Shown: piece after piece, positions 1-64,000 of the stretch | Numbering within the stretch: the stretch's first letter is position 1 | How the letters are laid out: every line of letters starts with the position of its first letter | NCBI GenBank assembly: GCA_025916675.1 | Contig: CP098402.1 | Coordinates: 55,205 to 119,204, forward strand | DNA from: Phycisphaera sp. | Lineage (GTDB): Bacteria; Planctomycetota; Phycisphaerae; Phycisphaerales; UBA1924 | Reading direction: 5' to 3' | Length of the DNA stretch: 64,000 nucleotides | Notes under the pieces: generated by a model | The model's input: only the letters and a program-made list of their open reading frames with translations | Database searches by the model: none | What the model was told of the DNA's origin: nothing | Program-made: the position numbers and the translations under genes

Positions 1-71
1 GGGGCGTGGGCCCTTGGTCACTTCCCTGGCTTGGCGTATCGTCCATCGGCGGCATCCGGTTCCGTGGGCCT

Positions 72-746
72 CTAGCTGCCCGCTCGTGAGAAGTACTGCC
101 CCTCGTCGCCCATGGCGTCGCGGAGGCGATCGTGCGCGCGGGCCCGGAGCATGAACACCGCACCAGTCGAGCGGCCCATCTCCTTGGCGACTTCTTCGAT
201 CGTGTGGCCCGCGAGGTCGTACAGGCGGATGACCCTGGCGTAGTCGGCCGGTAGTGTGGCCAGCATGCGCTCCATCGCCATCACCGCCTCGCCGCGCGCC
301 GCGAAGCGCGAGGGGGTGGCCTTGCTGTCGCCCGCGAGCACCTCGATGAGCGTGGCCGCCGAGTCGTCGGCGTTGCGCGGCGTGTGGGCGCGCTTGGCCG
401 GGTCGGGCCGTTTGGCCGCCTGCGCGGCACGGATGGCGTCGAGCAGGTTATTCTCGGCCACGCGGGACACCCACGCCCGGAAGCCGCCCATGCCCCCGGT
501 CTTGAACTGCGAGATCCGCCCGACCACCTCGATGTAGGTGACCTGCAGCACGTCGTCGGCCTCCACGGTCACCTTCAGCGCGGCTGGGATCTTGCCCTCC
601 AGCCGTGCTCGCAGCATCGGGGCGCATTGCTCCAGGAGTTCGATGAGCGCGTTGCGGTCGCCCCGGATGGCCTGTTTCAGCAACGCCTCGCACGGATCGG
701 ACGCGCCGTCCGCCTTGCCGTCACGATTGGGCTGGTCCTGGATCAT
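72..746 (-). CDS. ECF-type RNA polymerase sigma-70 family factor
   Basis: ORF 72..872(-). Sigma region 2-like segment (DDVLQVTYIEVV...FRAWVSRVAENNLLDAIR) and region 4 HTH (YARVIRLYDLAGHTIEEVAKEMGRSTGAVFMLRARAHDRLR). Start placed at the internal ATG at 746 (MIQDQ) because the longer N-terminus overlaps the next gene; start uncertain. Confidence 0.8.
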   Translation of the reverse strand: MIQDQPNRDGKADGASDPCEALLKQAIRGDRNALIELLEQCAPMLRARLEGKIPAALKVTVEADDVLQVTYIEVVGRISQFKTGGMGGFRAWVSRVAENNLLDAIRAAQAAKRPDPAKRAHTPRNADDSAATLIEVLAGDSKATPSRFAARGEAVMAMERMLATLPADYARVIRLYDLAGHTIEEVAKEMGRSTGAVFMLRARAHDRLRDAMGDEGQYFSRAGS

Positions 747-835
747 GGTCGGTTCCCCCCGGAATCGTTCGTCTCGAGGATTGTAACCGGCGGGGCCGCG
801 TTTCCCCTGAGGTTCGGTGTCCCGAACGTTGGGCA

Positions 836-1885
836 TCATTCCAGCGAATCTGGCGTTTCGGGTGGAGACCATGCCTTGGGCAGCGCAGCCGGGTCGCCCG
901 ACTCACGCGCGTCGCCGCTTTTTGTCCAACTTTCTGGCATCACCAGCGGCAGCAGGGCCAGCAAGGCCACGCCGCCAACGGCCACGCAGGCCCCCAGGAC
1001 AGCACGTGGGGAAACCCTGTCCCCTTGCCAGGCCACCATCGGCAGGATCATGACCGGTGCTAGCGAGCACAGTGTCTGAGCCACCGCCACCGGCGTCAGG
1101 TCGGCCGTCACGAGGCTCATCCACATGCCCAAGAACGGCCCCACGAACGCGCCGAGGGCCGTGAACACCAGCCCGATCTTGAGGGTCCGCGGCGGGATCT
1201 TGATCGCCTTGCGGCTGGCCTGGTACCGCCAGCGGGCGATCAGCACCGGCGTCATGCACACGATGGCCACCGCGATGCGCACCTGCGTGGCGGGCAGCGG
1301 GGCCATGTGGGCCTCCTCGGCCATCCACCCGTGCCCCATGCCGGCCTTGCTCAGCAGCAGCCCGCCGCCCTGGCACATGGAGCCAACCAGAGCCAGAATG
1401 ATCCCCCGAACCCGGTGCGGGTGGGCCTGCTCGTCGGCCCGCATCGTGGGCCGCTCCATGATGACCCACGCCACGCCCGCGATGGTGACCGAGATGCCCA
1501 GCACCGCCGGCCACGCCAACGCCTCGTCCAGCACGATCCACCCCAGCACGGCCGCCCAGATCGGGGCCGTGCTCATCATCAGCAGGCTCAGGCGAGGGCC
1601 GATGTCGACAAAGGCGGTGAACAACGCCTGGTCGCCGATCACGATGCCCACCAGCGACGAGACCGCAAGCAGGATGAACTGCCGGTCGTTGAGCACGGGC
1701 CACAGATCGCCGGTCGTGACCCACACCATGCCCGTCAGCAGCACGATGGCCACGTACAGCCGCAGCCCGTTGACCAGCGTGGGCCCGATCCGCCGCCCAC
1801 CCGCGGCAAAGCACAGGCTGGTGAGCGCCCAGAGCAGGCTGGTGGCTAGCCCGGCGGCGAAGCCGGCGTAGGTGGTGGGGTCCAA
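836..1885 (-). CDS. DMT superfamily (EamA-like) membrane transporter
   Basis: 349-aa ORF, about ten hydrophobic helices in two similar halves (LLWALTSLCFAAGGRRIGP... / ILALVGSMCQGGGLLLSKAG...). Strong G/C third-position bias in this frame. The overlapping ORF 903..2057(-) is Arg/Pro/Gly-rich junk. Confidence 0.7.
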   Translation of the reverse strand: MDPTTYAGFAAGLATSLLWALTSLCFAAGGRRIGPTLVNGLRLYVAIVLLTGMVWVTTGDLWPVLNDRQFILLAVSSLVGIVIGDQALFTAFVDIGPRLSLLMMSTAPIWAAVLGWIVLDEALAWPAVLGISVTIAGVAWVIMERPTMRADEQAHPHRVRGIILALVGSMCQGGGLLLSKAGMGHGWMAEEAHMAPLPATQVRIAVAIVCMTPVLIARWRYQASRKAIKIPPRTLKIGLVFTALGAFVGPFLGMWMSLVTADLTPVAVAQTLCSLAPVMILPMVAWQGDRVSPRAVLGACVAVGGVALLALLPLVMPESWTKSGDARESGDPAALPKAWSPPETPDSLE

Positions 1886-1971
1886 GGGTGTGGCTCCGAC
1901 TGGGGCGGCGGGGTACGGGGCCCAAGCATAGAACAGGGGCGGTCAATCCCATCTCACGCCGTGGAGGAACC

Positions 1972-2919
1972 ATGCAACGACAACTCCTGCTCACCCTGAT
2001 CGCCGCGACCAAGATGTTTCTTGGTGGTTGCATGCACACGATGATTGATCCGGTCATTCCCCACGGGTACCGCGATCAAGTTGCCCAGACAAGCGTGAAG
2101 GCGTTCGATGGCAATACGGGGAAAGAGATCGCTGACTACCAGCTCGACCAGATCACCACCGATGCCGACGCCGTCCTCTTCGGCGAACTCCACGGCCACC
2201 CCGTTGGCCTCCCCGTCGCCGCCGCGATCTGGAAGGACATGCTGAGCGTCCGCGACCGCGACGAGACCCCCGCCCTCCTCCTCGAATTCTTCGAGCGCGA
2301 CCAGCAGCTCGCCATCGACGAATACCTCGGCGGCATGGTCGAAGAGGAAGACTTTATCAAGAAGTCCGGCCGCAGTGCGACGAACTTCCCAGAGGGCCAC
2401 CAGGCGATGTTCAACGTGACTAAGGACGCCGGCGGCGTGGTCATCGCCGCCAACGCCCCGCGCCGCTACGTCCGCCTCGCGCGCACCGAGGGGTACGACC
2501 ACCTCCGCGACCTCAGCCCAGCGCAGCGGTCGACGTTCGTGCTGCCGCGGGGCGACGGACCCCAAGCCTACCGCGACCGCTTCATCGATCTCATGGGCGG
2601 CCCCGACATGATGCACGGCGAGTCGGGCCCAGAAGACTTCCTCCGCTCGCAACTCATGTGGGACGCCACTATGGCCGACAGCGTGGCGACCGCGCTCAAG
2701 GCTGGCCACGAGCCCGTCGCCCTGGTCATCGGCCGCTTCCACGTCGAGTTCGACGGCGCCACGCGCCACTACCTGGAGCGCATGCGCCCCGGCGCCGACG
2801 TGCTGAGCATCGTGATGGTCGATCGCTGGAGCGAAGAATTGGCCGAAGAGGACAAAGGGCGGGGCGATATCGTGATCTACGTCGGGCCGGCCGATCAGGA
2901 TGAGAGCGATGGCTCGTAG
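1972..2919 (+). CDS. ChaN/Tiki-superfamily (haem-binding uptake-like) lipoprotein
   Basis: Start at ATG 1972 gives a signal/lipobox-like N-terminus (MQRQLLLTLIAATKMFLGGC). Motifs remembered from PF04187: FGELHGHP, AANAPRRYV, QLMWDATMADSV, VIGRFHVEF. Confidence 0.6.
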   Translation: MQRQLLLTLIAATKMFLGGCMHTMIDPVIPHGYRDQVAQTSVKAFDGNTGKEIADYQLDQITTDADAVLFGELHGHPVGLPVAAAIWKDMLSVRDRDETPALLLEFFERDQQLAIDEYLGGMVEEEDFIKKSGRSATNFPEGHQAMFNVTKDAGGVVIAANAPRRYVRLARTEGYDHLRDLSPAQRSTFVLPRGDGPQAYRDRFIDLMGGPDMMHGESGPEDFLRSQLMWDATMADSVATALKAGHEPVALVIGRFHVEFDGATRHYLERMRPGADVLSIVMVDRWSEELAEEDKGRGDIVIYVGPADQDESDGS

Positions 2920-2922
2920 TTT

Positions 2923-3501
2923 CTAACGACGTAATAACGCCTCAGTAACAACCTCGATCAGCGTCTCCGCCTCGGGCATCCGCCCCGGCCCCACGTGCCG
3001 GCACGCCTGCCACCCGCTCTCGGCGTCGAGGATCTGATAGCCATCTTCACGAAGTTGTGCAATATTCCGTTGCGTGCTGGGCTGGGCCAGCATCACGCTG
3101 TTCATCGAGGGCGACAGCAGCACGGGTATCTTTGCGCGATCGATGGCGCTCAGGATGAGCGTGATCGGATCGCTGGTGTGGCCGTGCACCAATCGCGCGA
3201 GGCAGTCCATCGTGCATGGTGCGATCAGCGCCAGATTAACACGGTCGGCCAGGTTCACGTGCTGCACGTCGCCCGGGTCGTGGTGGTCCCACACGCCGGT
3301 GACCACCGGGTTGCCGCTCAGTGACTCGAACGTGAGCGGCGTGACGAACTTCGTGGCCGCCTCGGTCATCGCCACGCGCACGTCGCACCCGCGCTGGCTC
3401 AGGCGGCTGACCACCGTGGCCGTCTTGTACGCGGCGATGCCCCCGGTCACGCCGATGAGGACACGGCGGCCGGTCAGGTCGGCTTGGGGCTGGGCCGCCA
3501 T
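2923..3501 (-). CDS. coaC: Phosphopantothenoylcysteine decarboxylase-type flavoprotein (CoaC half only)
   Basis: 192 aa. RVLIGVTGGIAAYKTATVVSRL flavoprotein N-terminus, FVTPLTFESLSGNPV, IAPCTMDCLARLVHGHTSD. No CoaB (synthetase) domain follows. Lies directly downstream of rpoZ, as in many bacteria. Confidence 0.75.
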   Translation of the reverse strand: MAAQPQADLTGRRVLIGVTGGIAAYKTATVVSRLSQRGCDVRVAMTEAATKFVTPLTFESLSGNPVVTGVWDHHDPGDVQHVNLADRVNLALIAPCTMDCLARLVHGHTSDPITLILSAIDRAKIPVLLSPSMNSVMLAQPSTQRNIAQLREDGYQILDAESGWQACRHVGPGRMPEAETLIEVVTEALLRR

Positions 3502-3510
3502 TCGATTCGC

Positions 3511-3765
3511 TTAGAGCAGCGCTTCGCGCGACCGCGTGGGCGCGGGCGGCAGCTCGTCGGCCGTCACCGGCTCGACGAACTCGAGCGTGATCTTGTCCTG
3601 CATGATCTCGTCGATCACCACCTCGAGGTCGCTGCGGCCCTTGCGGTCGACCAGCGGCCGCGAGCCGTCCAGCAGCTCGACCAGGCGGCGCTGGATCAGC
3701 ACGGTCAGCTTGAAGCGGCCGCCGACCTTGTTGGCGATCTCGTTGCTCTTGAGGGCTTCGATCAT
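3511..3765 (-). CDS. rpoZ: DNA-directed RNA polymerase subunit omega
   Basis: Start at ATG 3765 (MIEALKSNEIANKVGGRFKLTVLIQRRLVELLDG...), about 84 aa. The NKVGGRF.L..L...R motif pattern is typical of RpoZ. Conserved position upstream of coaC. Confidence 0.75.
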   Translation of the reverse strand: MIEALKSNEIANKVGGRFKLTVLIQRRLVELLDGSRPLVDRKGRSDLEVVIDEIMQDKITLEFVEPVTADELPPAPTRSREALL

Positions 3766-3932
3766 GGCTGTTGGGGGCTCCCAGATGATGCACAGCACGC
3801 ACAATCAGCACCCACACCGGATCGCCGGGTGGCGCTGGGCTGTCCTTGGCGAAGAACCCAATAGTAGGCCGCCAGCCCCCAGTTCGGGGAGCTACCATCG
3901 GCTCCGAAGACCCAGAGCCGAGGAGGGCAGGG

Positions 3933-4499
3933 GTGCAAAGCAGCGTGGCCGAAGTGAAGAAGGGCGACCGCGTCCGCCTGTCGACGCGTCCCGAGTGGGG
4001 GCACGGCGAGGTGCTGAGCGTGATCTCCACGATCATCGATAGCGAGCCGACCCGCAAGGTCCGCATCCGCTTCGCCCGAGCGGGCGTGCGGGAAGTGATC
4101 GATTCGCCCGCACTCGCACCCACCGAGGGCGGCCCGGTCAACCTCCAGCCCGCCGCCCTGATCGCCAGCATGATCGCCATGCCCGAGCACCTGCTTGACG
4201 CCCTGCGGCCCTTGCCCGACCGATTCCGTGATACAGGGGCCATGTTCCGCTTCCACGGGGGCGGCGGCTCGCTCATCGATTGGGCCGCGACGCAGACGGG
4301 GCTGGTCGATCCGTTATCGGAGCTTCCCCGCCACGAGATCGAGAACGCCTTCGTCCAGTTCCGGCGGGCCCTGGAAGACCACCTTCGAAATCTTGGCCGC
4401 ACGATGAAGCACGAGAACGAGGCCGAGTTCCGCCGGATCGCGTTGCAGATGCCCAACGACGCCCAGGACGTGTTGCGCGGACGCAACGTCCGGCGTTGA
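3933..4499 (+). CDS. Hypothetical protein with DUF3553-like N-terminal motif
   Basis: ORF 3846..4499. GTG at 3933 is preceded by AGGAGG with 5-6 nt spacing, so I prefer it; ATG 3846 is the alternative. KKGDRVRLSTRPEWGHGEVLSV resembles the DUF3553 core as I remember it. Good GC3 bias. Confidence 0.5.
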   Translation: MQSSVAEVKKGDRVRLSTRPEWGHGEVLSVISTIIDSEPTRKVRIRFARAGVREVIDSPALAPTEGGPVNLQPAALIASMIAMPEHLLDALRPLPDRFRDTGAMFRFHGGGGSLIDWAATQTGLVDPLSELPRHEIENAFVQFRRALEDHLRNLGRTMKHENEAEFRRIALQMPNDAQDVLRGRNVRR

Positions 4500-4568
4500 C
4501 CGGGCACCACAGCCGGGACACGCGGCCACGAGGCCCCGTTTCGCCCAGCCGTCACAGATGGACCGAGA

Positions 4569-4600
4569 ACCGCCCTGGTAAGTCGTCAGGGCGGTTTTTA
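4569..4600 (+). terminator. Rho-independent terminator
   Basis: Stem ACCGCCCTG (4569-4577) / CAGGGCGGT (4587-4595) with a 9-nt loop, followed by TTTTTA. Lies 70 nt after the stop at 4499. Confidence 0.55.
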
Positions 4601-4717
4601 TTGGACTGAGCGCAATTGGTGCCCGGCGGTTGGCATGGCGGCGCGGCGGTTGTATCTGTATTTGGCACAGGCCGCGGGGGCGGACAACACGCAGAGATAC
4701 GAACGACGGAGGCCACC

Positions 4718-4993
4718 ATGAACGATCGCGACTTCCACACCCGGCTCGGCGAGCTGCTCACCAAGATCAACGACATGCCCGAGGGCGAGCGCGATCGCCT
4801 CCGCCAGCTCGCCGACGAGACCAAGACCCGCCACGACCGCGTGAAGAAGGCCATCGGCGAGATGCAGGAGTCCCTCGACTACCTCCGCCTGAGCGTGAAG
4901 TACCTCGTGTTCGATCTGGAAGCCACCCGCCGCGAGAACCGCTACCTCCGCGACATGCTGGCCCGCTCGGCCGGCGAAGAGGCGGGCGAGTAA
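4718..4993 (+). CDS. Small coiled-coil hypothetical protein
   Basis: ATG 4718 preceded by GGAGG about 9 nt upstream. 91 aa, heptad-like charged helices (MNDRDFHTRLGELLTKINDMPEGERDRLRQLADETKTRH...). Followed by a terminator. Confidence 0.55.
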   Translation: MNDRDFHTRLGELLTKINDMPEGERDRLRQLADETKTRHDRVKKAIGEMQESLDYLRLSVKYLVFDLEATRRENRYLRDMLARSAGEEAGE

Positions 4994-5056
4994 GAAGCCC
5001 CGACGCTGCAGACACGTGCCCACCCGCCGAAAGGCGGCCCGGCGCCTTGCCCTTCG

Positions 5057-5092
5057 CGCGCCCGATCCAGACGTGGGTCGGGCGCGTTTTTT
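5057..5092 (+). terminator. Rho-independent terminator
   Basis: Stem CGCGCCCGA (5057-5065) / TCGGGCGCG (5078-5086) followed by TTTTTT (5087-5092). Confidence 0.55.
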
Positions 5093-5099
5093 GATCGGC

Positions 5100-5948
5100 T
5101 CAGCCCTTGCTATACCCCGCACCATCACACTCGGCTCGCGCGACGAACGGCGGCTGGCCCGGCTGGATGATCTCGTTCGGGCCGACGAACAAGGTGCCAT
5201 CGCCGGCGAGCTGGTCGTGGAAGGTGCCCAGCACCTGCCGCCGGGTGTCGTCATCGAAGCGCGACAGTGTGTCGCGGCAGAAGATGGCGTCCCACGTGCC
5301 GTACTGCCTCGCGCCGAAGCGGTCGGTCAGGTTGTGGGGCTCGAGGCCGACGAGTTGCAGGATGTCGTCGCTGAGCACCCAGTTGCTAGCGTTCTGCTTG
5401 AAGTAGCGTCGCTTGAGGTGGTCGGGCGTGGCTTGCAGTGCGGCGGTGTCGTAGGTGCCGCTGTTGGCGATGGCCAAGCGCCGCTCGGAGAGGTCGGTGC
5501 CCAGAATCTCGATATGCCAATCCCCAACGCGCACGCCCAGGGTGTTGTGGACGATCATGGCCAGCGTGTAGGGCTCCGCGCCGTTGCCACACCCAGCCGA
5601 CCAGAGGCGCAGGTGCTTGGTGTCCTTGCGGGCCTCGATCAGCTCGGGCAGCACAGTGTGCTGGAAGACCTCCATCTGGGCCTGGTGGTCGAAGAAGGCC
5701 GGTTCGCTCGGGTCGAGCCGTGTGAGGAGTTCCTGGAACTCGTCGTGCTGGTAGGGCCCCATCGAGAGGAACTTGGCGTACTGGGCGAACGTGTCGAGGT
5801 CCAGCTCTCGCAGGCGGCCCACCAGGCGGCATTGCAACCCCTCGCGTTGCTCGGGGTCGAGTCGGACGCTCGCGCGGTCGTGGACGATCCTGGCGAGGGC
5901 GTCGAAGTCGGCGTCGCTCAGGACGGGCGTGGCCTTGGTGCTGGACAT
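5100..5948 (-). CDS. cheR: CheR-type protein-glutamate O-methyltransferase
   Basis: Start at ATG 5948 (MSSTK). N-terminal all-helical CheR_N-like region (FDALARIVHDRASVRLDPEQREGLQCRLVGRLREL) and SAM-binding core (LRLWSAGCGNGAEPYTLAMIV, ILGTDLSERRLAIANSGTY, DAIFCRDTLSRFDDDTRRQVL). Confidence 0.8.
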   Translation of the reverse strand: MSSTKATPVLSDADFDALARIVHDRASVRLDPEQREGLQCRLVGRLRELDLDTFAQYAKFLSMGPYQHDEFQELLTRLDPSEPAFFDHQAQMEVFQHTVLPELIEARKDTKHLRLWSAGCGNGAEPYTLAMIVHNTLGVRVGDWHIEILGTDLSERRLAIANSGTYDTAALQATPDHLKRRYFKQNASNWVLSDDILQLVGLEPHNLTDRFGARQYGTWDAIFCRDTLSRFDDDTRRQVLGTFHDQLAGDGTLFVGPNEIIQPGQPPFVARAECDGAGYSKG

Positions 5949-6085
5949 GACGGGCTCCCTATCGATGGGCGCGCGGCCCAATACCAAACCATCGGTCCGA
6001 AAAGCACCGGGGTTGATCTGGAGTGGTCGATCGGGTTGTGCGGGGGCCGGTGTCCGGCTATCGGACGGGCCAGCGGCCAGAGAAA

Positions 6086-6169
6086 TGCCCAGGAGAGGAC
6101 TCGAACCTCCACCCTGTTTCCAGGACTACCACCTCAAGGTAGCGCGTCTGCCAGTTCCGCCACCTGGGC
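6086..6169 (-). tRNA. tRNA-Leu (anticodon GAG)
   Basis: Reverse complement reads GCCCAGGTGGCGGAACTGGCAGACGCGCTACCTTGAGGTGGTAGTCCTGGAAACAGGGTGGAGGTTCGAGTCCTCTCCTGGGCA. 7-bp acceptor stem, anticodon stem CTACC/GGTAG with loop TTGAGGT, long variable arm typical of Leu, T-loop GGTTCGAGTCC. CCA is not encoded. Confidence 0.9.
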
Positions 6170-6287
6170 AAAGAGGGGCGAGCCGGGATTCCCGGCGCGG
6201 GGTGAGCATAGCGACCGAGCCGTCGGCTGTCGAGCGTACCATGCGCATCGCACGCTCGGCACCGCCGACCAAGCCTGAGGAGGGCCC

Positions 6288-6788
6288 ATGCCCCAGTCCG
6301 GATCGACCTCCAGCGCCGCCCCCGCGGCCTTCGCCACCCTGCTCGACAACGTCCGCCAGAAGGCCGACAAGGCCGGCGTGTTCGCTAGTTGCGAGGTGGC
6401 CGATGGCCGGCTCGACTGCCGGGCCGATGGGTCGGCCGAGCAGGCCTGGTACCGCGTGCGCTGGGATGGTGGCAAGGTGTGGGTCGCACTCGAGATGGCC
6501 GACAGGTGGCAGAGCGAGTCGATCGAGGCCGAGCTGGTCCACTCGGGCGACAAGCTCGACGAACTGATCGAAGAGGAGATGGTCGACCTGGGCTACGAGG
6601 GCCCGCGGCCGACCTTCGAGCACTTCCGGTCCGACGACATGCTGTTCACGTTCCGCTCACCCGCGAACGTGCCGGCCGACGCGTTCGACAGCGAAAACAG
6701 CAGCAACGCCGTGGCGTTGCTGCTGCTTGGCTACGAGGCGTGCTTCCGCCAGCTTGGTGATATGAACGCCGAGAACGACGAAGAGTAA
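6288..6788 (+). CDS. Hypothetical acidic cytoplasmic protein
   Basis: 166-aa ORF with strong GC3 bias and no recognisable motif (…WYRVRWDGGKVWVALEMADRWQSESIEAELVHSGDKLDELIEEE…). Confidence 0.55.
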   Translation: MPQSGSTSSAAPAAFATLLDNVRQKADKAGVFASCEVADGRLDCRADGSAEQAWYRVRWDGGKVWVALEMADRWQSESIEAELVHSGDKLDELIEEEMVDLGYEGPRPTFEHFRSDDMLFTFRSPANVPADAFDSENSSNAVALLLLGYEACFRQLGDMNAENDEE

Positions 6789-6855
6789 TTGTGACGGGCT
6801 CAGCGTGGCTTCTGTTTGGAGATCGGCCGCCGGGCTGGTTCCGCCCGGTGCGGCT

Positions 6856-7158
6856 TCACGAATCGCCGATCGAGCCGCCGTCTTCGATAAACTTCTGCTG
6901 ATCTTCGGCCAGCTTCTGCCGCTCGGCCTCGGTCTGTTGCGGCGCCGGGGTTGGCGTCACGACCTGACCCTGGCTGTTGCGAACCGGCCCGCCAAACGGC
7001 GAAGGGATAAGCCCGGTCTGCATGCCAATAAACACGCCGGCGACAACGAACAGCACGCCGGCGACGGCGCCCTTGATGACCTTGGGGTTCGGACCCGACG
7101 ACTTCGGCTTCTGGGTACTCGGATCCTTGACATCGATACCGTCGAGCAATGAAGACAT
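6856..7158 (-). CDS. Small single-pass membrane protein (paralog 2 of a tandem pair)
   Basis: 100 aa. MSSLLDGIDV...GPNPKVIKGAVAGVLFVVAGVFIGMQTGLIP...FIEDGGSIGDS. Collinear similarity to ORF 7255..7563. Confidence 0.6.
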   Translation of the reverse strand: MSSLLDGIDVKDPSTQKPKSSGPNPKVIKGAVAGVLFVVAGVFIGMQTGLIPSPFGGPVRNSQGQVVTPTPAPQQTEAERQKLAEDQQKFIEDGGSIGDS

Positions 7159-7254
7159 CAGATAACCTCCTCGCGAGGGGCCGGTGTTGGCCGGTCCGCT
7201 GTGGGATCCGGGCTGCTCAAGCTATCGGTCGGACACAACCCGGCCGGTGTGATC

Positions 7255-7563
7255 TCAGGAGCCGCCGATGGTTCCGCCGCGGCGGATGAATTCTTCCTCT
7301 TCCTGCTTGAGCCTCTCGGTGTGCTCCTTCACCTCGGCATCAGACGGCGGGACGTATTCAACCGACTCGCCTTGCTTGTTGGTGACGGAATCTCCACCCC
7401 ACGGGGCGGGGATGATGCCGAAGTTCATGGCCAGGACGACGGCGGCGAGCAGGAATAGCACGCCCGCGATGGCACCCTTGATGACCTTCGGGTTGGGGCC
7501 GCCGGAGGAACTGGAAGAACTGCTGTTGTCCGCGACATCGATGCCGTCGAGAAGTGATGACAT
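7255..7563 (-). CDS. Small single-pass membrane protein (paralog 1 of a tandem pair)
   Basis: 102 aa. MSSLLDGIDV...GPNPKVIKGAIAGVLFLLAAVVLAMNFGIIP...FIRRGGTIGGS. Same architecture as 6856..7158. Confidence 0.6.
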   Translation of the reverse strand: MSSLLDGIDVADNSSSSSSSGGPNPKVIKGAIAGVLFLLAAVVLAMNFGIIPAPWGGDSVTNKQGESVEYVPPSDAEVKEHTERLKQEEEEFIRRGGTIGGS

Positions 7564-7707
7564 GGGGAGCCTCCGATTCGGTTCGTGCCGGGAACTGGAT
7601 AGCCCGGGCTTTCGTGTACGGCGGGAACGACCGCCATCCGACCGCTGATTTTAGTCGGACCCTGACAGGAATATGCTACGCAAATCGTGGCCAGCGGTTT
7701 TGCGGGA

Positions 7708-9063
7708 TTACCCTACATCCCGGCGTTGGAACAGCGCGATCGCGAGCGACAGGAACGCGCCGATCTGCAAGACGGCGTAACCGGCGATCTTGAGTAGGTG
7801 CGAGGTTGGCACGTCCCTGTTCTGCGTGACGGCGTCGAGCAGCCAGTAGTAATGCATGTTTGGCACCACGGCCCACAGGGTGGCCGCGAGCGGTTCGACG
7901 TGGGTCGGTGTCGTAAAGACGTAGTCTTCGCGTTCTGGAGCACGAAAGAGGCCGAGGGGGTTACGTCCGATATTTTGCACCGTGAGCCGTTTACCGTCGG
8001 CGTCCAGAATCACGAGGCCGGTGGGCGTGCCGGCCTCGAACAGGGTGGGTGTGTCGGTATGGTCGCCCTCGAAGGGCTCGAAATTGCCGGTGACCAGGGC
8101 CATGCCGTTGGGGTTGGGGCCGTAATAGAAGGGGTCGCCCGGATCGACTTCGATGCGGGGCGGCTCCTTGAGCGTGACCTCCATGATGGCCCCCCTGCTC
8201 GAGGGGTCGTCGCTGCCGGTTTCGGCGGGCTGGGCCTGCGCGACCACGCCGACGATGTCATTGCTGAAGGCCTGGCGGCCCAGGAAGTAGTTCGAGAGCA
8301 GGCCGCCCAGGAATACGCCGGCGCAGACCACGATGGTCATGACCTGGCCCAACCGTGTGGAGGCCGCCGTCGCTACCGAGGCCAGCACGAGGATGGCCAG
8401 CACCATGGCCGAGCACGCCGTGATGATCTTGAAGGGGAGGTCGGTGGTGATGGGCTGGATCTCCCACTTCTTGGAGACCAACAGCACGCCGAGATAGGCC
8501 AGCAGCACCAAGGGCAGCATGGCGGTGACGGCGGTCTGGTTGAACGACCAGCCGTACATGAAGTTGCCCGCTGCGGCCAGCAGCAGCGACCCGATGACCG
8601 CCCCGAACCCGAAGAGGATGACCGGCATGTCGAGGTGGTCGCCGGCGGTCGAGAGCACGCCGTGGCGGATGGCCAGCAGCAGGAAGGCCAGCATGATGAT
8701 GACAGCGCCGGTGATGGCACCGGCGACGCCCAGGTACTTGCCCAGGACGACCCACCCGCGGGCGATGGGCTTGCTGACCACGGTGAGCATGGTCTTGCGG
8801 TCGATCTCGCTCGAGATGACGGCGGTGGCAAGGAACGCCGCCATGAGGACGCCGGCCCCGAAGATGGTCGCTAAGCCCACGTCCAGCAAGAGTTTATTGT
8901 CGCCGTAGACCTCGGCCGAACTGCTTCGACCCATGCTGAAGGCGGCCGTCCAGGTGTTGAAGATCTGGAGGAGCCCGCTGATGAGCACCAGCAGCAGGAG
9001 GATGGGCTGACGCACGCTCTCGACGAAGGTGTTGCGGGCGATGGTGAAGAGCTGGCTGAGCAT
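7708..9063 (-). CDS. ABC-2-type permease-like membrane protein with large extracytoplasmic insert
   Basis: 451 aa. N-terminus MLSQLFTIARNTFVESVRQPILLLLVLISG is typical of ABC-2/NosY-like permeases. Multiple TM helices, and a roughly 150-aa soluble insert before the last helices. No ATPase gene adjacent on this strand. Confidence 0.6.
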   Translation of the reverse strand: MLSQLFTIARNTFVESVRQPILLLLVLISGLLQIFNTWTAAFSMGRSSSAEVYGDNKLLLDVGLATIFGAGVLMAAFLATAVISSEIDRKTMLTVVSKPIARGWVVLGKYLGVAGAITGAVIIMLAFLLLAIRHGVLSTAGDHLDMPVILFGFGAVIGSLLLAAAGNFMYGWSFNQTAVTAMLPLVLLAYLGVLLVSKKWEIQPITTDLPFKIITACSAMVLAILVLASVATAASTRLGQVMTIVVCAGVFLGGLLSNYFLGRQAFSNDIVGVVAQAQPAETGSDDPSSRGAIMEVTLKEPPRIEVDPGDPFYYGPNPNGMALVTGNFEPFEGDHTDTPTLFEAGTPTGLVILDADGKRLTVQNIGRNPLGLFRAPEREDYVFTTPTHVEPLAATLWAVVPNMHYYWLLDAVTQNRDVPTSHLLKIAGYAVLQIGAFLSLAIALFQRRDVG

Positions 9064-9388
9064 GGGCCTCCCCGTCGTGGTCGATCGGTTGCCGATTCGG
9101 GCTTGCGGCGGACGAGCGTGGCAATGATTCGCCCCGGATGGCCCTCGGGGTCGGTCCGGGCTGCTATTTTATTGCCCCCCGGGTGCGAACCCCGGGCGTG
9201 GCGGTTCGTAGCTGCCTGGTGCGCCTATCGGGTTCTGGCCTATCGGCGTGGCTTGGGGAGGGCGGCGAGAGAGCGAGTTGCGGATCGACCCACGCGCGTG
9301 TGGAAAGCACGGGCTCTGGGCGTGAGAATGGGCAGGTTCTTGTCTGGGGCCGCACTGGCTGGAGCGTCATTGTCTGGAGCACCATTGG

Positions 9389-11506
9389 ATGTCGGGTGAT
9401 TTCAATACCTACAAGCGTGCGGCCAGCCACAGCATCCTGGGGCTGGTGTTCCAGGGCGTGTTCGGCGTGGGGCTGCTGGTGTACGGCATCGTGGGCCGCG
9501 AGCCCACGGCGATCACCGGGGCGATCTTCGCGCTGATCGGCCTCTTGCCCTGGATCGTGCTGCTGATCTTGTTCGACCAGCACCGCCGCGAACGCATCGA
9601 GGCGATGGAAGCCGAGGCGTTCGCCGCCACCGACGCGGCGACGTCGTCCGTGTTCGACGAGGCCGAGGGCGGGCTGCGCGTCGCCGGCCGGCGGCTGAAG
9701 CTGGTCCGGACGATCGCCATCCCCGCGATCGGGCTGGTGTTCGGCGCGGCGCTCATCCTGGCTGGTGCCCTGCGCGTCCTGCCGGGCAGGGAGCTGGCCG
9801 ATCCTGATAATTTTGTCGCCCCGCCGCATGAGCTGGTCGGCTTGACCATCGGCCTCGCGGTCGCGGTCATCGGCTTCATGTTCAGCCGGTACACGGCTGG
9901 CATGGCCAAACGCCCGGCGTGGCAGGCGCTGCAAGGCGGCGCGACAATCGCGGCGGGCACGGCCCTGTTCGGCTTGCTGATCGGCGTGGGCCACGTGGTC
10001 GACCAGCTCGGCACCAACGACGTGATCCGGGCGATGCTCTACGTCTCGCCCGTCCTGCTCGTGGTGTTCGGGGCCGAGGCGATCCTAAACTTCCTGCTCG
10101 AGCTGTATCGCCCGCGGAAGCCCGACGAGGGGTTCCGCCCGCCGTTTGCCTCTCGGCTGCTGGGCCCGGTTGCCGCGCCCGAGATGGTGGCCGAGTCGGT
10201 CAGCGGGGCGATCGATTACCAGTTTGGCTACGAGGTGTCTCGGAGTTGGATGTACCGGCTGCTCACGCGGCGCGCGTGGGTGCTGGTGCTGTTCGCGGGC
10301 CTGCTGGTCTGGTTTATGTCGGCGTTCGTGGTGGTGCGACCCGATCAGAAGGGCATCCACACGCGCTTCGGGCGTGTCGTCCAGGCCAATGTGCAACCCG
10401 GGCTTCGACCGAAGCTGCCCTGGCCGATCGATCGCATCGAGGTTCCCGGGTTCTACGAGCGCGACGATAATCGCCAGCCAAGGCTGACGGGGTACTCCAC
10501 GAGCACGGTGCGCGAGATCCTTGGTGCCAGCGCAAAGCGGGCGATCGACGTGAACGCGTACCTGTGGACCAACCTGCAGGCCGAGAACGAGTCGACGATG
10601 CTCGTGCAGCCCTCGCGCGGTGAGGTCGAGGCTGGTTCGGAGGTCGAGTTTGGCCGAGACTTGAGCATGCTGCGCGTCGAGGTTCCGGTGCGGTACACCA
10701 TCGACGACGTCGAGGCGTGGGACCTGTTTACTCAGGACGGCGCGCACCTGGACATGCTCGACCGCCTGACGCAGAAGGTCGTGATGCGATACCTCGTTCG
10801 CACACGCGTGGACGAGCTGCTGGGGGCCAAGCGTGCGGAGATGGCCGGCGAGATCCGCGAGCGGCTCGAGCGCGAGTTCATCGCGGCCAACCCCAAGCAG
10901 AACGGCGAGCCGGTGGTTCGTATCCTGTCGGTGGGCGTGGCGGGCGTATCGCCGCCGGCGGCGGTGGCGTTGCAGTTCGGCCAGGTGGTCGAGCAGGAGC
11001 AGAAGTACCAGGCGCAGCTCAACGCGGCCCAGGCCGAGGCGATCCGCTCGCTGACCGAGGTCGTGGGTTCGGTCGAGCTGGCCGACGAGATCGTCGCCGA
11101 GATCGACGCCCTGGGTCGGTTGCAGGCCCAGCGCGACGCCGAACTCGACGAGCAGCTCGAAGACAGCATCATCGAGCAGGAACTGAAGATCGACGGCTTG
11201 CTGGCCGACGCGGGCGGGCAGGCGGCCTCGCTGATCGCCGATGCCCAGGCGCAGCGTTGGGAGCGGCACATGGGCCAGTGGGGCGAGGCACAGCTGGCCA
11301 TGGGCCAGGCCACGGCCGACCGGGCCAACCGCCCCTACTTCCGGGCGCAGCTCTATCTCGAACGCTTCTTCAGCGCGCTCGATGGGAAGCGCGTGATGAT
11401 CGTGCCAGGCGGCGGCATCGTGTCCATTGAATTCGACGGCACGCACGACCGGCAGTCGGGCGCTGTCTTGCAGGACGATTTCTCTCCGTCTTCGGGCGAC
11501 AACTGA
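9389..11506 (+). CDS. Polytopic membrane protein with SPFH/band-7 domain
   Basis: 705 aa. About 300-aa multi-TM N-terminus, then an SPFH start (VVVRPDQKGIHTRFGRVVQANVQPGLRPKLPWPIDRIEVP). Long coiled-coil tail (QEQKYQAQLNAAQAEAIRSL…), as in HflK/C-type proteins. Confidence 0.7.
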   Translation: MSGDFNTYKRAASHSILGLVFQGVFGVGLLVYGIVGREPTAITGAIFALIGLLPWIVLLILFDQHRRERIEAMEAEAFAATDAATSSVFDEAEGGLRVAGRRLKLVRTIAIPAIGLVFGAALILAGALRVLPGRELADPDNFVAPPHELVGLTIGLAVAVIGFMFSRYTAGMAKRPAWQALQGGATIAAGTALFGLLIGVGHVVDQLGTNDVIRAMLYVSPVLLVVFGAEAILNFLLELYRPRKPDEGFRPPFASRLLGPVAAPEMVAESVSGAIDYQFGYEVSRSWMYRLLTRRAWVLVLFAGLLVWFMSAFVVVRPDQKGIHTRFGRVVQANVQPGLRPKLPWPIDRIEVPGFYERDDNRQPRLTGYSTSTVREILGASAKRAIDVNAYLWTNLQAENESTMLVQPSRGEVEAGSEVEFGRDLSMLRVEVPVRYTIDDVEAWDLFTQDGAHLDMLDRLTQKVVMRYLVRTRVDELLGAKRAEMAGEIRERLEREFIAANPKQNGEPVVRILSVGVAGVSPPAAVALQFGQVVEQEQKYQAQLNAAQAEAIRSLTEVVGSVELADEIVAEIDALGRLQAQRDAELDEQLEDSIIEQELKIDGLLADAGGQAASLIADAQAQRWERHMGQWGEAQLAMGQATADRANRPYFRAQLYLERFFSALDGKRVMIVPGGGIVSIEFDGTHDRQSGAVLQDDFSPSSGDN

Positions 11507-11569
11507 CCTTTCGCGACGGTGATTCCGCGGGCCTGTAGCGGGTCCGACGCAGCAGGAGTGTTTTCTGGC

Positions 11570-12589
11570 ATGGCCAAGACCAAGCTCTTCATAACGTTCG
11601 GCGTGGCGATCCTCTTCGTGGGCGTCCTGGTGGTGTACGCGATGACGTTCACCGTTCGATTCACCGAGGCGGCGGTCGTGACACGCTTTGGCGAGGTCAA
11701 GCAGGAGATCGTCGAGCCGGGCTTGCGAGGCAAGCTGTTCTATCCCATCGAGAGCGTGACCAAGTACGAAACGACGAACCGTTTGTCTCAGGCGCGCATC
11801 GAGACCTACCAGACCCGCGACGATCGGCAGCTGATCGTCGGCGCGTTCGCCATCTGGCGTGTGAAGCCCGAAGAGGTCGGGACGTTCTACCGCAGGTTCA
11901 GCAATTCTGGTCCGCGGGCGGCCGACCATTACAAATCCGCCGCCACGCTTGTCGAGGACTCGCTCCGAAGCGCCATGTCCGAACTCAGCGCGTACTCCAT
12001 GAGCGACCTGTTCACGCCCGACGAGGGGGCCTCGAAGCTCGAAGAGCTCGAAGGACGCGTGCTGGCGCAGATGAAGGACACCCTGGAGGGACAGGGCGAG
12101 CGGGCGTTCGGCATCGAGGTCGTGCAGGCGGGCATCGCTCGCACGAGCCTGCCCCAGACCACGACCGAGGCCGCGCTGGAACGCATGCGTCAGGACCGCG
12201 CCCGGATCGTGACGGGCCTGCAGCAGAGCGGCCAGAGCGAGGCGGGCGCGATCCGCTCGAAGGCCCGGAGCGATGCGAGCAAGATCCTGGAGTTTGCCGA
12301 AGCTCGGGCCCAGCAGATCCGTGCTCGTGGCGACGTGGAGGCGGCGCGCTACCTCAAGCAGATGACCGAGGTGCCCGGGCTGGCCATCTACCTGAAGAAT
12401 CTCGAGTTGCTCGAAGAAGCGATGTTCAGCCGTGCGACGCTGCTGTTCTCGACCGACACGCCCGGCCTGAGCCTGCTGGACCCCTCGCTCTTCCAGACGT
12501 ACGAGCCCGGCGACATCCCCGGCACGGACGTGTTTCTTGGCGAGGACGCGGACGGCGACGCAGCGCGGGAGGGTCGAGGCGATGAGTGA
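11570..12589 (+). CDS. SPFH/band-7 protein (HflC-like)
   Basis: Start ATG 11570 (MAKTKLFITFGVAILFVGVLVVYAM), single N-terminal TM. SPFH core FTVRFTEAAVVTRFGEVKQEIVEPGLRGKLFYPIESV. Coiled-coil EAGAIRSKARSDASKILEFAEARAQQIRARGDVEAARY. Confidence 0.7.
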   Translation: MAKTKLFITFGVAILFVGVLVVYAMTFTVRFTEAAVVTRFGEVKQEIVEPGLRGKLFYPIESVTKYETTNRLSQARIETYQTRDDRQLIVGAFAIWRVKPEEVGTFYRRFSNSGPRAADHYKSAATLVEDSLRSAMSELSAYSMSDLFTPDEGASKLEELEGRVLAQMKDTLEGQGERAFGIEVVQAGIARTSLPQTTTEAALERMRQDRARIVTGLQQSGQSEAGAIRSKARSDASKILEFAEARAQQIRARGDVEAARYLKQMTEVPGLAIYLKNLELLEEAMFSRATLLFSTDTPGLSLLDPSLFQTYEPGDIPGTDVFLGEDADGDAAREGRGDE

Positions 12590-14057
12590 TCCGACCGACA
12601 AGGGGCCGGGCAACCCAACGCCCGAGGGTGGCAAGCCGGGCGATGGCGACTCGCTCGAAGCGATGCTGCCCGCGCTGGGTGAGGACCGATCGAGCGCCGC
12701 ACCGACGCGAGAGGCCTCGGTGCGTCTGCGCACCGATTCCGATACCGGTGAGCAGGCCATCAACGACATGCACGCGGCCAACGAGTCGCTGGCGGCCGCG
12801 TTCCGCACGATGTACCGCATCTTGCAGGTCGCCATCGTGGGGCTCGTGGTCATCTATTTCGCCAGCGGCTTCCGCACCGTGGACGCGGGCGAGGCCGGCA
12901 TCCAGGTGCTGTTCGGGCGCCCCTCGGCCGAGATCTCCCAGTCGGGCATCACGTGGGGGCCGCCCTATCCGCTGAGCCAGCTCGTGCGGGTGCAGACCGG
13001 CCAGCAGACGGTGCAGCTCGAGGCCGAGTTCTGGTTCCGTATAAGCGATCGTGACCGCGGCCGCTCGCTGGAAGAGCTGGCACGTTCGCCGCAGCGATCG
13101 CTCGACCCGCAGCGTGACGGCGCGCTGATCACGAGCGACCAGAACCTCGTCCACACGCAGTGGACGGTGGTTTACCGGCGTGCCGACCCGCGGGAGTTTG
13201 CCAGCAACATCACCCCGGCGGACGAGGAGCAGATCGTGCGGACCGCGGTCGCGCGGGGCGTGATTCGTGCGGTGTCGACGACGGCGATCGATGACTTGCT
13301 GCGGGAGACCGGTGGTGCGGGCGGCGTGGCCGGCCGGGCCCAGAGCATCGCCCAAGAGACCCTTGAGGCCATCGACGCGGGCATCGTGGTCCAGCAGATG
13401 TCGATGCGGGCACGCACGCCGCCGCTGAGCGTGTGGAGCGCGTTCACCGAGGTGCAGACCGCCGAGAGCCAGTCGCAGACGCGGCGCGTCCAGGCCGAGA
13501 GCTTCGCGTCCAACGAGCTCAACCGCGTGGCGGGTGCGGCGGCCCCGGCCATCCTTGAGCAGATCAACCTGTACGAAGCTGCCGTGGAACTCGGTGAGCC
13601 CGAAGAGCAGCAGGTGATCCTGGATCGGATCCACAAGCTCATGGCCGGCGAGCCGGTCGAGATTGACGGCGAGGTGCGTTCGTTCGCGGTCTCGGGAGAG
13701 GTCTCGCAGATCCTCAACAACGCCGAGCAGTTGAGGGTGAAGTCGGCCCTGTCGGCCCAGCTGATCCTCGCGTCGTATCAGGCGAAGCTGCCGTTGTTCC
13801 GCGAGAATCCCGAACTGGTGCTGCAGAGCGACTGGTCGCGGATGATGACGGGGTTCCTGTCGCGGGACATCGTGGAAGTGATCATGCTGCCGCGCGGCCC
13901 GATCAACCTGCTGGTGAACCCCGACCCCGACGTCCGTCGGCTGATCGACGAGATCGCGCAGGAGCGGCTGAACGTGGACGCGGTCGAGCGCCGCCGCCGC
14001 CGCCAGCAAGAGGCACAGTTCCAGACCGATACCGACCTGCGTGAGTTCGGCGGCTGA
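12582..14057 (+). CDS. SPFH/band-7 protein (HflK-like)
   Basis: ATG 12582 overlaps the upstream stop (ATGAGTGA). TM (ILQVAIVGLVVIYFASGF) followed by RTVDAGEAGIQVLFGRPSAEISQSGITWGPPYPLSQLVRV. Long helical C-terminus. Confidence 0.65.
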   Translation: MSDPTDKGPGNPTPEGGKPGDGDSLEAMLPALGEDRSSAAPTREASVRLRTDSDTGEQAINDMHAANESLAAAFRTMYRILQVAIVGLVVIYFASGFRTVDAGEAGIQVLFGRPSAEISQSGITWGPPYPLSQLVRVQTGQQTVQLEAEFWFRISDRDRGRSLEELARSPQRSLDPQRDGALITSDQNLVHTQWTVVYRRADPREFASNITPADEEQIVRTAVARGVIRAVSTTAIDDLLRETGGAGGVAGRAQSIAQETLEAIDAGIVVQQMSMRARTPPLSVWSAFTEVQTAESQSQTRRVQAESFASNELNRVAGAAAPAILEQINLYEAAVELGEPEEQQVILDRIHKLMAGEPVEIDGEVRSFAVSGEVSQILNNAEQLRVKSALSAQLILASYQAKLPLFRENPELVLQSDWSRMMTGFLSRDIVEVIMLPRGPINLLVNPDPDVRRLIDEIAQERLNVDAVERRRRRQQEAQFQTDTDLREFGG

Positions 14058-14081
14058 TTCGACGAAGGAACGGGTATTGGC

Positions 14082-15335
14082 ATGACGCAAACGGCAACCA
14101 AGACGGAGAGCGGGATGACGACTGGCGGGAGCGAGTCGGCCCGCCCGGTCGTCGCCGTTCAGGGTCTGACCAAGAACTTCCGAGACTTCTGGATGCGTTC
14201 GCGCGCCCGAGCGGTCACCGACGTGACCTTCGAGATCAGGCCGCACGAGATTTTCGGATTGCTCGGGCCCAACGGCTCGGGCAAGAGCACAACTATCAAG
14301 GTGCTGCTCGGTTTGCTCAAGCCGACCAAGGGCCGCGTGGCGGTATTCGGCAAGTCTCCCAGCGATGTGCGGATCAAGAAACGCATCGGGTACCTGCCCG
14401 AAGAGAGCTACTTGTACCCGTTCTTGAACGCGCGTGAGACGCTGGACTATTACGGGCGGCTCTTCGGGCTCGACCACAGCACCCGCCAGAAGCGCATCGA
14501 CGAGTTGCTCGACATGGTGGGGCTCAAGGCGGCACAGTTCCGGCAGGTGCGCGAGTATTCCAAGGGCATGCAACGCCGAATCGGGTTGGCGCAGGCGCTC
14601 ATCAACGATCCCGATTTGCTCATCCTCGACGAGCCGACGACCGGGCTCGATCCCATCGGCACGCGGCAGGTGAAGGACCTGATCGTCGAGATGGGCCGCC
14701 GCGGCAAGACCGTGCTGCTCTCGAGCCACCTGCTTGCCGATGTTGAAGACGTAGTCGACCGCATGGTCGTGCTCTACGGCGGACGCATCCGCCAGGAGGG
14801 CACACGCGACGAGTTGCTCCAGGCCACCGACCGGACCACGATCGAAACCGACACGCTCGACGAGCAGACCTTGGCCGAGATCGATGAGGTCATCCGGCGT
14901 CGCAGCGGTGGAGCGAAGGCCGTCCAGCGGGTGTCCCATCCGCGTCAGAAGCTGGAAGAACTGTTCCTCAAGATCGTTGAGGATGCCCAGGCCGAGCGTC
15001 TGGAGACAGCCGGGGCTACGCACGGTGGCATGACGGCGGACTTCCTGCGGTCGCAGACGGAAGCCGAGAAGCCAGCCGAGGGCGAAGCGCTCATCAGCGA
15101 CCTTGTTCGCGAGGAGCCCGAGCCGCAAGCGGAAACTGCGCCCGAAGCCGCGGCCGAGCCCGAGGCCGTCGACGATGCCGTGGTCGAGGACCTGCTCGAA
15201 GACGAGCCCAAGCCCAAGGCGGCCGAGGTTGACCCGGCCGTTGACCTTGGCATGATCGGCTCGCTCATGGACGACCCCGATGGTGACGATCCCGATGCGG
15301 ACGATTCGCCCGAGAAGCGGGGCGGCGCGCGATGA
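14082..15335 (+). CDS. ABC transporter ATP-binding protein with acidic C-terminal tail
   Basis: Walker A GPNGSGKST, signature YSKGMQRRIGLAQA, Walker B LLILDEPTTGLD, H-loop SSHLL. About 130-aa Glu/Asp/Ala/Pro-rich tail. Confidence 0.9.
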   Translation: MTQTATKTESGMTTGGSESARPVVAVQGLTKNFRDFWMRSRARAVTDVTFEIRPHEIFGLLGPNGSGKSTTIKVLLGLLKPTKGRVAVFGKSPSDVRIKKRIGYLPEESYLYPFLNARETLDYYGRLFGLDHSTRQKRIDELLDMVGLKAAQFRQVREYSKGMQRRIGLAQALINDPDLLILDEPTTGLDPIGTRQVKDLIVEMGRRGKTVLLSSHLLADVEDVVDRMVVLYGGRIRQEGTRDELLQATDRTTIETDTLDEQTLAEIDEVIRRRSGGAKAVQRVSHPRQKLEELFLKIVEDAQAERLETAGATHGGMTADFLRSQTEAEKPAEGEALISDLVREEPEPQAETAPEAAAEPEAVDDAVVEDLLEDEPKPKAAEVDPAVDLGMIGSLMDDPDGDDPDADDSPEKRGGAR

Positions 15336-17302
15336 GCCGGCTGTGGGCTCGCATCGACCGGTTGCAGAAGTCTCGCGGGTTCAAGATCGTCGCGTCGGTG
15401 CTGATGCTGGCTCTCGCGATCGCCGGGGGCATCACGTACCTCGCGATCTCGAATTCGGACGCGCGGGCCAGTGACAACATCGAGTTTTTTGACACGTCGG
15501 CCATCGAAGATGCCGAGATGCGGGCCCAGATCGAGCGGCAGCAAAGAATCATCCAGAACGTGCTGGCCCAGGACCGGAGCCCGGTCGCCGTCACGCTGGG
15601 GCTCGTGCTGGCCCTGGGCTTGAGTCTGGTCATCATCTGGCTTGGCCTTTACCTGACGTACCTGTTGCTGTTTGCCGGGGTGGCGCTCATCGCGGGCCCG
15701 ATGCTCTTGATGGTCCAGTACGAGCGCGCCGGTCCGAACGTTGAAGCGCTCGCGCACATCATCATTGGCGCAACGCTGCTGACGTTTGCCTTCACCGCCG
15801 TCTTGGAGATTCTCCGGCTGCTGCTGTCGGTCGCTTCCGGCCCGGTCTTCGCCGTGGCGCGGAACGTGCTGGCCGAGGCGGTGCGCATGAAGATCTCGCT
15901 GGTCTTCATCGTGCTGCTCATCCTGGGGCTGGCGGCCGTGCCGATGCTGCTGAACGAGGGCACGCCCCTGCGGTATCGGATGCAGTCGTTCCTGCAATAT
16001 GGCACGGCCGGCGCGTTCTGGATGATCGCGATCCTGACGCTGCTGCTCTCGGTGGCGACGCTCAGCTTCGAGCAGCGGGATCGGATCATCTGGCAGACCA
16101 TGACCAAGCCCGTGTCGGTGTGGAAGTACCTGCTGGGCAAGTGGCTGGGCGTGGTCACGCTCAACGCGGCGCTGCTGCTGGTGTGCGGGGCGGGCATCTT
16201 CATGTTCGCCGAGTATCTCCGCCAGCAGCCGGCCGACGGCGAACGCGAGGCGTACGTCGCGCGTGGGGTCGAGCTGGGGTCCGGGGCCATCAGCGAGGAC
16301 CGGCGCATCCTGCACAACCAGGTGCTGCAAGCCCGTGTGGCCCGTGGCATCGACATGCCGATCACCAAGAATGGCGAGGAATTCGACGCGATCGTCGACC
16401 AGTTCATCACGCAGCGCGAGGCGCTCGACTCGTTCAACGAGATGGTCCAGGAGGACCAGACCCGCACGCAGGTGCGCGATGATTTGTACAAGGACTTTAC
16501 GATCCGGCTGCGATCGATCGATCCCGGCCAGCCCAAGACGTACACCTTCAGCGGGCTCGAGAAGGCCGCCCAGCAGGACGCGCCGCTGCTGCTGCGGTAC
16601 CGGGTGGAGTCGGGTGCCAACCTGCCCGACGAGTTCTACCGCATCTTTTTCGACGCGGGCGGGTTCCAATACGAACGCGAGGTGGGCCTCGCCCAGACGC
16701 TCATCATCGACGACATCCCGCCGTCGGCTATCAACGAGGACGGCACGCTCGAGCTGACGATCATCAACGGGACGCTCGTTGAGGGTCGAAACGGCGAGAT
16801 CGGCGTCATGGGCAACCCCAAGACCATCACCTTCCCGCCCGGTGGGCTCGAGCTGAGCTACAGCGTGGGCAGCTATCGCATGAACTTCGTGCGCGTGGTG
16901 GTGGTGCTCTGGATCAAGCTGGCGTTCCTGTCGCTGCTGGCCATCGCCGCCTCGACGGCGCTGAGCTTCCCGGTGGCCTGCCTGGTGGCGTTCGGGGCGT
17001 TCTTTGCGGCCGAGAGCGCGATGTTTCTGGAAGACTCGCTCGAGGTGTACAACCCTTTCTTCGGCGAGGGCATCGGGCCGGCCATCCTGGCGGTGGTCGA
17101 GACAATCTCGGCCGCGGTGATCTGGATCTTCCGCGTGTACGCCGAATTGAACCCAACCGATAAGCTGGTGCAGGGCGAGTATGTATCTTGGGGCAGCGTG
17201 GCTCAGGGCATGGTCGTCCTGGGCTTCTGGTGTGTGGTGCTGTTCGGGGCCGGCTGGTTCGTGTTCCGCTCGCGTGAGTTGGCGATGTATTCCGGGCAGT
17301 AA
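15332..17302 (+). CDS. Large ABC-2-type permease-like membrane protein with about 250-aa extracytoplasmic insert
   Basis: ATG overlaps the ATPase stop (ATGA). ARNVLAEAVRMKISLVFIVLLILGL parallels the N-terminal motif of the 7708..9063 protein. Multiple TM helices flank a soluble insert (…DRRILHNQVLQARVARGIDMPITKNGEEFD…TLELTIINGTLVEG…). Confidence 0.6.
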   Translation: MSRLWARIDRLQKSRGFKIVASVLMLALAIAGGITYLAISNSDARASDNIEFFDTSAIEDAEMRAQIERQQRIIQNVLAQDRSPVAVTLGLVLALGLSLVIIWLGLYLTYLLLFAGVALIAGPMLLMVQYERAGPNVEALAHIIIGATLLTFAFTAVLEILRLLLSVASGPVFAVARNVLAEAVRMKISLVFIVLLILGLAAVPMLLNEGTPLRYRMQSFLQYGTAGAFWMIAILTLLLSVATLSFEQRDRIIWQTMTKPVSVWKYLLGKWLGVVTLNAALLLVCGAGIFMFAEYLRQQPADGEREAYVARGVELGSGAISEDRRILHNQVLQARVARGIDMPITKNGEEFDAIVDQFITQREALDSFNEMVQEDQTRTQVRDDLYKDFTIRLRSIDPGQPKTYTFSGLEKAAQQDAPLLLRYRVESGANLPDEFYRIFFDAGGFQYEREVGLAQTLIIDDIPPSAINEDGTLELTIINGTLVEGRNGEIGVMGNPKTITFPPGGLELSYSVGSYRMNFVRVVVVLWIKLAFLSLLAIAASTALSFPVACLVAFGAFFAAESAMFLEDSLEVYNPFFGEGIGPAILAVVETISAAVIWIFRVYAELNPTDKLVQGEYVSWGSVAQGMVVLGFWCVVLFGAGWFVFRSRELAMYSGQ

Positions 17303-17385
17303 CCCGGCGCGATCCGGTAGCTAATGGCCGGCGTAGCAGTGGTGGGCGCGTTGCGAGGCCCGAAGAACTTTGGAGGCGCTGAGCC

Positions 17386-19350
17386 ATGCCGCAGGGCAGA
17401 TTGACGCAATTAATCGCCGTGGTGGTGTGCCTTGCCTTGCTCGGCCTGTCCGGGCTGGTCTCGGCCGACCTCACGGCCTCGGCCGGCCGCCACAAGCTCA
17501 CCTACACCGAGCGCGCCGAAGAGGGCGACCCCCCGCAGGTGGCCCTGGGCATCGCGATGGGGGCCTTCCGCGGGCTGTTCGTGAACATCCTGTGGATCCG
17601 TGCCAACGAGCTCAAGGAAGAGGGCAAGTACTACGAGGCGGTCGACCTGGCGCGTGCGATCACGCGGTTGCAGCCGCGCTTCCCGCAGGTGTGGGCCTTC
17701 CACGCCTGGAACATGGCGTACAACATTTCGGTGACCACCAACACCGAGACCGAGCGGTGGAACTGGGTGAGCCAGGGCATCGACCTCTTGCGGATGGAGG
17801 GCGTCAAGCACAACCCGACGGACATGGTGGTGCACAAGGAGCTGGCGTGGCTGTTCCTGCACAAGGTGCAGGCCTTTGCCGACGACGCGCACTGGTATTA
17901 CAAGCTGCAACTGGCCGGCGAGTGGCACGAGCTCCTGGGCCCGCCGCCGATGCCCGACCCCGGCAACAACAAGCGTGAGGTCCGAATCGCGCTCTTCGAG
18001 GAGTGGCTGCAGCCCATCGTCGAAGCGCCCGAGACGCTGGATCGGGTCATCGAAGAGAATCCGAAGGTGGGCGAGCTCGTCGATCGACTGGCGGCGCTCG
18101 ACATCGATCCCACCGGGCAGCAGTTGCTCAAGACGACTACGCGGGTGCGCATGGCCCGGGCCTCGGCGGTGTGGCCCGAGCTGCGCGAATCGGGCGACCA
18201 GCGATTCCGCGACACGACCGAGTTGGTCCACGATCCCGAGTTCGCCGAGGCATTGGAGGACCTGCTGGCCTTCACGCGTCGCAAGGTGCTGATCGAGGAC
18301 TTTAACATGGAGCCGCGGCGGATGCTGCGGTACACCAGTACCTATGGCCCGCTCGACTGGCGCCACCCCGCGTCCCACGCGTTGTACTGGGGCCAGAAGG
18401 GCGTCGAGGGCGGCATGACCCGCATCGATGCGGTGAACCTGCAGGACTACGACTTCATCAACACCGATCGCCTCGTGGTCCAATCGATCCAGGAGCTCTG
18501 GCGCACCGGCGGCCTGTGGTTCGACTACAACGCCATGATGCTCAACCGTGGTGACCGGCGGCCGTTCTACCTTGGCATCCCCGATCCGGCGTACATCCCG
18601 GTGTACGGCGAGATCCTGCGGGACGTGATCGAGCGCAGCTACTACGACGGCGAGGAGCGGGCGTACAGCTCGTATTCGGCGGGCTACGAGAACATGATGA
18701 AGGACGCGATCCGGTTCATTTATCGGCGCGGCGATGTGGAACGTGCCAGGCAGATGAAGAACGAACTCGCGAACTTCGATATTGCCAACCTCAACGACCC
18801 GCGACGGGCGCAGTGGCTGGCGCAGGACATCGACCGGTTCGTGCGGGCCGAACTGGAGAACCGCTTGGGCTCGCCCTCGGTGGCGCTCCAGGAGATCGTG
18901 GGCTCGCTCAACGACGCGATCCTGACCGGCCTGATCGGCGGCGATGACGAGATCTTCGAGTCGAGCATCCAGTACGCCAAGGAGTACCACGCGGCCTATA
19001 CCGAGCAGCAGGTCCGCGAGAGCGCCGCTGGCACGGGACGCATGGAGTTCCTCGACCGCCGCTTCGACTTCGTGGTCGGGCAGGTGTTCGCCAACATCTT
19101 GCCGTTGCTCCAGATTGATCTTGCCCAGCGTGGCTATTACAACGCGCCGCCCGAGCTGCGAAAGTGGGCGTACGACCAGATGGTGATGCGATTCAAGCCG
19201 CTGTTCGACGACGAGGAGGGCAACGCGTTCGTCGATGGGCGCAGCTTCGACACGGTCTTCCCCGAGCCCGAGGGCATGCCGGCCTTCCGCGCGATGCTCG
19301 ACCGCGAGTTCGGCGAGCGCGGGCGGGACCTCGACCAGGAGCAGAAGTAG
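17386..19350 (+). CDS. Membrane-anchored helical-repeat hypothetical protein
   Basis: 654 aa. N-terminal TM/signal (LIAVVVCLALLGLSGLVSA). Trp/Tyr-rich helical body (FVNILWIRANELKEEGKYYEAVDLARAITRLQPRFPQVWAFHAWNMAYNISV). Last gene of the co-directional SPFH/ABC block. Confidence 0.6.
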   Translation: MPQGRLTQLIAVVVCLALLGLSGLVSADLTASAGRHKLTYTERAEEGDPPQVALGIAMGAFRGLFVNILWIRANELKEEGKYYEAVDLARAITRLQPRFPQVWAFHAWNMAYNISVTTNTETERWNWVSQGIDLLRMEGVKHNPTDMVVHKELAWLFLHKVQAFADDAHWYYKLQLAGEWHELLGPPPMPDPGNNKREVRIALFEEWLQPIVEAPETLDRVIEENPKVGELVDRLAALDIDPTGQQLLKTTTRVRMARASAVWPELRESGDQRFRDTTELVHDPEFAEALEDLLAFTRRKVLIEDFNMEPRRMLRYTSTYGPLDWRHPASHALYWGQKGVEGGMTRIDAVNLQDYDFINTDRLVVQSIQELWRTGGLWFDYNAMMLNRGDRRPFYLGIPDPAYIPVYGEILRDVIERSYYDGEERAYSSYSAGYENMMKDAIRFIYRRGDVERARQMKNELANFDIANLNDPRRAQWLAQDIDRFVRAELENRLGSPSVALQEIVGSLNDAILTGLIGGDDEIFESSIQYAKEYHAAYTEQQVRESAAGTGRMEFLDRRFDFVVGQVFANILPLLQIDLAQRGYYNAPPELRKWAYDQMVMRFKPLFDDEEGNAFVDGRSFDTVFPEPEGMPAFRAMLDREFGERGRDLDQEQK

Positions 19351-19354
19351 ATCG

Positions 19355-20323
19355 CTACTCGGTGAGCAGACGCAAGGCGGTCTCGTACCGCTCGGCGGTC
19401 TGGGCGATAACGCCCTGGGGCAGATCCGGCCCGGGGGCGCTCTTGTCCCATGCGCCCTTGCCGACGAGCTCGCTCAGGTACTCGCGCACGAATTGTTTGT
19501 CGAAGCTGGGCTGGGCGTGGCCCGGCTCGTACTGGTCGGCCGGCCAGAATCGCGAGCTATCGGGCGTGAGCGCCTCGTCGGCCAGCATCGGCTCGCGCGA
19601 GCCCTTGTCGTGGTCGAGGGGGAAGGCGAACTCGAACTTGGTGTCGGCCAGGATGATGCCGCGCTCGGCCGCGTGCCGGGTGGCGGCGGCGTAGATCGCC
19701 AGCGAGCGTTCCTTGAGATCGCCGACGAGGTCGGCGCCGAGCATCTTCGAGGCCTCAGCGACCGAGATGGGCTCGTCGTGCTCGGGCGGCTCGGCCTTGG
19801 TGCTGGGCGTGAAGATCGGCTCGGGCAGGCGGTCGCACTGCCTGAGACCATTGGGTAGCTCGACGCCGCTCACGGCGCCGCTGCTCTGGTAGTCCTTCCA
19901 CCCCGAGCCTTCGAGATACCCGCGCACGACGCACTCGAGCTTGATGATGTCGCCCCGCCTTGCGATGGTGGTGCGGCCGGCCAGGTCGGCCGGGCCGCTG
20001 GCGGGGTCGGTGGCGTCGGGCAGGTCGAAGGCCGAGGTGGGCAGGTCGGCCTGGTCGCTAATGAAGTGGGTGGGGCCCAGGCCCTTAGCTTCGAGCCATC
20101 GGAACCACCAGGACGACAGGGCCGTCAGCACGCGGCCCTTGCCGGGGATGGGCGTGGGCAGCACGACGTCGAAGGCCGAGAGCCGGTCGGTGGCAACGAT
20201 GGCCACGCGGCCGTCGCCCAGGTCGTAGACCTCCCGGACCTTGCCGCGGTGCAGCAGCGGGAGGGCGAGGCGGGTTTGGGCTATGGTGGCCCCCTTGGAC
20301 GGCTCGGCGCGTGGCATGGCCAT
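19355..20323 (-). CDS. purC: Phosphoribosylaminoimidazole-succinocarboxamide (SAICAR) synthase
   Basis: LLHRGKVREVYDLGDGRVAIVATDRLSAFDVVLPTPIPGKGRVLTALSSWWF and ILADTKFEFA motifs. Start placed at ATG 20323 (20317 is equally possible). The longer ORF extension overlaps the divergent gene. Confidence 0.85.
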   Translation of the reverse strand: MAMPRAEPSKGATIAQTRLALPLLHRGKVREVYDLGDGRVAIVATDRLSAFDVVLPTPIPGKGRVLTALSSWWFRWLEAKGLGPTHFISDQADLPTSAFDLPDATDPASGPADLAGRTTIARRGDIIKLECVVRGYLEGSGWKDYQSSGAVSGVELPNGLRQCDRLPEPIFTPSTKAEPPEHDEPISVAEASKMLGADLVGDLKERSLAIYAAATRHAAERGIILADTKFEFAFPLDHDKGSREPMLADEALTPDSSRFWPADQYEPGHAQPSFDKQFVREYLSELVGKGAWDKSAPGPDLPQGVIAQTAERYETALRLLTE

Positions 20324-20413
20324 ATGGTAGAGAGCGTGGCCCAAGGTGAGGCCCGAAGGCCGGTGTGGCCACTTCTTGGCCCAATGGTTGGCCCCTTGGA
20401 GAGACGCAGGCGG

Positions 20414-22060
20414 ATGCTGAAGTTCTTCGTGCATCGCGATGGTGGCCCGGCTGATGGCTGGCCGTTGGCCCACGCGGGCATCGTCGCGGCCGACGGGGCG
20501 ACGGCCCCAGGCGAGGTCCGCATCGAGCACGGCGTCCTGACCGTGGCGCCCACGAACACTGGTCCTGTGTCGCTCGAGGTGCTGTTTCCGTTAGGCCAGG
20601 GCGAGATTGGCCCGAGGCCCGAGCGAGAAGTGCTGCTGACGACGACACTGCTGCCCCAGCGGGAGTGGCCCTACCTGCTCTCGCTCGAGCTCGCCCGCAA
20701 GCAACTCATGCGGTTCCTTAATGCGCTGGAAGAATGGAACCTGGCCATGCTGCCGGCCGACCATCCGGCGCTGGTGACGTTCGAGCGGGCCCGGGAAGAC
20801 TTCTCGGCGGCCCTGGTGTCGTGGCGGAGCGTGCAGAAAGAAGGCCTGGAGGCCGACGACCCGGACATCGTCGCGGCGGAGGAGAAGTCGCGCCGTGCGC
20901 TGCGGGACGCGGCCGAAGCCAGCGAGTTGCTGGTGGTCCAGGCGGTCGCCGAAGGGTTGGCCGCGCGGGCCGACGGCTCGTGGTTCAGCGATGCCATGGA
21001 GCGGGCCGAGCGGTCCATCGGCCGGCCCGCGGGCAAGCCCGTGGCGGTGGTCAAGGCGCCCGAGGCCCACGGCGTGACGCTGGCGGGCGTGGCCCGCGTG
21101 GGGTGCGCGGTCGATCCGAACGGCTTCGAGCCTCCAGCGCAGGCGGCGCTGGTCAAGGCGGCCGATTTCATCACCGTGCCCATGCCCTGGTCGTCCATCG
21201 AGCCGGCCGAGGGCAAGTACCAGTATGCCGCGACCGATCGGTGGATCGAGTGGGCCGTGCGCAAGGGCAAGCTGCCCGTGGTGGCCGGCCCGGTACTCGA
21301 CCTGGGGCCTGGCAAGCTACCCGAGTGGCTGTTCATCTGGGAGAACGACTACGACACGCTGCGTGAGCTGGTGTACGAGCACGTGCGGCAGGTGGTCACG
21401 CGGTACCGCCGGACCGTGCAGTGGTGGACGCTCGCGTCGTCGCTGGGCGTGGAGGGCGCGCTGTCGCTGCGGTTCGAGCAGATCGCCGACCTGCTGCGGG
21501 TGGCCTCGATGGTGACACGCAAGCTCCAGCCCCAGGGCCGGGTGCAGGTGGAGGTGGTCGACCCATTCGCGCTGTACGCGGCTCGTTCGCAGCGATCGGT
21601 GCCGCCATTACTTCTGGCCGAGTTGATCGCCCAGAGCGGCACGCATGTGGACGCCATCGGTTTGCGTGTCGACCTGACCGACGCGAGCACCGCCGCGGCC
21701 GTGCGCGACGCGATGGCGTTCTCGGAGGTGCTCGACCGCTATGCGGCACTCGACCGGCCGATCTCGGTGACGTTTGCCGCCTGCCCCTCGAAGCCCACCG
21801 GGACCGAGGACGAGAGCGGCGCGTGGGACGGCGCGTGGTCTGCCCAGGTGCAGGCCGATTGGATCACCCGCACGATGGCGGTGGCGGCGGCCAAGCCCTA
21901 CGTCCATTCGGTGTGCTGGGGGCTCGCGCAAGACACCGCGAGGACCGTTGGCGGTACCGGGCTCGTCGACGCGGGCGGGACACCCAGGCCCGGGCTGGCG
22001 GCGATGGCTGGCTTGAGGCAGGCCGTGCGCTCGGGCGTGCAGGGTGGAGGCCAAGGGTGA
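20414..22060 (+). CDS. Hypothetical protein with C-terminal glycoside-hydrolase-like (GH10-like TIM barrel) region
   Basis: Start ATG 20414 (MLKFFVHRDGG). The C-terminal half has a GH10-reminiscent pattern (VPMPWSSIEPAEGKYQYAATDRWIEWAVRKGK, LPEWLFIWENDYD, THVDAIGLRVDL). Family assignment is weak. Confidence 0.5.
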   Translation: MLKFFVHRDGGPADGWPLAHAGIVAADGATAPGEVRIEHGVLTVAPTNTGPVSLEVLFPLGQGEIGPRPEREVLLTTTLLPQREWPYLLSLELARKQLMRFLNALEEWNLAMLPADHPALVTFERAREDFSAALVSWRSVQKEGLEADDPDIVAAEEKSRRALRDAAEASELLVVQAVAEGLAARADGSWFSDAMERAERSIGRPAGKPVAVVKAPEAHGVTLAGVARVGCAVDPNGFEPPAQAALVKAADFITVPMPWSSIEPAEGKYQYAATDRWIEWAVRKGKLPVVAGPVLDLGPGKLPEWLFIWENDYDTLRELVYEHVRQVVTRYRRTVQWWTLASSLGVEGALSLRFEQIADLLRVASMVTRKLQPQGRVQVEVVDPFALYAARSQRSVPPLLLAELIAQSGTHVDAIGLRVDLTDASTAAAVRDAMAFSEVLDRYAALDRPISVTFAACPSKPTGTEDESGAWDGAWSAQVQADWITRTMAVAAAKPYVHSVCWGLAQDTARTVGGTGLVDAGGTPRPGLAAMAGLRQAVRSGVQGGGQG

Positions 22061-22530
22061 ACGCGAGCGGGCCATCTCCGCAGAGCTCGCGGTGGGTGGC
22101 GGCGCTCCTGATCTCCGGCGTCGGCCTGGCCGGCGTTGGCTACAGCCTGGCGACCACGCCCACACCCGCGCCGCAGCCGGTGGTATTCGTGCCCCAGCAG
22201 GTCGAGCCGCGTGCCGGCACGCCCACGAGCGGTGCGGCCGATCCGATACAACCCGCGCCGATAGGCCAAGTGCAGGACACCTTGCCGCGGCCCGGCGTTG
22301 AACACGCCCCCGTGCCCAAGCTGGAAGCGGGCATGGCCCTCGACATCAACACCGCGAGCGCCGAGCAGTTGCAACTGCTGCCGGGCATCGGGCCTTCGCG
22401 GGCGGCGGCGATCGTCGAGGATCGTGCCAGCCGGGGGCCATTCCGCACGATCGAAGACCTCGCGCGCGTGAGCGGCATCGGTCCGGTGACGGTCGAGAAT
22501 GTCCGCCCGTATGTGCGGATCGCGCCCTAA
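22057..22530 (+). CDS. comEA: ComEA-family helix-hairpin-helix DNA-binding protein
   Basis: GTG 22057 overlaps the upstream stop (GTGA). N-terminal TM (WVAALLISGVGLAGVGY). C-terminal tandem HhH (LDINTASAEQLQLLPGIGPSRAAAIVEDRASRGPFRTIEDLARVSGIGPVTVENVRPYV). Confidence 0.75.
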   Translation: MNASGPSPQSSRWVAALLISGVGLAGVGYSLATTPTPAPQPVVFVPQQVEPRAGTPTSGAADPIQPAPIGQVQDTLPRPGVEHAPVPKLEAGMALDINTASAEQLQLLPGIGPSRAAAIVEDRASRGPFRTIEDLARVSGIGPVTVENVRPYVRIAP

Positions 22531-22542
22531 CATCACCCGCGC

Positions 22543-25500
22543 TTGCACGAGTTGCTCGCAGAATTCGGCGGCCTTAGCGACCTTGCCCACACCATGGACG
22601 GCAAGGGCCGGCCACGCGTGCGCGGCGCGATCGGGGCCTCGCCCTCGTTCACCACGGCGGCTTTGGCCCAGAAGCTCGAGCGGCCGGCCGTGCTCATCCA
22701 CGCCCATGTCGAGGATGCCCAACACGCCGCCGACGAGTTGGAGTGCCTTGGGTTGGCCGTTGTCGAGCTGCCGGCGATCGAGGCCGGGCCGGGCGGGGCG
22801 TCGGCCCGGGCATTGGCGGGCCGCGTGGCGGCGGTGCGGCGTGTTCGCGAGCTTGGTGAGAAGGGCAAGCCCTTCGTCGCCGTGGGTTCCATCCACGCGT
22901 GGATGCAGCCCGCGCCACCGGCCGAAGCGCTCGAGGCGCTCAGCAAGGCGGTGAAACGCGGTGATCGCGTCGATCCGGGCGAGTTGGTCCGATGGTTGAG
23001 CGAAGCGGGCTACGAGCGGGTCGACGCGGTCGACGAGCCGGGGCAATTCGCCCAGCGCGGCGGCATCGTCGATGTCTTCCCCGCCGCGCCCGGAACCGAC
23101 CAGGACGCGTCCGTTCCGGTGCGTCTGGACTTCTTCGGCGACGAGGTCGACCGCATCGCCGAGATCGACGTGCAGAGCCTGGCCAGCGTCTCGGCGATGG
23201 ACGCTGTTGACTTACCCGCAGCTATCGAGGGCGGGGTGGAGCAGGGCGAGGGCGTGTGCTTTATCGAGCACTGCCCCGCCAACGCGTTCGGCGTGCTGGT
23301 CGAGACGCTGGAGGTCAGCGAACAGGGCCGCGGGTATTACGAGCGGGTGAAGGCCGAGTCGGGAGTGATCGCGCACACCACCGTGGTCAAGCTCGCGCAA
23401 GAGCGGCTGCACGCGTTCGCCGAGGTGAACCAGTATTCGAGCACGGGCGATGCGGACGAGATTTTGCTTCCGGTCGAGCGGCCGCCGGATTTCAAGGCAG
23501 CCGGCGCCGAGAGCGCGACGGAGGTTGTCGCGGCCGCGGGGAAGTGGGCCACCGAAGCGAAGGCGCGGGTTCTGGTGCCGTGCGCCACACCGGGCGAGCT
23601 GAGCCGCCTGGGCGAGCTGATGGAAGAGGCGGGGGTCACGAATCTGGAGCCTTGGCACGCGGCGATCGCGCACGGGTTCGTGTGGCGTCAGAAGGGCACC
23701 ATCGCCGTACTGCCGCTGCACGAGATGCTGGGACGCGCACCCGTTCGGCGCCGACACGCACGGCTCAAGGGCGCACGCACCGTTGATGCGTTTCTGGACT
23801 TCGCGCCCGGCGATCACGTCGTCCACGCCGACCACGGCATCGCACGGTTCCTTGGCCTGAACCTGATGGAAATCGACGGCGCGGGCCGGAGCACGGACGT
23901 TTCCAAGGCCGCCAAGGGCAAGAAGAAGAAGCCCAACGACTTCAACATCGAGGAATTCCTGACCCTCGAATTCAAGGACCGCGCCCGGCTGCACGTTCCG
24001 GCCACACAGGTGGATCTGGTGCAGAAGTACGTGGGCGGGTTCAGTGGTACGCCGCCGCTCAGCCAGCTGGGTGGGGCGCGGTGGAAAACCCAGAAGCAGA
24101 AAGTCGCTGAGTCGGTCAAGGACCTGGCCGGCGAGTTGCTCCGAGTGCGGGCCGCGCGTGAGGCCAGCCCGGGCATCGCCTACCCCGCCGACACGACGTG
24201 GCAGAAGGAGTTCGAGGCCGAGTTTCCGTATCAGGAAACCGACGACCAGCTCGCGGGCATGGCCGCCATCAAGCGGGACATGGCCAACCCCCGCCCGATG
24301 GACCGGCTCATCTGCGGCGATGTTGGCTTTGGCAAGACCGAGCTGGCCGTACGCGCGGCGTTCAAGGCGGCCGAGTTCGGCAAGCAGGTGGCGGTGCTGG
24401 TTCCGACCACGGTGCTGGCCGAGCAGCACGAGCGGACGTTCCGCGAGCGCTTCGCGGCGTACCCATTCCGCGTCGAGTCGATCTCACGCTACAAGACGAC
24501 CAAGGAGGCCAACAGCACGCTCAAGTCGTTGCGCCAGGGTGAGGTCGACGTCATCATCGGCACGCACCGGCTGCTGAGCAAGGACGTGCGGTTTGCCGAC
24601 CTTGGCCTGGTCGTCATCGACGAGGAGCAACGCTTCGGCGTCGAGCACAAGGAGCAGTTGCTCAGGCTCAGGACCGAAGCCGACGTGCTGACGCTGAGCG
24701 CCACGCCCATCCCGCGCACGCTGCACATGGCGATGCTGGGGCTGCGCGATATCTCGAGCCTCACCACGCCCCCGGCCGAGCGGCAGAGCGTGGTGACCGA
24801 GGTCATGCCGTTCGATCGCACGCGCATCGAGCAGGCGATCGCCCGCGAGCTGGCGCGCGAGGGCCAGGTCTTCTTCGTGCATAATCGCGTGAAGGACATC
24901 AAGGCCAGGGCGGCCGAGGTGCAGGGGCTGGCACCCGAGGCGAACATCGTCATCGGTCACGGCCAGATGCCCGGCGGCCAGCTCGAGGAGGTCATGCTCA
25001 AGTTCGTGCGCCGCGAGGCGGACATCCTGGTGAGCACGACCATCATCGAGAGCGGCATCGACCAGCCCAGCGCCAACACGATGGTCATCGCCGACGCGGA
25101 CAATTTTGGTCTGGCCGACCTCCACCAGCTCCGCGGCCGCGTCGGGCGTTCGAGCCGGCGGGCGTATTGCTACTTGCTCTTGCCCGAGGACGGCATCCTG
25201 AGCGCCGTGGCCAAGAAGCGCCTGGCGGCCGTCGAGCAATACGCCATGCTCGGAGCGGGCTTCAAGATCGCCATGCGCGACCTGGAGATCCGCGGCGCGG
25301 GCAATCTTCTCGGCTCAGAACAGTCGGGGCATATCGCGGTGGTGGGGTACGACATGTACTGCCGCCTGCTCGAGCAGGCCGTGCAGGAGATGGGCGGCCA
25401 CCGGGTGGTCACGCACAGCCGCATCGCGCTCGATGTTGGCCTAAAGGGCTACATCCCCGCCAGCTACATCCCCGGCGACGTGCGGCGGATGGCCGCCTAC

Positions 25501-25920
25501 CGACGCATGTCGCTCGCGTCGAGTATGGAAGAAGTGACCGCCGTGCGTGACGACCTGGCCGAGGCGTTCGGCAAGCCGCCGGGGCAGGTCGAGCGGTTGC
25601 TGAGCCTCGCCGAGCTGCGCGTGGCGCTGGCCAAGGCCGGCGTCAGCAGCGCCGCCGTGCGCGGGGCCGACGTGATCCTGTTCGCGGCCGACCCCCGCCC
25701 GGTGCTGGACAAGCTCGAGGGCATCGCCGGCTCGCTCACGAGCCTCACGCCTAGCAGCGGCGGGGCCAAGCGCCGCGATGGCGACACGCTGAGGCCCCTG
25801 CACGAGATCTACTGGCGCCCACCCGAGGCATACCGGCAGGGGCCGACGCTGGTGGACGTGCTGTGCAAGAGGCTGATGGGCGAGGCCGAGCCTACCGCCG
25901 CCGGCGCGTCGCGAGGGTGA
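22543..25920 (+). CDS. mfd: Transcription-repair coupling factor
   Basis: 1125 aa. CarD/RNAP-interacting-like segment (GDHVVHADHGIARFLGL), helicase motifs GDVGFGKTE, VIDEEQRFGV, TLSATPIPRTL, HGQM…, QLRGRVGRS. TRCF C-terminal domain. Confidence 0.92.
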   Translation: MHELLAEFGGLSDLAHTMDGKGRPRVRGAIGASPSFTTAALAQKLERPAVLIHAHVEDAQHAADELECLGLAVVELPAIEAGPGGASARALAGRVAAVRRVRELGEKGKPFVAVGSIHAWMQPAPPAEALEALSKAVKRGDRVDPGELVRWLSEAGYERVDAVDEPGQFAQRGGIVDVFPAAPGTDQDASVPVRLDFFGDEVDRIAEIDVQSLASVSAMDAVDLPAAIEGGVEQGEGVCFIEHCPANAFGVLVETLEVSEQGRGYYERVKAESGVIAHTTVVKLAQERLHAFAEVNQYSSTGDADEILLPVERPPDFKAAGAESATEVVAAAGKWATEAKARVLVPCATPGELSRLGELMEEAGVTNLEPWHAAIAHGFVWRQKGTIAVLPLHEMLGRAPVRRRHARLKGARTVDAFLDFAPGDHVVHADHGIARFLGLNLMEIDGAGRSTDVSKAAKGKKKKPNDFNIEEFLTLEFKDRARLHVPATQVDLVQKYVGGFSGTPPLSQLGGARWKTQKQKVAESVKDLAGELLRVRAAREASPGIAYPADTTWQKEFEAEFPYQETDDQLAGMAAIKRDMANPRPMDRLICGDVGFGKTELAVRAAFKAAEFGKQVAVLVPTTVLAEQHERTFRERFAAYPFRVESISRYKTTKEANSTLKSLRQGEVDVIIGTHRLLSKDVRFADLGLVVIDEEQRFGVEHKEQLLRLRTEADVLTLSATPIPRTLHMAMLGLRDISSLTTPPAERQSVVTEVMPFDRTRIEQAIARELAREGQVFFVHNRVKDIKARAAEVQGLAPEANIVIGHGQMPGGQLEEVMLKFVRREADILVSTTIIESGIDQPSANTMVIADADNFGLADLHQLRGRVGRSSRRAYCYLLLPEDGILSAVAKKRLAAVEQYAMLGAGFKIAMRDLEIRGAGNLLGSEQSGHIAVVGYDMYCRLLEQAVQEMGGHRVVTHSRIALDVGLKGYIPASYIPGDVRRMAAYRRMSLASSMEEVTAVRDDLAEAFGKPPGQVERLLSLAELRVALAKAGVSSAAVRGADVILFAADPRPVLDKLEGIAGSLTSLTPSSGGAKRRDGDTLRPLHEIYWRPPEAYRQGPTLVDVLCKRLMGEAEPTAAGASRG

Positions 25921-26470
25921 AGCCGGCAAGCAATGCAAACGCGCCGGCCGGCGCAGGGATGATAATCTGTGCTGCACCCTCTTGCAATCCAACCAAGCGG
26001 CTCACACTGAGCGAGCTATCCATCGACACGTAGGAGTCGAACTTCGTTGTCACGCTCTCGATGTCCAGGATCACCGGCCCGCTCGGTACGTCGTCGACCG
26101 TGAAGTCGACCTCCCAGAACGCGATCGGGTTGGTCGGGTCGGCGTAGATCCCCGCCGTGGGAAAGTTGAGCTGGCCGGCGATGATGCCATCGATGCCACC
26201 GGCGGCCAGCACGCCCGGCACCGTGCCCGGCCCGTCCATAGGGGCCACCAGCCGAAGGTTGTCGAAGGTGCCCTGGGCCTCGTTGATCTGGACGCTGGTG
26301 GCGATGCCCGCGACGGCGTAATCGCCGGATGGGTAGCTGGCGCTCATGGTGATGGTGACAGTCTCGCCGGGCAGGGTGCCGGGGCCATCAATGTCGAAGT
26401 GGATGGCCTGGGCTGCCGCCGCGGTGGGCAAGGCGGCGATCGCGAGGATGGTGGCGGCGGCACGGGTCAT
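25892..26470 (-). CDS. Secreted protein with PEP-CTERM-like C-terminal anchor (tandem paralog A)
   Basis: Start ATG 26470 preceded by AAGAGGAG. Signal peptide MTRAAATILAIAALPTAAAAQA. C-terminus IIIPAPAGAFALLAGFTLATRRRR (hydrophobic helix plus Arg cluster). The 3' end overlaps the mfd stop by 29 nt (convergent). Confidence 0.65.
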   Translation of the reverse strand: MTRAAATILAIAALPTAAAAQAIHFDIDGPGTLPGETVTITMSASYPSGDYAVAGIATSVQINEAQGTFDNLRLVAPMDGPGTVPGVLAAGGIDGIIAGQLNFPTAGIYADPTNPIAFWEVDFTVDDVPSGPVILDIESVTTKFDSYVSMDSSLSVSRLVGLQEGAAQIIIPAPAGAFALLAGFTLATRRRR

Positions 26471-26597
26471 GATCTCTACTCCTCTTAGTGCTATGCAACG
26501 GGTCAGCCACACCCAATATACCAGAGATCGGATCCTGCGCGCCACCTTTTCATGGGTCGATTCCACCCGCTGGCTGCTATGCCAGCCGCCACCGATC

Positions 26598-26635
26598 ATA
26601 AAAATAGCCAGCATCCGCATGGTTCGGATGCTGGC
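26598..26635 (-). terminator. Rho-independent terminator of paralog B
   Basis: Arms GCCAGCATCCG (26607-26617) / CGGATGCTGGC (26625-26635). On the minus strand the hairpin is followed by TATTTTTAT. Confidence 0.55.
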
Positions 26636-26662
26636 CGATGCTGTGCTGCTGTCACGGCTGGA

Positions 26663-27250
26663 TCAGCGACGCCGACCGCCGGCCAACGCCAGCCCGCCCA
26701 GCAACGCCAGCCCGCCCGCTGGCGCGGGAATGACGATGATCAGGCTTCCTTCTTCGAGATCGGCCAAGCGGCTCTCACTGGTCGAACTCATACGGTCGAT
26801 ATACGTGTCATACCTCGTGGTCACGGTCTCGATATCCAAGATCACAGGCCCGCTCAACACGTCGTCGACCGTGAAGTCGGCTTCCCAGAACGCGATTGGG
26901 TTGGTCGGGTCGGCGTAGATCCCGGCCGTGGGGAAGTTGAGCTGGCCGGCGAGGATGCCGTCGATACTGCCAGCACCAAGCACACCTTCAGTTGTGCCGG
27001 GTCCGTCCATGGGTGCCACCAGCCGCAGATTGTCGAACGTCCCCTGGGCCTCGTTGATGAGCACACTGGTGGCGATGCCAGCGAGGGCGTAGTCGGTGCC
27101 GCCGTAACTGGCGCTCATGGTGATGGTCACGGTCTCTCCCGGCAGGGTGCCGAGCCCATCGGCGGTAATCTCAATGGCTTGCGCCATCGCGGCGGCGGGC
27201 ATGGCGGCGACACCGGCGAGAAGACAGAGTGTCCGGATGCTAATTGTCAT
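26663..27250 (-). CDS. Secreted protein with PEP-CTERM-like C-terminal anchor (tandem paralog B)
   Basis: Start ATG 27250. Signal peptide MTISIRTLCLLAGVAAMPAAAMAQA. Long identical blocks with paralog A (GTLPGETVTITMSASY, INEAQGTFDNLRLVAPMDGPGT, GQLNFPTAGIYADPTNPIAFWE). C-terminus IVIPAPAGGLALLGGLALAGGRRR. Confidence 0.65.
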   Translation of the reverse strand: MTISIRTLCLLAGVAAMPAAAMAQAIEITADGLGTLPGETVTITMSASYGGTDYALAGIATSVLINEAQGTFDNLRLVAPMDGPGTTEGVLGAGSIDGILAGQLNFPTAGIYADPTNPIAFWEADFTVDDVLSGPVILDIETVTTRYDTYIDRMSSTSESRLADLEEGSLIIVIPAPAGGLALLGGLALAGGRRR

Positions 27251-27435
27251 GGCATTGGCTCCATGGTGCCGGTGACACAGAACATCGAGCGTGCAGCCGG
27301 CGAGATAGAAAATCTTGCGGGAGATCGAGTATCGCCCGCCAATAGGTCCAATATACAACAATTCGATTCGATGGCCAGCGATCCGGCAGATCAGCCACGG
27401 CGCGTTCATGGTCGGTCTTGCCCATACCCTCCCTC

Positions 27436-28224
27436 ATGAACACCGACCTCTCCAACCGCACCGCCCTCGTCTGCGGTGCCAGCCAGGGCATCGGTCTCGC
27501 GTCGGCTGTCGCGCTCGCCTCGCTTGGGGCTCGTGTCACGCTCTTCGCCCGCGACCCCCAGCGCCTCGGTGAGGCGATGGCCGAACTCCCAGTCGTCAAC
27601 GACATCGAGCACGACATCGCCATCGCGGACTTCCACGATCCCGACATGGTGCTCGACGAGGCCGCCGGGGCGCTCGACCGGGCGGGCGGCTTCGACATCC
27701 TGGTCAACAACACCGGCGGGCCGCCCGGTGGGCCGATCGCCGAGGCCACGGGCGAGGCATTCCTCAAAGGCATAACCGCCCACCTCATCAACAACCAGAA
27801 CTTGGCGGGCCTCGTGCTGCCGGGCATGAAGAGCAACGGCTTCGGTCGCATCGTCAACATCATCAGCACGTCGGTGAAGTGCCCCATCCCCGGGCTTGGC
27901 GTCAGCAACACCGTGCGGGCGGCCGTGGCGGCGTGGGCCAAGACCCTGGCCGGCGAGGTCGCCAAGGACAGGATCACCGTGAACAGCGTGCTGCCGGGCT
28001 TCACCGACACCGCCCGGCTGAGCAGCCTCTTCGACGCCAAGGCCGAGCGGCAGGGGACCGACGCCGGCAAGGTCAAAGCCGAGGCACTGGCTGGCATCCC
28101 GATGGGCCGGCTTGGCGAGGCCGAGGAGGTCGCCGCCGCGGTCGCGTTTTATTGCACGCCCGCGGCCTCGTACATCACCGGCACGGTGCTGGCGGTCGAC
28201 GGCGGGCGGACGCCAACGATCTAG
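27436..28224 (+). CDS. Short-chain dehydrogenase/reductase (FabG-like)
   Basis: TALVCGASQGIGLASA (TGxxxGxG variant), NNTGG, and a Rossmann pattern throughout. ITGTVLAVDGG C-terminal motif. Confidence 0.85.
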   Translation: MNTDLSNRTALVCGASQGIGLASAVALASLGARVTLFARDPQRLGEAMAELPVVNDIEHDIAIADFHDPDMVLDEAAGALDRAGGFDILVNNTGGPPGGPIAEATGEAFLKGITAHLINNQNLAGLVLPGMKSNGFGRIVNIISTSVKCPIPGLGVSNTVRAAVAAWAKTLAGEVAKDRITVNSVLPGFTDTARLSSLFDAKAERQGTDAGKVKAEALAGIPMGRLGEAEEVAAAVAFYCTPAASYITGTVLAVDGGRTPTI

Positions 28225-28509
28225 GGCGGCCCGGCCAGGGTGGTGCGATTGCCTTGGCTGTGGTACCCTGTGGGGATCCCGCGAGTAGGCGATTCGGGCC
28301 GGCCTGCCCCCGCACCGCTTCCTTCCACCTACGGAGCCCCTTCCCAGCCCGCTGGCCCGGCCCCCATCAACGCGAGACCCCGAAACGCGAGACCCCGAAA
28401 CCGGCCGCCGATTCGGCGAACCCTGGAACGAACCAGCCAAGGGGCACGTACCCCAAGCATCAGCACATTCCCGGCCACTCCCGGCCCGACCCTTTGGAGC
28501 ACTTCGAAT

Positions 28510-29259
28510 ATGAGCAATGACAGGCGAGACTACAACGACAGGGGCGAGTATCGGGGCGGTGGCCGGGGCCGTGGCGGTCAGGGCGGCGGCCGGGGTCGCG
28601 GCGGCCACGGCGGTGGTGGGGGGCGCGGGCGTGGGCGTGGCGGTCAGGGCGGACGCGGCGGCCATGGTGGCCATGGCGGACACGATCGCCAGGGCATCCC
28701 GCTGAGCGCCCTCGACCCCGAACTGACCGACATCAGCCGCCGCGTCATCGGCTGCGCCATCGAGGTGCACAAGGCCCTGGGCCCGGGCCTGCCCATCGAG
28801 ATGTACAACAAGGCGCTCCAGGTCGAGATGAAAGAGGCGGGCATCGAGCACACCGCCGACCGCAAGATCGACGTGAAGTACCAGGACCAGCTCATCGGCC
28901 AGGTCACCGCGTCGCTGTTCGTCGAGGACCGCTTCATCGTCGACTTGGTCGCCCGCCCGGGCGAGGTCGGCACGGGCGAGCGCTTGCAGACGCGCGCCAA
29001 GCTGCGGGCCCTCGAGCTCGAGCTCGGCCTCATCATCAACTTCGCCCAGCGCCGCCTGAAGGACGGCCTCGTCCGCGTGCTGAATCCCGACCAGCTCAAG
29101 GAGCTGCTCGAGGAGCGGCAGAAGGCCCAGGAGGCCGAGTACGAAGAAGACGAGTACGAGGATGAGGAGGGCGAGGAGTACGAGGAAGACGACGACGAGT
29201 ACGAAGACGAAGAGGACGATGAGGAAGAGGAAGAAAGCGAAGAGGACGACAGGGTCTGA
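28510..29259 (+). CDS. GxxExxY-family (PD-(D/E)XK-like) protein with RGG-rich N-terminus and poly-acidic C-terminus
   Basis: ATG 28510. About 55-aa Arg/Gly/His head (RGGGRGRGGQGGGRGRGGHGGGGGRGRGRGG…). Core ISRRVIGCAIEVHKALGPGLPIEMYNKALQVEM…SLFVEDRFIVDLVAR…ELELGLIINF matches my memory of the GxxExxY family. About 60-aa Glu/Asp/Tyr tail. Confidence 0.7.
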   Translation: MSNDRRDYNDRGEYRGGGRGRGGQGGGRGRGGHGGGGGRGRGRGGQGGRGGHGGHGGHDRQGIPLSALDPELTDISRRVIGCAIEVHKALGPGLPIEMYNKALQVEMKEAGIEHTADRKIDVKYQDQLIGQVTASLFVEDRFIVDLVARPGEVGTGERLQTRAKLRALELELGLIINFAQRRLKDGLVRVLNPDQLKELLEERQKAQEAEYEEDEYEDEEGEEYEEDDDEYEDEEDDEEEEESEEDDRV

Positions 29260-29309
29260 GCGACCCGCCGGTTGCTCCACTCGCTTTTCTTGGGGGTCTG
29301 ATTGCGCCC

Positions 29310-30470
29310 GTGAGTGCTTACCTGGACAACAACGCCACCACACGCCCGCTGCCCGAGGTGGTCGAGGCGATGTGCGAGTGCCTCGAGAACTGCTGGGCCA
29401 ACCCCTCCAGCGTCCACAGGCCCGGGCAAGCCGCCCGCGCGCGCATCGAGCAGGCCCGGCGATCGGTTGCCGACCTCATCGGCGCGGGCCAGCGTGAGCT
29501 GGTGTTCTGCTCGGGTGGCACCGAGAGCTGCCAGATCGCCATCCGCGGCGCGCTCGAGCAAGCCCAGCAGCAGAATGGCCGCACCGTCCTGGTCACCAGC
29601 CCCGTCGAGCACTCGGCCGTGCGCGACCTGGCCAGGAACCTCGGCGACTGCGGCAAGGTCGAGGTCCGCTGGCTGCCCATCGGCTGCGGCGGGGCGATCG
29701 ATCTCGAGAAGGCGCGCGAACTCATCGACGACACCGTCGCCGTCCTGAGCGTGCAGTGGGCCAACAACGAGACCGGTGCCATCCAGCCCATCAAGGAACT
29801 GGCCGAGTTTGCCAAGGAAGCCGGCGCGACGGTGCATGTGGACGGCACGCAGTGGGTGGGCCGCATGGACACCGACGTGCGGACCCTGCCCTTCGACCTG
29901 CTCACCTTCAGCGCCCATAAGTTCCACGGGCCCAAGGGTATTGGGGTGTTGTGGATCCGCCGGGGCGTGAAGCTCTGCAAGCAGACACCCGGCTCGCAGG
30001 AACTGGGCCGCCGCGGCGGCACCGAGAACGTGCCGGGCATCGTGGGTATCGGCATGGCCGCCAGGGGGGCCGGTGAGTGGCTGGCCGACCCCGAGAACCG
30101 GTCGCGCATCGCCGCTATGCGCGACCGCCTAGAAACCGCCGTGCTCGACCGCATCGAGGGGGCGTGCGTCAACGGCCCGCGCGACCCGAGCAAGCGGCTC
30201 TGGAACACGACCAACTTGGCCATCCCCGGCGTCGACGCCGAGATCATGCTGCTGACGCTGGCCGAGATGGGCGTGTGCGTGTCGGCCGGGTCGGCGTGCA
30301 GCAGCGGCTCGCTCGAGCCCAGCCCGGTGCTGTGCGCGATGGGCCTGGACAAGAAATTGGCCGCCGGCTCGCTGCGGGTGAGCCTCTCGCGTTTCACGAC
30401 CGAGGCTGAGGTTGGCTCGGCTATCGAGGCGATCGTTGAGGCCCACCAGGTGGTGACGGCAACCGTTTAA
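29310..30470 (+). CDS. Cysteine desulfurase (NifS/IscS family)
   Basis: YLDNNATTRP, PLP-lysine context FSAHKFHGPKGIG, catalytic-Cys loop SAGSACSSG, 386 aa. Confidence 0.9.
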   Translation: MSAYLDNNATTRPLPEVVEAMCECLENCWANPSSVHRPGQAARARIEQARRSVADLIGAGQRELVFCSGGTESCQIAIRGALEQAQQQNGRTVLVTSPVEHSAVRDLARNLGDCGKVEVRWLPIGCGGAIDLEKARELIDDTVAVLSVQWANNETGAIQPIKELAEFAKEAGATVHVDGTQWVGRMDTDVRTLPFDLLTFSAHKFHGPKGIGVLWIRRGVKLCKQTPGSQELGRRGGTENVPGIVGIGMAARGAGEWLADPENRSRIAAMRDRLETAVLDRIEGACVNGPRDPSKRLWNTTNLAIPGVDAEIMLLTLAEMGVCVSAGSACSSGSLEPSPVLCAMGLDKKLAAGSLRVSLSRFTTEAEVGSAIEAIVEAHQVVTATV

Positions 30471-30531
30471 GTCGACCGCGGCCTGTCGGTTGCCTCCGTT
30501 GACCGGCTTCTGAGCGGGCTACCCTGGAGGC

Positions 30532-31365
30532 ATGAGCGACAATCCTTACGCCCAGCCCAACGACTTCGGCGGCGGTGCCGAGTACCTCGAGCCCAAGACC
30601 AGCATCCTGGCCGTCTTCGCCTTCGTGGTGTCACTGATCGGCCTCATTGCCTGTTGCATCCCCGGCATCGGCCCGATCGGCCTGCTGCTGGGCGTGCTGG
30701 CGCTCGTGCTCATCTCGATGTCGGGCAGCCGCAAGAAGGGCGGCGGCCTGGCCATCGCGGCAATCGTCATCGGCCTGATCGCCGGCGCGATCAACGTGGC
30801 CCTCATCTTCGGTGCCGGAGCCGTGGGACGAGAGTGGACCAATCTTGGCGTCGTGCTCGTTGAGGTCGAGAACCGAGACCTCCAGGCCGTCCAGGGCAGG
30901 CTGGTCAGCGCTCAAGCGCAGCAACTCGACCAGACGCAGCTTGATGCTTTCGCATCGTCAATCAACGCCCACTACGGGGCCCAACAGGATCCTCCCAAGG
31001 GTCTTATGGATGCGGTCGGCTTGATGATGGAGGTCGGCCAACGCATGCAGAATGCGCAGGTCGACGTGCAGGGCGAGTACCCCCAGAGCAGCTACGGTGT
31101 CATCCCGTTGGCCATGCGATATGACCAGGGGGCCGTGCTCTTCATGCTGATCGTGCCCACAACAGGATCCTCTGCCGGGGTCTCCTATACCAACGTGGGG
31201 TATTACGACCCGGGCGGCGACATCGTCTGGATGCTGCCCACGCCCAGCGGGCAGGGTGCGATTGTCCCACCCGCGTTGCCCGGCGAGACACCCGACCCGA
31301 CAGATCCGGCCGACCCAACAGACCCGGCCGATCCAGCGGGTGGTGATGAGCCCGGCGAAGGCTGA
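30532..31365 (+). CDS. DUF4190-like membrane protein with Pro/Asp-rich tail
   Basis: N-terminal two-TM segment (ILAVFAFVVSLIGLIACCIPGIGPIGLLLGVLALVLI…LAIAAIVIGLIAGAINVALIF) typical of DUF4190. Soluble domain; PDPTDPADPTDPADP repeat at the end. Confidence 0.55.
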   Translation: MSDNPYAQPNDFGGGAEYLEPKTSILAVFAFVVSLIGLIACCIPGIGPIGLLLGVLALVLISMSGSRKKGGGLAIAAIVIGLIAGAINVALIFGAGAVGREWTNLGVVLVEVENRDLQAVQGRLVSAQAQQLDQTQLDAFASSINAHYGAQQDPPKGLMDAVGLMMEVGQRMQNAQVDVQGEYPQSSYGVIPLAMRYDQGAVLFMLIVPTTGSSAGVSYTNVGYYDPGGDIVWMLPTPSGQGAIVPPALPGETPDPTDPADPTDPADPAGGDEPGEG

Positions 31366-31368
31366 CGT

Positions 31369-32322
31369 ATGCCATCCCGCGCCGAGGGCGGCCCGATCCT
31401 GCGTGTCCAGGGCGTGCGCAAGAGCTTCGACGGGCGCGAGATCCTCAAGGGCATCGACCTCGAGGTCATGCCCGGCGAGACCATGGTCATCATGGGTGGA
31501 TCCGGCTCGGGCAAGAGCACGATGCTCCGGCTGATGATCGGCTCGCTCTCGAGCGACCAGGGCAGCATCCGGATGTTCGAGAACGACATCTGCGGCCTGA
31601 ACGAGGAAGCCCTCAACAAGGTCCGCCTGAAGTTCGGCATCCTCTTCCAGAGCGGGGCGCTCTTCAACAGCATGACCGTGGCCGAGAACGTGGCCCTGCC
31701 CCTCCAGGAGCACACGAGGCTCAGCCAGGAGATCATCGACATCCAGGTCAAGATCAAGCTCGAGCAGGTGCAGCTGCGCGAGGCGGCCGACCTGTTCCCG
31801 GCGCAGATCTCCGGCGGCATGAAGAAACGTGCGGGCCTGGCCCGCGCGATGGCGCTCGATCCCCAACTGCTGTTCTGCGACGAGCCGAGCGCCGGGCTCG
31901 ACCCGATCACCAGCGCCCAGATCGACCGCCTGCTGCTCGACCTGACCAAGAAGCTCGGCATCGCCTGCGTGGTGGTGACGCACGAGATGGATTCAGCGTT
32001 CGCCATCGCCGACCGCATGGCCATGCTCGACAAGGGGCGGATGCTGGCCGTCGAGCCCAAAGCGTGGTTCGAGCGGGTGCGGGATGTACCCGATAGCGAG
32101 CTCGCCTCATTGAGCGAGGATGAGCAGATCATCCACCAGTTCCTGCGCGGGCTGGCCGAGGGGCCGCTGAGCGAACGCCACAGCGAGAGCGACTGGGAAC
32201 AGGACATCCTGGGGTCGCGACCAAGGGTGCCCGGCGTGCGCAGCGTGGAGTCCTCGCGTATCGTTCCAAAGACCGAAGACGAGGGTGTACTCGAGCGGCT
32301 CAGGCGCATGTTGCGGGCCTGA
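31369..32322 (+). CDS. MlaF/Mkl-like ABC transporter ATP-binding protein
   Basis: Walker A GGSGSGKST, signature ISGGMKKRAGLARA, Walker B LLFCDEPSAGLD, VVVTHEM. About 60-aa C-terminal extension. Confidence 0.85.
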   Translation: MPSRAEGGPILRVQGVRKSFDGREILKGIDLEVMPGETMVIMGGSGSGKSTMLRLMIGSLSSDQGSIRMFENDICGLNEEALNKVRLKFGILFQSGALFNSMTVAENVALPLQEHTRLSQEIIDIQVKIKLEQVQLREAADLFPAQISGGMKKRAGLARAMALDPQLLFCDEPSAGLDPITSAQIDRLLLDLTKKLGIACVVVTHEMDSAFAIADRMAMLDKGRMLAVEPKAWFERVRDVPDSELASLSEDEQIIHQFLRGLAEGPLSERHSESDWEQDILGSRPRVPGVRSVESSRIVPKTEDEGVLERLRRMLRA

Positions 32323-32388
32323 CGCTCCGAGAGGATCTTGCGGGCCTCCCGAGCAAACCGGGGCACGCCGAAAGGGAGCAGGGACGCC

Positions 32389-33690
32389 ATGCCGCCGCCC
32401 GGTGGACGAAACGCGATTGTTGGAGCGTTCTTTATCGCCGCCGTGGCGCTGGCGGTGGTCGTGACGGCCATCCTGAGCGATCTCACGTCGGCCCTGGTCT
32501 CGACGACCCAGTATGTCGTGCGGTTCGAGTTGGCCGACAACGCCGGCCTGCTCGCCCCGGGTGCAGAAGTGCGCGTGGGCGGCATGAAGGTCGGCAAGGT
32601 CACCGACGTCCGCTTGGGCGAGAGCGACCACCTCGACGTGCGGATCGAAGTCGACGAAGACCTCGTGCTCCACCAGGACGCGGTTGTCCGCCTCGAGGTG
32701 CCCCTGCTTGGCACGGGCACCGTGGTCAACTTCATCAGCGTCGGCACCGCCCAGCCAGTTGCCGAGGGCGGACAATTCGACGGCCGCCCATCGCCCGGCC
32801 TGCTCGCCCAGACGGGCCTGAACGACGACGACATGGAGAACATCCGCATGTCGATCCAGTCTCTGGCCGAGACGACCGCGAGGGTGAGCCGCATCCTCGC
32901 CGACGTCGAGCCCCGCGTTGGCGAGGCTGTCGACGGGCTGAATTCGGCACTCGATGATGCCAGGACCATCACCAGCGACCTGCGCACCCGGCTGCCTCGC
33001 GTTGGCGACGAATTCGAGGCCATGGTGGCCGACGCGCGTGAGGGCGTCGAGGTCGTGACCAGCCTCGCCAAACGCATCGACGAACGCACCGGCGAACTCG
33101 CCGAAGTGATCGAGAGCGTGCGTGACACGATCGACACGAACCGCCCCAACATCGATCGCGTGCTGGCCGACCTGGCAGAAATCACGACGCGCACGAACGA
33201 GGAGATCATGCCCGCAGCCCTTGAGACCGTCGAGAACGCCCGTACGGCCAGTGCCGAGGGCGCCCAATTCGCTACCGATGCCCGAGCGATGTTCGACGCC
33301 GAAGCCCCCGGCATACGACGTGCATCGGCCAATCTCCGCCTGGCCAGCGACCAGGCCAAGCTGACGATGCTCGAGGTCCGCCGCAGCCCGTGGCGGCTCC
33401 TCCAGCGTCCGACCACGCGCGAGCTCGAGGGCGAGCTGATCTACGACGCCACCCGGTCGTTCGCCCAGGCCGCTAGCGACCTGCGTGCCGCCAGCGAGAG
33501 CCTCATCTCACTCAGCACCGACGAGCAAGGGCCGGTCGACATCCCCGGCCGGCAACGCGCCATCGAGCAACTGCACGAGCAGCTCATGAGCAGCTTCACG
33601 CGCTACCGCGAGGCCGAACAGGAATTGCTCGACCGCGCGCTCGATCTGGGGGCGGGCGAACCCGCCGGCCCGAGCAACCGCGGCGGCTGA
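32389..33690 (+). CDS. MCE/MlaD-family protein with long helical C-terminus
   Basis: Start ATG 32389 (MPPPGGRNAIVGAFFIAAVALAVVV TM). Mce beta-barrel motif YVVRFELADNAGLLAPGAEVRVGGMKVGKVTDVRL…VRLEVPLLGTGTVVNF. About 300-aa helical tail. Confidence 0.7.
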   Translation: MPPPGGRNAIVGAFFIAAVALAVVVTAILSDLTSALVSTTQYVVRFELADNAGLLAPGAEVRVGGMKVGKVTDVRLGESDHLDVRIEVDEDLVLHQDAVVRLEVPLLGTGTVVNFISVGTAQPVAEGGQFDGRPSPGLLAQTGLNDDDMENIRMSIQSLAETTARVSRILADVEPRVGEAVDGLNSALDDARTITSDLRTRLPRVGDEFEAMVADAREGVEVVTSLAKRIDERTGELAEVIESVRDTIDTNRPNIDRVLADLAEITTRTNEEIMPAALETVENARTASAEGAQFATDARAMFDAEAPGIRRASANLRLASDQAKLTMLEVRRSPWRLLQRPTTRELEGELIYDATRSFAQAASDLRAASESLISLSTDEQGPVDIPGRQRAIEQLHEQLMSSFTRYREAEQELLDRALDLGAGEPAGPSNRGG

Positions 33691-33695
33691 CCCGC

Positions 33696-35600
33696 TCAAT
33701 CGCAGCCCGCGTCGAAGGCGTTCTGGAACACCAGGAAGTCGAAGATGCTCAGCATGCCGTCGCCGTCGAAATCGGCCCGCAGGTCGCCCTGATCGAATAG
33801 CGTCTGGAAGGCCAGGAAGTCGAAGATGGTCAATTCGCCATCCTCGTCCAAGTCGGCCAGGCAGCGCGGCGGGGCCATGAAGGCGTTGTCACCGATCTCT
33901 TCGCCGATGCTCGTGTGGCGGCGGATGATGGTCGAGAGCGTCTGCTGGTTCACCAGATCCACCATGTCGCCGGGCAGGTAGGCCTCGTACCAGAACCGAT
34001 CGCCATCGCGAAGGCGTGTGAACTGGTCGACCAGCACCGCGTGCAGCGTCGGGCCGACCATCGTGCCATCGAGCTTGTCCTCGACGAGCATGCCCACCCA
34101 CGGATCGATCTGGTCGCAATCAGCGTAGACCGAGGCCAGCTTGTCCTGCATCTGCACGTCGGCGGTGATGTTGCCAAACTCGATCACGCGCGGCAGGCCA
34201 AAGGTCTCACGAATCGTGTTGTAATCCGCCAATCCATGGTCGCGCCCGCGCTGGATATTCAGCGAGGCGAGGTCGAATCCGCCAGCGCCGGGCATGCCGA
34301 ACAGGAAGTTGCGCACGTCGCCGATGATGTGGCCGTCGAGTTGCTGGGCCACGGTCATGGCCATGCCGCGGAGCACGCTGTCGATGCCGTGGTCCTCGAT
34401 GTGCGCGGGCAAGAAGAACGCCTGGGCGAGCGAGAGGTGCCCCTCGTCGGCTTCCGTGCCATCACTATCCATGCGGGGCAGGAACGTCGGCAGCATGGAA
34501 TGGCCCATGCGGAAGCCCGCCGCGGCGAAGACGTTCGAGATGCCGGGATTCACGCCGGCGTCGTACTCGACGTAAGGCGGCAGCGCATCGCCTCCAAGAA
34601 GGATCGGCAGGAACTCGTTGTACGTAATGGCCTGCATGATGCCGCCCACCATGGCGCGGGTGTGCTCGTACACCTCGTCGCCGGTGAAGGTCGGGTTGGC
34701 GGCGCGGATCTGTCGGGCCCAGTAGTTGTGCTCGCGCACGAACAACGTATGGAGGGCCGTCAGCGAGACCTGCTCGTTGCACCGCACATCGCCCGCGAGG
34801 AACAGCGTGGGGTCGCGATGCGTGGGCGCGTTCGGGAAGCCGTTGACGTTGTAGGGCAGCAGGTCGCCGTCGCTGGTCTTGAGCTCGCCCGTGCCGTCGA
34901 GCGTTCGGAGCTCGGCGGCCCGCGGCGCGTCCGAGCCGTACACGTTCGACGCGTCGATGAACGCCGTGATGGCGTTGACCTGCTCGCGCACGCCCGACAC
35001 GAGCTGGTACCCCGAGCGGTCGAGGGAGATGAGCTGAGAGCCGGTGGCACCGGGGTCGAACCATGGGTCGCCCGTCGGCACGACCACGTCGAATTCTTCG
35101 ATGGGTACCGCGATGGGTGTCTCGTCGATGTCGTGGTCGAGGAACTGGCCCCAGAGCCAGAACATGTTCGAGTTGCCCGTCGTGCTGGGCATGAGCACCT
35201 CGTCCTGATCGACCACGGCCTGGCTGATCGCGCGGGCGCTCGACCCATCGCTGCGCGCCGGGATGCGACCAGCGCCATCGCCATACGCCGAGGGCACGCG
35301 CCGGACGAACGGCACGCCAACCGAGCCGTACCACGGGATCACGGGATTGTTAAATCGCCCGTTGATCGTTCGGTACTCGTCGGGGAACATCGCCGGATCG
35401 TCCACGCCCGGGCCATCGGGCATGCCAAGCGGCAGCCAGGGCGCCCAGCCCGTGGAGTACGACCGCTGGACCAGCGAGCTGCGCCGCTCGTCCTGCTCGG
35501 GGCGGTTCTTGATCGGCGAATCCTGCTGCTGCGCCATCAAGGGGGCGGCACCCGCGGCCAGGATGAGCCCGCACGCCGACATCGCACTCTTCGCAATCAT
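33696..35600 (-). CDS. Secreted animal-haem-peroxidase-family protein with duplicated EF-hand/dockerin-like C-terminal module
   Basis: Start ATG 35600 (signal MIAKSAMSACGLILAAGAAPLMAQ). Peroxidase motifs YRTINGRFNN, WGQFLDHDID (distal His), DASNVYGS, FLAGDVRCNEQ, AAAGFRMGHSMLP (proximal His), RGRDHGLADYN, DPWVGMLVED, LRDGDRFWYE. C-terminus CLADLDEDGELTIFDFLAFQTLFDQGDLRADFDGDGMLSIFDFLVFQNAFDAGCD. Confidence 0.8.
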   Translation of the reverse strand: MIAKSAMSACGLILAAGAAPLMAQQQDSPIKNRPEQDERRSSLVQRSYSTGWAPWLPLGMPDGPGVDDPAMFPDEYRTINGRFNNPVIPWYGSVGVPFVRRVPSAYGDGAGRIPARSDGSSARAISQAVVDQDEVLMPSTTGNSNMFWLWGQFLDHDIDETPIAVPIEEFDVVVPTGDPWFDPGATGSQLISLDRSGYQLVSGVREQVNAITAFIDASNVYGSDAPRAAELRTLDGTGELKTSDGDLLPYNVNGFPNAPTHRDPTLFLAGDVRCNEQVSLTALHTLFVREHNYWARQIRAANPTFTGDEVYEHTRAMVGGIMQAITYNEFLPILLGGDALPPYVEYDAGVNPGISNVFAAAGFRMGHSMLPTFLPRMDSDGTEADEGHLSLAQAFFLPAHIEDHGIDSVLRGMAMTVAQQLDGHIIGDVRNFLFGMPGAGGFDLASLNIQRGRDHGLADYNTIRETFGLPRVIEFGNITADVQMQDKLASVYADCDQIDPWVGMLVEDKLDGTMVGPTLHAVLVDQFTRLRDGDRFWYEAYLPGDMVDLVNQQTLSTIIRRHTSIGEEIGDNAFMAPPRCLADLDEDGELTIFDFLAFQTLFDQGDLRADFDGDGMLSIFDFLVFQNAFDAGCD

Positions 35601-35794
35601 GATTAAGCCCTCTCGATCTTCCGCTGTGTATCCGGACGAAGCACCCGATCCATGGAACGCGGGTGATTGTCCCTCGATTGCCTTCCAATATACCCGAAAC
35701 ATCCACCGCGCTCAATACCCCAACGAAAAGCTGCCGCGCAACTCACGCGCGGTGTCGTCACGAACCGAATGACCCGTACAAACGTCCTATAACA

Positions 35795-36538
35795 CTAACA
35801 GCCCGCCGCGAACAGCGCCTGGAAGGCCAGGAAGTCGGCGAAGGTCAACGCCAAGTCGCCGTCGAAGTCCGCCAGCAGGTCGCCGGTGTTGAACGCGTTC
35901 TGAAAGGCCAGGAAGTCGAAAGTTGTCGCCAGACCGTCACCGTCGAGGTCGACGGCGCAACCGTCGGCCTGCCCCCGGGCCCGCACCATCCAGGTGCCGT
36001 TGAAGGGACTATCGCTCATGCGCAGGATGAACGGGGCCGCGCCGGGGTCCGGCAGAAGATCGCCGTCGTAGAACAGCCAGCTCCGCACGCCCAGCGTGTC
36101 CTGGTCCATGCGCGCGGCCGACTGGCGCTGCGGGATGAACGCGGCCACGGCCACGAAGAACCCGCCATCGGGCCCAACGTTCGTGGGGCGGATCGGGTAC
36201 GTCGCGAAGGTGCTCGTCGACGTGGACTGCGACGCGTGCGAGGCGGCCGAGATCGGTACCGCGTTGGTCGGGTCGCCGTCGCCATCGGGGTCGTTGTACA
36301 CGATGATCGTCAGCGGCGTGCCCACGGGCAGGCTGCCCGAGAACGACACGCTCACTTCGCTAATCCACGGGCATGAGGGCTCAACGTCGAAGTAATTGCC
36401 CCACGTCATCACCGCGTCGAACTCGCTGGGCCCGATGGTGAACCCGCCCGACCCGTCGTCGAGGATGAAATCGGGGCACTGGGCGAACGCGGAAACGGCG
36501 GAGAACAGCACGGCGGTGAGGGAGGTTGGTGTCTTCAT
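35795..36538 (-). CDS. Secreted hypothetical protein with duplicated EF-hand/dockerin-like C-terminal module
   Basis: Start ATG 36538 (signal MKTPTSLTAVLFSAVSAFAQ). Beta-rich body. C-terminus CAVDLDGDGLATTFDFLAFQNAFNTGDLLADFDGDLALTFADFLAFQALFAAGC. Confidence 0.6.
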   Translation of the reverse strand: MKTPTSLTAVLFSAVSAFAQCPDFILDDGSGGFTIGPSEFDAVMTWGNYFDVEPSCPWISEVSVSFSGSLPVGTPLTIIVYNDPDGDGDPTNAVPISAASHASQSTSTSTFATYPIRPTNVGPDGGFFVAVAAFIPQRQSAARMDQDTLGVRSWLFYDGDLLPDPGAAPFILRMSDSPFNGTWMVRARGQADGCAVDLDGDGLATTFDFLAFQNAFNTGDLLADFDGDLALTFADFLAFQALFAAGC

Positions 36539-36665
36539 GAGGCCAGCGTACGCGCTGGTCGGTTCTATACTTTCCCCCCGGCCCTGCCGCATCCGGCCGA
36601 TACCCAAACACTGCCGCCCCAGGTCCGATCGCCTTGGGCGTGCCTTTCCCTCGGAGAAAGCCCGC

Positions 36666-37865
36666 ATGAGCAACACACCCGTGATCGTCGCCGCCAAGCG
36701 CACCCCCATCGGCAAGTTCTTTGGCAGCCTCGCCGGCACGCCCGCGCCCCAGCTCGGTGCCTACGCCATCAAGGCCGCGATGGATGCCGTCCCCGCCCTC
36801 AAGGGCGACATGGTCGACGAGTGCGTCATGGGCTGCGTGCTGCAGGCCGGGCTGGGCCAGAACCCCGCCCGCCAGGCCGGGCTCGAGGCCGGCCTGCCCG
36901 ACACCCTGAGCGCCAAGACCATCAACAAGGTCTGCGGCTCGGGCCTCGAGGCCGTCATGATGGCCGCCCAGTCGATCAAGGCCGGCGACAACGACGTGGT
37001 CGTCGCCGGCGGCATGGAGAACATGACCGGCGCGCCCCACTTCGCCCACGTGCGGCAGGGCGTGAAGTTCGGCGACACCAAGCTCGTCGACGTCATGGCC
37101 CACGACGGCCTGACCTGCGCCTTCGAGTGCTGGATGATGGGCAACGCCGCCGACCACATCGCCCAGAAGTACGACATCAGCCGCGAGGAGCAGGATCGCT
37201 TCGCCGCCCAGAGCCACCAGCGGGCCGAGAAGGCGACCAGCGAGGGCTGGTTCAAGGACGAGATGGTCGCGCTCACCGGCGAGCAACTGGGCAACCGCAA
37301 GGTGCCCGGCCCCGAGGGTGGTTGCTCGACGGATGAGGGCATCCGCCCGGGCAGTACGGCCGAGGGCCTCTCGAAGCTGCGCCCCGCCTTCGACAAGGCC
37401 GGCACCGTGACCGCCGGCAACGCGAGCCAGATCAACGACGGCGCGGCGGCCACCATCGTGATGAGCGAGGCCAAGGCCAGCGAGCTTGGCATCAAGCCCA
37501 TGGCCAAGATCATCGCCTACGCCACAAGCGGCGTGGCGCCCAAGGACATCTTCGCCGCCCCGATCACCGGCGTGCAGAACGTGCTGAAGAAGGCCGGCCT
37601 GACCATCGACGACATCGACCTGTTCGAGCTCAACGAGGCCTTCGCCGCCCAGGTGCTCAGCAACATCAAGGAGCTGGGCATCCCCGAGGACAAGCTTAAC
37701 GTCGCCGGCGGCGGCGTCGCCCTGGGCCACCCCATCGGCGCCAGTGGCACCCGCGTGCTGACAACCCTCCTCCACCAGATGAATCGCACCGGCGCCAAGC
37801 GCGGGCTGGCGGGGCTGTGCCTGGGCGGTGGGAACAGCGTGGCGATGGTGGTAGAGGCGGTGTGA
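36666..37865 (+). CDS. Acetyl-CoA C-acetyltransferase (thiolase II)
   Basis: Start ATG 36666 (MSNTPVIVAAKRTPIGKFFGSL). Active-site Cys context INKVCGSGLEAV. C-terminal motifs NVAGGGVALGHPIGASGTR and GLAGLCLGGGNSVAMVVE. Confidence 0.92.
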   Translation: MSNTPVIVAAKRTPIGKFFGSLAGTPAPQLGAYAIKAAMDAVPALKGDMVDECVMGCVLQAGLGQNPARQAGLEAGLPDTLSAKTINKVCGSGLEAVMMAAQSIKAGDNDVVVAGGMENMTGAPHFAHVRQGVKFGDTKLVDVMAHDGLTCAFECWMMGNAADHIAQKYDISREEQDRFAAQSHQRAEKATSEGWFKDEMVALTGEQLGNRKVPGPEGGCSTDEGIRPGSTAEGLSKLRPAFDKAGTVTAGNASQINDGAAATIVMSEAKASELGIKPMAKIIAYATSGVAPKDIFAAPITGVQNVLKKAGLTIDDIDLFELNEAFAAQVLSNIKELGIPEDKLNVAGGGVALGHPIGASGTRVLTTLLHQMNRTGAKRGLAGLCLGGGNSVAMVVEAV

Positions 37866-37866
37866 G

Positions 37867-38598
37867 CTAGCCTGCTTTGCTCGCTTTTGCCTTCCACTCG
37901 TTATAGAGCTCTGTCTGAGCTTGCCGGCGAATTCTTGCAAGAGTCAATTTCATTTCCCGATTGTACCAAGATTTTAATTTGAGTGCATCCGGGATCAGCC
38001 TGTTGTCGAGCAAGAATCTCGGCAATCCACGCTCGCCCATCGCGACACGCGCTGCAGGAATTCGCCACACTTCACCGGTTCGGCTTATAACTTCAACTCC
38101 CCAGTAAGTACCGGGAATCTCAAGTAGTTTGAATGTGAAGAGTGGAAGTGTTGCTACGTAGGAGTCTTGTGCGGGCACTTCGATTGCCTTGTCCGATGAA
38201 ATTGCGGCAAGCGGCGGTGCCCGACCAATTTGTTTGAGAAACGCTTGGTTTTCCTTGCGAGACTTTTCTGCGTTGACCGCATGTCGAAATGGGTCATCGG
38301 CGGTTGCTGCCCCTGTCAACGCAACTCCATCCAGCAGGAGCGTGCTCTTACCGGTATTGGCAACCCTCACCCACATCCGATACGGCACACGCTGAAGGAA
38401 AGGGTCGCTATCCACACAGTCGCCGGTGGTGACGAAGAACTGTGGCTTGGCATCATGCTCGCTCTTATTCCAGTAGATAGTCCAGATGAGCGCGACGGTA
38501 GCAATGACAGAACCAGCAACTGTTGCCAGTGTTGCAACCGACATTGATAATGCATTCGAGGTGAGACTCAGAATCTCAACTATGGAGGTTGTGGGCAT
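37867..38598 (-). CDS. Orphan membrane-anchored hypothetical protein in a low-GC insert
   Basis: ORF 37867..38658(-), start placed at ATG 38598 (MPTTSIVEIL…); ATG 38658 would overlap the upstream gene. One N-terminal TM (VATLATVAGSVIATVALIWTIYW), then a beta-rich body. GC clearly lower than the surroundings. No recognisable motif. Confidence 0.5.
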   Translation of the reverse strand: MPTTSIVEILSLTSNALSMSVATLATVAGSVIATVALIWTIYWNKSEHDAKPQFFVTTGDCVDSDPFLQRVPYRMWVRVANTGKSTLLLDGVALTGAATADDPFRHAVNAEKSRKENQAFLKQIGRAPPLAAISSDKAIEVPAQDSYVATLPLFTFKLLEIPGTYWGVEVISRTGEVWRIPAARVAMGERGLPRFLLDNRLIPDALKLKSWYNREMKLTLARIRRQAQTELYNEWKAKASKAG

Positions 38599-38621
38599 TA
38601 AGTTTATTGTAGGCCCCGGCT

Positions 38622-40943
38622 CTAGGGGCACCCCGCCCCAAACGCATTCTGAAAACACAGAAAATCAAAGATGTCCAGCGCCCCCGACCCATCGCAATCC
38701 GCGATGAGGTCGCCCGCGTCGAAGGCGTTCTGGAACACCAGGAAGTCGAAGATCGTCAGCTCGCCGTCGCCGTCCAGGTCGGCGTAGCAGGAGGTGCCCA
38801 CCTCCAGCACCGGCGGGGGCATCAGCGTCACCGGCCGCTCGCCCGTGTCTTCGATCACGATCGTGACCTCGGCCGTCCCCGCGTCGCTGCCGGCGGTGGC
38901 CATCAGGTCGACCTCCCACACGCCGCCGCCCAATGACACGGGTGTGCCCAGGCTGATCGTGGGCGGCCCGCCGATGATGACCCGCGGCACGGCGGTGCTC
39001 ATGTCCGCGACCGCGCCCTGCCAATCGCGCAGCTCGATCCGCAGCGTCGTGCTCTCGCCCGGCGCGATCGTGTCGTCGTCGAGGGTTGCCGAACTCATCA
39101 CGCCGTCGGTCAGGCCAACCAGGTCGCTTCGCCAGTCGTCGAAATCATCTCGGAGCTGGAACACCGGATCGGGGTCGCTGCGGCTCTGGAACGCGACGTT
39201 GAAGTTCATGAAGTAGTCGCCCGCGCCGCAGCCCGGGCCGGAGGCGAACGTGCCGGATTGATTGCCGATGACCGAGACGTTGCTCCCGGTCGTGCCGACC
39301 AGCTCGTCGAAGCCGTCGCCCGTGAGGTCGACCAGCTCGAAGTTGCGCGGCAGCAGGCCCGAGCCGGTGGTGTCGACCAGCGTGAGTGCGCCGCCGTCGA
39401 TGCGGAAGGTCATCAGGTCGGCCGCGGTATCGCTGACGCCCACCACGAACTGCGCCGTGCCAGCCTCGGTCACGCTGCCGATGGCCGCCGAGTGGGGCGT
39501 TCGCGGCAGCGTGGCGGTGACCTCGGTGAACACGCCGCCCCCAAGGCTCACGACCACCGCCTCGCGCGACGAGCGGTTGATGCCCACCAGCTCGTCGGAT
39601 CCATCGCCGTCGAGGTCGCCCGCCTTGAGCGTCGAGGCGTCGATGCTGCTGCTGCCGATGGGCCCGAGCGCGAGCCCGCCCGATCCGTCGTTGAGCACCG
39701 CCACGACGAGCCCCGAGCCCGTCACGTAGCCCACGTCGTCCAGCCCGTCGCCATCCAGGTCGCCCACGGCCCATTGCCGAGGATCGCCGGCGAACATCAG
39801 CGACTCGGCCGTGAAGCCGCCGGCTCCATCGTTGCGCAGCACGGCCGCCTGCCCGCCGCTCGAAGCGCCCACGAACAGATCGCTCGGCCCGCCGTCGCCG
39901 TCTAGATCGATCGCCAGCAGCGCGCCCTCATCCGCGGCGATGCTCGTGCGCACCGGCTCGCCAAAAGCGCCCGCGCCGATACCCACGCCCACCGCGATCG
40001 CGCCGGCGTTGGTGTCGTGGGCGATCAGGTCGTCCACGCCATCGCCCGTCACGTCGAGCAGCAATATCCGCTCGGCCCGGCCGAAGCGCGTGTCGAAGGT
40101 CGGATCCAGCAGCACGGGCATGTCGCCCAGCACGCCGCCCGCGTTGGCGCGCGTCGCGATGCGGTCGCCGAGCTGGTCGGCCACCAGCACGTCGGGCAGC
40201 CCGTCGCCGTGCGTGTCGCCGATCGCCACGTCGCGCACGGGCGGGTCGGCCTGGTAGATGCCGTTGCACGCGTCGGTGTCGCCCGTGCGCGCGATCATCA
40301 TGTACCCGATATCCGCGCTCTTGAGGAATCCCGCCGGCGGCGTACCACACGGGATCGGCAGCGGCGTACACGAGCACCGCGCATCGCCGCCCTTGGCCTG
40401 GGCCGCTTCCATCCCCGCCATCAGCTTCTCGGCCAGGTCGCCCGGCGTCGTGATGATCGCCGCCACCGCGTCGTCGACCACCGCCGGCCCGGTCAGCAGG
40501 TTGCCCTGCACGGCGTAGATCACGCCGTCGATCTCACCGGTCGTCCCACCCGCCCACGCGCCCGCACCCGTGCCGCTGAACGTCGCGGCCAGCCCCGTGG
40601 TGTCGACGATGCCATACTGCCGCGTCTGGTGGCCGGAGTCGAAGGTCGAGAGGTCGGCCAGGATCTCGGAGGGCGTGAGTCCCAGCGCCAGCCCATCGCG
40701 GATGCGCACGCGATTGCGCCCCGACGAGTCCACGAAGCTCTGGGCCGTCGCCGCCCCGACGCCCGTGATGATCACCGGCGTGTTGGCCCGCAGGTCGAAG
40801 CTGGTCAGGCACGTGGCGCTGCCCAGGGCGATCTCGCCCGTGCGGGTGTCCACCAGCAGGATGGACCAGGTGGCTTGGGCCGTCCCGGCGGCACTCAGGA
40901 GGGCGGCGGCAGAGACAGCGGCAAGGGTTCGATAACCACGCAT
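38622..40943 (-). CDS. Secreted DUF1028 (Ntn-hydrolase-fold)-FG-GAP/VCBS repeat protein with dockerin-like C-terminus
   Basis: 773 aa. Signal MRGYRTLAAVSAAALLSAAGTAQA followed by TWSILLVDTRTGEIALGSATC… (DUF1028-like start). Six or more FG-GAP-type Ca loops (GDTHGDGLPDVLVAD, DVTGDGVDDLIAH, DLDGDGGPSDLFVG, GDLDGDGLDDVGYV, GDLDGDGSDELVGI, DLTGDGFDELVGT). C-terminus CYADLDGDGELTIFDFLVFQNAFDAGDLIADCDGSGALDIFDFLCFQNAFGAGCP. Confidence 0.7.
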   Translation of the reverse strand: MRGYRTLAAVSAAALLSAAGTAQATWSILLVDTRTGEIALGSATCLTSFDLRANTPVIITGVGAATAQSFVDSSGRNRVRIRDGLALGLTPSEILADLSTFDSGHQTRQYGIVDTTGLAATFSGTGAGAWAGGTTGEIDGVIYAVQGNLLTGPAVVDDAVAAIITTPGDLAEKLMAGMEAAQAKGGDARCSCTPLPIPCGTPPAGFLKSADIGYMMIARTGDTDACNGIYQADPPVRDVAIGDTHGDGLPDVLVADQLGDRIATRANAGGVLGDMPVLLDPTFDTRFGRAERILLLDVTGDGVDDLIAHDTNAGAIAVGVGIGAGAFGEPVRTSIAADEGALLAIDLDGDGGPSDLFVGASSGGQAAVLRNDGAGGFTAESLMFAGDPRQWAVGDLDGDGLDDVGYVTGSGLVVAVLNDGSGGLALGPIGSSSIDASTLKAGDLDGDGSDELVGINRSSREAVVVSLGGGVFTEVTATLPRTPHSAAIGSVTEAGTAQFVVGVSDTAADLMTFRIDGGALTLVDTTGSGLLPRNFELVDLTGDGFDELVGTTGSNVSVIGNQSGTFASGPGCGAGDYFMNFNVAFQSRSDPDPVFQLRDDFDDWRSDLVGLTDGVMSSATLDDDTIAPGESTTLRIELRDWQGAVADMSTAVPRVIIGGPPTISLGTPVSLGGGVWEVDLMATAGSDAGTAEVTIVIEDTGERPVTLMPPPVLEVGTSCYADLDGDGELTIFDFLVFQNAFDAGDLIADCDGSGALDIFDFLCFQNAFGAGCP

Positions 40944-41092
40944 ATTGAGGCTCCTGCGGGTGGAAGTCCCGGGCAGTTGGTCTTGTCACCACAGCCTACC
41001 ACAAACCCGCACCGGAGCCAAGGGCGATTCCCCGCATCCGGCCCGCCCCATACCATCCTCTTTGGGCCCTTCAACACGCCCCAGGAGGCACC

Positions 41093-41713
41093 ATGGACCT
41101 TGAGACCCGCATCGCCCAGTTCGAGAACATGTGCCGCGAGGACCCCGACAACGACATGGCCCACTTCTCGCTCGCGGGTGCCTACGCCCAGGCCGAGAGG
41201 CCCGCAGACGCCGCCGCCAGCTACATGCGCTGCATCGAGCTCAACCCCGCCATGAGCAAGGCCTACCAGCTCGCCGGCGAGCAGCTCGTGGCCGCCGAGC
41301 TCAAGGAAGAGGCCATCGAGCTCATCACCACCGGCTTCAAGAGCGCCACCGAACGCGGCGACCGCATGCCCGCCAACGCCATGAAGGCCCTGCTCGAAGA
41401 ACTCGGCGCCCCCGTGCCCGAGGTCCAAACCAAGCAGCCCACCGCCGCCGAGCTCGACCAGGGCGACTTCATCTGCCAGCGCACCGGCAAGCGCGGCCAC
41501 CAGCTCCCGCGCCCGCCCTTCAAGGGCCCCGTGGGCCAGTGGATCTACGAGAACATCAGCAAGGAGACCTGGGACGCCTGGATCGGCCAGGGGACGAAGG
41601 TCATCAACGAGCTGCGCCTGGACCTGAGCCAGGACGCCGACGCCGAGGCCTACGACCAGCACATGTACGAGTACCTGGGCGTCGACGAGGCGGTGCTGGC
41701 CAAGAGCCAGTAA
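41093..41713 (+). CDS. TPR-like domain fused to YggX-type Fe(2+)-trafficking domain
   Basis: N-terminal TPR-like helices (DNDMAHFSLAGAYAQAERPADAAASYMRCIELNPAMSKAYQLAGEQL). C-terminal 80 aa (FICQRTGKRGHQLPRPPFKGPVGQWIYENISKETWDAWIGQGTKVINELRLDLSQDADAEAYDQHMYEYLG) aligns by eye with E. coli YggX. Confidence 0.7.
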   Translation: MDLETRIAQFENMCREDPDNDMAHFSLAGAYAQAERPADAAASYMRCIELNPAMSKAYQLAGEQLVAAELKEEAIELITTGFKSATERGDRMPANAMKALLEELGAPVPEVQTKQPTAAELDQGDFICQRTGKRGHQLPRPPFKGPVGQWIYENISKETWDAWIGQGTKVINELRLDLSQDADAEAYDQHMYEYLGVDEAVLAKSQ

Positions 41714-41732
41714 AGAACGACACAACCGAGTC

Positions 41733-42323
41733 AACGAGCCCCTCGCGCAAGCGAGGGGAATAGACCCCCAAGCACCCCACGCGTCCAACACTCGAAGATG
41801 CCCCTCCTCGCCTACCTCCTCACCTGGACCACCTACGGCACCCGGGTCCACGGCGACGAACGAGGAAGCGTCGACGACGCCCACAACACGCCCGGCACCG
41901 ACGCCCTGCTCCCCGACCCATCACGCGAAGCGCGTGTCGCCGTGTCGATGGCGGAGGGCCCGTTCGTGCTGGATGGGCAGATGCGAGAACTGGTGACGAG
42001 GGCGATCGAGGACCACGCCAGGCTGCGCGGCTGGCGCATCGACGCGCTCAATGTCCGCTCGAACCACGTCCACGTCGTCATCGCCGCGCCGAGCCACGCG
42101 CCCGCGGTCGTCGTCGCGCAGCTCAAGTCGTGGGCGACGCGTCGGCTTCGCGAGAGCGGGGCGATCGGGACGCGCAAGCGTGTGTGGACGAAGATGGCCA
42201 GCACGCGATACATCAACACCGAGGCGTCCCGGCTCGCGGCGGTCGACTACGTACGCAATCATCAGTAGTGGGCACGGGTGGCCTTCGGGCGTCCATTCCC
42301 CTCGCTCGCGCGAGGGGCTCGTT
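41733..42323 (+). mobile_element. RAYT (REP-associated tyrosine transposase-like) unit flanked by inverted REP-like hairpins
   Basis: 28-nt AACGAGCCCCTCGCGCAAGCGAGGGGAA (41733-41760) and its near-exact reverse complement TTCCCCTCGCTCGCGCGAGGGGCTCGTT (42296-42323) bracket the Y1-transposase-like ORF. Each copy contains an 8-bp GC hairpin CCCCTCGC/GCGAGGGG. Confidence 0.65.
41798..42268 (+). CDS. IS200/RAYT-like HUH Y1 transposase family protein
   Basis: 156 aa. N-terminus AYLLTWTTYGTRVHGDERGS, HUH motif RSNHVHVVI, C-terminal Tyr motif AAVDYVRNHQ. Size typical of RAYT. Confidence 0.7.
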   Translation: MPLLAYLLTWTTYGTRVHGDERGSVDDAHNTPGTDALLPDPSREARVAVSMAEGPFVLDGQMRELVTRAIEDHARLRGWRIDALNVRSNHVHVVIAAPSHAPAVVVAQLKSWATRRLRESGAIGTRKRVWTKMASTRYINTEASRLAAVDYVRNHQ

Positions 42324-42545
42324 CACACTCAACTACGCCCGCCCCACGCCCGATATCGGGGGCACGGGCATTCTTGTTTGTCATAGTGCCCAAGATATTT
42401 TTCCGAACGGCGGGGCCGCTTCCCTTTTGCCCAGTTGGGGGGAGCGGCCCTGGTCGTTTGGTGGGCGTGGGTGCCAGGCCCCCAAGGCCATCAGCCCGAC
42501 CATCAACCCAAACATTCGCCGGATCGATACGAACAGAAAACAACC

Positions 42546-42573
42546 CCGTAACCTTCGGGTACGGTTTTCTTTC
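42546..42573 (+). terminator. Possible rho-independent terminator
   Basis: CCGTAACC-TTCG-GGTACGG hairpin (one bulged A) followed by TTTTCTTTC. Lies about 280 nt after the RAYT stop, so the assignment is tentative. Confidence 0.35.
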
Positions 42574-42587
42574 GCTCGGAAATGATT

Positions 42588-42797
42588 TTCCTCTCGAAGA
42601 AAATGGCTCCCGTCTAGACCGGAGAGGCATTCCTCTCGAGGAAGATGGCTCCCGTCCAGACCGGAGGGGCATTCCTCTCGGGGAAGATGGCTCCCGTCCA
42701 GACCGGAGGGGCTTTCCTCTCGAGAACCATGGCTCCGGTCGAGTCCAGAGCGGCGTTCCTCCTCAAGAAGATGGCTCCGGCGCTGACCGGGAGGGCC
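42588..42797. repeat. Five tandem copies of a 42-bp unit, decaying 5'->3'
   Basis: Units start at 42588, 42630, 42672, 42714 and 42756 (TTCCTCTCGAGGAAGATGGCTCCCGTCCAGACCGGAGGGGCA consensus). Copies 1-3 are near-identical; copies 4-5 are degenerate. Each unit has internal dyad symmetry (CTCCCGTC..GACCGGAG). Codons in every frame are atypical for this genome (CTA, AGA, ATT, AAT). Confidence 0.8.
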
Positions 42798-42849
42798 GCC
42801 GCGTGGCCCCGCGGTCAAGTCCCGTTGCCTTCGGTCCGATTACCAGGGC

Positions 42850-43095
42850 ATGCCACTGTTCAACTCGATGTCCACCCCCGAGATCGCCGTCGCCCTGTTC
42901 GTGGGCCTGCTGGGCATGGCCCTGTTCATCTATGGCAAGAAGGCCGAGCGCCCGGCCATCCTCGTCGCCGGCCTGGCGATGTGCGTGCTGCCCATGCTCG
43001 CGCACGGCGTGCTGGCCCAACTGGGCCTGGCCGCGGTGTGCGTGGTGGGGGGTGTGGGGCTGGGGAGGGTGTTTGAGGGGGGTGGGGTGGTGTGA
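42850..43095 (+). CDS. Small two-TM membrane protein
   Basis: 81 aa, very strong GC3 bias. MSTPEIAVALFVGLLGMALFIYGKKAERPAILVAGLAMCVLPMLAHG resembles small proteins often annotated as amino acid transport protein. Start may be ATG 42868. Confidence 0.55.
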   Translation: MPLFNSMSTPEIAVALFVGLLGMALFIYGKKAERPAILVAGLAMCVLPMLAHGVLAQLGLAAVCVVGGVGLGRVFEGGGVV

Positions 43096-43145
43096 GCGAC
43101 TAGGAACTATACCTACATTGGCTGATTCAGGCTATAGTCCGATTC

Positions 43146-44666
43146 ATGGCTAGAAAGTACTCGCCCGACGATCGGAAGCTGGTTCGTCAGATTATTGACG
43201 ACACCGAAATGCCCACAGATTCCTGGCCGTACACAGATCAATTTGATCGTTGTCGTGCAGTCTTTAATACCGGCCGATTGAGTTCGTGGAATCGATCTGA
43301 GTTCTGGCACGTCGTCCTAGCTGTTCGAAAAGCTGGCGGAGATGGTGCCGCTAGGCGCAGACATGCTAGTGGCCTCGCAGCCGACGTAGTAATAGACAGA
43401 GAGGCGCTCCGGTCCGTTATGCCGCGAAGCCGAGGCGCGGTTGACAGACTGCCGTATAGCTCGACATTCGACTCAGCGTTTCGCAATTACAATCAGCGCA
43501 CGAAACGCAAATTGAATGAGAATCAGTTTTGGGTCGCCATGCTTCGTATCGCAAAGAGTCGAATCAAGAAGAATGCCAGGCCACATCTAGAAAAATCTAT
43601 TTGTGCATTGCGGTTAACAATTGATACATTTAACGCTAGTAGTGCCCATTTGAGAATGGACACTGTGTTGGTTCAGTTGCATTGGGCGTTTGAACAATTG
43701 CTCAAGGCGTCCCTCATCCAATACGGCGAGCCTATTAAGGAATCGAGTCGGGAGCAGACAATCTCGTTCGATCGTGCAAGCAAGATTGCCCATACAAAAG
43801 ATTCTGCCAAGTTTATCTCATATCAAGATTGGAAATATTTGCAATGGTTGAAGAATGTACGTGGCGGCGCATACCACGACCTTGTTGTTTTGGATGAAGC
43901 AGAGCTATACCTTCTTGCAAAAACGGGGGTCGAGCTTTTCGACAAGGTTCTAGATGATGTTTTCTTTGAGCGGCTGGCTGATCGAATCGAATCGAGAGTG
44001 CTGCCTATTTGCACTGTGCCGCTTGTGGATATTGGTGTACTGTTGGATCGAAAACGCTCCCAGATATATGCCCTATCCAAGGCTGGCGAGGCTCAGGCGG
44101 CAAGAAATGCCGCACGATCGCTTGCAGACTTGGAGTTGGTTCTCGGTCAGGATCGGCCCGAAGACGAGTTGTTGCCAGGGGCCCGAAAGAAGCAAGTTGA
44201 TGCGATCGTGAGGGCGGTTGATCGGCAAGAGCCGCTCGAAGATCATTTGCCGATGTGCTCCGCGATCCAAATCACCATGGAGGGAACCGGCCCAACTCTG
44301 AGTGTGAGCCTCGTTGGAAAGAAGAATCCTGGGGTTTCAGGAATCGAGGTAGATGGCAGTGCACCTGCTGTGGCATATAGGCGCATCAATCCGGCAGATG
44401 ATTTTCAGTTGACCCATACGCAAGTTGCCCAAAAACTGAAGATATCAACATCGGTGCTTACTGGGATTATGCGTGAGTTGAATGTCCATGATGATGAATC
44501 GATGTGCTATCGACACGGCCCCGCTGGGTCTGGTATGAAACAAGTTGGTTTTCACCACAAGGTGCTCGACAAAGTGAGACGATTTCTAGCTGAACATCCC
44601 GACGAGGATCCATTGACATGGTATCGTATACATGTATCGACAAATAAAAAGCACCGGCAGAGGTAA
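43146..44666 (+). CDS. Orphan 506-aa protein in a low-GC island (duplicated N-terminal module, Rx4H helical core, HTH-like C-terminal segment)
   Basis: Only long ORF in a roughly 1.6-kb segment of about 45-50 % GC. Internal duplication WPYTDQFDRCRAVFNTGRLSSWNRSEFWHVVLAVRKAG / LPYSSTFDSAFRNYNQRTKRKLNENQFWVAMLRIAKSR. Core …LVQLHWAFEQLLKASLI…LKNVRGGAYHDLVV…. C-terminal LTHTQVAQKLKISTSVLTGIMRELNV. Confidence 0.6.
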   Translation: MARKYSPDDRKLVRQIIDDTEMPTDSWPYTDQFDRCRAVFNTGRLSSWNRSEFWHVVLAVRKAGGDGAARRRHASGLAADVVIDREALRSVMPRSRGAVDRLPYSSTFDSAFRNYNQRTKRKLNENQFWVAMLRIAKSRIKKNARPHLEKSICALRLTIDTFNASSAHLRMDTVLVQLHWAFEQLLKASLIQYGEPIKESSREQTISFDRASKIAHTKDSAKFISYQDWKYLQWLKNVRGGAYHDLVVLDEAELYLLAKTGVELFDKVLDDVFFERLADRIESRVLPICTVPLVDIGVLLDRKRSQIYALSKAGEAQAARNAARSLADLELVLGQDRPEDELLPGARKKQVDAIVRAVDRQEPLEDHLPMCSAIQITMEGTGPTLSVSLVGKKNPGVSGIEVDGSAPAVAYRRINPADDFQLTHTQVAQKLKISTSVLTGIMRELNVHDDESMCYRHGPAGSGMKQVGFHHKVLDKVRRFLAEHPDEDPLTWYRIHVSTNKKHRQR

Positions 44667-44675
44667 TGCCGGTGC
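44642..44675 (-). terminator. Rho-independent terminator of groEL
   Basis: Arms GCACCGGCA (44651-44659) / TGCCGGTGC (44667-44675). On the minus strand the hairpin is followed by TTTTTATTTG. The TAA stop of the + strand ORF 43146..44666 lies in the loop. Confidence 0.65.
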
Positions 44676-44703
44676 TCCTTAAGAGAGTGGTTAGCCGCTT
44701 CAA

Positions 44704-46335
<1,632 letters not shown>

Positions 46336-46362
46336 GGTGCTGTTCCTTTTGAATCGAGATTA

Positions 46363-46465
46363 CCACAGAGGCGCAGAGGCACAGAGCGAAGATAGGACCG
46401 AATCTCTCTTTCTCTCTTCTCCCTACCCGATCCCCTCTCTTCTCTGCGCCTCTGTGCCTCTGTGG
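46363..46465. repeat. Imperfect 24-bp-arm inverted repeat in the intercistronic region upstream of groEL
   Basis: CCACAGAGGCGCAGAGGCACAGAG (46363-46386) pairs with CTCTGCGCCTCTGTGCCTCTGTGG (46442-46465): 22 Watson-Crick pairs, 1 G-U, 1 mismatch by hand. The 55-nt loop is polypyrimidine on the + strand, hence purine-rich in the minus-strand transcript. Confidence 0.7.
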
Positions 46466-46474
46466 TAAAAATTC

Positions 46475-46708
46475 TTACTTGTTGAGCTGGGGCGGACCGA
46501 TCCGCACCCACGCGACGCTCGCGGCGTCGATGATGGCGATGTTCTGCCCGTCGGTGACCTTGACCATGTGGTCGCCCTCCTCGGGCACGAGCATCGCGTT
46601 TGGCACCAGCAGCAGGGACGCCTGCTCGCCGGTATGGGTAAAGGCGAACGTGGCGTCACGCCCGCCGGTCAGTTCCTTGAGTGCTGCGCGCAGCTCGTCG
46701 GTGGTCAT
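46475..46708 (-). CDS. Small hypothetical protein encoded between groES and groEL
   Basis: 77 aa (MTTDELRAALKELTGGRDATFAFTHTGEQASLLLVPNAMLVPEEGDHMVKVTDGQNIAIIDAASVAWVRIGPPQLNK). Strong GC3 bias. GGAAGGGG about 8 nt upstream of the ATG. Starts 32 nt after the groES stop. Confidence 0.55.
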   Translation of the reverse strand: MTTDELRAALKELTGGRDATFAFTHTGEQASLLLVPNAMLVPEEGDHMVKVTDGQNIAIIDAASVAWVRIGPPQLNK

Positions 46709-46740
46709 GAGGACCGCCCCTTCCGCCGTGGGCTATCGAA

Positions 46741-47061
46741 TCAGCCCTCGAGCACCGCCAGCACGTCCGCCTCGGTCATGATCAGCAGCTCGTCGCCGTC
46801 GAGCTTGACCTCGGTGCCCGAGTAGCTGCTGAAGATGATGCGGTCGCCCTTTTTGACCTCCAGGGCCACGCGATCACCGGTCTCGGTGTTGAGCGCGCCG
46901 TCGCCGACGGCCTCGATCACGCCGGTCTTGGGGCGGTCCTTGCTGGTCTCGGGCAGGAAGATGCCCGAGGCGGTCTGGGTCTCGGCCTCGTCACGCCGCA
47001 CGATGATCTTGTCGTGCAGCGGGCGGATGTTCAGTTTCTTGCGGGTCTTGGTCGCGGCCAT
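46741..47061 (-). CDS. groS: Co-chaperonin GroES (Cpn10)
   Basis: Start ATG 47061, 106 aa. LNIRPLHDKIIVRRDEAETQTASGIFLPETSKDRPKTGVIEAVGDG…GDRIIFSSYSGTEVKLDGDELLIMTEADVLAVL. Confidence 0.92.
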   Translation of the reverse strand: MAATKTRKKLNIRPLHDKIIVRRDEAETQTASGIFLPETSKDRPKTGVIEAVGDGALNTETGDRVALEVKKGDRIIFSSYSGTEVKLDGDELLIMTEADVLAVLEG

Positions 47062-47195
47062 CGTGCATCGCTCCTCTGCAAAAGGCCCAATCCATTTGGG
47101 CGCTGGGTGTGTGTGTCTCGAATCGATCCAAGGGCGTTCGCCCCGGTGGCCGCCCCGCCCTCCACGGCGATCGGCCACCGGCGCGTGCCGGTTGT

Positions 47196-47765
47196 TCATG
47201 TTGCCTCGGGCCACTGGCCCCGATAGTGGCGCGCCAGGACGCGGCGCAGCACCTCCAATAACAGCTCGACGTCCCGGTGGTGGCTCGGGCGATCGACAAC
47301 CGCGAACGCGTCGGCGAGCAACGCCCGCATCGACTCGCGGCTGGCCTCCCGGGCCGTCCTCGCCCGGCGGATCACGATCGTCGGCGGGCGGCTCTCGGTC
47401 CGCTGGAGCAGTTCCAGCAGCCGCAGCCCGCCGTCCTCGGCCGAGCCGGTGTCCATGGGCAACGCCAGGTCGACCACGGCCATGTGGATGGGCATCATGG
47501 AGATGACCTTGGTGGCCTCCGTCCCCGAGTGGGCCCGCATCGTGCGGACGCCCATGGGCTCGAGCAGCGAGGGCAGCCGATCGGCCCAAGACTGGTCGGG
47601 CCGGCTGGCATCGCTCAGCAGCAGGTTCAGCCGAGGCTGGCTGGAACTGGTCGGGTTGGATGGCGATGGAACCACGCCCTGCTGCTTACAAGCCGCGTGC
47701 CTGTTGATGGGGGCGAATCCACCCCCACCAGACCACCGCAAGCGTGCCCATGGCGCTGCCAGCAC
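47196..47765 (-). CDS. Response-regulator receiver-like (apparently degenerate) single-domain protein
   Basis: REC-like beta/alpha pattern: RLNLLLSDAS (SD instead of DD), HMAVVDLALPMD (Asp present), GLRLLELLQ, PPTIVIRRA, ADAFAVVDRP (no Lys). N-terminal 45 aa are low-complexity, so the start is uncertain. Confidence 0.4.
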   Translation of the reverse strand: MLAAPWARLRWSGGGGFAPINRHAACKQQGVVPSPSNPTSSSQPRLNLLLSDASRPDQSWADRLPSLLEPMGVRTMRAHSGTEATKVISMMPIHMAVVDLALPMDTGSAEDGGLRLLELLQRTESRPPTIVIRRARTAREASRESMRALLADAFAVVDRPSHHRDVELLLEVLRRVLARHYRGQWPEAT

Positions 47766-47818
47766 TCACGCCAGTCACCCCAGAGGTGTCAACTTGGCAG
47801 GTGTTCGTGTTGAGTCCC

Positions 47819-47892
47819 AAAAAAACGAGGCCCTGGCGCGAGCCTGGGCTCCTGGAGCACCCAAGAGCCCAGGCTCGCGCCAGGGCCTCGTT
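47819..47892 (-). terminator. Rho-independent terminator of ftsH with an unusually long stem
   Basis: Perfect 28-nt arms AACGAGGCCCTGGCGCGAGCCTGGGCTC (47824-47851) / GAGCCCAGGCTCGCGCCAGGGCCTCGTT (47865-47892) with a 13-nt loop. On the minus strand the hairpin is followed by TTTTTTT. Lies 12 nt after the ftsH stop. Confidence 0.75.
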
Positions 47893-47903
47893 GTGGATCA
47901 GAT

Positions 47904-49940
47904 CTACGCCGGGCTGGGCGACATCCCACCCGCCAACTCCGGCCCCTGTTCGTCGTCGCGTTGGGGCTCGGGGGCCTTGGGCTTGCGGTCCCGCTCGGCC
48001 AGCAGCAGGTCCGAGACCGACGCCTTGTTGAGCGAGCCGCCGCCGATCAGCAGGTGGACCTCCTCGGCCGTCAGCGTCTCGTGCTTCAGCAGCGCCTCGG
48101 CCACGGCTTCCACCTTGGCCCAGTTCTGTTCGAGCATGGTGTTGGCTTCGGCGTAGGCCTCGTCGACGATCCGGCGGACCTCCTGGTCGATCAGGTCGGC
48201 CGTGCGGTCGCCGTACGCCTTGTCGGGGACGAAGCTATCGCGGGTGTCGCTGCCGGAGTATCGCAGGAAGCCGAGCTTGTCGCTCATGCCCCAATCGGTG
48301 ACCATGGTGCGCGCCAGCTCGGTGGCTTGCGAGATATCCCCGCTCGCGCCGCTGGACATGTCGCCCATCGCGCGCGCCTCGGCGATCCGTCCGCCGCACA
48401 TGACCTTGAGCGTGGCCAGGATCCACTTGAGCCCGTAGCCCATGCGGTCCTTTTCGGGCAGGCTGAAGGTCGCCCCGCCCATGCCACCACGCGGGATGAT
48501 GGTCACCTTGTGCAGCGGGTCGCCGTCGGGCAGCAACGCCTGCAGCACGGCGTGCCCGGCCTCGTGGTAGGCGACGAGCTTGTTCTCGTCCTTCTCGCGG
48601 ACGCGGCTCTTACCGGCGCGGCCGAACTTCACCTTGTCGCGGGCCTCCTCCAGGTCCTCGTGCTCAACGAAGTCCTTGTCTTCCATGGTGGCCATGATGG
48701 CCGCCTCGTTCGTAATGGCCGCAAGATCGGCACCACTGAACATGGGCGTGCCGCGCGCGATCTTCTCGAGGTCGACGTCGGGCCCGAGCTTCACCTTCTT
48801 GGCGTGCACGCTCAAGATCTCGAGCCGACCCTTCAGGTCAGGCAAACTCACCGAGATCTGGCGATCGAAACGGCCCGGCCGCACCAGGGCCGGATCGAGC
48901 ACGTCGGCCCGGTTGGTGGCCGCGATCACGATCACGCCGTCGGTGGCGTTGAAGCCGTCCATCTCGACGAGGATGGCGTTGAGCGTCTGCTCACGCTCGT
49001 CGTGCCCGCCCGAGCTGTATCCCCCGCCACGCCGGCGGCCGACCGCGTCGATTTCATCAAGGAAGATCAGGCACGGCGAGTTGTCCTTGGCCTGCTTGAA
49101 CAGGTCGCGTACGCGGCTGGCACCCACGCCCACGAACATCTCTACGAAGTCGCTGCCCGAGATGCTGAAGAACGGCACGTCGGCCTCGCCCGCGATGGCC
49201 TTGGCCAGCAACGTCTTACCGCAGCCGGGAGGCCCGTTGAGCAGCACGCCGCGCGGGATGCGCCCGCCCAGCTTTGTGAACTTCTTGGGCGTCTTGAGGA
49301 ATTCGATGATCTCCGAGACCTCGTCCTTGGCCTCGTCGATGCCGGCCACGTCCTTGAAGTTGACGCCGGTCATCTCCTTGTTGAAGACCTTGTGCCGGCT
49401 CTTGCCAAAGCTGCCCAGCATGCCCGCCCCGCCCGCGGCCCCGCGCAGGCTGCGCAGGAAGATGAAGATCAGGAAGACGAACAGCACGATCGGCAGGCCC
49501 AGCATGAGGTAGACGGGCCAATTGCTGCTCGGTTGGCTCTTCGCGCTCAGCCCTGTTTTGTCGAGGATCTGGCGGCCGATGGTCTCGCGCGTGGTCGCGT
49601 TGATGTCGATGCGCACCGTCGTGCGATCGCTGCTGTCGGGCCCGTCGAGCCGGACGGCACGCACGGCCGAGTCCGAGATCACCACGCTTTCGGATTCGAT
49701 CTGGCCCGCGTCGTACAGGCTGTAGAACTGCTGGAGGGTGATCTGCTCGCCCCGCCCGCTCTGCAGCATGAACATGACCATCACCCCTAGCAGCACCAGG
49801 GCCACCACGAGGATCATGATCCGCCCCTGGGGCATGGCCGGGCCGGCAGGCTGCTGCCCGGGCCGCTTGCCACCCGGCCCGCCTTCGGGTCCGCCCTTCC
49901 CATTGGGGGGCTGCTTTGGGTTCTGGTCTTGCTGGCTCAT
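47904..49940 (-). CDS. ftsH: ATP-dependent zinc metalloprotease FtsH
   Basis: Two N-terminal TM helices. Walker [14 protein letters not shown], Walker [10 protein letters not shown]-like ([10 protein letters not shown]), [22 protein letters not shown], zinc motif HEAGHA. Start at ATG 49940 (MSQQDQN) or 49961. Confidence 0.93.
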
Positions 49941-50160
49941 CGCAAATGGACGCATGCACACTCCGCGGGTGCCGACACTCGCCGGCCGCCATCGTTCCTG
50001 TTCCTGCCCCGAGCATCGGCCCGACCGGCGGTCATCCTAGAGACCGTCTGGCGCCATCTGCCGCCGCCAAGGGTTGCCAACAACACCAACCTGCCCGGCT
50101 CTGGCAGCATTCCGAGCCCCCGTGGCAAGCGTGATACGCCCGAAACGGCCGCCAGGATCG

Positions 50161-50673
50161 TTACCATACCGAACGCATGGCTTCCAGGATCACCCCCGCC
50201 AGTTCGTCGGCGGCTGCCGAGAGCCCGACCTCTAGCGGCTCGCCCGCGGCGGGGATGAACGATTCGGTCACGGCGACGTTGATCTGCCGCGCCAGGACAC
50301 GCCCGGTGACGTTGCTCCGCCACTCGAAGTCGGCCACCACCCGCACGGCGGCCTGCTGGGTGATGCCGCCATCGGTGTCCTGGGTCAGCCGGCGGATCTG
50401 CACGTCGCGGATGGTCCCGCTCAGGGTCGTCTGGGCCGTTCCAGCGCTGGTGACGTTCCAGGGTGTGTCGCGCTGGACACGGCGGATCAACGCCCCGGTC
50501 ACGTCGGTCTCGAGGCCGGGGTGGAACGTCTCGTTCTGGAACACGTTGACCGCGATGCTCTCGACCCGCGCATCGTACGAGGACGAGAAGCTGTACCCCT
50601 GGGTCGGATCGCTCGCGCAGCCGAAGCCGACCGCCGCCAATCCGAGAGCCACGGCCAGCAGGAGCGGCTTCAA
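50161..50673 (-). CDS. LptE-like LPS-assembly lipoprotein
   Basis: Lipobox MKPLLLAVALGLAAVGFGC. SIAVNVFQNETFHPGLETDVTGALIRRVQRD matches the LptE (PF04390) pattern as I remember it. Start overlaps the upstream stop (ATGA). Confidence 0.55.
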   Translation of the reverse strand: MKPLLLAVALGLAAVGFGCASDPTQGYSFSSSYDARVESIAVNVFQNETFHPGLETDVTGALIRRVQRDTPWNVTSAGTAQTTLSGTIRDVQIRRLTQDTDGGITQQAAVRVVADFEWRSNVTGRVLARQINVAVTESFIPAAGEPLEVGLSAAADELAGVILEAMRSVW

Positions 50674-51650
50674 GAAATCTCTCCCTCGCGCAGCCAGCCA
50701 CAGTCGCGGAGCATGTCGATCGCCTCCTGCGCGGCCGTCGTCCTTGGGTGATCGCTGAGCAGCCGCCGGAGCACGTAGCGCGCCGATGCCTTCTCGCCCC
50801 GTTGGAGGTAGACCTGGGCGGTGACCAGCAGGTGCTTCCCCTGGCTCTCGTCGATGCGCACGCGCAGGGCGTCGAGCTCGGCCCTGACCTCGAGGTCGCC
50901 GGGGTACTTGCTCTCGTACACGTCCAGCAGTTCCTCGGTCTCGATGAGCCCCGAGCCGTCGTACTCCGGCCCGTTGTACTGGGCGAAGGTCGCTTCGATA
51001 CGGGCCAGCAGCACCGCCCGGTAGAACGTCGACGTCGGGAAGGCTTCGAGGAAGATGCTGTACACGTCCCGGGCCAGTCCGAATTCGCCCGTCCGCCTGT
51101 AGTGGGCGCCGAGCTCGAGCATCGCGCGCTCGGCGAGTTGGCTGCCCGGCAAGCGTTCGGCGATTCGTGTCAGAAACTCTTCGCCATCGCGCCGCGCGCT
51201 GCTGATGCGCAGGCCGAGGAACTTACGCCGCTTGCCCTCGATGTAATCGATGGCGATGGCCATCTCACGCTCGGCGGCCTTGACGAATTCGGGGCTGCCG
51301 GCGTACTTGAGCGCGATCTCCTCGTAGTCGTAGAGCGCGTCGTACTCGTCGTCGAGGGCCACCTTGGCATCGCCGCGCACGAGGAGGGCCAGCGGGATCC
51401 ACTGGTTCGTGCCCGAGCGGTTCTCGCGCAGCCAGGTGGTGAGCATCGTCTTGGCCTTGCCGGGCTGCCCGCCGAGCAGGATCGCCCAGGCCTCGCGTAT
51501 GTAGGCCTCGTCCTCGTCCATGGGCTCGGTGGCCTGGGCGGCCTCCCAGCCCCGCTGCGAGAGCTCGAGCTCGGTGCGTTGGGCGATCGCCGGGCCGACA
51601 AGCACCACGCACACAAAAAAGAACAAGGCCACGCGCTTCAGATCGCACAT
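50670..51650 (-). CDS. TPR-containing BamD/YfiO-like outer-membrane assembly lipoprotein candidate
   Basis: Signal (VALFFFVCVVLVGPAIAQ). Helical-repeat body with BamD-like features (…ALLVRGDAKVALDDEYDALYDYEEIALKYAGSPEFVKAAEREMAIAIDY…AERAMLELGAHYRRTGEFGLARDVYSIFLEAFPTS…). Translationally coupled to the LptE-like gene. Confidence 0.45.
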   Translation of the reverse strand: MCDLKRVALFFFVCVVLVGPAIAQRTELELSQRGWEAAQATEPMDEDEAYIREAWAILLGGQPGKAKTMLTTWLRENRSGTNQWIPLALLVRGDAKVALDDEYDALYDYEEIALKYAGSPEFVKAAEREMAIAIDYIEGKRRKFLGLRISSARRDGEEFLTRIAERLPGSQLAERAMLELGAHYRRTGEFGLARDVYSIFLEAFPTSTFYRAVLLARIEATFAQYNGPEYDGSGLIETEELLDVYESKYPGDLEVRAELDALRVRIDESQGKHLLVTAQVYLQRGEKASARYVLRRLLSDHPRTTAAQEAIDMLRDCGWLREGEIS

Positions 51651-51700
51651 GGCCCAGTATAGATCGGTGTGCCTCCCGCGAGGGGAGGGATTCGGGCGTT

Positions 51701-52399
51701 TCAGCCCCGGCGGCGTCGCAGGCCCGTGAGGCCCAGGCCGCTCAGCAGCGTCAGCGTCGCGGGGGCGGGCACGGTGTACTCGTACTCGTATTCCACGATC
51801 ATCAGGTTGTACTCGACCGGCCCGCCGGGAGTCCGCAGCGGGAGCGTGCGGTCCATGTCGGTGCCGTCCCAGGGGTTCAGGAACGAGCTGGTCAGATCGA
51901 ACACGGTGAAGTCGATGCCGCCGTTCTCGCTCACGAAGATCTTGTACTCGGTCACCGTGATATCACCGGCGAAGTCGAGGAACTCAATCGGATCGCTCCC
52001 GCCGATCTCCCAGCCGATGAATTCGGCCTCTTCACCCTCGATCAGGTAGTCGCTGGGTACCAGGGCGCTGCCATCGCGAGAGCGGAACTCGAACTGGATC
52101 ACGTTCAGGCCGGTGCCGCGGATCTCCGACCACTTGGCCTCGACCACGTCCGGACCGCCAAGCAGCGGGCCGATACTCTGGAACGCCTGGTCGAGTTGGA
52201 TGGATTGTTCGCCGCCGTGGATGATCTCTTCGCCGGTCCGCGAGAACGCCTTGAGCGCCACGCTGGCGGTTTCGTCGGCGTGTATGGTGCGGATGCCCAT
52301 GTCGCCGGGATCGATCTGACCGCTGGCCGACGAGGCGGCCATGAGCGTCGCCCCAACCACGCTTCCGACCCTACGAACTCCAGCCCAAAGGCGTGACAT
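51701..52399 (-). CDS. Secreted protein with PEP-CTERM-like anchor
   Basis: Start ATG 52399 preceded by GGGAGGTGGAG. Signal MSRLWAGVRRVGSVVGATLMAASSASGQ. C-terminus TVPAPATLTLLSGLGLTGLRRRRG. Confidence 0.6.
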   Translation of the reverse strand: MSRLWAGVRRVGSVVGATLMAASSASGQIDPGDMGIRTIHADETASVALKAFSRTGEEIIHGGEQSIQLDQAFQSIGPLLGGPDVVEAKWSEIRGTGLNVIQFEFRSRDGSALVPSDYLIEGEEAEFIGWEIGGSDPIEFLDFAGDITVTEYKIFVSENGGIDFTVFDLTSSFLNPWDGTDMDRTLPLRTPGGPVEYNLMIVEYEYEYTVPAPATLTLLSGLGLTGLRRRRG

Positions 52400-52595
52400 C
52401 TCCACCTCCCAGTTGCGCGGTCGCACCCACAGCCAATCGCGCAACGGCAAACGCTGACGCGCTTGCGTCTACGCCGGCGGGGCGCACACACCCACCGAAC
52501 TCTCCAGTAAGCAAGGTACAACAAGAATCGTGAATGGCCAGTAACTGGCGCAAAAACCGCGCCAATCAGTCCATTCCCACCCGTCTGGCGGTGTT

Positions 52596-53807
52596 TCAGC
52601 CGGTGGTGTTCGACAACAGGACGAACCCGTCCAGCATCACGCGGTCCTGGATGGTCCCGCCCTGGCCCTCCTCGACGCGGACCTCGAGCTCGCCGAAAGG
52701 CATGCCGGCGGGCACATCGATGGTGAAGGTCGCCTCGGGCCGCTCGCCGTGCAGCCGCTCGGTGAGTTCGGCGACCTCGCCGATCCGGACGGTCACGCCG
52801 CAGTCACCCCAGACCCGGCAGTCGTCCCGGAGCCTCGCCCGGATCGCCACGCGGCGGACGCCCGAGGGCAACGCCCATGACGCGGCCACCGGGCCAACGA
52901 GTTCCACGTCGGACGAGCCGAGCAGGATCCGATTCGGGTCTCCCACCACCGGCGGGAGCGTCCATCCGGCCAGTTCTGTCCACTTCGGGGTGCCCAGATC
53001 GGCCAGCGGCCGGACGCCGCCGCTCTCGAAGGCCACCGCCAGCACCTCGTTCATGGTGAGGGGCACCAGCATCTGGTGGTCGTTGCCCAGGGGCTGGCCC
53101 AGATCCAATTCGACGCCATCGGGCACGGTCTCGATGCCATTCGCAGCCACGATCGATCCGTCGCTGAGCCACACACGCGAGCCGGCATGCTCGGCATCGG
53201 GGTTGGCCAGCGTGATCGACGAGATCGCCGTCAGCTCGAACGTGCGTGATTGCCCGTCCACGTCCAGCACGACGTCGGGCCAGACCCGCTCAAGCAGGCC
53301 GCGTGGGCGGTCGCCATTGGCCAGCACCAGCACGTCATTCAGTTCGTCGTACTTGGCGGGCGTCGAGTTCTCGCTCAGCACGATCCGACGCAGCGCGTCG
53401 AGCGGGACACGCAGGGTGCCCAGCAGCGGGGTGCTCCACGCCAGCCCGATGTCTCCCGTCGCTTCCTCGAACGCGGCCGCCTCGGCGGTGCTCAGGTACA
53501 CCGGCATGCCCACGAACCGCTGCCCGTCGGCCAGCTCGATCCACGAATCCCGCGGCCGGGGCGCGACGCCGCTGGGCTCCACGAGCGCCACGACCGACCC
53601 GTCGAGTGCCATGCTCTGGGTCTGGCCGCCGCGCTCGTACGAGATCCGCCCTTCCTCGAAACGCACCTCGGTCACGAGCTGGCGTCCGAGCTCCGAGTCG
53701 ATCACGACGCGATCGGGCGACGCCTGGCCGCGCACGCTCGGAACGGCCGCGAGCAGCGCAATACTCGAAGCAATGAACAGCCGTGATGGACTCGTGCGTT
53801 GGCTCAT
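52596..53807 (-). CDS. Secreted hypothetical protein
   Basis: Start ATG 53807. Signal MSQRTSPSRLFIASSIALLAAVPSVRGQ. About 400-aa beta-rich body with no motif recognised. Same strand, downstream of the prenyltransferase-like gene. Confidence 0.55.
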   Translation of the reverse strand: MSQRTSPSRLFIASSIALLAAVPSVRGQASPDRVVIDSELGRQLVTEVRFEEGRISYERGGQTQSMALDGSVVALVEPSGVAPRPRDSWIELADGQRFVGMPVYLSTAEAAAFEEATGDIGLAWSTPLLGTLRVPLDALRRIVLSENSTPAKYDELNDVLVLANGDRPRGLLERVWPDVVLDVDGQSRTFELTAISSITLANPDAEHAGSRVWLSDGSIVAANGIETVPDGVELDLGQPLGNDHQMLVPLTMNEVLAVAFESGGVRPLADLGTPKWTELAGWTLPPVVGDPNRILLGSSDVELVGPVAASWALPSGVRRVAIRARLRDDCRVWGDCGVTVRIGEVAELTERLHGERPEATFTIDVPAGMPFGELEVRVEEGQGGTIQDRVMLDGFVLLSNTTG

Positions 53808-53843
53808 GGACGCCCTCGTAATTCTGGTCATGCTGCTGCTGTC

Positions 53844-54878
53844 CTACTTCTGATAGATCGGCAGGTACCGCTTGGGCATTTGCAAGACGATGAGTGCCAT
53901 GGCCGTCCCATAAGCCGTCCCTACCGTGCGATCGGGCCATGCGCCGTTGCCGTCTTGCAGGTCGATCAACTCCCGCCGAGCCGCGGGCCACCACGTGCGC
54001 CACGCGTCTCCGCCGGCCAAGAACATGGCCTGCACGGCGTAATAGTGCCCGTAGTAGAAGTACCCGCGCCGCAAGCCCTGCCCCGGCAGCGCCTCGCGGA
54101 TGAGGTAGTTCACCCCCGGATCGATCGCCTCGTCGGTGAATTCGCCGGCGTAGTACAACGTGGCCACGCCCGCGGCCGACCTGGGCCACGCGCTCGACCC
54201 GTTCCGCTCCTGGTAGCGAAACCCACCGTCGGGGTTCTGGCACCGCTTGACGTAGTCCACCGCGTTGTCGATGACCTCGCTGCTCACCTCGATGCCCGCG
54301 TTCCGGGCCGAGCGCAACGCCATCACCTGGCAGATAGTGACGCTCACGTCCGCGTCGGTCGGCACGGGGTTGTACCGCCAGCCGCCCTCGTCGTTCTGCG
54401 AGCGTTCGATCAAGCGCACGGCTTTCACCAGCGCCTCGTGCAGACGCTCCCGCTGGGCCTCGTCGCCCCCGCTCATGCCGTAGACCTCGCCCAGGAACAG
54501 CGCGGCGAACCCGTGCCCGTACATCGGGCTGGGCGCCTGGTCATCGGCCAGCAGCCCGCTCTCGCCCGATCGATCGAGCACGTACTCGAGCGCCTTGCGG
54601 ATGACCTCTCCGTGCTGCCCACGGTCGGGCATCTGCCCGTCGGCCATGAACGCGAGGGCCGCCAGCGACGTGACCGCGATCCCGCGTCCCCACGCGCCGT
54701 CGCCGAACGACCCGTCGGGGTTCTGCTGGCTGGCCAGGAACGTGAGCCCGAGCGCCACGCTCTCGTCGAGCTCGGGCGTGATCTCCACCATCGGGTCGGC
54801 GGGCACCGGGGCTTCCTGCGCCAGAGCCGCCACGCCGCACAGCGCCACCATCGCCAACACACACGCCACTCGTTTCAA
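53844..54878 (-). CDS. Secreted prenyltransferase/squalene-oxidase-repeat (alpha/alpha-toroid) protein
   Basis: Signal MKRVACVLAMVALCGVAALAQ. Repeated QW-like motifs LASQQNPDGSFG, ERSQNDEGGWRY, KRCQNPDGGFRY, LQDGNGAWPD. Start overlaps the upstream stop. Confidence 0.7.
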   Translation of the reverse strand: MKRVACVLAMVALCGVAALAQEAPVPADPMVEITPELDESVALGLTFLASQQNPDGSFGDGAWGRGIAVTSLAALAFMADGQMPDRGQHGEVIRKALEYVLDRSGESGLLADDQAPSPMYGHGFAALFLGEVYGMSGGDEAQRERLHEALVKAVRLIERSQNDEGGWRYNPVPTDADVSVTICQVMALRSARNAGIEVSSEVIDNAVDYVKRCQNPDGGFRYQERNGSSAWPRSAAGVATLYYAGEFTDEAIDPGVNYLIREALPGQGLRRGYFYYGHYYAVQAMFLAGGDAWRTWWPAARRELIDLQDGNGAWPDRTVGTAYGTAMALIVLQMPKRYLPIYQK

Positions 54879-57800
54879 CGCCCAGCCTCCTCGGCCAACC
54901 GGCGGTAGTACGCCTCGGTGATCGCGCGGTACACCGCGCTGTAGGCGTCGGACGAGCCCTGCCGCAACGCCTCACGCACGCGCGGCGGCAGAGCGCCCCA
55001 CGTGGCGCCTACGGCAGCCTCGTCGCCCAGTGCCCCGCCCTGCTGCGGCCGGCCTTGCACACCTTGCGGATCGGGATTCTGCTGTGTCTCCTGCATGTCG
55101 CCCTGTTGTTGCTGTTGCTGCTGGGGGGCCTGTTGCTGTTGCTGCTGGTTCTGTTGTTGCTGTTGCTGCTGCTGTTGTTGCTGGTTCTGCTGGTTGCGGG
55201 CAGCTTCGATCAATTGGTCGAGCGCGGCAATCGCCTCTTCCTGCACACGCTGCGTTGCCAGGCCAGTCTCGCGATCGCCATCGAGCCGCGTCGACGCCCG
55301 CTCCATCAGGTCGACAGCACGCAGGAACGCGCCCGCCAGCCCGCCCTCGAGTTCGCGTTCGAGGTCGCCGTCGGGCCGCTCGCTGACATCGCCGGGGTTG
55401 GTGATGCCGAGCAACTCGTCGAGCGTGGGCTCATCGCCACTCTGCTGGGGCTCGCTCTGCTCAGGCTCGCTTGGCTGCGTGTCCTGCTCCTGCATACCAA
55501 AACCCAGCGGCCACCGCGGCGCCGCGCCGGCGGGGTCTTGCTGCCCAGATTGCTCGTTCAAGCGCTGCACGAGCTCGCTGGCCGCCTCGCTCAACTCACG
55601 CTGCAAGAGCCCCGCGTCCTCGATCCGTTCGGGCCCGAGCACGCCGTCGTCGATCGCCCGCGTCATCTGCGCCGCCTCGACCTGCATGGTCCGAAGCAAC
55701 AGAAGCTCGGCCATCGGCGGCACGACGCCCTCTTCTTCTCCCTGCTGGCCGGGCTGGCCCGAGCCCTGGTTGCCGCCCTCGTTCGCGTCGGCGAACTCCC
55801 GCTCGCCGCGCTGCGTGCTGCTGTCGAGCGCCTCGATCAGCCCGCGCAGCACCGCGATGATCGTGTCCTGCGAGTACAGCGTGTCGCCCGACACCGTGCC
55901 GCCCTCGAGCAAATCGCTCGCCCGCTCGGCCGCGCGATCGATGCGATCGTGCGCGAGCCGGAACGCCGTCGCCTCGTCGAGGCCCTCGGTGCTCTTGCGC
56001 ACGTCGTCGAGCTCGGCGTGTAGCTTCTTCTGCCGCCCACCCAGGCGGCGCACCAGGATCTGCTGCCGCCGCGACAGCTCCTGGTCGGCGTACGACGCGG
56101 TCTCGTCGCGCAGGGTCGCCTGGGCGGCCAGCGCCTCGGCATAGGCCTTGCGCAGCTCCTGCCGCTGGCGTTGCAGCTCGCGCTGGCGGGCCTGCTCGTC
56201 GAGCACCCGAGCCTCGTCGAGTGCGGCTTGCAGGTGCTCCAGGCTCTCACGCTCTCGCAACAAGGCCTCGGCGTCGTCGAGCGGGTTCGACCGCAGCGCG
56301 ACGATCGACGCGTCCTGCGACTCGGCCGCATCCAGCAGCTTGCGTGCGATCCCGGCCAGCGCTTCGTCGCCCGCGGCCCGATCCTGGGCCAGCGCCGCCG
56401 TGTCACGCGAGATGCCGATCATCGCCACGTCGAGCCCGTCGAACGTGCGCGCCGCCTGCGCCGCTTCGAGGCGGTTGATCTCGGTCTCCTGCCGCGCGAT
56501 CAACGCCTCGATCGCCGCCGAAAGCTCGGCCAGCACGCGCCGCAGTTCCTTGTCGCGGTCCTGCCCGGCCTCGTCCAGCCGCTCGGTCACGTCCTCGAGC
56601 GCGTCGAGCGCCCGCTGCTGGCTCTGCTGGGCCGACGACATCTGGTTCTGCTCGGCCTGCTGGGCGGCCTGTTGCATCTCACGCGGGGCCTCGCCCTCGC
56701 GCCCGCGCTCGGCCGCCTCGCGCAGCGTCTCGGCGCGAGCCGGATCGCTCTCGGCGATCGCCTCGGCCCGGTCGGCGAGCTGGTCGAGCGCCTCCTGGGC
56801 GCGTCTCGCAAGCTCGGCCTGGCGCTGGGCGATCTGCTCCACGCGCGAGCGGTCCTCGGGCGAGAGCTGGTCGAGCGACTGGCCGGCGGTCTGCGTCTCG
56901 GCCTGGGCCGTTTGTTCCTGGAGTTCACGCTGCTGCTCGATCAACCGATCGAGGTCACGCCGCGCGAGCCACTCGTCCTCGTCGCGCGAGAGTAATCCGA
57001 CTAATCCACCCAACTCGTCACGAACCCGCTCTTGCGCGCGCTCGGCGGCCTCTCGGGCCCGCTGCTGCTCGTCCTCGCTCTGCGCCCGGCCCGATTGCCC
57101 GAGCGACGCCTCGGCCCGGTCCGATTGCTCGGCCGCCGCGTTCAGGTGCTCCTCGGCCAGCCGCAAGAGCTCGTCGAGTTCCTGGTCGTCCAGCGCGTTG
57201 CGCTCGGCCCGCTCGGCCACCTCGCGCACCGTCTCAGCCTGGCGGGAGAGCTGGCTGGTCAGGTCACCCTGATCGCGCGCCAGGTCGCCGTCATCGTCGG
57301 TGTTGCGGGCCTCGCCAAGCTGGGCCGCCCCATCGAGCACGTCGCCCTGGGCGCGATCGAGGCGCTTGGCGCTCTCGCGCACGGCGGCCATCTCGGCGCG
57401 CAACTGGTCGACGAGTTCGCTCTCGCCGATGATCCGGATCCGACGCGTGGCCGACTCGACCGCCTTGCCGCCACGGAGGTCGGCGGCCAGCGCGGTCACG
57501 AGCAACTCATCACCCGGATCCAGGTCGAATCGTGTCAGTTCGACGACCGCCGCCGCGCGCGCTTCGAGGGGGGCGGTTGTGTCGCTCCATCGAGCAAGCT
57601 CCATGGTCTCGCCCACCGGCTCGGGCGGCGCACCCTGGCTGCCCGCGGGCGGCGTCGCGCGTTCGGCAACCAGCACCACCGAGACCAGCCCAAAATCGTC
57701 ACGGCCTTCGCCCACCATCGGCAGCGTGGCCGTCGGCAGCACCGACTCATCCTGCGCCGGTTCCAGCACGGCCACCGTCGGATCGGCGTCGGCCAGCACG

Positions 57801-59092
57801 TCCAGGGCGATCACCAGCGGCCGCCTGGACGTGATGCCAAGCTCGTCACCGAGTTCGATTGAGAGCGATGCCGGCGTGGATGCTTCGAGCCGAACCACAG
57901 CACCGAGGCCGTCGGCCATGGGCTCGATGCTCACGTTTTGTTCGCTTCCTGTGCCGTCGGAGACGCCCATCGAGAGGTCGGGCGTCGCGGCCGTGTTGAA
58001 TCGCAGGTCGATCTCGACCACCGAGCCGGCCAGCACCGGGCCCAGCACGGCGGTATCCTCTCCGCCCAAAGCCAGTGGCATGCGTTCGCTCTGGCGGCCA
58101 AGCCCCAGCACGCGCGCGCCCGAGGCGTCCTGGGCGTAGGCCGGCGGTTCGACACGCGCGCTGGCTTGGATCACGCGAGGCGGCCGCACAAGTTCGATCG
58201 TCGTGGTGTCGGTCCGGTCGTCGCTGGTCTCCAGCCACAACTCCATCGTCACGCGCTGGGTCTGCCGCAGCGCTTCGGCGGCCGGATTGACCAAGCGCTC
58301 GAACACTTCGGGGCCCGCGTTGCTGGCGGGATCGCCCTGGCTGGTGAGCGCGAGCTTCTGGGGCGCTCCGCCGTCGAGGCGGTACCACGCCTCGACGCGC
58401 GTGCGGCCGACCGGCCGATCGGTGCGTGTCAGCAGGCCACGGATAGCGATCGGATCGCCCAGCGGGTGGAACCTCGGCAGTTCGGCGAGTTCTACGGCCG
58501 TCCGCGACGGCCACTTCACACCGGTCCACGGCGCGAGCACGCGCGTGGCGCCCAGCCTGGCCATGTCGGGTTGCATGCCGGCGTACGTCGCGATCGACGC
58601 GACGACCAGCAGGCACACGCCAAGGGCGCGGAGCGTGGGCGGGCGCTTCATCAGGTCGGGCAGCGAGTCACGCGAGAGGTTGTCCAGCAATGGCTCGTAT
58701 CGCGGCTCGAGCGTGCCGCTGCGGGCAAGATCGGTCGCGCTGGCCAGCCGCCCCTTCAGGTCGGGCCGGCCGCTCTCGAGTCGTAGCGCGACATCGGTCA
58801 GGCTCGGGCTCATCCGCAACGCGGGCCACACAAACTGCACCAGCGCCCAGCCGCCGCCGGCGAGGGCCCCGAAGAGCGCCGCGTAGCGCACCCATTGGGG
58901 CAGCCGGGCCGCGAAGTCGAACAGGCCCACCAGCGCCAATCCCGCGAGCACCGCCGCGATCGTCCAGCCCAGACGACGCGAGACCAGCAGCAGCCTCGCC
59001 TCACGCCGGATCCGCGACAGGCGGCCCAGCAGCTTCCTGGCGCTTGCGTGTCCGGTTTGCGTGCTGGCCATGGCGTGGGCTCCGCGGGGCAA
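54875..59092 (-). CDS. Giant (1405-aa) membrane-anchored coiled-coil protein, DUF4175-like
   Basis: N-terminal TM pair (LGWTIAAVLAGLALVGLFDFAA…YAALFGALAGGGWALVQFVW), as I remember for DUF4175/TIGR02302. Beta-rich middle section. About 600 aa of Ala/Glu/Arg/Gln coiled-coil. A poly-Gln tract near the C-terminus. Confidence 0.7.
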   Translation of the reverse strand: MPRGAHAMASTQTGHASARKLLGRLSRIRREARLLLVSRRLGWTIAAVLAGLALVGLFDFAARLPQWVRYAALFGALAGGGWALVQFVWPALRMSPSLTDVALRLESGRPDLKGRLASATDLARSGTLEPRYEPLLDNLSRDSLPDLMKRPPTLRALGVCLLVVASIATYAGMQPDMARLGATRVLAPWTGVKWPSRTAVELAELPRFHPLGDPIAIRGLLTRTDRPVGRTRVEAWYRLDGGAPQKLALTSQGDPASNAGPEVFERLVNPAAEALRQTQRVTMELWLETSDDRTDTTTIELVRPPRVIQASARVEPPAYAQDASGARVLGLGRQSERMPLALGGEDTAVLGPVLAGSVVEIDLRFNTAATPDLSMGVSDGTGSEQNVSIEPMADGLGAVVRLEASTPASLSIELGDELGITSRRPLVIALDVLADADPTVAVLEPAQDESVLPTATLPMVGEGRDDFGLVSVVLVAERATPPAGSQGAPPEPVGETMELARWSDTTAPLEARAAAVVELTRFDLDPGDELLVTALAADLRGGKAVESATRRIRIIGESELVDQLRAEMAAVRESAKRLDRAQGDVLDGAAQLGEARNTDDDGDLARDQGDLTSQLSRQAETVREVAERAERNALDDQELDELLRLAEEHLNAAAEQSDRAEASLGQSGRAQSEDEQQRAREAAERAQERVRDELGGLVGLLSRDEDEWLARRDLDRLIEQQRELQEQTAQAETQTAGQSLDQLSPEDRSRVEQIAQRQAELARRAQEALDQLADRAEAIAESDPARAETLREAAERGREGEAPREMQQAAQQAEQNQMSSAQQSQQRALDALEDVTERLDEAGQDRDKELRRVLAELSAAIEALIARQETEINRLEAAQAARTFDGLDVAMIGISRDTAALAQDRAAGDEALAGIARKLLDAAESQDASIVALRSNPLDDAEALLRERESLEHLQAALDEARVLDEQARQRELQRQRQELRKAYAEALAAQATLRDETASYADQELSRRQQILVRRLGGRQKKLHAELDDVRKSTEGLDEATAFRLAHDRIDRAAERASDLLEGGTVSGDTLYSQDTIIAVLRGLIEALDSSTQRGEREFADANEGGNQGSGQPGQQGEEEGVVPPMAELLLLRTMQVEAAQMTRAIDDGVLGPERIEDAGLLQRELSEAASELVQRLNEQSGQQDPAGAAPRWPLGFGMQEQDTQPSEPEQSEPQQSGDEPTLDELLGITNPGDVSERPDGDLERELEGGLAGAFLRAVDLMERASTRLDGDRETGLATQRVQEEAIAALDQLIEAARNQQNQQQQQQQQQQQNQQQQQQAPQQQQQQQGDMQETQQNPDPQGVQGRPQQGGALGDEAAVGATWGALPPRVREALRQGSSDAYSAVYRAITEAYYRRLAEEAGR
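55102..55194 (-). repeat. CAG/CAA (poly-Gln) microsatellite-like tract inside the giant ORF
   Basis: The + strand reads CTGTTGTTGCTGTTGCTGCTG…, encoding NQQNQQQQQQQQQQQNQQQQQQAPQQQQQQQ on the minus strand. Confidence 0.85.
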
Positions 59093-59205
59093 AGAGGCGT
59101 CTACGACAGGCTATCGGCTCGACCGGCGCCCGCCTGACAAGGGCGCGATCTATAAGGGATACGTCCCAACCCCCGGCCCGTTGCGATCGGCCGGTCACGG
59201 GTTTG

Positions 59206-59940
59206 TCACCAGGACTCCCGGGCGGCCATCACGAACCCGCTGGCCGCTACGACCGAGGCCGTGCCGATGCGGAGCACGTGCGGCCCCAGGCCCACGGTGG
59301 CCAACCCGGCATCCCGGGCCATGCTTCGCTCCTGGTCCGAAAAGCCGCCCTCGGGGCCCACCAGCACGTGGATGCCCCGCGACCACGTCTCCGACGGAGC
59401 ATCAGCAAGAACCCGCGTGGGCGTGGCTCCCCCCGCATCCGCCAGCACGGCCCCTGGCAGCGTGATGGCGTCCTCGAAGGCGACGCCGTCGGCCAATTCG
59501 AGATACCAGGGCCGGCCGCACTGCTTGGCGGCCTCCCGGGTGATCCTGGCGAGGCGATCCATCTTGGCCTGCTTGGGCTGACGCTCGGTGCGCTGGGTTT
59601 CCAGCGGCCGCCAGCTCGCCGCCCCGGCCTGGCTGAGCTCGTCGATCATGGTTTCCATCAGGTCGCCCTTGGGAGCCGGGCACAGGATGTTGACCTCGGG
59701 GCTCGGGCGCGGGTGCTCGCGATGCCGGGTAATCCCGACCAGGAGTCTCCACGAGTGTTGGGGTCCATTTTTATCGGTACCGTCGATCACCGCCTCGGCC
59801 GTGCGGCCGGCACCATCCATCAGAATGAGGGGCTCCCCTGATTCCATCCTGCGGACTCGGATTGCGTGGCGGGCTTGCTCGCCCTCGATGGCCATCTCGG
59901 TCTGGGCCGGGTCGAGGGTGTCGACGATGAGGTGGTGCAT
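59206..59940 (-). CDS. rsmE: 16S rRNA (uracil1498-N3)-methyltransferase
   Basis: 244 aa. N-terminal PUA-like (EGEQARHAIRVRRMESGEPLILMDGAG), and SPOUT knot motifs (VLVGPEGGFSDQE, LGPHVLRIGTASV). Confidence 0.8.
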   Translation of the reverse strand: MHHLIVDTLDPAQTEMAIEGEQARHAIRVRRMESGEPLILMDGAGRTAEAVIDGTDKNGPQHSWRLLVGITRHREHPRPSPEVNILCPAPKGDLMETMIDELSQAGAASWRPLETQRTERQPKQAKMDRLARITREAAKQCGRPWYLELADGVAFEDAITLPGAVLADAGGATPTRVLADAPSETWSRGIHVLVGPEGGFSDQERSMARDAGLATVGLGPHVLRIGTASVVAASGFVMAARESW

Positions 59941-60041
59941 GTCGGGGCTCTATGGTTGTGAACTTGGGTTCTCGGACGGGAAGTTGGGCAGGTCCGAGAT
60001 CTTCAGTCGGGGTCCGATTCGGTCGATGAACGCTGCGGCCT

Positions 60042-61325
60042 ATGGCACGACAAGCCGAGGACATCTCGAAGATCGAGGATATCGGCGAGCGGCTCGATGC
60101 CCTGCTTGATGCGCTGGAGACTTCGTCGAGTGAGGTGGCCCGCGTGGGTTCGGCCCTCGACAAGCCGCTGGCCGAGTTGCTGGCCGAAGAACCGGCCGCC
60201 AAGCCGGACCCGAAACCAGAATCCCCCACGCCGGTCGCGCCAGAGCCGGAAACCGAAGCCGAGCCCGAGCCCGAGCCTGAAGCCGAAGCCGAAGCAGAGG
60301 TGGCCGAGCCAGAGGTCCAGCCCGAGCCGACTGCCGAGGCCGAGGTGGTCGACGAACCCGAATCGGTTGTCGAGGAGGCGAACGCGCCAGAGCCTGTGGC
60401 GGACGCCGAGCCCGAGCAAGAAGTCGAATCCCAACCCGAGGGTGTCGATCCCAAACCTGAATCCGAGCCCGAGGTTGGAGCCGCATCCGAGCCCGCGTCT
60501 GAAGCTGAGGCTGCCGGAGACGACACCCAGCTCGATGATGGTTTGCTGATCGAGCCCGAGCGCTACGAGAAGCCGCCCACCGACGACATCGACGGCGCGC
60601 CGGTAGGCCCGTTGAATCTGGAAGAAGAACTCGACGAGGAGCTCGAGTCGCTGCTAGCTTCAGGCGAGTTCGAGGATCCGCTGGCCGAGATGGGTGTCGA
60701 CGAGTCGGCCGAGCCGCTCGAATTACCCGAAGAGTCGCTCCAAGATGCCGAAGACTCGCTGTTGCGGGCTGATGCTCTGGCCGAGCCCGAAGACCGCTCG
60801 CCGAACCTGCCGACCGATGAAGCGGAACTGATCGGCGAGCTCGACGAGCAACTCGCGGCTCTGGCCGACGCGCAGCTAGCCGAGGGCGACCAGCCCGAGC
60901 CGGTCGCCGCGAGCGAATCCGTCGAGACGCCCCAAGCCGAGTCGGCTCCGGCACCCTCCGCCGCCGTCCCCGAACAGGCGAAGGCCGAGCCCGCCCCCGA
61001 GCCCGAGATCGTGACAAAGCCGGTCGCGCCTGCGCCCCATCCAAAGCAGGGCTGGAAGCTGCACGCCGAGCGTGCGATACGGGTTGCGAAGCCGGTTGCC
61101 GAGAAGGCGATGGTGCGAGCGGGCACGCTGGCCGTGGCGGGCGCGACTCGTGCGAGTGCGCCGTTGAAGGACAAGCCGCACGTGAAGCAGATTGTCGGGT
61201 GGGTTGGTCTGGTGCAGGCGTTCCTGGCCGGGTGCGTGTGGACGTATCTGGTGTTGTGGCACAATCCGCCCCAGCCTCCGCCCGAGACGCCTCAGCCGAC
61301 GATCGTTGCGCCGAGTGAGGGGTGA
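60042..61325 (+). CDS. Highly acidic Pro/Glu/Ala-repeat protein with C-terminal TM segment
   Basis: 427 aa. [30 protein letters not shown]-type low complexity. C-terminal hydrophobic helix ([23 protein letters not shown]). GC3 bias favours this strand over the Ser/Arg/Pro-rich antisense ORFs. Confidence 0.55.
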
Positions 61326-61366
61326 TGGTTGGCGTGCTCACGTACGCGGCTCGGCTGGGATCTGAC

Positions 61367-61798
61367 TTAGGTCAGCTTGGTGCGGATGTGGTTCGCGCCG
61401 GTGATGGTCTTGTGCACCGGGCACTTGTCGGCGATCTCGGTCAGCCGTGAGCGTTGCTCGTCGGTCAGGTCGCCATGGGCCGAGAGCGTGCACTCGATCA
61501 CGCTGATAATGCCATCTTCTTGCTCGCAGTCTTCGCAGTCCTTGGCGTGCTGGCGTTGGTGGCTCAGGTCGATCTCGAGCCGGTCGAGCGGCCATCCCTT
61601 GCGGTCGGCGTACATGCGGACGGTGATCGCCTTGCACGCGCCCAGGGCCGAGAGCAGCAGGGCGTAGGGATCGGGCCCGTCGTCGGTGCCGCCCACGCTC
61701 TTGGGCTCGTCGGCCACCAGCGTGTGCCCGCCGGCGGTGATGTCGGTGTGGTAGTGGTCCTTGCCGATGCTGACACGAACGACGCGAGGCTCTGCCAT
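61367..61798 (-). CDS. OsmC/Ohr-family peroxiredoxin-like protein
   Basis: 143 aa. GGTDDGPDPYALLLSALGACKAITVRMYA and …IADKCPVHKTI carry the two conserved Cys contexts of the OsmC family. Confidence 0.8.
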   Translation of the reverse strand: MAEPRVVRVSIGKDHYHTDITAGGHTLVADEPKSVGGTDDGPDPYALLLSALGACKAITVRMYADRKGWPLDRLEIDLSHQRQHAKDCEDCEQEDGIISVIECTLSAHGDLTDEQRSRLTEIADKCPVHKTITGANHIRTKLT

Positions 61799-61856
61799 GG
61801 ATGTTCTCCTTGGCAGAGCCTACGTGCTCGGGCGGGTCAGCGTTGTTGTGGCTCGT

Positions 61857-62804
61857 TTAGCCGCCGCCTCCGGGGTCGGCCGGGTCGCTGGAGACGATGC
61901 GGCCGCCGACGACCGCGCTCACGGGCTGCTGGCCGAAGCCGTCGATCGTGGAAATGCCGGTGTCGACGCCCATGGTGACGTAGCGGCGTCCCTCGACCAC
62001 AGCGCTGATGCGGCGCGTGGGCCAGTAGGTGTAGCCGACGATTCCGCGGTGCACGTAGTCGGGCGCCCGCACGATGATCGTGCCCTTGAAGTAGCGGATC
62101 GAGCCACGGGTGTTCTCGATCCAGTGATCGGGCTCGACCAGGTCTTGGATGAGGGTGAGGATCTCTTCGGCACGCTCCTCGATGGGCTGCTCCTCGGTTT
62201 CACCCCCGCCCTGATCCTGGAACGGGCTCTGCCCGCCGCCGCCCTGGCTGCTCTGGAGGGCCTGCTGGAGGTCAATCTGCGGAACCTCGGGATACTCGGG
62301 CAGCACCAACAGCAGGTCGTTGATGTCGTAGATCACGGTGCGGTTGAAGCGGTTCAGGCGGGTGGTGGGGCCGACCTGCATCTCGCCCCACTCGGTCATC
62401 TGCCAGTTGTTGCCGCTGCCGAAGGCGTCCTCGGCCTTGGTCAGCACGCGCTCGAGCACGGTGATCGCCGGCAGGTTCTCGACCTTCAGGCTGATGATCT
62501 GCTCGGGGTCGAGGCCCACGCCTGAGCGCTCGTCGAACCAGAAGATCTCGAGGTTGGCGCCGGTCTGATCGACGATGTAGTCCATGACGGCGCGGAGTGT
62601 CAGGTCCTGGAAGTCGGCGGTGATGGGCTTCATCATGCGCGACAGCGTGATGGCCTCGGGCTTGGCGCTTGTCCTGGTGTACTGCGCGGGGGCGCCGGCT
62701 TCGCCCGTAGCGGGGGTTGTCTGGGCGACCGCCGGGCCGGCCAGGAGCGCGGCCAAGCCGAGGGCGAGCGCGGGAGTGGTGCGGGACGAACTGGGGCGAC
62801 GCAT
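61857..62804 (-). CDS. Secreted hypothetical protein
   Basis: Start ATG 62804. Signal MRRPSSSRTTPALALGLAALLAGPAVAQ. N-terminal segment LTLRAVMDYIVDQTGANLEIFW is reminiscent of secretin/STN-type N domains. IYDINDLLLVLPEYPEVP motif. The upstream part of ORF 61857..63038 was rejected. Confidence 0.55.
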   Translation of the reverse strand: MRRPSSSRTTPALALGLAALLAGPAVAQTTPATGEAGAPAQYTRTSAKPEAITLSRMMKPITADFQDLTLRAVMDYIVDQTGANLEIFWFDERSGVGLDPEQIISLKVENLPAITVLERVLTKAEDAFGSGNNWQMTEWGEMQVGPTTRLNRFNRTVIYDINDLLLVLPEYPEVPQIDLQQALQSSQGGGGQSPFQDQGGGETEEQPIEERAEEILTLIQDLVEPDHWIENTRGSIRYFKGTIIVRAPDYVHRGIVGYTYWPTRRISAVVEGRRYVTMGVDTGISTIDGFGQQPVSAVVGGRIVSSDPADPGGGG

Positions 62805-63360
62805 GGCGGCCTCCTTTATCGGACGGTTGAACGGGTGGGATGCGGGCACCCGTTTGCCGGCTCGGTCGGGCCGCCACTCGTCGTGGGGCCCTTGGTTTCC
62901 TGCCCGGATGTCGGTGCGGCCGGGGGTGTGGCCGCTGGTCATCCTATCGGCGGCTCCGGGCCGCCGGTTGTGGGCTCCATCTGTGTACCGCTGAACCGGG
63001 CAGGCGTTGCAGGGTGGCGGGCGATGGTGTGCCGCCATGGGATTGGACGCCCGAGGCCCGTGGTTTGTTCCGTGATGGGTGGAAGTACGCCGATGCGAGC
63101 CGGACGGGGCGGCAAGCTACAGGCGGAAACTGCGCGTTCGGCGAAAAAAATCGGGATTACGCGGATCGGGCAAAGTCCCCGGCTTGGGGAGCCGAAACAA
63201 GGGGTGCCAGCCAGGGCAGGAGGCCGGCTGGCACGTTCATCACTTTGGGTTATTGAGACACGAGGTTGGGCCCCGATCGGGGTTGCGCGATGGTCGCGCG
63301 CTCTTGGGGGCTCGGTTGCCCGCCGGCGACGGTTGGCGCGACATAAGGAGAGTTGTTCGC

Positions 63361-64000
63361 ATGGACAGCCTGATCAACGGCGCCCCGAGCGCCACCCTGT
63401 TTGCCGGCTCCCTCGGCACCCCGTTCGTTTCGTCGTTTGCTTCTCCGTTCAGCAGCCCATTCAACAGCGCCGGTTTCGGCCAGATTGGAATCCCCATGTT
63501 CAACAACAGTTTTGGCCCGTTCTCGACCCCGTTCGCCGGCCAGTTTGGCGGCCCCATTGGTGGCACTTTTGGCAGCCCGATCGCGAGCCAGTTTGGCGGC
63601 CAGTTCGGTTCGCCCACCACGCCGTTCGCCAGTTCGCCCATCGGCGGCTTGGGCTTCGGCCAGCCGGCCTTTGGCCAGCCCATCTGGAACCAGGGCTTCA
63701 ACACCCCGTTCGGTGGCCAGTTCGGTTTTGCTGGCGGCCAGTTTGGTAGCCCCGTGACCAGCCAGTTCGGCTCGTTCGGTTCGCCGTTCGGGTCGACCGG
63801 CATCTCGCCGTTTGGCGGCCAGTTCAACACCCCGTTTGCCAGCAACTTCGGCGGCCTGCCGACTGGCTTGTCCACCGGCGATTGGTCGGCCCTCGGCGGT
63901 CGCTTCGGTTCGTTCTCGACGCCCTTCGGCTCGTCGTTCGGCACGCCCTTTGGCGGGCAGAGCTTCAACCAGTTCGGCCTGAGCCCCTGGGGCTTCAACG
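63361..64000 (+). CDS. Phe-Gly repeat low-complexity protein (5' partial; runs off the window)
   Basis: Not in the supplied ORF track because no stop is reached. ATG 63361 is preceded by AAGGAG 10 nt upstream. Frame 1 has near-uniform G/C third positions. Translates to MDSLINGAPSATLFAGSLGTPFVSSFASPFSSPFNSAGFGQIGIPMFNNSFGPFSTPFAGQFGGPIGGTFGSPIASQFGGQFGSP…, with about 20 FG dipeptides in 213 codons. Confidence 0.6.
   Translation, partial: MDSLINGAPSATLFAGSLGTPFVSSFASPFSSPFNSAGFGQIGIPMFNNSFGPFSTPFAGQFGGPIGGTFGSPIASQFGGQFGSPTTPFASSPIGGLGFGQPAFGQPIWNQGFNTPFGGQFGFAGGQFGSPVTSQFGSFGSPFGSTGISPFGGQFNTPFASNFGGLPTGLSTGDWSALGGRFGSFSTPFGSSFGTPFGGQSFNQFGLSPWGFN

Follow-up and report, generated by a model that had tools for sequence, protein, structure and literature searches.

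Can bacterial SPFH proteins enclose membrane transporters, as HflK and HflC enclose a protease? HflK and HflC form a periplasmic cage. To our knowledge, the purpose of SPFH cages is an open question, and the FtsH protease is their sole structurally defined client in bacteria. This question is raised by a locus of Phycisphaera sp. (Planctomycetota), located in a stretch of 64,000 nucleotides that was analysed as a whole (hereafter the window), where three genes encoding SPFH proteins are packed against those of an ABC transporter. We addressed whether these genes constitute a conserved module, which families their products belong to, and what kind of membrane machine they might build.

Organisation of the locus

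Open reading frame listing combined with GC3 frame analysis delineated nine genes on both sides of a divergent spacer, defined as a computed gap:

6856-7158, minus strand: sm1, small protein
7255-7563, minus strand: sm2, small protein
7708-9063, minus strand: ABC2div, ABC-2-like permease
9064-9388, unstranded: divergent intergenic region, 325 bp
9389-11506, plus strand: polySPFH, polytopic SPFH protein
11519-12589, plus strand: SPFH_C, HflC-like SPFH protein
12582-14057, plus strand: SPFH_K, HflK-like SPFH protein
14082-15335, plus strand: ABC ATPase
15332-17302, plus strand: perm656, ABC-2-like permease
17386-19350, plus strand: hel654, helical protein

The co-directional genes (9389-19350) are tightly packed, with an 8-nt overlap between the SPFH_C stop and the SPFH_K start (ATGAGTGA at 12582-12589), a 4-nt overlap between the ABC ATPase stop and the perm656 start (ATGA at 15332-15335), and remaining gaps of 12, 24 and 83 nt. 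A first-pass annotation of this DNA had placed the nine genes, the two overlaps and the 325-bp spacer at the same positions, as confirmed by the listing and a junction check. The spacer is presumed to be a bidirectional promoter region; several of its blocks (e.g. CTATTTTATTGCCC and GCGTGAGAATGGGC) are kept in L006, the closest relative examined, and scans for sigma-70 consensus promoters and for terminators returned matches at or below shuffle expectation. Rfam gave zero matches within the window, whose sole tRNA is a tRNA-Leu (6085-6170).

A seven-gene module conserved in two phyla

The first-pass annotation had asked whether the gene order extends beyond close relatives, and proposed a gene-neighbourhood analysis. 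This was performed on 87 related loci, 66 of which had sufficient flanking DNA to be used for gene-order counts; being phylogenetically related, these loci are non-independent samples. Seven core genes (ABC2div and the series from polySPFH to hel654) were all present in 65 of the 66 long-enough loci and strictly colinear in 62 of them, with a range covering Planctomycetota and Verrucomicrobiota (same order in the verrucomicrobial loci L086, L087 and L005) and protein identities dropping to 25-30%. ABC2div adjoins polySPFH in 65/66 loci (orientation divergent in 62, co-directional in 4), hel654 is the final gene of the cluster in 65/66, and the arrangement of two permease genes with one ATPase gene is kept in both phyla. 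The survey of neighbours in related loci found no further gene family conserved around the cluster, and the module therefore consists of exactly these seven core genes.

The two small proteins stand outside it. They are single-pass paralogs (E 1e-28), as initially described, of 100 aa for sm1 (predicted TM segment at aa 25-53) and 102 aa for sm2, and sm1 matched nothing in Pfam, NCBIfam or PADLOC. Among the 87 loci, their homologs occur only in L006; they were thus discarded as core components and represent lineage-specific accessories, and the part of the initial description that counted them within the cluster does not extend to the conserved module.

Widespread in Planctomycetota and Verrucomicrobiota, this module has a composition undescribed so far. 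No characterised system of like composition was found in Pfam, NCBIfam, PADLOC, PDB or the full-text literature, where neither a curated family nor a publication combines an SPFH triplet with an ABC transporter. The first-pass view that this is not a described system, and does not correspond to a characterised transporter family with SPFH subunits, was thereby upheld. An anti-phage defence system was also considered and rejected, PADLOC returning generic ABC/AAA matches for the ATPase alone and nothing for the other eight proteins.

Three SPFH paralogs of the HflK/HflC branch

The three SPFH assignments made at first reading were confirmed by Pfam, as polySPFH, SPFH_C and SPFH_K scored 32.9, 64.3 and 59.1 bits, respectively, on Band_7 (PF01145, gathering score 23.6). 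The closest solved relatives of SPFH_C and SPFH_K are E. coli HflC (7vhp_G, 2.9e-17) and HflK (7vhp_E, 2e-16), in agreement with their earlier naming as HflC-like and HflK-like, and the top Foldseek matches of the SPFH part of polySPFH were HflK, HflC, stomatin, erlin and prohibitin (E 4.6e-10 to 1e-4). All three paralogs belong to the HflK/HflC branch. Canonical HflK/HflC membership was nevertheless rejected, given that all scores fall under the NCBIfam equivalog cut-offs (80.5 bits for SPFH_C on HflC TIGR01932, cut-off 134.4; 77.4 for SPFH_K and 47.1 for polySPFH on HflK TIGR01933, cut-off 159.4).

Hydropathy and the positive-inside rule predict a single N-terminal TM helix for SPFH_C and for SPFH_K, preceded in the latter by a ~75-aa cytoplasmic N-terminus, with the SPFH domain and coiled coil in the periplasm. 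SPFH_C might start at ATG 11570 instead of GTG 11519, its residues 1-8 being unmatched in homologs. The same periplasmic orientation of the SPFH domain would be reached in polySPFH through 7 TM helices, distributed over two parts:

9389-10264, plus strand: polySPFH N-terminal domain (aa 1-292), predicted CDF-like bundle of 6 TM helices (aa ~6-230), then a basic cytoplasmic segment
10265-11506, plus strand: C-terminal part of polySPFH, comprising TM7 (aa ~291-318), an insert-bearing periplasmic SPFH domain (aa 315-551) and a long coiled coil

An unlikely alternative is that SPFH_C and SPFH_K are the lineage's own HflC and HflK acting on FtsH, the ABC system being located outside the cage, as a substrate or regulator of the FtsH-dependent quality control of membrane proteins or as a partner co-regulated with it. 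HflC and HflK are indeed their best solved relatives, reciprocally, the hflC and hflK models are their top NCBIfam matches, and the window contains ftsH. However, the scores lie well under the equivalog cut-offs, a third SPFH paralog, fused to a 6-TM domain, occurs without exception, and the linkage to ABC genes is maintained over two phyla. Moreover, ftsH (47904-49961, minus strand) lies 28.5 kb beyond the cluster end, close to the ~28 kb first estimated, and is absent from every related locus surveyed, and canonical HflK/C has been reported almost only from Proteobacteria (PMC2636767).

The module nonetheless resembles the E. coli HflK/HflC-FtsH system (7vhp, 7vhq, 7wi3, 9paw) by its paired HflK-like and HflC-like genes, with the best sequence and fold matches, by the predicted architecture of SPFH_C and SPFH_K (one N-terminal TM helix, periplasmic SPFH domain, coiled coil) and possibly, by analogy, by the principle of a periplasm-facing SPFH cage around an ATP-driven membrane machine. 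It differs in having three paralogs instead of two, one of them fused to a 6-TM CDF-like domain, in its gene order (C then K), in its failure to reach the equivalog cut-offs and in its linked partner, an ABC-2 transporter that is at times joined by a P1B ATPase, instead of FtsH.

SPFH scaffolds are genetically linked to a partner in other systems too, namely stomatin-NfeD operons and flotillin-associated rhodopsin, in which a rhodopsin is tied to an SPFH scaffold (PMC10308929). In human stomatin-aquaporin-1 (PDB 9zd2), the scaffold has a specific membrane channel/transporter client, to which it is physically bound. The module departs from these systems in SPFH branch, membrane side and partners alike; it counts seven or eight genes, those of an ABC transporter among them. 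A stomatin/flotillin-NfeD operon was rejected, with no Pfam NfeD match among the nine cluster proteins, as first noted, and no extra conserved neighbour family.

A degenerate CDF-like domain in polySPFH

The first-pass annotation rightly described polySPFH as a polytopic SPFH protein but missed the CDF-like nature of its polytopic part, to which structure, family models and profiles point together. The AlphaFold2 model reached pLDDT values of 85-95 over the TM bundle (whole-model pTM 0.42), and its N-terminus retrieved more than 20 CDF structures with Foldseek (YiiP, ZnT1/3/4/7/8, SLC30A10; E 1.6e-3 to 0.1, TM-score <=0.58), a kind of similarity that can be spurious between helical bundles. 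Pfam Cation_efflux (PF01545) was matched below threshold in 3 of 16 N-terminal domains (best 4.6e-6; P0106 at 21.3 bits vs 26.6). Furthermore, hhalign aligned the polySPFH N-terminus to a 10-sequence CDF alignment over 192 columns (92.8%, E 4e-7), reversed and unrelated-TM controls giving at most 1%; the N-terminal profile gave no signal against E. coli FieF alone. These three independent approaches agree on a CDF-like domain.

The likeness to CDFs (YiiP/FieF, ZnT/SLC30) concerns fold and profile of the 6 TMs, their register from TM1 to TM6 and the same predicted N-in/C-in topology. In CDFs, transport site A is tetrahedral (DD-HD or HD-HD) and formed by TM2 and TM5. By contrast, the FieF site-A residues D45, D49, H153 and D157 are not conserved in polySPFH, where the corresponding positions are F47, G51, I187 and T191 (F/Y/H, invariant G, Y/V/F/I and N/A/S/T across the family). 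The domain also differs from CDFs by its fusion to TM7 and an SPFH domain, and by the absence of the CDF cytoplasmic C-terminal domain, TM6 being followed by a ~50-aa loop alone; the basic cytoplasmic segment carries invariant YRPR (240-243), R256, YQFG (277-280) and W287. With PF01545 sub-threshold, site A lost and no cytoplasmic C-terminal domain, a bona fide CDF was rejected, and the polySPFH N-terminus is best modelled as a divergent, degenerate CDF-like 6-TM domain whose metal-site residues have been lost.

One ABC ATPase and two unlike permeases

The ABC ATPase contains a standard ABC NBD (Pfam ABC_tran, 113.6 bits) of DrrA/GldA/NodI-like type (DrrA 217.9 and GldA 207.8 bits, each under the family cut-off), with Walker A, signature, Walker B and H-loop residues at least 90% conserved among 66 homologs. 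The NBD is followed by a conserved segment (aa ~287-322) and then by an acidic low-complexity tail, already seen at first reading, the C-terminal ~115 residues being D/E-rich.

ABC2div (451 aa) exceeds the cut-offs of ABC2_membrane_2 (PF12679, 33.6 vs 27.2) and ABC2_membrane_5 (PF13346, 30 vs 25). Its predicted TM map places an extracytoplasmic insert of ~160 aa ahead of the last TM helix, and no ATPase gene is dedicated to it, which matches its earlier description as a second permease with an external insert. Although perm656 (656 aa) lies under the Pfam thresholds (26.6 vs 31.6), with sub-threshold matches to ABC2_membrane_3 and ABC2_membrane_2, its residues 170-281 align to residues 3-120 of ABC2div (hhalign 96.9%), and perm656 can be regarded at sequence level as a paralog of ABC2div. 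Its ABC-2-like nature and external insert were therefore correctly assigned, whereas the insert measures ~220 aa (residues ~298-516 on the predicted TM map) and not ~250, behind an N-terminal TM extension of ~170 aa. Among loci, the size of the insert in one permease correlates with that in the other (rho 0.79), a relation confounded by phylogeny.

The best PDB match of both family profiles is NosY (7o0y_D), with weak values for ABC2div (E 0.013) and for perm656 (E 0.0035; A8 alignment positions 147-268 vs NosY 1-123). NosY is part of a mechanotransducing ABC complex and not a classical exporter, and the label "exporter" for the present transporter is putative. With the NosDFY(L) complex that delivers copper to N2O reductase (7o0y series), the module shares this top solved relative, an ABC-2-type NBD, the lack of a substrate-binding protein, a periplasmic partner domain and a metal context; it differs by its two different large-insert permeases and its SPFH proteins. 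NosDFY membership was rejected on the weakness of the NosY match and because neither the cluster nor its conserved neighbours include a NosD beta-helix protein, NosL or NosZ. Similarly, the gliding transporter GldA/GldF/GldG resembles the module in its ATPase and in the association of ABC-2 permeases with a large extracytoplasmic accessory part, but the module ATPase stays far under the GldA cut-off (402.6 bits), GldAFG has no SPFH partners, and no GldG/ABC_transp_aux domain was detected in any cluster protein, so that GldAFG membership was rejected as well.

A large family of predicted periplasmic solenoids

No family was assigned to hel654 (654 aa) in Pfam, NCBIfam or PDB, by sequence or by profile, including any enzymatic or chaperone family. 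Its AlphaFold2 model is all helical (pLDDT 81.5, pTM 0.79), with generic TPR matches only in Foldseek (best E 0.013, TM-score <=0.22). We predict hel654 to be an N-terminally anchored periplasmic TPR-like alpha-solenoid of an unannotated family, which amounts to 1,815 representatives at 50% identity (E <= 1e-10); each of its 2,095 homologs is named 'hypothetical'.

A recurrent P1B ATPase and the question of metals

A P1B heavy-metal ATPase (TIGR01525, 537-557 bits; CPC motif present), overlooked by the first-pass annotation, often joins the cluster in other lineages. In 24 of 66 loci it is found within the cluster or adjacent to it. The three Verrucomicrobiota-type loci examined carry it inside the operon, where it separates SPFH_K from the ABC ATPase; neither the window nor its close relatives contain it.

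Together with the CDF-derived domain and the NosY-like permeases, this P1B ATPase suggests a role in the handling of divalent or transition-metal cations. The metal link rests on neighbours and ancestry and not on binding sites, because the CDF site residues are replaced and neither hel654 nor the permease inserts showed a conserved His/Cys/Met cluster. An improbable alternative is a lipid-organising module, in which the ABC-2 transporter would flip or extract a specific lipid and an SPFH ring would confine it, creating a specialised membrane patch, while P1B ATPase and CDF ancestry would be incidental. Many lipid and glycolipid transporters are ABC-2-type exporters, SPFH proteins are tied to membrane microdomains, and both the loss of the CDF metal site and the lack of a P1B ATPase in the window's cluster fit this reading. 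However, genes for lipid synthesis or lipid binding are absent from the cluster, NosY, as the closest solved relative of the permeases, is no lipid exporter, and the recurrent in-operon P1B ATPase would be left to explain.

A candidate transporter-enclosing machine

We propose that the products of the seven conserved genes form a single inner-membrane machine, in which a periplasm-facing cage of HflK/C type surrounds transporters, possibly for metals, a reading to which we give an even chance. The observed gene content, homologies and two-phylum gene order are here combined with predicted features, as the positive-inside rule assigns a periplasmic location to hel654, to the inserts of both permeases and to the SPFH domains of all three paralogs, and the folds are AlphaFold2 predictions. 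The three SPFH paralogs would co-assemble into a ring or cage of HflK/C type, with SPFH domains and coiled coils in the periplasm, and polySPFH would fix this ring in the membrane through its degenerate CDF-like 6-TM domain. The ABC-2 (NosFY-like) transporter, made of an ATPase homodimer and of two unlike permease subunits, ABC2div and perm656, may sit inside or at the SPFH enclosure, with its large periplasmic inserts touching the hel654 solenoid. ATP hydrolysis would then power conformational work or export on the periplasmic side, the P1B heavy-metal ATPase would join the machine in many lineages, and the module would handle a metal cation by efflux, sequestration or envelope delivery.

Physical assembly, cage geometry, heterodimeric TMD and metal link are all proposals, and enclosure of the transporter, which the first-pass annotation had already suggested, is deduced from conserved synteny, predicted topology and the analogy with HflK/C-FtsH. 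It is quite improbable that SPFH triplet and ABC system are physically separate entities, only co-transcribed within a common envelope-stress response: stress operons commonly combine unrelated functions and contact between SPFH and ABC proteins is deduced, but strict order and overlapping stop/start codons over two phyla at 25-30% identity are typical of the subunits of one complex. A more specific version of the proposed machine, which we advance tentatively and hold to be rather doubtful, is a hetero-oligomeric periplasm-facing SPFH cage carrying a CDF-derived TM domain in its wall and housing the ABC-2 transporter and, ancestrally, the P1B ATPase, thereby closing off a membrane/periplasm compartment for a metal cation.

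Implications for SPFH biology

The module, represented by thousands of environmental sequences, provides a context for three sizeable unannotated families, namely hel654, perm656 and the CDF-like SPFH fusion. It constitutes a putative second SPFH client set, defined genetically, whose members are an ABC-2 transporter, the CDF-like domain fused to polySPFH and, in many cases, a P1B ATPase. As the system was not previously described, it adds a new, genetically defined candidate to the clients of bacterial SPFH cages, and the conservation of this client set in two phyla makes the idea that such cages enclose and regulate transporters directly testable in bacteria. If the proposed machine exists, it would be the first bacterial SPFH cage with transporters, and not a protease, as dedicated clients.

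Organization of the gene cluster

Genes of the window (G+C ~67%) were called by ORF listing combined with third-position GC (GC3) analysis, giving the arrangement listed below, in which seven core genes run from ABC2div to hel654.

Features of the cluster and its borders (window coordinates; genes from sm1 to hel654 called by ORF and GC3)
6085-6170, minus strand, tRNA-Leu (GAG), between cheR and the 166-aa ORF
6288-6788, unannotated 166-aa ORF bordering the cluster
6856-7158, minus strand, sm1, small single-pass membrane protein
7255-7563, minus strand, sm2, small single-pass membrane protein
7708-9063, minus strand, ABC2div, divergent ABC-2-like permease
9064-9388, 325-bp divergent spacer between ABC2div and polySPFH
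9389-11506, plus strand, polySPFH, SPFH protein with polytopic N-terminus
11519-12589, plus strand, SPFH_C, SPFH protein
12582-14057, plus strand, SPFH_K, SPFH protein
14082-15335, plus strand, ABC ATPase
15332-17302, plus strand, perm656, 656-aa permease
17386-19350, plus strand, hel654, 654-aa helical protein
19355-20530, minus strand, purC, bounding the cluster on the hel654 side

Upstream, the cluster is flanked by tRNA-Leu and cheR. The overlapping stop and start codons reported in the first-pass annotation were found to be exact (ATGAGTGA at 12582-12589 and ATGA at 15332-15335), and the remaining intergenic gaps of the plus-strand run measured 12, 24 and 83 nt. Within the divergent region (9064-9388), the blocks GTGGCAATGATTCGCCC, CTATTTTATTGCCC, TTCGTAGCTGCC and GCGTGAGAATGGGC were identical to those of the closest relative examined (L006), and a 19-nt direct repeat (TTGTCTGG...) occurred at 9340 and 9370, immediately 5' of the polySPFH start. 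These blocks and the repeat represent candidate promoter or operator elements.

Conservation of the module in two phyla

Homologs of polySPFH were detected in Phycisphaerae and other Planctomycetota, and a genome-collection search matched more than 583 species genomes, from which the best 80 genome loci were taken; all fetched loci were searched with the nine cluster proteins (sm1 to hel654). Gene order proved conserved well beyond close relatives, with all seven core genes present in 65 of the 66 loci having enough flanking DNA and the last two genes missing from the other one, these counts being non-independent since the loci share ancestry, and their taxonomy being that of MAG labels. Strictly the same order was observed in 62 of the 65 complete loci, the remaining three having been flagged only through ORF-boundary artefacts. 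Clustering of the other neighbouring ORFs over the related loci revealed no further conserved family. Regarding sm1 and sm2, which had been counted as cluster members, both genes exist in the window and their homologs were restricted to L006, leaving them outside the conserved module.

A profile built from the most distant polySPFH homologs retrieved more than 3,200 proteins, those with names belonging to Verrucomicrobiota, including Pedosphaera. In two Verrucomicrobiota assemblies and one contig carrying the same polySPFH subfamily, the cluster forms a single co-directional operon (ABC2, polySPFH, SPFH, SPFH, P-type ATPase, ABC ATPase, permease, hel). According to gene-call lengths, core proteins of this Verrucomicrobiota type are shorter, the ATPase excepted. 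Mere co-regulation of the SPFH and ABC genes is a less likely rival reading; strict synteny and overlapping stop/start codons across two phyla lead us to expect subunits of one complex.

SPFH proteins and a CDF-like domain

The three SPFH assignments of the first-pass annotation all scored above the Pfam Band_7 threshold. The nearest NCBIfam families were HflC for SPFH_C and HflK for SPFH_K, both under the equivalog cut-offs, and the same pairing emerged from solved structures (2.9e-17 against E. coli HflC and 2e-16 against HflK, respectively). A plain HflKC-FtsH function of these proteins is a less likely rival; in a 2009 survey of prokaryotic SPFH operons, canonical HflK/C are almost confined to Proteobacteria, and NfeD partners are given for SPFH1, SPFH2 and SPFH5 and for none of the other subfamilies (PMC2636767).

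In the N-terminal domain of polySPFH, six TM helices precede an invariant basic segment on the cytoplasmic side (YRPR, R256, YQFG, W287); the helix after it, the seventh, is predicted to place the SPFH domain in the periplasm. Besides SPFH matches, Foldseek searches with the polySPFH model (low pTM, 0.42) matched over 20 zinc transporters of the CDF family (YiiP, ZnT1/3/4/7/8, SLC30A10) with E-values of 1.6e-3 to 0.1 and TM-scores up to 0.58. Pfam Cation_efflux gave sub-threshold matches in 3 of 16 N-terminal domains of the family (best 4.6e-6). Comparison with the single CDF sequence FieF gave no match, and hhalign against a 10-sequence CDF alignment (FieF of E. coli plus nine plasmid-borne CDFs) gave 92.8% probability with an E-value of 4e-7 over 192 columns, TM1-TM6 in register; controls using reversed sequences and three unrelated TM families all remained at or below 1%. 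When aligned to CDFs, the domain conserves none of the four site-A residues and, unlike CDFs, is not followed by their C-terminal domain, and membership of polySPFH in the CDF family as defined was therefore rejected. From profile and model comparisons, we conclude that the domain is CDF-derived but degenerate, and would either have a scaffold-like role or use other residues (invariant E230, frequent N234).

ABC transporter components and hel654

The ATPase has conserved catalytic motifs and is a standard NBD of the ABC-2 type, DrrA/GldA/NodI-like and scoring under the cut-offs of those families. Following the NBD, residues 287-322 (window 14940-15047) are strongly conserved (P287 R288 Q289 ... 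T309 G311 A312 G315 G316 A319 F321 L322) and precede a variable acidic tail. The segment may act as a docking peptide whose target is possibly the invariant basic loop that polySPFH exposes to the cytoplasm.

ABC2div exceeded the Pfam ABC2_membrane_2 threshold; perm656 was sub-threshold in Pfam, and profile-profile comparison with ABC2div (96.9%) shows it to be a paralog. NosY was the top, weak, solved relative of both family profiles (E 0.013 for ABC2div, 0.0035 for perm656). Over the related loci (L001-L087), the periplasmic inserts of ABC2div and perm656 vary in size together (Spearman 0.79), and the size of each also correlates with SPFH_C and SPFH_K lengths (0.56-0.65), all these values being confounded by phylogeny.

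No family was found for hel654 in Pfam, NCBIfam or PDB. Its AlphaFold2 model, a confident one (pLDDT 81.5, pTM 0.79), is an all-alpha solenoid after an N-terminal anchor, for which Foldseek returned generic TPR proteins only (best E 0.013). The hel654 family counts 1,815 representatives at 50% identity (E <= 1e-10), its named members being all "hypothetical". A PADLOC search of the cluster gave no specific match.

A P1B ATPase neighbour

With 537-557 bits on TIGR01525, the cluster-associated P-type ATPase belongs to the P1B heavy-metal group; its gene adjoins the cluster in 24 of 66 loci (L003:14336-16255, L005:13879-15936, L026:6805-8802 and 21 others), 19 times upstream of ABC2div and 5 times between SPFH_K and the ABC ATPase. 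No such gene was found in the window. Most sequences carry a CPC motif and an N-terminal HMA domain is absent, the N-terminus being often His-rich (HEHDHHHHHGDGKGCGHDHEH in the Verrucomicrobiota-type locus L005). The last helix bears a conserved H...S..V.FNSARL signature that fits neither the usual Cu(I) nor the usual Zn(II) subtype motifs, and GE(D/E)LEH stands at the C-terminus. Judging from these motifs, the enzyme looks like an unusual subtype.

Other features of the window

On the minus strand of this Phycisphaerales genome, a 668-aa protein (33696-35702) matches the animal haem peroxidase family PF03098 over the whole length of the domain (475.6 bits), and a 773-aa protein (38622-40943) combines DUF1028 with FG-GAP repeats. 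Between 42000 and 46000, G+C falls to 0.58-0.61 (~0.67 elsewhere in the window), and two plus-strand ORFs (42278-43153 and 43146-44666) did not pass the GC3 gene-calling filter. This segment, adjoining groEL (44704-46335), may have been horizontally acquired.

A putative periplasmic cage around an ABC-2 machine

All SPFH domains, the inserts of ABC2div and perm656, and hel654 are predicted to lie on the periplasmic side of the membrane, as does the SPFH part of HflK/C. Both phyla keep a single ATPase gene beside a pair of paralogous permease genes, which suggests a transporter with a heterodimeric TMD and a homodimeric NBD. Given synteny, predicted topology and this gene count, the best reading is that the seven genes would encode an HflK/C-type, periplasm-facing cage assembled around an ABC-2 machine, hel654 being its putative periplasmic partner. 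A lipid-microdomain function of the module is a less likely rival. The P1B ATPase, CDF ancestry and NosY relationship hint weakly at metal handling, a step weakened by the absence of any conserved metal-binding motif in the periplasmic parts (permease inserts, hel654) and by a window cluster without a P1B gene.

No description of a module of this composition was found in the full-text literature, including a PVC gene-content study (PMC3542564) and the 2009 SPFH operon survey (PMC2636767). SPFH scaffolds tied to a specific membrane protein have precedents in flotillin-associated rhodopsin (PMC10308929) and in stomatin bound to aquaporin-1 (PDB 9zd2, a Foldseek match). Given these precedents, the kind of system is known, but the composition of the present module is new.

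Follow-up and report, generated by a model that had tools for sequence, protein, structure and literature searches.

A foreign-looking PDC-S19/DUF3644 HEPN-family gene with a duplicated N-terminal domain beside groEL in a Phycisphaera sp. genome

The window, a 64-kb stretch of DNA with 49 open reading frames (ORFs), contains a segment of about 50% GC (43096..44700, no strand assigned) that extends from a native small ORF to groEL. In 300-nt sliding windows, GC ranges from 0.43 to 0.56 over 43100-44750 compared with 0.65-0.74 in both flanks, and at 1-kb resolution it is 0.485-0.51 versus a window mean of 0.667 (sd 0.035), bearing out the low-GC island reported in the preliminary description. 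Within the segment, the ORF list places a gene for a 506-residue protein on the + strand (43146..44666), with GC and GC3 both at 0.50. The loss of the G/C third-position bias, also claimed earlier, was recovered in our codon analysis: GC3 is 0.885-0.957 in the six neighbouring genes and 0.76-0.96 in 47 of the 49 ORFs, and only this gene and the ORF at 37867..38658 have values near 0.5. Thus, with 50% GC in a 67% GC genome, the 506-residue gene is foreign-looking. Its start has an equivalent position in the full-length relatives P0003-P0006. The public annotation (NCW75_00410, in a metagenome-assembled Phycisphaera sp. genome) is a 384-residue form starting at M123, which lacks the first of two N-terminal repeats, the linker and over half of the second. 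A sigma-70 scan detected no promoter upstream of the ORF, and the window returned no Rfam matches.

The left edge of the island is formed by a native ORF of 81 residues (42850..43095, + strand, GC3 0.915), hydrophobic in character and without an assigned Pfam family. Further upstream lie a RAYT gene (Y1_Tnp; 41798..42268) flanked by REP-like palindromes, and a 42-bp tandem repeat of 4.5 copies (42588-42778). The preliminary description had correctly listed the RAYT/REP unit and the repeat, and had placed the island immediately downstream of them; this placement does not hold, as the 81-residue ORF is located between repeat and island. Neither the 81-residue ORF nor the TPR/YggX gene nor the RAYT gene has homologues in 80 related groEL loci. 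Direct repeats flanking the island were not found beyond chance, and no att-like bounds were present, hence integration by a simple site-specific route was not demonstrable. Separately, an origin from a prophage or phage was considered and dropped, since no relative was recovered in a scan of viral contigs or among 50,697 phage genomes.

On the right side, the gene converges with groEL (44704..46335, - strand), a native neighbour with a GC3 of 0.95. The intrinsic groEL terminator (44641..44681, - strand), identified from the sequence, the predicted RNA fold and its inverted repeat, comprises a GC-rich 10-bp stem, a 7-nt loop and a U-run, and overlaps the 506-residue ORF at its stop and the codons just before it. 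As proposed previously, the hairpin AGCACCGGCA/TGCCGGTGCT (44650-44676) holds the TAA stop (44664-44666) in its 7-nt loop. Read on the minus strand, this hairpin is located 27 nt past the groEL stop and is followed by UUUUUAUUU, and the minus-strand fold has a predicted energy of -25.7 kcal/mol (z=-3.55). The terminator escaped the sigma-70 scan because its stem can continue into the U-run. A PADLOC scan of the 49 window ORFs recovered neither BREX or restriction-modification (RM) partners of the gene nor any other specific defence gene. The window copy consequently stands alone, outside any defence island.

We then turned to the encoded protein, which combined PADLOC, Pfam and AlphaFold2 analysis assigns to the PDC-S19/DUF3644 (HEPN) family with an added N-terminal domain. 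The AlphaFold2 model (pLDDT 89.1, pTM 0.78) is particularly confident for residues 141-280, with pLDDT values of 93-98. Pfam DUF3644 (PF12358), classed as HEPN (PMC3710099), matches residues 147-288 over profile positions 2-148 of 183 with E=2.9e-7 and 30.7 bits, above the gathering cutoff of 27.6, so that the resemblance to DUF3644 put forward in the preliminary description is sustained; scores of 43-47 bits are reached by the relatives P0006 and P0010. In the model, this region (residues 145-288; 43578..44009, + strand) folds into helices at 145-163, 170-192, 208-217, 226-244 and 251-273. The best consistent PDB matches in Foldseek are HEPN proteins (2hsb, 5yep_B, 7bxo_G, 6m6u, 1o3u and 1wwp), led by 2hsb with a probability of 1.00, a target TM score of 0.81 and an rmsd of 2.7 A over 134 columns, and with 5yep_B at a probability of 0.93. 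The accompanying E-values of 0.4-2 reflect that the whole 506-residue model served as the query, which as such has E-values above 0.1 and no match at E<=0.001 in the PDB or among viral structures; the HEPN fold was hence assigned from Foldseek probabilities, TM scores and the Pfam match. Sequence searches of the PDB with the protein, the family profile or the N-terminal profile gave no match. Taken together, the modelled residues 145-288 are an all-alpha, up-and-down, HEPN-like helical bundle.

The same bundle harbours R239-G-G-A-Y-H244 (43860..43877, + strand; position verified by script), the Rx4H catalytic signature of HEPN RNases. In an alignment of 71 family members, R239 and H244 are invariant, as are N163, R170, E183 and K187, which together with the Foldseek matches substantiates the HEPN-type Rx4-6H motif suggested before. 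Every family-invariant residue is present in the window protein, and the ORF is intact over its 506 codons. HepT toxins (5yep, 7bxo and 6m6u) are among the closest solved structures of the domain, although the window protein is four times larger with extra domains, and no MNT nucleotidyltransferase, the partner in HepT/MNT pairs, adjoins the gene, whose neighbours are the 81-residue hydrophobic ORF and groEL.

Downstream of the bundle, the middle region (residues 296-410; 44031..44375, + strand) is covered by the PDC-S19 profile and has no Pfam match; the model shows three long helices together with a small beta hairpin, and residues 380-410 form a loop of low confidence. It is followed by a winged helix-turn-helix (wHTH)-like domain (residues 416-483; 44391..44594, + strand), modelled with helices 424-431 and 435-445, strands 454-457 and 466-469 forming a hairpin (454-469), and a helix at 472-483. 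Structural matches are weak and of MarR, MerR and excisionase type, and Pfam gives sub-threshold HTH_ParB and RWP-RK matches at 408-449. The HTH-like stretch of the preliminary description thus reappears as a predicted winged HTH, with weaker support than the HEPN bundle.

The protein was earlier called an orphan, which did not stand up. The PADLOC PDC-S19 model PDLC04951 matches residues 141-488 nearly end to end (profile 2-344 of 357, E=2.9e-61), a second model, PDLC04947, follows with E=1.9e-57, and an exhaustive representative search recovered 293 cluster representatives at E<=1e-3. A word-indexed protein search gave two matches with the full protein, two with the 71-sequence alignment and nine with the N-terminal alignment. 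PDC-S19 is one of 145 computationally proposed defence candidates, a single-gene system nominated by 'guilt-by-embedding', the criterion being residence within BREX, DISARM or type I RM loci (10.1101/2024.01.29.577857). Relatives are embedded in this manner, whereas the window copy is not. Typical core genes encode approximately 361 residues, without the N-terminal domain, and lie between PglXI and BrxHI/PglZ; the BREX components BrxC, PglXI, BrxHI, PglZ or BrxA flank the family gene in 20 of 30 genome loci. Elsewhere, one locus adjoins a type I RM S subunit and another a DUF1156 methyltransferase, P0005 lies within an island of type III methyltransferase, UvrD/GajB-like and recombinase genes, and P0006 and a Gemmata copy adjoin a PD-Lambda-3_B-like Ymh HEPN gene. 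The family is further found on 12 plasmids, in some cases beside a type II RM system. Thus, the PDC-S19 core usually resides inside BREX (type 3-like) loci or adjoins RM genes, and these settings and the profile score are in line with the reading as a defence candidate advanced in the preliminary description. The core is spread over many bacterial and archaeal phyla and conjugative plasmids, often with a GC content below that of the host, and moves horizontally. Compared with the PDC-S19 core, the window protein shares the HEPN, helical linker and wHTH arrangement as well as the N, R, E, K and Rx4H residues that are invariant in the family, and differs in its length of 506 residues, its duplicated N-terminal domain of 140 residues and its solitary position next to groEL.

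This N-terminal domain consists of two copies of a D-x-[LWI]-P-Y-[TS]-x-x-F ... W ... K element in roughly 140 residues, hereafter the tandem 'LPYT...FW' domain. Repeat 1 (residues 7-69; 43164..43352, + strand), reading D-x-W-P-Y-T-x-x-F ... F-W ... K, is predicted to form three helices (7-19, 31-40 and 50-62), and repeat 2 (residues 81-143; 43386..43574, + strand), reading D-R-L-P-Y-S-x-x-F ... F-W ... K, is modelled by AlphaFold2 with helices at 85-91, 96-100, 106-119 and 125-136. The duplication recognized earlier is clear from comparing the N-terminal halves by BLASTP (E=2e-7) and the two repeat profiles by hhalign (probability 99.25%, E=5e-20, 63 columns). In a 17-sequence alignment, 14 positions are invariant and mirrored between the repeats, D25, P28, Y29, F33, W54 and K62 in repeat 1 and G97, D100, L102, P103, Y104, F108, W129 and K137 in repeat 2, all of them kept in the window protein. 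The closest homologue, P0002, has repeat 2, while repeat 1 is apparently absent. The domain is strongly basic, with a net charge of +6 to +19 in sixteen of the 17 sequences and +1 in the remaining one. Sequence searches of Pfam, NCBIfam, PADLOC and the PDB recovered no match to the domain, nor did Foldseek with the N-terminal model against the PDB at E<=0.001; three-helix similarities of Myb/homeodomain type, at Foldseek probabilities of 0.13-0.54, are a weak lead on the fold of the modelled repeats. The domain is also fused to AAA_14+DUF4143 ATPases that match PADLOC PDC-S01. As a guess, it may bind nucleic acid or an invader product.

Next, the groEL 3' flank was compared among relatives. 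In a distant relative, an intact homologue with 49% identity, also of low GC, borders groEL in the same convergent position, and GroEL is 76% identical between the window and the locus of this homologue, P0003. The horizontal acquisition suggested in the preliminary description agrees with the foreign composition, but the gene is not a private, recent insertion, given the same-position homologue. In this relative (loci L032 and L033, which are the same sequence and were counted as one independent lineage), the stop again falls in the groEL terminator loop, although the stem differs in sequence. The gene is absent from all 80 of the closest groEL loci recovered from metagenomes. In other relatives the flank contains a TIR protein, RAYT together with DUF4062, or a retron-like HTH_VI+RT gene. 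The gene thus lies in a variable site at the groEL 3' end, where related Phycisphaerae-like genomes hold other defence-type cargo. A homologue in this position at only 76% GroEL identity could reflect vertical residence over a long time, which fits domestication as well as immunity.

From these data we consider it probable that the gene encodes a PDC-S19-family effector of conflict or immunity that works alone as a single protein, most likely as a latent HEPN RNase in defence against phages or plasmids. The HEPN domain would be a latent, metal-independent endoribonuclease, and other HEPN enzymes suggest by analogy that the protein probably acts as a dimer. Invasion by a phage or plasmid, the putative trigger, would switch on cutting of RNA, the putative target, which in turn may lead to growth arrest or abortive infection, or may rid the cell of the invader. 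Nucleic acid or an invader product may be bound by the wHTH and the N-terminal repeats, which in the solo form would provide the sensing or restraint that BREX or RM partners may supply to the embedded core form. PrrC and RloC, latent HEPN RNases in DNA-modification loci that are released upon attack (PMC3710099 and established knowledge), offer a working analogy for the embedded PDC-S19 core family; they differ in possessing an ABC-ATPase domain and in belonging to another HEPN family, and the window copy has neither an ATPase nor a partner locus.

Could such an effector instead act against plasmids, with incoming conjugative elements lost at little cost to the cell rather than by abortive infection? 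We regard this as unlikely, even if precedent exists in the Ishtar proteins, DUF3644/DUF4145 HEPN proteins (XZW63086.1 and MGQ1310977.1) that expel plasmid RP4 (10.64898/2026.07.06.735840). Ishtar1 and Ishtar2 are single-gene systems that begin with a DUF4145 or DUF3644 HEPN domain and end in an uncharacterised alpha/beta domain, and ist2 lies between core genes where unrelated genes shuffle (10.64898/2026.07.06.735840). By description, the window protein has in common with them the single-gene form that pairs such a HEPN domain with an uncharacterised alpha/beta domain, and the setting of ist2 resembles the variable groEL flank. Compared by description only, they nevertheless differ from the window protein in that their HEPN domain is N-terminal and no N-terminal repeat domain is described. 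Moreover, PADLOC annotation of the ist1 and ist2 strains returned no PDC-S19, hence Ishtar is probably a different family with only the HEPN domain in common, and conjugative plasmids themselves carry the PDC-S19 core family.

The gene may also be a selfish or decaying passenger, a toxin-like element that persists through addiction or chance where recombination is frequent, without benefit to the host, as its low GC and GC3, the nearby RAYT/REP elements and tandem repeats, and the many truncated or split relatives among the matches (e.g. P0019, P0102 and P0153) would agree with. We nonetheless hold this to be quite improbable: the 506 codons are intact with all family-invariant and the 14 N-terminal invariant residues kept, the 49%-identical homologue of the distant relative is likewise kept intact in this position, and no antitoxin-like partner is adjacent. 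Alternatively, the protein may have been domesticated for RNA processing or regulation linked to groESL, with the terminator overlap serving co-regulation, for instance through antisense read-through. HEPN domains do serve RNA processing and regulation as well (PMC3710099), and the stop is retained in the terminator loop with a different stem where GroEL is only 76% identical. Against this, the gene occurs in 0 of the 80 closest metagenomic groEL loci, which hold varied cargo, and the family is elsewhere linked to BREX/RM loci and plasmids. A Lys-rich tail encoded by an A-tract is in addition a family feature also away from groEL, so that the terminator overlap may be a by-product, and we consider a function tied to groESL very improbable indeed.

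Returning to the stand-alone immunity effector, the family itself is known, as PADLOC PDC-S19 and as a DUF3644 HEPN; what sets the window copy apart from most members is its solo state and its unnamed, duplicated N-terminal domain. The locus thereby represents a natural stand-alone PDC-S19, clonable as a single gene, with R239 and H244 as obvious point mutants. The N-terminal repeats represent a domain swap, being shared by an HEPN RNase-type protein and an AAA_14/DUF4143 ATPase. More tentatively, and as a possibility rather than an expectation, the tandem 'LPYT...FW' domain may be a new portable sensing or nucleic-acid-binding module of two unrelated candidate effectors, the PDC-S19 HEPN and the PDC-S01 AAA_14/DUF4143 proteins, that may turn an accessory HEPN dependent on BREX/RM into an autonomous one, with the groEL 3' flank as a lineage-wide Phycisphaerae-like defence hotspot whose cargo shares, or perhaps supplies, the terminator. 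Should this domain act as the sensor, it would join the few portable trigger modules known in bacterial immunity. The conserved packing against the groEL terminator and the differing defence-type genes at the site suggest a planctomycete defence hotspot; to our knowledge, little is known about immunity in planctomycetes. If none of this holds, the locus is an ordinary horizontally acquired HEPN gene.

Two further DUF3644-type proteins allow comparison. HEC-08, a DUF3644 HEPN protein with validated anti-phage activity, loses defence upon mutation of the motif His (10.1101/2024.01.29.577857), and the window protein shares its DUF3644-type HEPN with an Rx4-6H motif. Compared by description, HEC-08 differs in that its HEPN domain is N-terminal and is followed by zinc-finger-like domains at the C-terminus, where the window protein has a wHTH and no Cys clusters; the HEC-08 model was unmatched and only PDC-S19 was matched among the PADLOC models. 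The EC042_2821 family overlaps Pfam DUF3644, is fused to a wHTH and occurs in RM operons, and also includes REase and Zn-ribbon domains (PMC3710099). The combination of a DUF3644-type HEPN and a wHTH is common to it and the window protein. No Zn ribbon is evident in the latter, with no CxxC pairs in its sequence, and PF18740, the EC042_2821 REase-like family, is absent from its Pfam matches at E<=10; the relative P0010 shows a weak match to PF18740 (E=0.018).

The 506-aa protein encoded by the intact ORF at 43146..44666 (+) had been regarded in the preliminary description as an orphan, with a resemblance to DUF3644 and with an RGGAYH motif fitting the Rx4H signature of HEPN RNases. An orphan it is not, since 293 relatives at E<=1e-3, 159 of these at E<=1e-10, came out when 1.84 billion cluster representatives were searched exhaustively with phmmer. 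The resemblance to DUF3644 was confirmed by Pfam above the gathering score (residues 147-288; 30.7 bits, gathering score 27.6), and the PADLOC phage defence candidate PDC-S19 covers residues 141-488, nearly end to end, at E=2.9e-61; NCBIfam, PHROGs and PDB sequence searches yielded nothing useful. Congruent with the proposed signature, R239 and H244 of R239-GGAY-H244 are invariant in a 71-sequence alignment, together with N163, R170, E183 and K187. The AlphaFold2 model built on this alignment is confident (pLDDT 89.1, pTM 0.78). With the whole model as query, Foldseek returned zero matches at E<=0.001; the consistent top matches, all above that value, are HEPN proteins, including 2hsb (probability 1.00, target TM 0.81, rmsd 2.7 A, 134 columns), the HepT toxins 5yep_B, 7bxo and 6m6u, as well as 1o3u and 1wwp. 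The HTH-like tail takes the form of a winged HTH in the model (helices 424-431 and 435-445, beta hairpin 454-469), with weak structural matches of MarR-type and MerR/excisionase/Cox-type and sub-threshold Pfam matches to HTH_ParB and RWP-RK. Aggregated, the protein almost certainly belongs to the HEPN/DUF3644/PDC-S19 family.

This identity is established and already catalogued. Anantharaman et al. (PMC3710099) counted DUF3644 as part of the HEPN superfamily, and anti-phage activity has been validated for the DUF3644 protein HEC-08, whose Rx4-6H histidine is essential (10.1101/2024.01.29.577857). PDC-S19 stems from the same paper, as one of 145 untested candidates nominated for embedding in BREX, DISARM or type I RM loci (10.1101/2024.01.29.577857); no mention of it by name was found in the literature searched.

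The N-terminal region, initially described as a duplicated module, indeed consists of two homologous repeats (residues 7-69 and 81-143; BLASTP E=2e-7; hhalign of the repeat profiles, probability 99.25 %, E=5e-20), and comparison of relatives shows residues 1-140 to be separable as a domain. Four relatives of 495-505 aa (P0003, P0004, P0005 and P0006; 26-49 % identity) are full-length, with both repeats and the HEPN core, and the majority of the family, at ~355-375 aa, is without the N-terminal domain. The latter also heads 641-649-aa AAA_14 + DUF4143 proteins (P0098 and P0140, plus others, which are truncated), ATPases that match another PADLOC candidate, PDC-S01, at E=4e-36. A 17-sequence alignment of the domain displays 14 invariant positions, mirrored between the repeats: D25, P28, Y29, F33, W54 and K62 in the first, and G97, D100, L102, P103, Y104, F108, W129 and K137 in the second. 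The domain is predicted to be all-helical, with three helices per repeat, and is strongly basic: the window copy has a net charge of +14, and 16 of the 17 aligned sequences fall between +6 and +19, with the remaining one at +1. Pfam, NCBIfam, PADLOC and PDB sequences gave no match, and Foldseek no significant one, the sole hints being Myb/homeodomain/trihelix-type three-helix DNA-binding domains (probability 0.13-0.54). The PDC-S01 ATPase being an unrelated effector, a domain common to both proteins looks less like catalytic machinery than like a sensor, adaptor or tether.

P0002, at 61 % identity the closest homologue, appears to begin just before repeat 2 because of an in-frame stop upstream. 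The public annotation of the window gene, NCW75_00410 (384 aa), starts at M123 and so misses repeat 1 along with the linker and over half of repeat 2 (43146-43511); it is very likely too short, since the residues upstream are conserved at the protein level in many relatives.

Scanning one genome per species recovered 30 loci of the family from many phyla (Chloroflexota, Bacteroidota, Desulfobacterota, Acidobacteriota, Planctomycetota, Nitrospirota, Bacillota, Pseudomonadota and two archaea); the Acidobacteriota include Telmatobacter bradus, represented by its complete genome. All 30 hold the core form, PDC-S19 of ~361 aa lacking the N-terminal domain, in several cases with a gene GC far under that of the flanks (e.g. 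0.43 vs 0.63). BREX parts occur in 20 of these loci (tblastn); in two, PADLOC recognized the neighbours BrxC, PglXI, (BrxHI), PglZ and BrxA, with the core gene between PglXI and BrxHI/PglZ, and other loci adjoin a type I RM S subunit or a DUF1156 methyltransferase. The core form is also present on 12 of 72,556 plasmids, including conjugative Xanthomonas plasmids where it lies 3' of a dcm + Eco29kI RM pair; the family was not found in 50,697 phage genomes or in viral contigs. The BREX type 3-like hosts of core PDC-S19 in addition carry a conserved 612-aa protein with SLFN_AlbA_2, HATPase_c_4 and Fic-like_C domains between BrxC and PglXI (L008 5230-7065; equivalents in L010, L013, L015, L016, L017, L021 and L026).

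The window gene is solo: besides its PDC-S19 match, the PADLOC scan of all 49 window ORFs gave only generic matches, from housekeeping ATPases and a cysteine desulfurase, and no BREX or RM parts. Among the relatives with the N-terminal domain, P0005 has a type III-like methyltransferase on one side and a UvrD/GajB-like helicase on the other, within an island that also contains a serine recombinase and an integrase. P0004 (gene GC 0.486, flank 0.633) adjoins an apparent ribonucleotide reductase fragment, read from sequence alone. In the P0006 clade, including a Gemmata copy, a Ymh HEPN gene with a PD-Lambda-3_B match (E=6e-72) comes first (L034 262-1062; L123 6786-7378). This arrangement occurs in metagenome contigs as well as in a Gemmata MAG, the latter with a Ymh gene broken into two and a truncated gene after it, and may represent a two-HEPN gene pair.

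The domain order, two basic three-helix repeats, HEPN with the invariant Rx4H, a helical/beta linker and the winged HTH, is consistent with a latent endoribonuclease that, as in other HEPN enzymes, is probably dimeric. The BREX/RM-embedded core form, by analogy with PrrC in type I RM loci, probably depends on, or guards, its partners; the solo form may swap this dependence for the N-terminal domain. Invasion would activate the enzyme to cleave cellular or invader RNA, leading to abortive infection or growth arrest; alternatively the invader would be lost, an outcome reported for Ishtar, the anti-plasmid DUF3644/DUF4145 HEPN proteins (10.64898/2026.07.06.735840). We consider a latent HEPN RNase acting in defence, taken as a whole, reasonably probable.

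The drop in GC and the vanished third-position bias noted at the outset were both recovered on calculation. GC falls to 0.43-0.56 across 43100-44750, with both flanks at 0.65-0.74 (300-nt sliding window), and the 1-kb values of 0.485-0.51 are about five sd lower than the window mean (0.667, sd 0.035). The ORF has a GC3 of 0.50, compared with 0.95 for groEL (44704..46335, -), 0.915 for the small ORF upstream, 0.885 for the RAYT gene and 0.91 for ftsH; 47 of 49 likely window genes lie at 0.76-0.96, the other one near 0.5 being 37867..38658. Of the elements said to lie immediately upstream, all are present: a Y1_Tnp (RAYT-type) gene by profile match (41798..42268), with REP-like palindromes CCCCTCGCnnGCGnGAGGGG on either side (41739-41758 and 42298-42317; 4 strand matches vs 0.2 expected), and a non-coding 42-bp tandem repeat (42588-42778; 4.5 copies, 85 % matches). 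The immediate adjacency is incorrect, however, as a native hydrophobic 81-aa ORF (42850..43095) intervenes between these and the low-GC segment. In two related loci, L044 and L045, RAYT genes are also found directly 3' of groEL.

At the other end, the gene's TAA (44664-44666) resides, as previously proposed, in the loop of the groEL intrinsic terminator, the hairpin AGCACCGGCA-GAGGTAA-TGCCGGTGCT at 44650-44676. On the minus strand this hairpin begins 27 nt past the groEL stop, is followed by UUUUUAUUU and folds at -25.7 kcal/mol (z=-3.55); a consensus terminator scan did not detect it because the stem is extendable into the U-run. P0003, which is 49 % identical with the same architecture, is likewise immediately convergent with groEL on a metagenome contig (loci L032 and L033 are identical in sequence), in a host that is a distant relative given that the two GroEL proteins share 76 % identity. 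Its GC is 0.458 (GC3 0.43) against flanks of 0.62-0.65, and its TAA is in the loop of AGGCGATCTC-GTTAA-GAGATCGCCT, with an A-tract before the hairpin; the layout is the same and the stem sequence different. DNA similarity between the two loci stops about the groEL stop codon, 3 nt beyond.

Querying metagenomes with the lineage-specific C-terminus of GroEL gave 80 loci, none of which carries the HEPN family, small ORF, TPR/YggX gene or RAYT of the window. In the closest of them, on planctomycete contigs, the cargo just after groEL varies: a low-GC TIR protein (L041 533-1447; GC3 0.51 vs 0.95 for groEL), a RAYT with a DUF4062 protein (L044 6346-8039), a retron-like HTH_VI + reverse transcriptase pair (L049 1531-2862) matching, in PADLOC, the type VI retron HTH model along with RT_VI and other retron RT models, a low-GC FG-GAP/DUF6973 protein (L042 6389-7462), and, in others of these closest loci, a RAYT alone or a glyoxalase. 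Such variation points to the 3' flank of groEL as a variable spot, often with defence-type, compositionally foreign genes, or as a defence hotspot.

The two HEPN copies beside groEL may stem from a single old insertion or from separate captures. Identical orientation and the same stop-in-loop layout speak for common descent, which would need the low GC to be maintained, perhaps limiting expression of a toxic enzyme. Separate capture is in line with the varied cargo at the site, and with the GC of 0.44-0.50 in all four closest family members against 0.62-0.69 in the three hosts with measurable flanks (the P0002 contig has 63 nt of flank only). Members away from groEL have the Lys-rich A-tract tail as well, so that it is a feature of the family; thus, the cargo itself may supply the terminator U-run.

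Regarding function, an anti-plasmid role of the Ishtar type is rather unlikely: PADLOC does not call PDC-S19 in the ist1 and ist2 strains carrying those proteins, and so probably only the HEPN domain is common to both. That the gene is a selfish or decaying passenger we hold to be slightly less plausible still, as the ORF is intact with the invariant residues present. A domesticated factor coupled to groESL is highly improbable, the gene being missing from most related groEL loci. The defence role is a predicted one, and the findings overturn nothing in current understanding. Within the libraries and literature searched, the following are apparently undescribed: the N-terminal tandem domain, its occurrence in PDC-S01 ATPases as well, the solo architecture, and the way in which the gene is packed, in conserved fashion, into the groEL terminator at a variable site rich in defence genes.

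Elsewhere in the window, 37867-38658 (-) represents a second foreign-looking gene (263 aa, GC3 0.53), with a hydrophobic helix at the N-terminus and no match in Pfam or PADLOC. Two secreted-looking proteins (35795-36739 and 38622-40943, both -) each have a dockerin-like C-terminal anchor made up of a duplicated DGDGxLxxFDFLxFQNxFxxGC motif; DUF1028 and FG-GAP repeats are present too in the larger one (38622-40943).

Follow-up and report, generated by a model that had tools for sequence, protein, structure and literature searches.

The FG-rich gene and its reading frame

The stretch of Phycisphaera sp. DNA that was analysed (64,000 nucleotides, hereafter the window) ends within a plus-strand gene encoding an FG-rich protein. 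The window edge cuts this gene mid-way, and the stop-free frame at 63361..64000 covers the N-terminal 213 codons and 1 nt of a total of 426 codons. A Shine–Dalgarno (SD) sequence, AAGGAG, lies 10 nt 5' of the ATG (63345..63350, plus strand), and a divergent intergenic spacer of 556 nt (62805..63360) separates the FG gene from a minus-strand gene (61857..62804) for a 315-residue protein with a signal-peptide-like N-terminus. In agreement with this, the initial annotation had described an AAGGAG 10 nt upstream of the ATG, a 556-bp upstream region and divergence from a gene for a secreted protein. The FG gene is absent from the supplied ORF list of the window. The DNA of the window has no exact match in GTDB species representatives or in JGI metagenomes, but an exact-sequence look-up of the neighbour protein led to the contig L070, which is 100% identical to the window over 62700-64000 and carries the full-length gene at 639-1919 on its minus strand, with an intrinsic terminator immediately 3' of the stop codon.

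The initial annotation placed an unlisted gene in frame +1 from the ATG at 63361, open up to the window edge, pointed to its G/C-rich third codon positions and considered the ORFs listed in this region to be out of frame or antisense. Translation shows that frame +1 is indeed stop-free up to the edge. The G/C content of its third positions (GC3) is indeed high (0.84, with 0.50 at first and 0.62 at second codon positions), but the antisense ORF 63240..63998 has a GC3 of 0.81; since the third positions are common to both, GC3 cannot tell one from the other. Two antisense frames are also stop-free within the window part of the FG gene. In the orthologues, by contrast, frame +1 has no stop in 8/8 and is the sole frame open in all of them, whereas the antisense frames pick up 1-27 stops, and the dN/dS ratio is 0.31-0.56 for the sense frame versus 1.09-1.53 for antisense. 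Frame +1 was therefore chosen on the basis of orthologue stops and dN/dS, not of GC3, and the ORFs 62835..63749 (plus), 63401..63757 (plus) and 63240..63998 (minus) were rejected. The start M(D/N)SLI(N/S) is kept in at least eight orthologues, and start, SD, stop and terminator are conserved for frame +1 only. These comparative data indicate that the gene at 63361 is genuine, with the frame and start first proposed for it, and leave a negligible chance that another listed ORF is the true product or that the region is non-coding. The start assigned by NCBI to the orthologue of JB060 is 49 codons too late. Gene callers miss or shorten FG-type genes, and assemblies often break within them.

Composition and predicted disorder of the FG protein

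The full-length protein consists of 426 residues, of which 8 are charged (1.9%); it has no Lys and no Cys and ends in GTTINVGQRDAA. In the window part, Phe accounts for 37 of the 213 residues (17.4%), Gly for 22.1%, Ser for 14.6% and Pro for 10.8%, FG dipeptides number 21, and Asp-2, Asp-174 and Arg-181 are the only charged residues, which confirms the earlier hand count of about one Phe in six, about 20 FG dipeptides and three charged residues. The FG density is 9.9 per 100 residues over residues 1-213 and 6.3 per 100 over all 426, and the 21 FG dipeptides compare with 8.2 ± 2.3 in composition-preserving shuffles (maximum 16, z = 5.5). Residues 45-260 are packed with (T/S)PFG, GQFG and GFG motifs, and the FG-rich content is limited to the N-terminal ~260 residues, the C-terminal half being rich in Gly, Ser, Thr, Asn, Pro and Gln. 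The median Phe–Phe spacing is 4 residues, Phe, Ile, Leu, Val and Met (FILVM) together make up 24%, and Pro makes up 10%. The 8 charged residues cluster in a few conserved short motifs, namely DWSxxGGRFGSF and the tail ELRxxxGTTINV(S/G)QR(D/E)AA-COOH.

An AlphaFold2 (AF2) model of the orthologue P0002, which is 75% identical over the aligned part, has a mean pLDDT of 40, and its secondary structure is limited to two 4-residue helices in the last 17 residues, suggesting that the FG protein is intrinsically disordered without a folded domain. A folded or anchoring domain, which the initial annotation proposed to look for downstream of the window edge, is present nowhere in the 426 residues. The full-length protein also has no sortase signal, PEP-CTERM motif or transmembrane anchor at its C-terminus and no RTX GGxGxD nonapeptide repeats. 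As stated earlier for the N-terminus, no signal peptide is evident by the Kyte–Doolittle heuristic in 19-residue windows, and neither is a transmembrane segment: averaged over 19 residues, hydropathy peaks at 0.95 in the window part and does not exceed 1.13 across the family, and the N-terminus MDSLINGAPSATLFAGSLGTPF has no basic residue.

Conserved elements of the upstream spacer

The length of the spacer is kept in the orthologues (about 520-600 nt), and its sequence is partly kept. A sigma-28 (FliA)-like promoter motif is located at 63171..63198 on the plus strand and consists of CAAAGTCC (63171-63178), a 12-nt spacer and GCCGAAAC (63191-63198). CAAAG and CCGA.A are invariant, with fixed spacing, in 10 orthologous spacers. 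The window and 15 of 16 searched loci each contain a single copy of the motif, at this position; the locus L010, which has no FG gene, has no such motif. In distant family members CAAAGT-N-(G/C)CCGATA is found ~210 nt 5' of the ATG, a strict regular expression recovering the motif in only 7 of 23. The match to the published sigma-28 consensus, TAAAGTTT-n11-GCCGATAA (PMC2859248), is imperfect, with C instead of T at position 1 of the -35 element and a 12-nt spacer, and C at this position cut the activity of the E. coli aer promoter about 10-fold (PMC2859248). The flagellin genes of JB060 and 3_bin.40 carry TGAAGTC-N-GCCCGATAG at -200 and -198, respectively; the pattern had been loosened after an initial look without a shared motif, and since the match emerged with the relaxed pattern only, this support is post hoc. 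The flagellin genes of L011 and L019 have no clear match to it, the in-clade flagellin loci retrieved being three. A GGGCAAAGTCC similarity in JB060 was rejected as a shared flagellin motif because it is not conserved. No sigma-70-like promoter was found in the spacer. The host shows signs of being chemotactic or flagellated, with CheR in the window and flagellin and FliM in syntenic loci. With the promoter assignment taken as a consensus match that was partly defined post hoc, the FG gene is probably transcribed by FliA as a late gene of the motility regulon.

The predicted 5' end of the leader forms a putative hairpin (63204..63234, plus strand) with the stem GTGCCAGCC/GGCTGGCAC and the loop AGGGCAGGAGGCC, which holds a conserved GCAGGA. 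In the hairpin alignment 82.5% of cells are paired versus at most 50% when the partner strand is slid, compensatory changes are seen in 4 of the 8 pairs, and 7 of 500 shuffles match the observed covariation score. A highly conserved GC-rich element at 63268..63301 (plus strand), which is made of GGGCCCCGATCGGGG and the near-invariant palindrome GCGCGATGGTCGCGC (63285-63299), ranks first in conservation among the 30-column bins of the spacer alignment, with a mean identity of 0.83, and the SD block (A/G)GGAG-N-GTTCGCATG is conserved as a whole. No Rfam family is detected in the spacer or leader. The ends of Logan and JGI contigs carrying P0008 differ from the predicted transcript ends and give no information on the transcript. 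On the minus strand, GCCGATAG (62944-62951) lies upstream of the neighbour gene and was rejected as a promoter element of that gene, as it has no acceptable -35. The promoter-like motif, the ~160-nt leader, the strong SD, the 426 codons and the intrinsic terminator together make the FG gene a genuine monocistronic unit.

Distribution of the family

Exhaustive searches have identified about 10-15 relatives of the FG protein, all from Phycisphaerales. There are 9 matches among 5.8 billion proteins, all assigned to Phycisphaerales or Planctomycetota; a profile search of 1.84 billion representatives returned 10 genuine matches, two spurious low-complexity ones and no nucleoporin relatives; and a profile scan of full-length sequences in 241 million metagenome records found 4 loci, again from Phycisphaerales or Planctomycetota. 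The FG protein has no match in Pfam, NCBIfam, PHROGs, PADLOC or PDB sequences, including no Pfam or NCBIfam match to FlgM (PF04316), flagellin or FlgK/L domains, and its neighbours gave nothing in the PDB sequence search, PHROGs or PADLOC. A 'possible FG repeat protein' of Gemmata is unrelated, having 5 FG dipeptides and a beta-barrel, and no description of bacterial FG-domain-like proteins of such a kind was found in the literature.

Among 77 more distant Phycisphaerales loci, about 36 have, in place of the FG gene, a gene for an unalignable protein that is equally uncharged and aromatic-rich. The motifs in this wider positional family come in WN, FN, YP and PW flavours. Since both the aromatic residue and the motif vary, FG is not the conserved feature, and it appears to be the flavour of one subclade within a wider family. 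The extreme C-terminus is the sole sequence conserved across the whole family: of 25 distant members, 18 have R(D/E)(A/V)A as their last residues and 20 have AA. No tmRNA gene, sought in connection with the idea that the C-terminal -AA is a degron, is present in the sequences examined. Several distant members are rich in Cys, including CC motifs, which fits an oxidising extracytoplasmic site more easily. A signal peptide is missing from every one of the roughly 50 family members, which suits a cytoplasmic protein equally well. As judged from these alignments and gene positions, the family is restricted to Phycisphaerales and is characterised by aromatic 'stickers' in uncharged polar spacers, the C-terminal tail, the sigma-28-like promoter and the divergent partner.

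The divergent partner

The product of the neighbour gene (61857..62804, minus strand) has, besides its signal-peptide-like N-terminus, a predicted secretin N0/N1-like fold and no pore domain. Its AF2 model has a pLDDT of 67, and the best PDB fold matches are the N-domains of GspD (3ezj and 3oss; E = 2e-3 to 1e-2), these matches being weak, with TM-scores of 0.18-0.33 and probabilities of 0.75-0.97. The partner is 78% identical to the neighbour in JB060; its homologues number at least 258, and no Pfam domain is recorded. Within the FG subfamily the partner gene is always divergent from the FG gene, a synteny that could be mere inheritance. Outside it, about 36 of 77 Phycisphaerales loci contain the pair, and the pairing persists even in loci whose neighbour shares just 40-50% identity and whose low-complexity protein can no longer be aligned. 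The neighbour family exceeds the low-complexity family in size: 41 loci, including L010 and L075, hold the neighbour without a low-complexity partner, so the two genes may be only loosely linked, or paralogues may be involved.

Possible roles of the FG protein

Our best guess is that the FG protein is a cohesive protein of the flagellar regulon. The whole explanation, which we put forward tentatively and at somewhat less than an even chance, is that the gene encodes a disordered protein of the sigma-28 regulon that coheres through its Phe residues, carries recognition elements at its termini and is preferentially exported to act with the partner. FliA would switch on the FG gene along with the late motility regulon. 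Multivalent aromatic contacts between Phe residues could then confer cohesion, as in Nup98-type FG domains and sticker-spacer domains; judging from composition, the chances are about even that the product is a gel-like, condensed or adhesive material and not a folded machine. The conserved termini would serve as recognition elements and leave the middle free to drift. The products of late sigma-28 genes usually lack a signal peptide and leave the cell through the flagellar type III export gate. Since the partner is extracytoplasmic and late sigma-28 genes are typically of this kind, the favoured route is export of the FG protein through the flagellar gate, after which it would work with the partner in the envelope or on the cell surface, although this is possible rather than probable.

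A less likely alternative to export through the flagellar gate, and an unlikely one in itself, is that the FG protein stays in the cytoplasm as a condensate scaffold that phase-separates through Phe–Phe contacts and recruits partners by its short motifs. The protein is predicted to be fully disordered, its charge and FG density fall in the range of self-condensing Nup98 FG domains, and no family member has a signal peptide or a transmembrane segment, all of which would suit such a scaffold. However, the one conserved genomic partner carries a signal peptide and resembles periplasmic secretin N-domains in its fold, linked genes for cytoplasmic partners are missing, some distant members are rich in Cys, and a charge-free protein with 24% hydrophobic residues would tend to aggregate in the cytoplasm. 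For a scaffold of this kind, the C-terminal -AA tail could be a docking or turnover signal.

Other signal-peptide-independent routes, such as type I secretion of an extracellular adhesive or matrix protein, are improbable. Type I secretion recognises an uncleaved C-terminal signal, and the family-wide conservation of the extreme C-terminus, which is not diagnostic, would fit such a signal, as would an unfolded, Gly-rich protein that has no N-terminal signal and, in the subfamily of the window, no Cys. Against this, none of the loci examined has linked genes for an ABC transporter, MFP or TolC, RTX repeats are missing, and the sigma-28-like promoter suggests the flagellar system instead.

Still less probable is a true functional analogue of the FG nucleoporins, in which the FG domain would sit inside a channel, perhaps a ring made by the neighbour protein, and act there as a barrier with selective permeability. 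The FG density and charge depletion agree with those of Nup98-type domains, the fold of the neighbour recalls ring-forming secretin N-domains, and the host belongs to the planctomycetes, a phylum with past claims of pore-like structures (bioRxiv 10.1101/076430). But the FG protein has no anchor domain, no homology to nucleoporins and no Sec or Tat path to the periplasm, no scaffold genes lie nearby, FG is variable in the wider family, and the neighbour lacks a secretin pore domain and matches the fold weakly (E about 1e-3). The conserved promoter, the R(D/E)AA tail and the partner point to an envelope or motility context and not to a nuclear-pore-like one.

Another very improbable and largely refuted reading is the one that the initial annotation named as its own refutation, a known, ordinary family of Gly-rich surface repeat proteins, here with Sec-type secretion. 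Low complexity rich in Gly, Ser, Thr and Pro is frequent in surface proteins, and the neighbour is secreted. However, the refutation fails because no known Pfam or NCBIfam family matches. In addition, no signal peptide or twin-arginine motif is recognised heuristically, and the C-terminus carries no sortase, PEP-CTERM or transmembrane anchor. Nor is the N-terminus mis-called, since the start codon with its SD is conserved. Upstream, the frame is open only as far as a stop at 63073, and translation of the stretch in between shows no conservation.

Taking the favoured reading of a flagellar-regulon cohesive protein further, there is an outside chance that the two genes represent an undescribed, order-wide module, in which a late-flagellar FG gel, exported without a signal, works with a ring-forming secretin-N-like partner. 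In such a module both genes would be turned on together with the late flagellar ones, the FG-type gel, located within the envelope or on its surface, would serve either as a selective barrier or plug or as an adhesive, and the rapidly evolving low-complexity protein would have converged in this subclade on the look of Nup98 FG domains. If true, bacteria would have reinvented the FG-phase principle, the flagellar (sigma-28) regulon would gain a gene of a new type, and there would be a functional handle on a widespread, unannotated periplasmic secretin-N-like protein. To our knowledge, charge-depleted, Phe-driven cohesive domains have so far been a hallmark of the eukaryotic nuclear pore barrier. 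The present family may combine the physical chemistry of that barrier with a position, a promoter and a C-terminal tail that are kept across an order of Planctomycetota, and if its behaviour follows its composition, it would provide an independent, genetically tractable 'FG phase'. Its value lies in the testable hypotheses that it offers on the role of the FG protein.

Comparison with known systems

The composition of the FG protein lies within or near the range of cohesive Nup98-type FG domains. Nup98 FG domains have a median of 9 FG per 100 residues and a median of 2.5% charged residues, with FILVM at 13-17% and Pro at 3-9% (PMC4283134), while the FG protein has 9.9 FG per 100 residues in its window part and 1.4-1.9% charged residues (window part and full length, respectively). 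Both are disordered over several hundred residues with spacers of Gly, Ser, Thr, Asn, Gln and Pro, and some Nup98 orthologues share the GFGQ- and PFG-type motifs, T. brucei Nup158 being of the GFGQ type (PMC4283134). The FG protein differs in being more hydrophobic and richer in Pro, with Phe much denser, in lacking a GLEBS motif, an autoproteolytic domain and a coiled-coil anchor, and in its bacterial setting with a sigma-28-like promoter, a periplasmic partner and FG not kept family-wide. Therefore, the likeness to FG nucleoporins seen in the initial annotation stands for composition, and does not extend to homology, an anchor domain or a nuclear-pore-like function.

FUS/hnRNPA1-type sticker-spacer domains and the curli protein CsgA likewise have regular aromatic residues in uncharged sequences rich in Gly, Ser, Asn and Gln, and self-association of the FG protein is predicted from its composition as it is for them. 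The stickers are Phe here and Trp or Tyr in distant members, and FUS/hnRNPA1-type RGG and RNA-binding modules are lacking. CsgA differs from the FG protein, which has no Sec signal, no curli-type imperfect repeats and no Pfam match, and abundant Pro disfavours amyloid. The partner resembles the N0/N1 domains of the GspD secretin in its AF2 fold and in its signal-peptide-like N-terminus, and differs in that a secretin pore domain is missing and Pfam detects neither Secretin_N nor STN.

Among flagellar systems, FlgM is a disordered anti-sigma factor that is a late substrate of flagellar type III export, and Campylobacter has 'flagellar co-expressed determinants'. The FG protein is unlike any known flagellar protein in size and composition, its sequence matches none of the domains of FlgM, flagellin or hook-associated proteins, and no export chaperone gene is linked to its gene. 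It is similar to late export substrates in having conserved termini with a variable middle and, as unspecific features, a disordered N-terminus and no cleavable signal peptide, and its gene shares a promoter of the TAAAGTTT-n11-GCCGATAA class with theirs. The FG gene is monocistronic and has a long leader, with the motif about 200 nt 5' of the ATG, and the flagellin genes of JB060 and 3_bin.40 are similar in this, their candidate motif from the relaxed pattern being at a comparable distance.

A conserved gene for an FG-repeat protein

Translation of 63361–64000 (+) gives MDSLINGAPSATLFAGSLGTPFVSSFASPF..., and frame 1 from the ATG at 63361 stays open up to the window edge, with a Shine-Dalgarno sequence (AAGGAG, 63345–63350) 10 nt 5′ of the ATG, as the initial annotation had read it. 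The 213 codons in the window encode 37 Phe (17.4%), 47 Gly, 21 FG dipeptides and 3 charged residues, in good agreement with the earlier hand counts of about one Phe in six, about 20 FG dipeptides and three charged residues. FG dipeptides are more frequent than composition predicts, as 2000 composition-preserving shuffles contain 8.2 ± 2.3 with a maximum of 16. TRF detects weak and short DNA repeats only, so the gene is of degenerate low complexity and is not a recent tandem array.

The G/C-rich third positions, to which the initial annotation had also pointed, are present (GC3 of 0.84 in the window part, versus 0.50 at position 1 and 0.62 at position 2), but they are insufficient to pick the frame because the antisense ORF 63240..63998 (−), with a GC3 of 0.81, has its third codon position in common with frame +1. 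Related loci were retrieved through the well-conserved divergent neighbour (61857–62804, −), and an FG-rich ORF occupies the same divergent position in eight Phycisphaerales genomes. All eight orthologues share the start M(N/D)SLI(N/S), placed after an (A/G)GGAG...GTTCGCATG block, and the stop position after GTTINVSQR(D/E)AA. Frame +1 contains no stop in any of the eight, whereas antisense and shifted frames contain 1–27, and dN/dS (Nei–Gojobori) is 0.31–0.56 in the sense frame versus 1.09–1.53 in the codon-complementary antisense frame. This orthologue evidence settles the question of gene and frame in favour of the unlisted frame +1 gene. The antisense ORFs 63240–63998 (−) and 63361–63999 (−, codon-complementary) are high-GC shadow-ORF artefacts that are broken in orthologues; they stay open over the FG gene only because A-ending codons are avoided.

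The family is mishandled by gene callers. The FG gene is absent altogether from the ORF track of the window, and the NCBI model of the JB060 orthologue P0001 (L001:9855–11119) begins at an internal Met, 49 codons short (372 versus 421 aa), with the conserved MNSLIN start and Shine-Dalgarno sequence upstream of the deposited start. Assembly breaks also tend to fall around the locus: in the JB064 assembly, the FG gene is interrupted by a run of N (L005, ~1984–2000), and many metagenome contigs carrying the family protein P0008 (L057–L065) stop ~165–180 nt past its stop codon.

Full-length protein and its relatives

Exact DNA searches did not recover the genome of the window, and the full length was reached through the neighbour protein P0015, found in a protein collection. 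One contig encoding P0015 (L070) is 100% identical to window positions 62700–64000 over 1301 nt and runs on past the window end, giving a complete gene of 426 codons without a folded or anchoring domain. An intrinsic terminator lies directly 3′ of the stop codon and guaA converges from the opposite side, so the FG gene is monocistronic; it is a real and conserved gene. FG dipeptides are dense in residues 45–260 (about 10–14 per 100); Phe becomes sparser in the C-terminal half, where G, S, T, N, P and Q abound. The full protein contains 8 charged residues (1.9%), four of them within the last 18 residues, SELRNAAGTTINVGQRDAA, and neither Lys nor Cys. AlphaFold2 with the family alignment gives a mean pLDDT of 40 for P0002, an orthologue with 75% identity; the only secondary structure in the model is a pair of 4-residue helices in the tail. 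No hydrophobic segment is present across the family (maximum 19-residue Kyte–Doolittle value ≤1.13), consistent with the earlier remark that no signal peptide is evident. The product is a disordered, charge-free, aromatic-rich protein with conserved termini.

The FG protein has no match in Pfam, NCBIfam, PHROGs, PADLOC or PDB, and so does not belong to an ordinary known Gly-rich secreted or surface family. A word-indexed search of 5.8 billion proteins gave one match with the window fragment and nine with the family profile, and four FG loci turned up among 241 million metagenome records. When 1.84 billion representatives were searched exhaustively with a HMMER profile, 12 matched: 10 family members or their fragments, and two unrelated eukaryote-like repeat proteins. 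Every named source of the relatives is Phycisphaerales or Planctomycetota, and the FG-type family is restricted to Phycisphaerales. In the family alignment, FG-rich spacers of variable length separate conserved islands, namely the N-terminal 45 residues (including GFGQIGxP), DWSxxGGRFGSF, NPTLNQxQxGF, LPTQLVAGQF, GQPIFQ and the invariant tail.

Gene neighbourhood and the wider positional family

The gene order in all FG-family loci is OsmC (−), a 315-aa signal-peptide protein (−), a spacer of ~520–600 nt, the FG gene (+) and guaA (−). The 315-aa neighbour has at least 258 homologues across Phycisphaerales and no Pfam domain, and two loci from one MAG (L010 and L150) indicate that paralogues exist. 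In fold comparison, its AlphaFold2 model (pLDDT 67) comes closest to the N0/N1 domains of the secretin GspD, although the match is weak (E 2e-3 to 1e-2, probability 0.75–0.97, TM-scores ≤0.33) and the neighbour has no pore domain. Pairing of the FG gene with the gene for this secretin-N-like periplasmic protein is conserved.

Elsewhere the window carries housekeeping genes (GroEL, FtsH, Mfd, SAICAR synthetase, ABC and Mla transporters) and, directly 3′ of a tRNA-Leu(GAG) (6085–6170, −), a gene for a CheR chemotaxis methyltransferase (5103–6125, −), showing that the organism is chemotactic. Other features are an ORF that matches the animal haem peroxidase family PF03098 very strongly (33699–35711, −; E 3e-142), which is unusual in bacteria; an IS200-like Y1 transposase ORF (41714–42265, +); and a 1405-aa ORF without a Pfam match (54875–59092, −), which is syntenic in relatives (1396–1405 aa) and adjoins a prenyltransferase/squalene-hopene-cyclase-like gene (53847–54971).

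Eighty loci were fetched with the neighbour profile, and 77 had enough upstream sequence to assess. In 36 of the 77, the divergent ORF immediately 5′ of the neighbour codes for a low-complexity protein that is uncharged and rich in aromatics, and this pairing persists where neighbour identity falls to 40–50%; the other 41 have the neighbour homologue without such a gene. The 25 non-FG members (124–453 aa; median charged-residue fraction 0.016, median F+W+Y 19.5%) have a strong Shine-Dalgarno sequence, a GC3 of 0.7–0.97 and often an MTTT... start, and none could be aligned to the FG subfamily by BLAST. The C-terminus is R(D/E)(A/V)A in 18 and AA in 20 of them (for example GIGLNREAA, LNLNRDAA, MNLKRDAA and NIGLKRDVA). 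Motif flavour varies by lineage (WN, FN, YP or PW, some Cys-rich), and the protein of locus L085 is a near-perfect tandem array of the 16-residue unit TPWNGFGSFSPSNFSG. Because other lineages have other aromatic flavours at the same position, FG is a subclade-specific solution; what the wider family conserves is the C-terminal tail, the pairing with the neighbour and aromatics set among uncharged polar residues. These roughly 25 further genes are unannotated; in locus coordinates they sit on the minus strand, 5′ of the neighbour homologue (L084–L151 and L076).

Promoter and leader

Across 10 orthologues the spacer is conserved, averaging 58% identity, most strongly in blocks 60–200 nt 5′ of the ATG. 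It has no detectable σ70-like promoter and contains a σ28-like motif at 63171–63198 (+), CAAAGTCC-n12-GCCGAAAC, in which CAAAG and CCGA.A are invariant and the spacing is fixed. The window and every FG locus have exactly one copy, at the same place each time; no such motif was found upstream of the window CheR gene. It resembles the σ28 consensus TAAAGTTT-n11-GCCGATAA (PMC2859248); in JB060, the −10 element GCCGACAT is exactly the one found in the E. coli aer promoter (PMC2859248). Under a strict pattern, CAAAGT-n-(G/C)CCGATA occurs ~210 nt 5′ of the ATG in 7 of 23 distant members versus 0.9 expected in shuffles, with near-matches also in L076 and L100. Flagellin genes of JB060 and 3_bin.40 carry TGAAGTC-n-GCCCGATAG at −200 and −198, and the FG-gene motif lies at −186 to −203 before the ATG. 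Since the flagellin pattern was relaxed after an initially negative look, and the flagellin gene of a third genome has no clear match to it, the FliA assignment is held to a moderate probability.

Downstream of the motif, the leader contains a hairpin, GGGCCCCGATCGGGG (63204–63234, +), in which 4 of 8 pairs show compensatory changes and the loop has a conserved GCAGGA. It is followed by a near-invariant palindrome, GCGCGATGGTCGCGC (63285–63299, +), possibly an operator or RNA element. No Rfam family matches the spacer or leader, including the palindrome.

Possible function

The function of the FG protein is hypothetical. The gene is probably transcribed by FliA as a late motility gene. There is about an even chance that the product acts by multivalent aromatic cohesion, forming a gel, condensate or adhesive. 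More tentatively, the protein may be exported without a signal peptide, with the flagellar type III gate as the most plausible route, to act with its extracytoplasmic partner. A cytoplasmic condensate ranks below such export and is rather unlikely. That the protein forms a selective barrier of nuclear-pore type, set in an envelope ring, is very unlikely. The family is a bacterial example in which FG-type cohesive disorder, putatively tied to motility regulation, can be tested.

Comparison with FG nucleoporins and other FG proteins

The sole prior planctomycete 'FG repeat' candidate found in the literature has five FGs and a predicted β-barrel, and is unrelated. The window also encodes a 787-aa DUF1028 and FG-GAP repeat protein (38625–40985, −); FG-GAP repeats fold as β-propellers and have no relation to the disordered FG protein. 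The FG family fits no described protein family or system.

In Nup98 FG domains the median FG density is 9 per 100 residues, 2.5% of residues are charged and FILVM make up 13–17%; the spacers consist of G, T, S, A, N, Q and P (PMC4283134). The window half of the FG protein is alike (9.9 FG per 100, 1.4% charged), whereas the full protein has 6.3 FG per 100, 1.9% charged residues, 24% FILVM and 10% Pro. The nucleoporin likeness proposed in the initial annotation therefore stands for composition but does not extend to nucleoporin-like biology, since the protein has neither homology to nucleoporins nor an anchor domain; the compositional analogy with Nup98 FG domains is quantitative and real.
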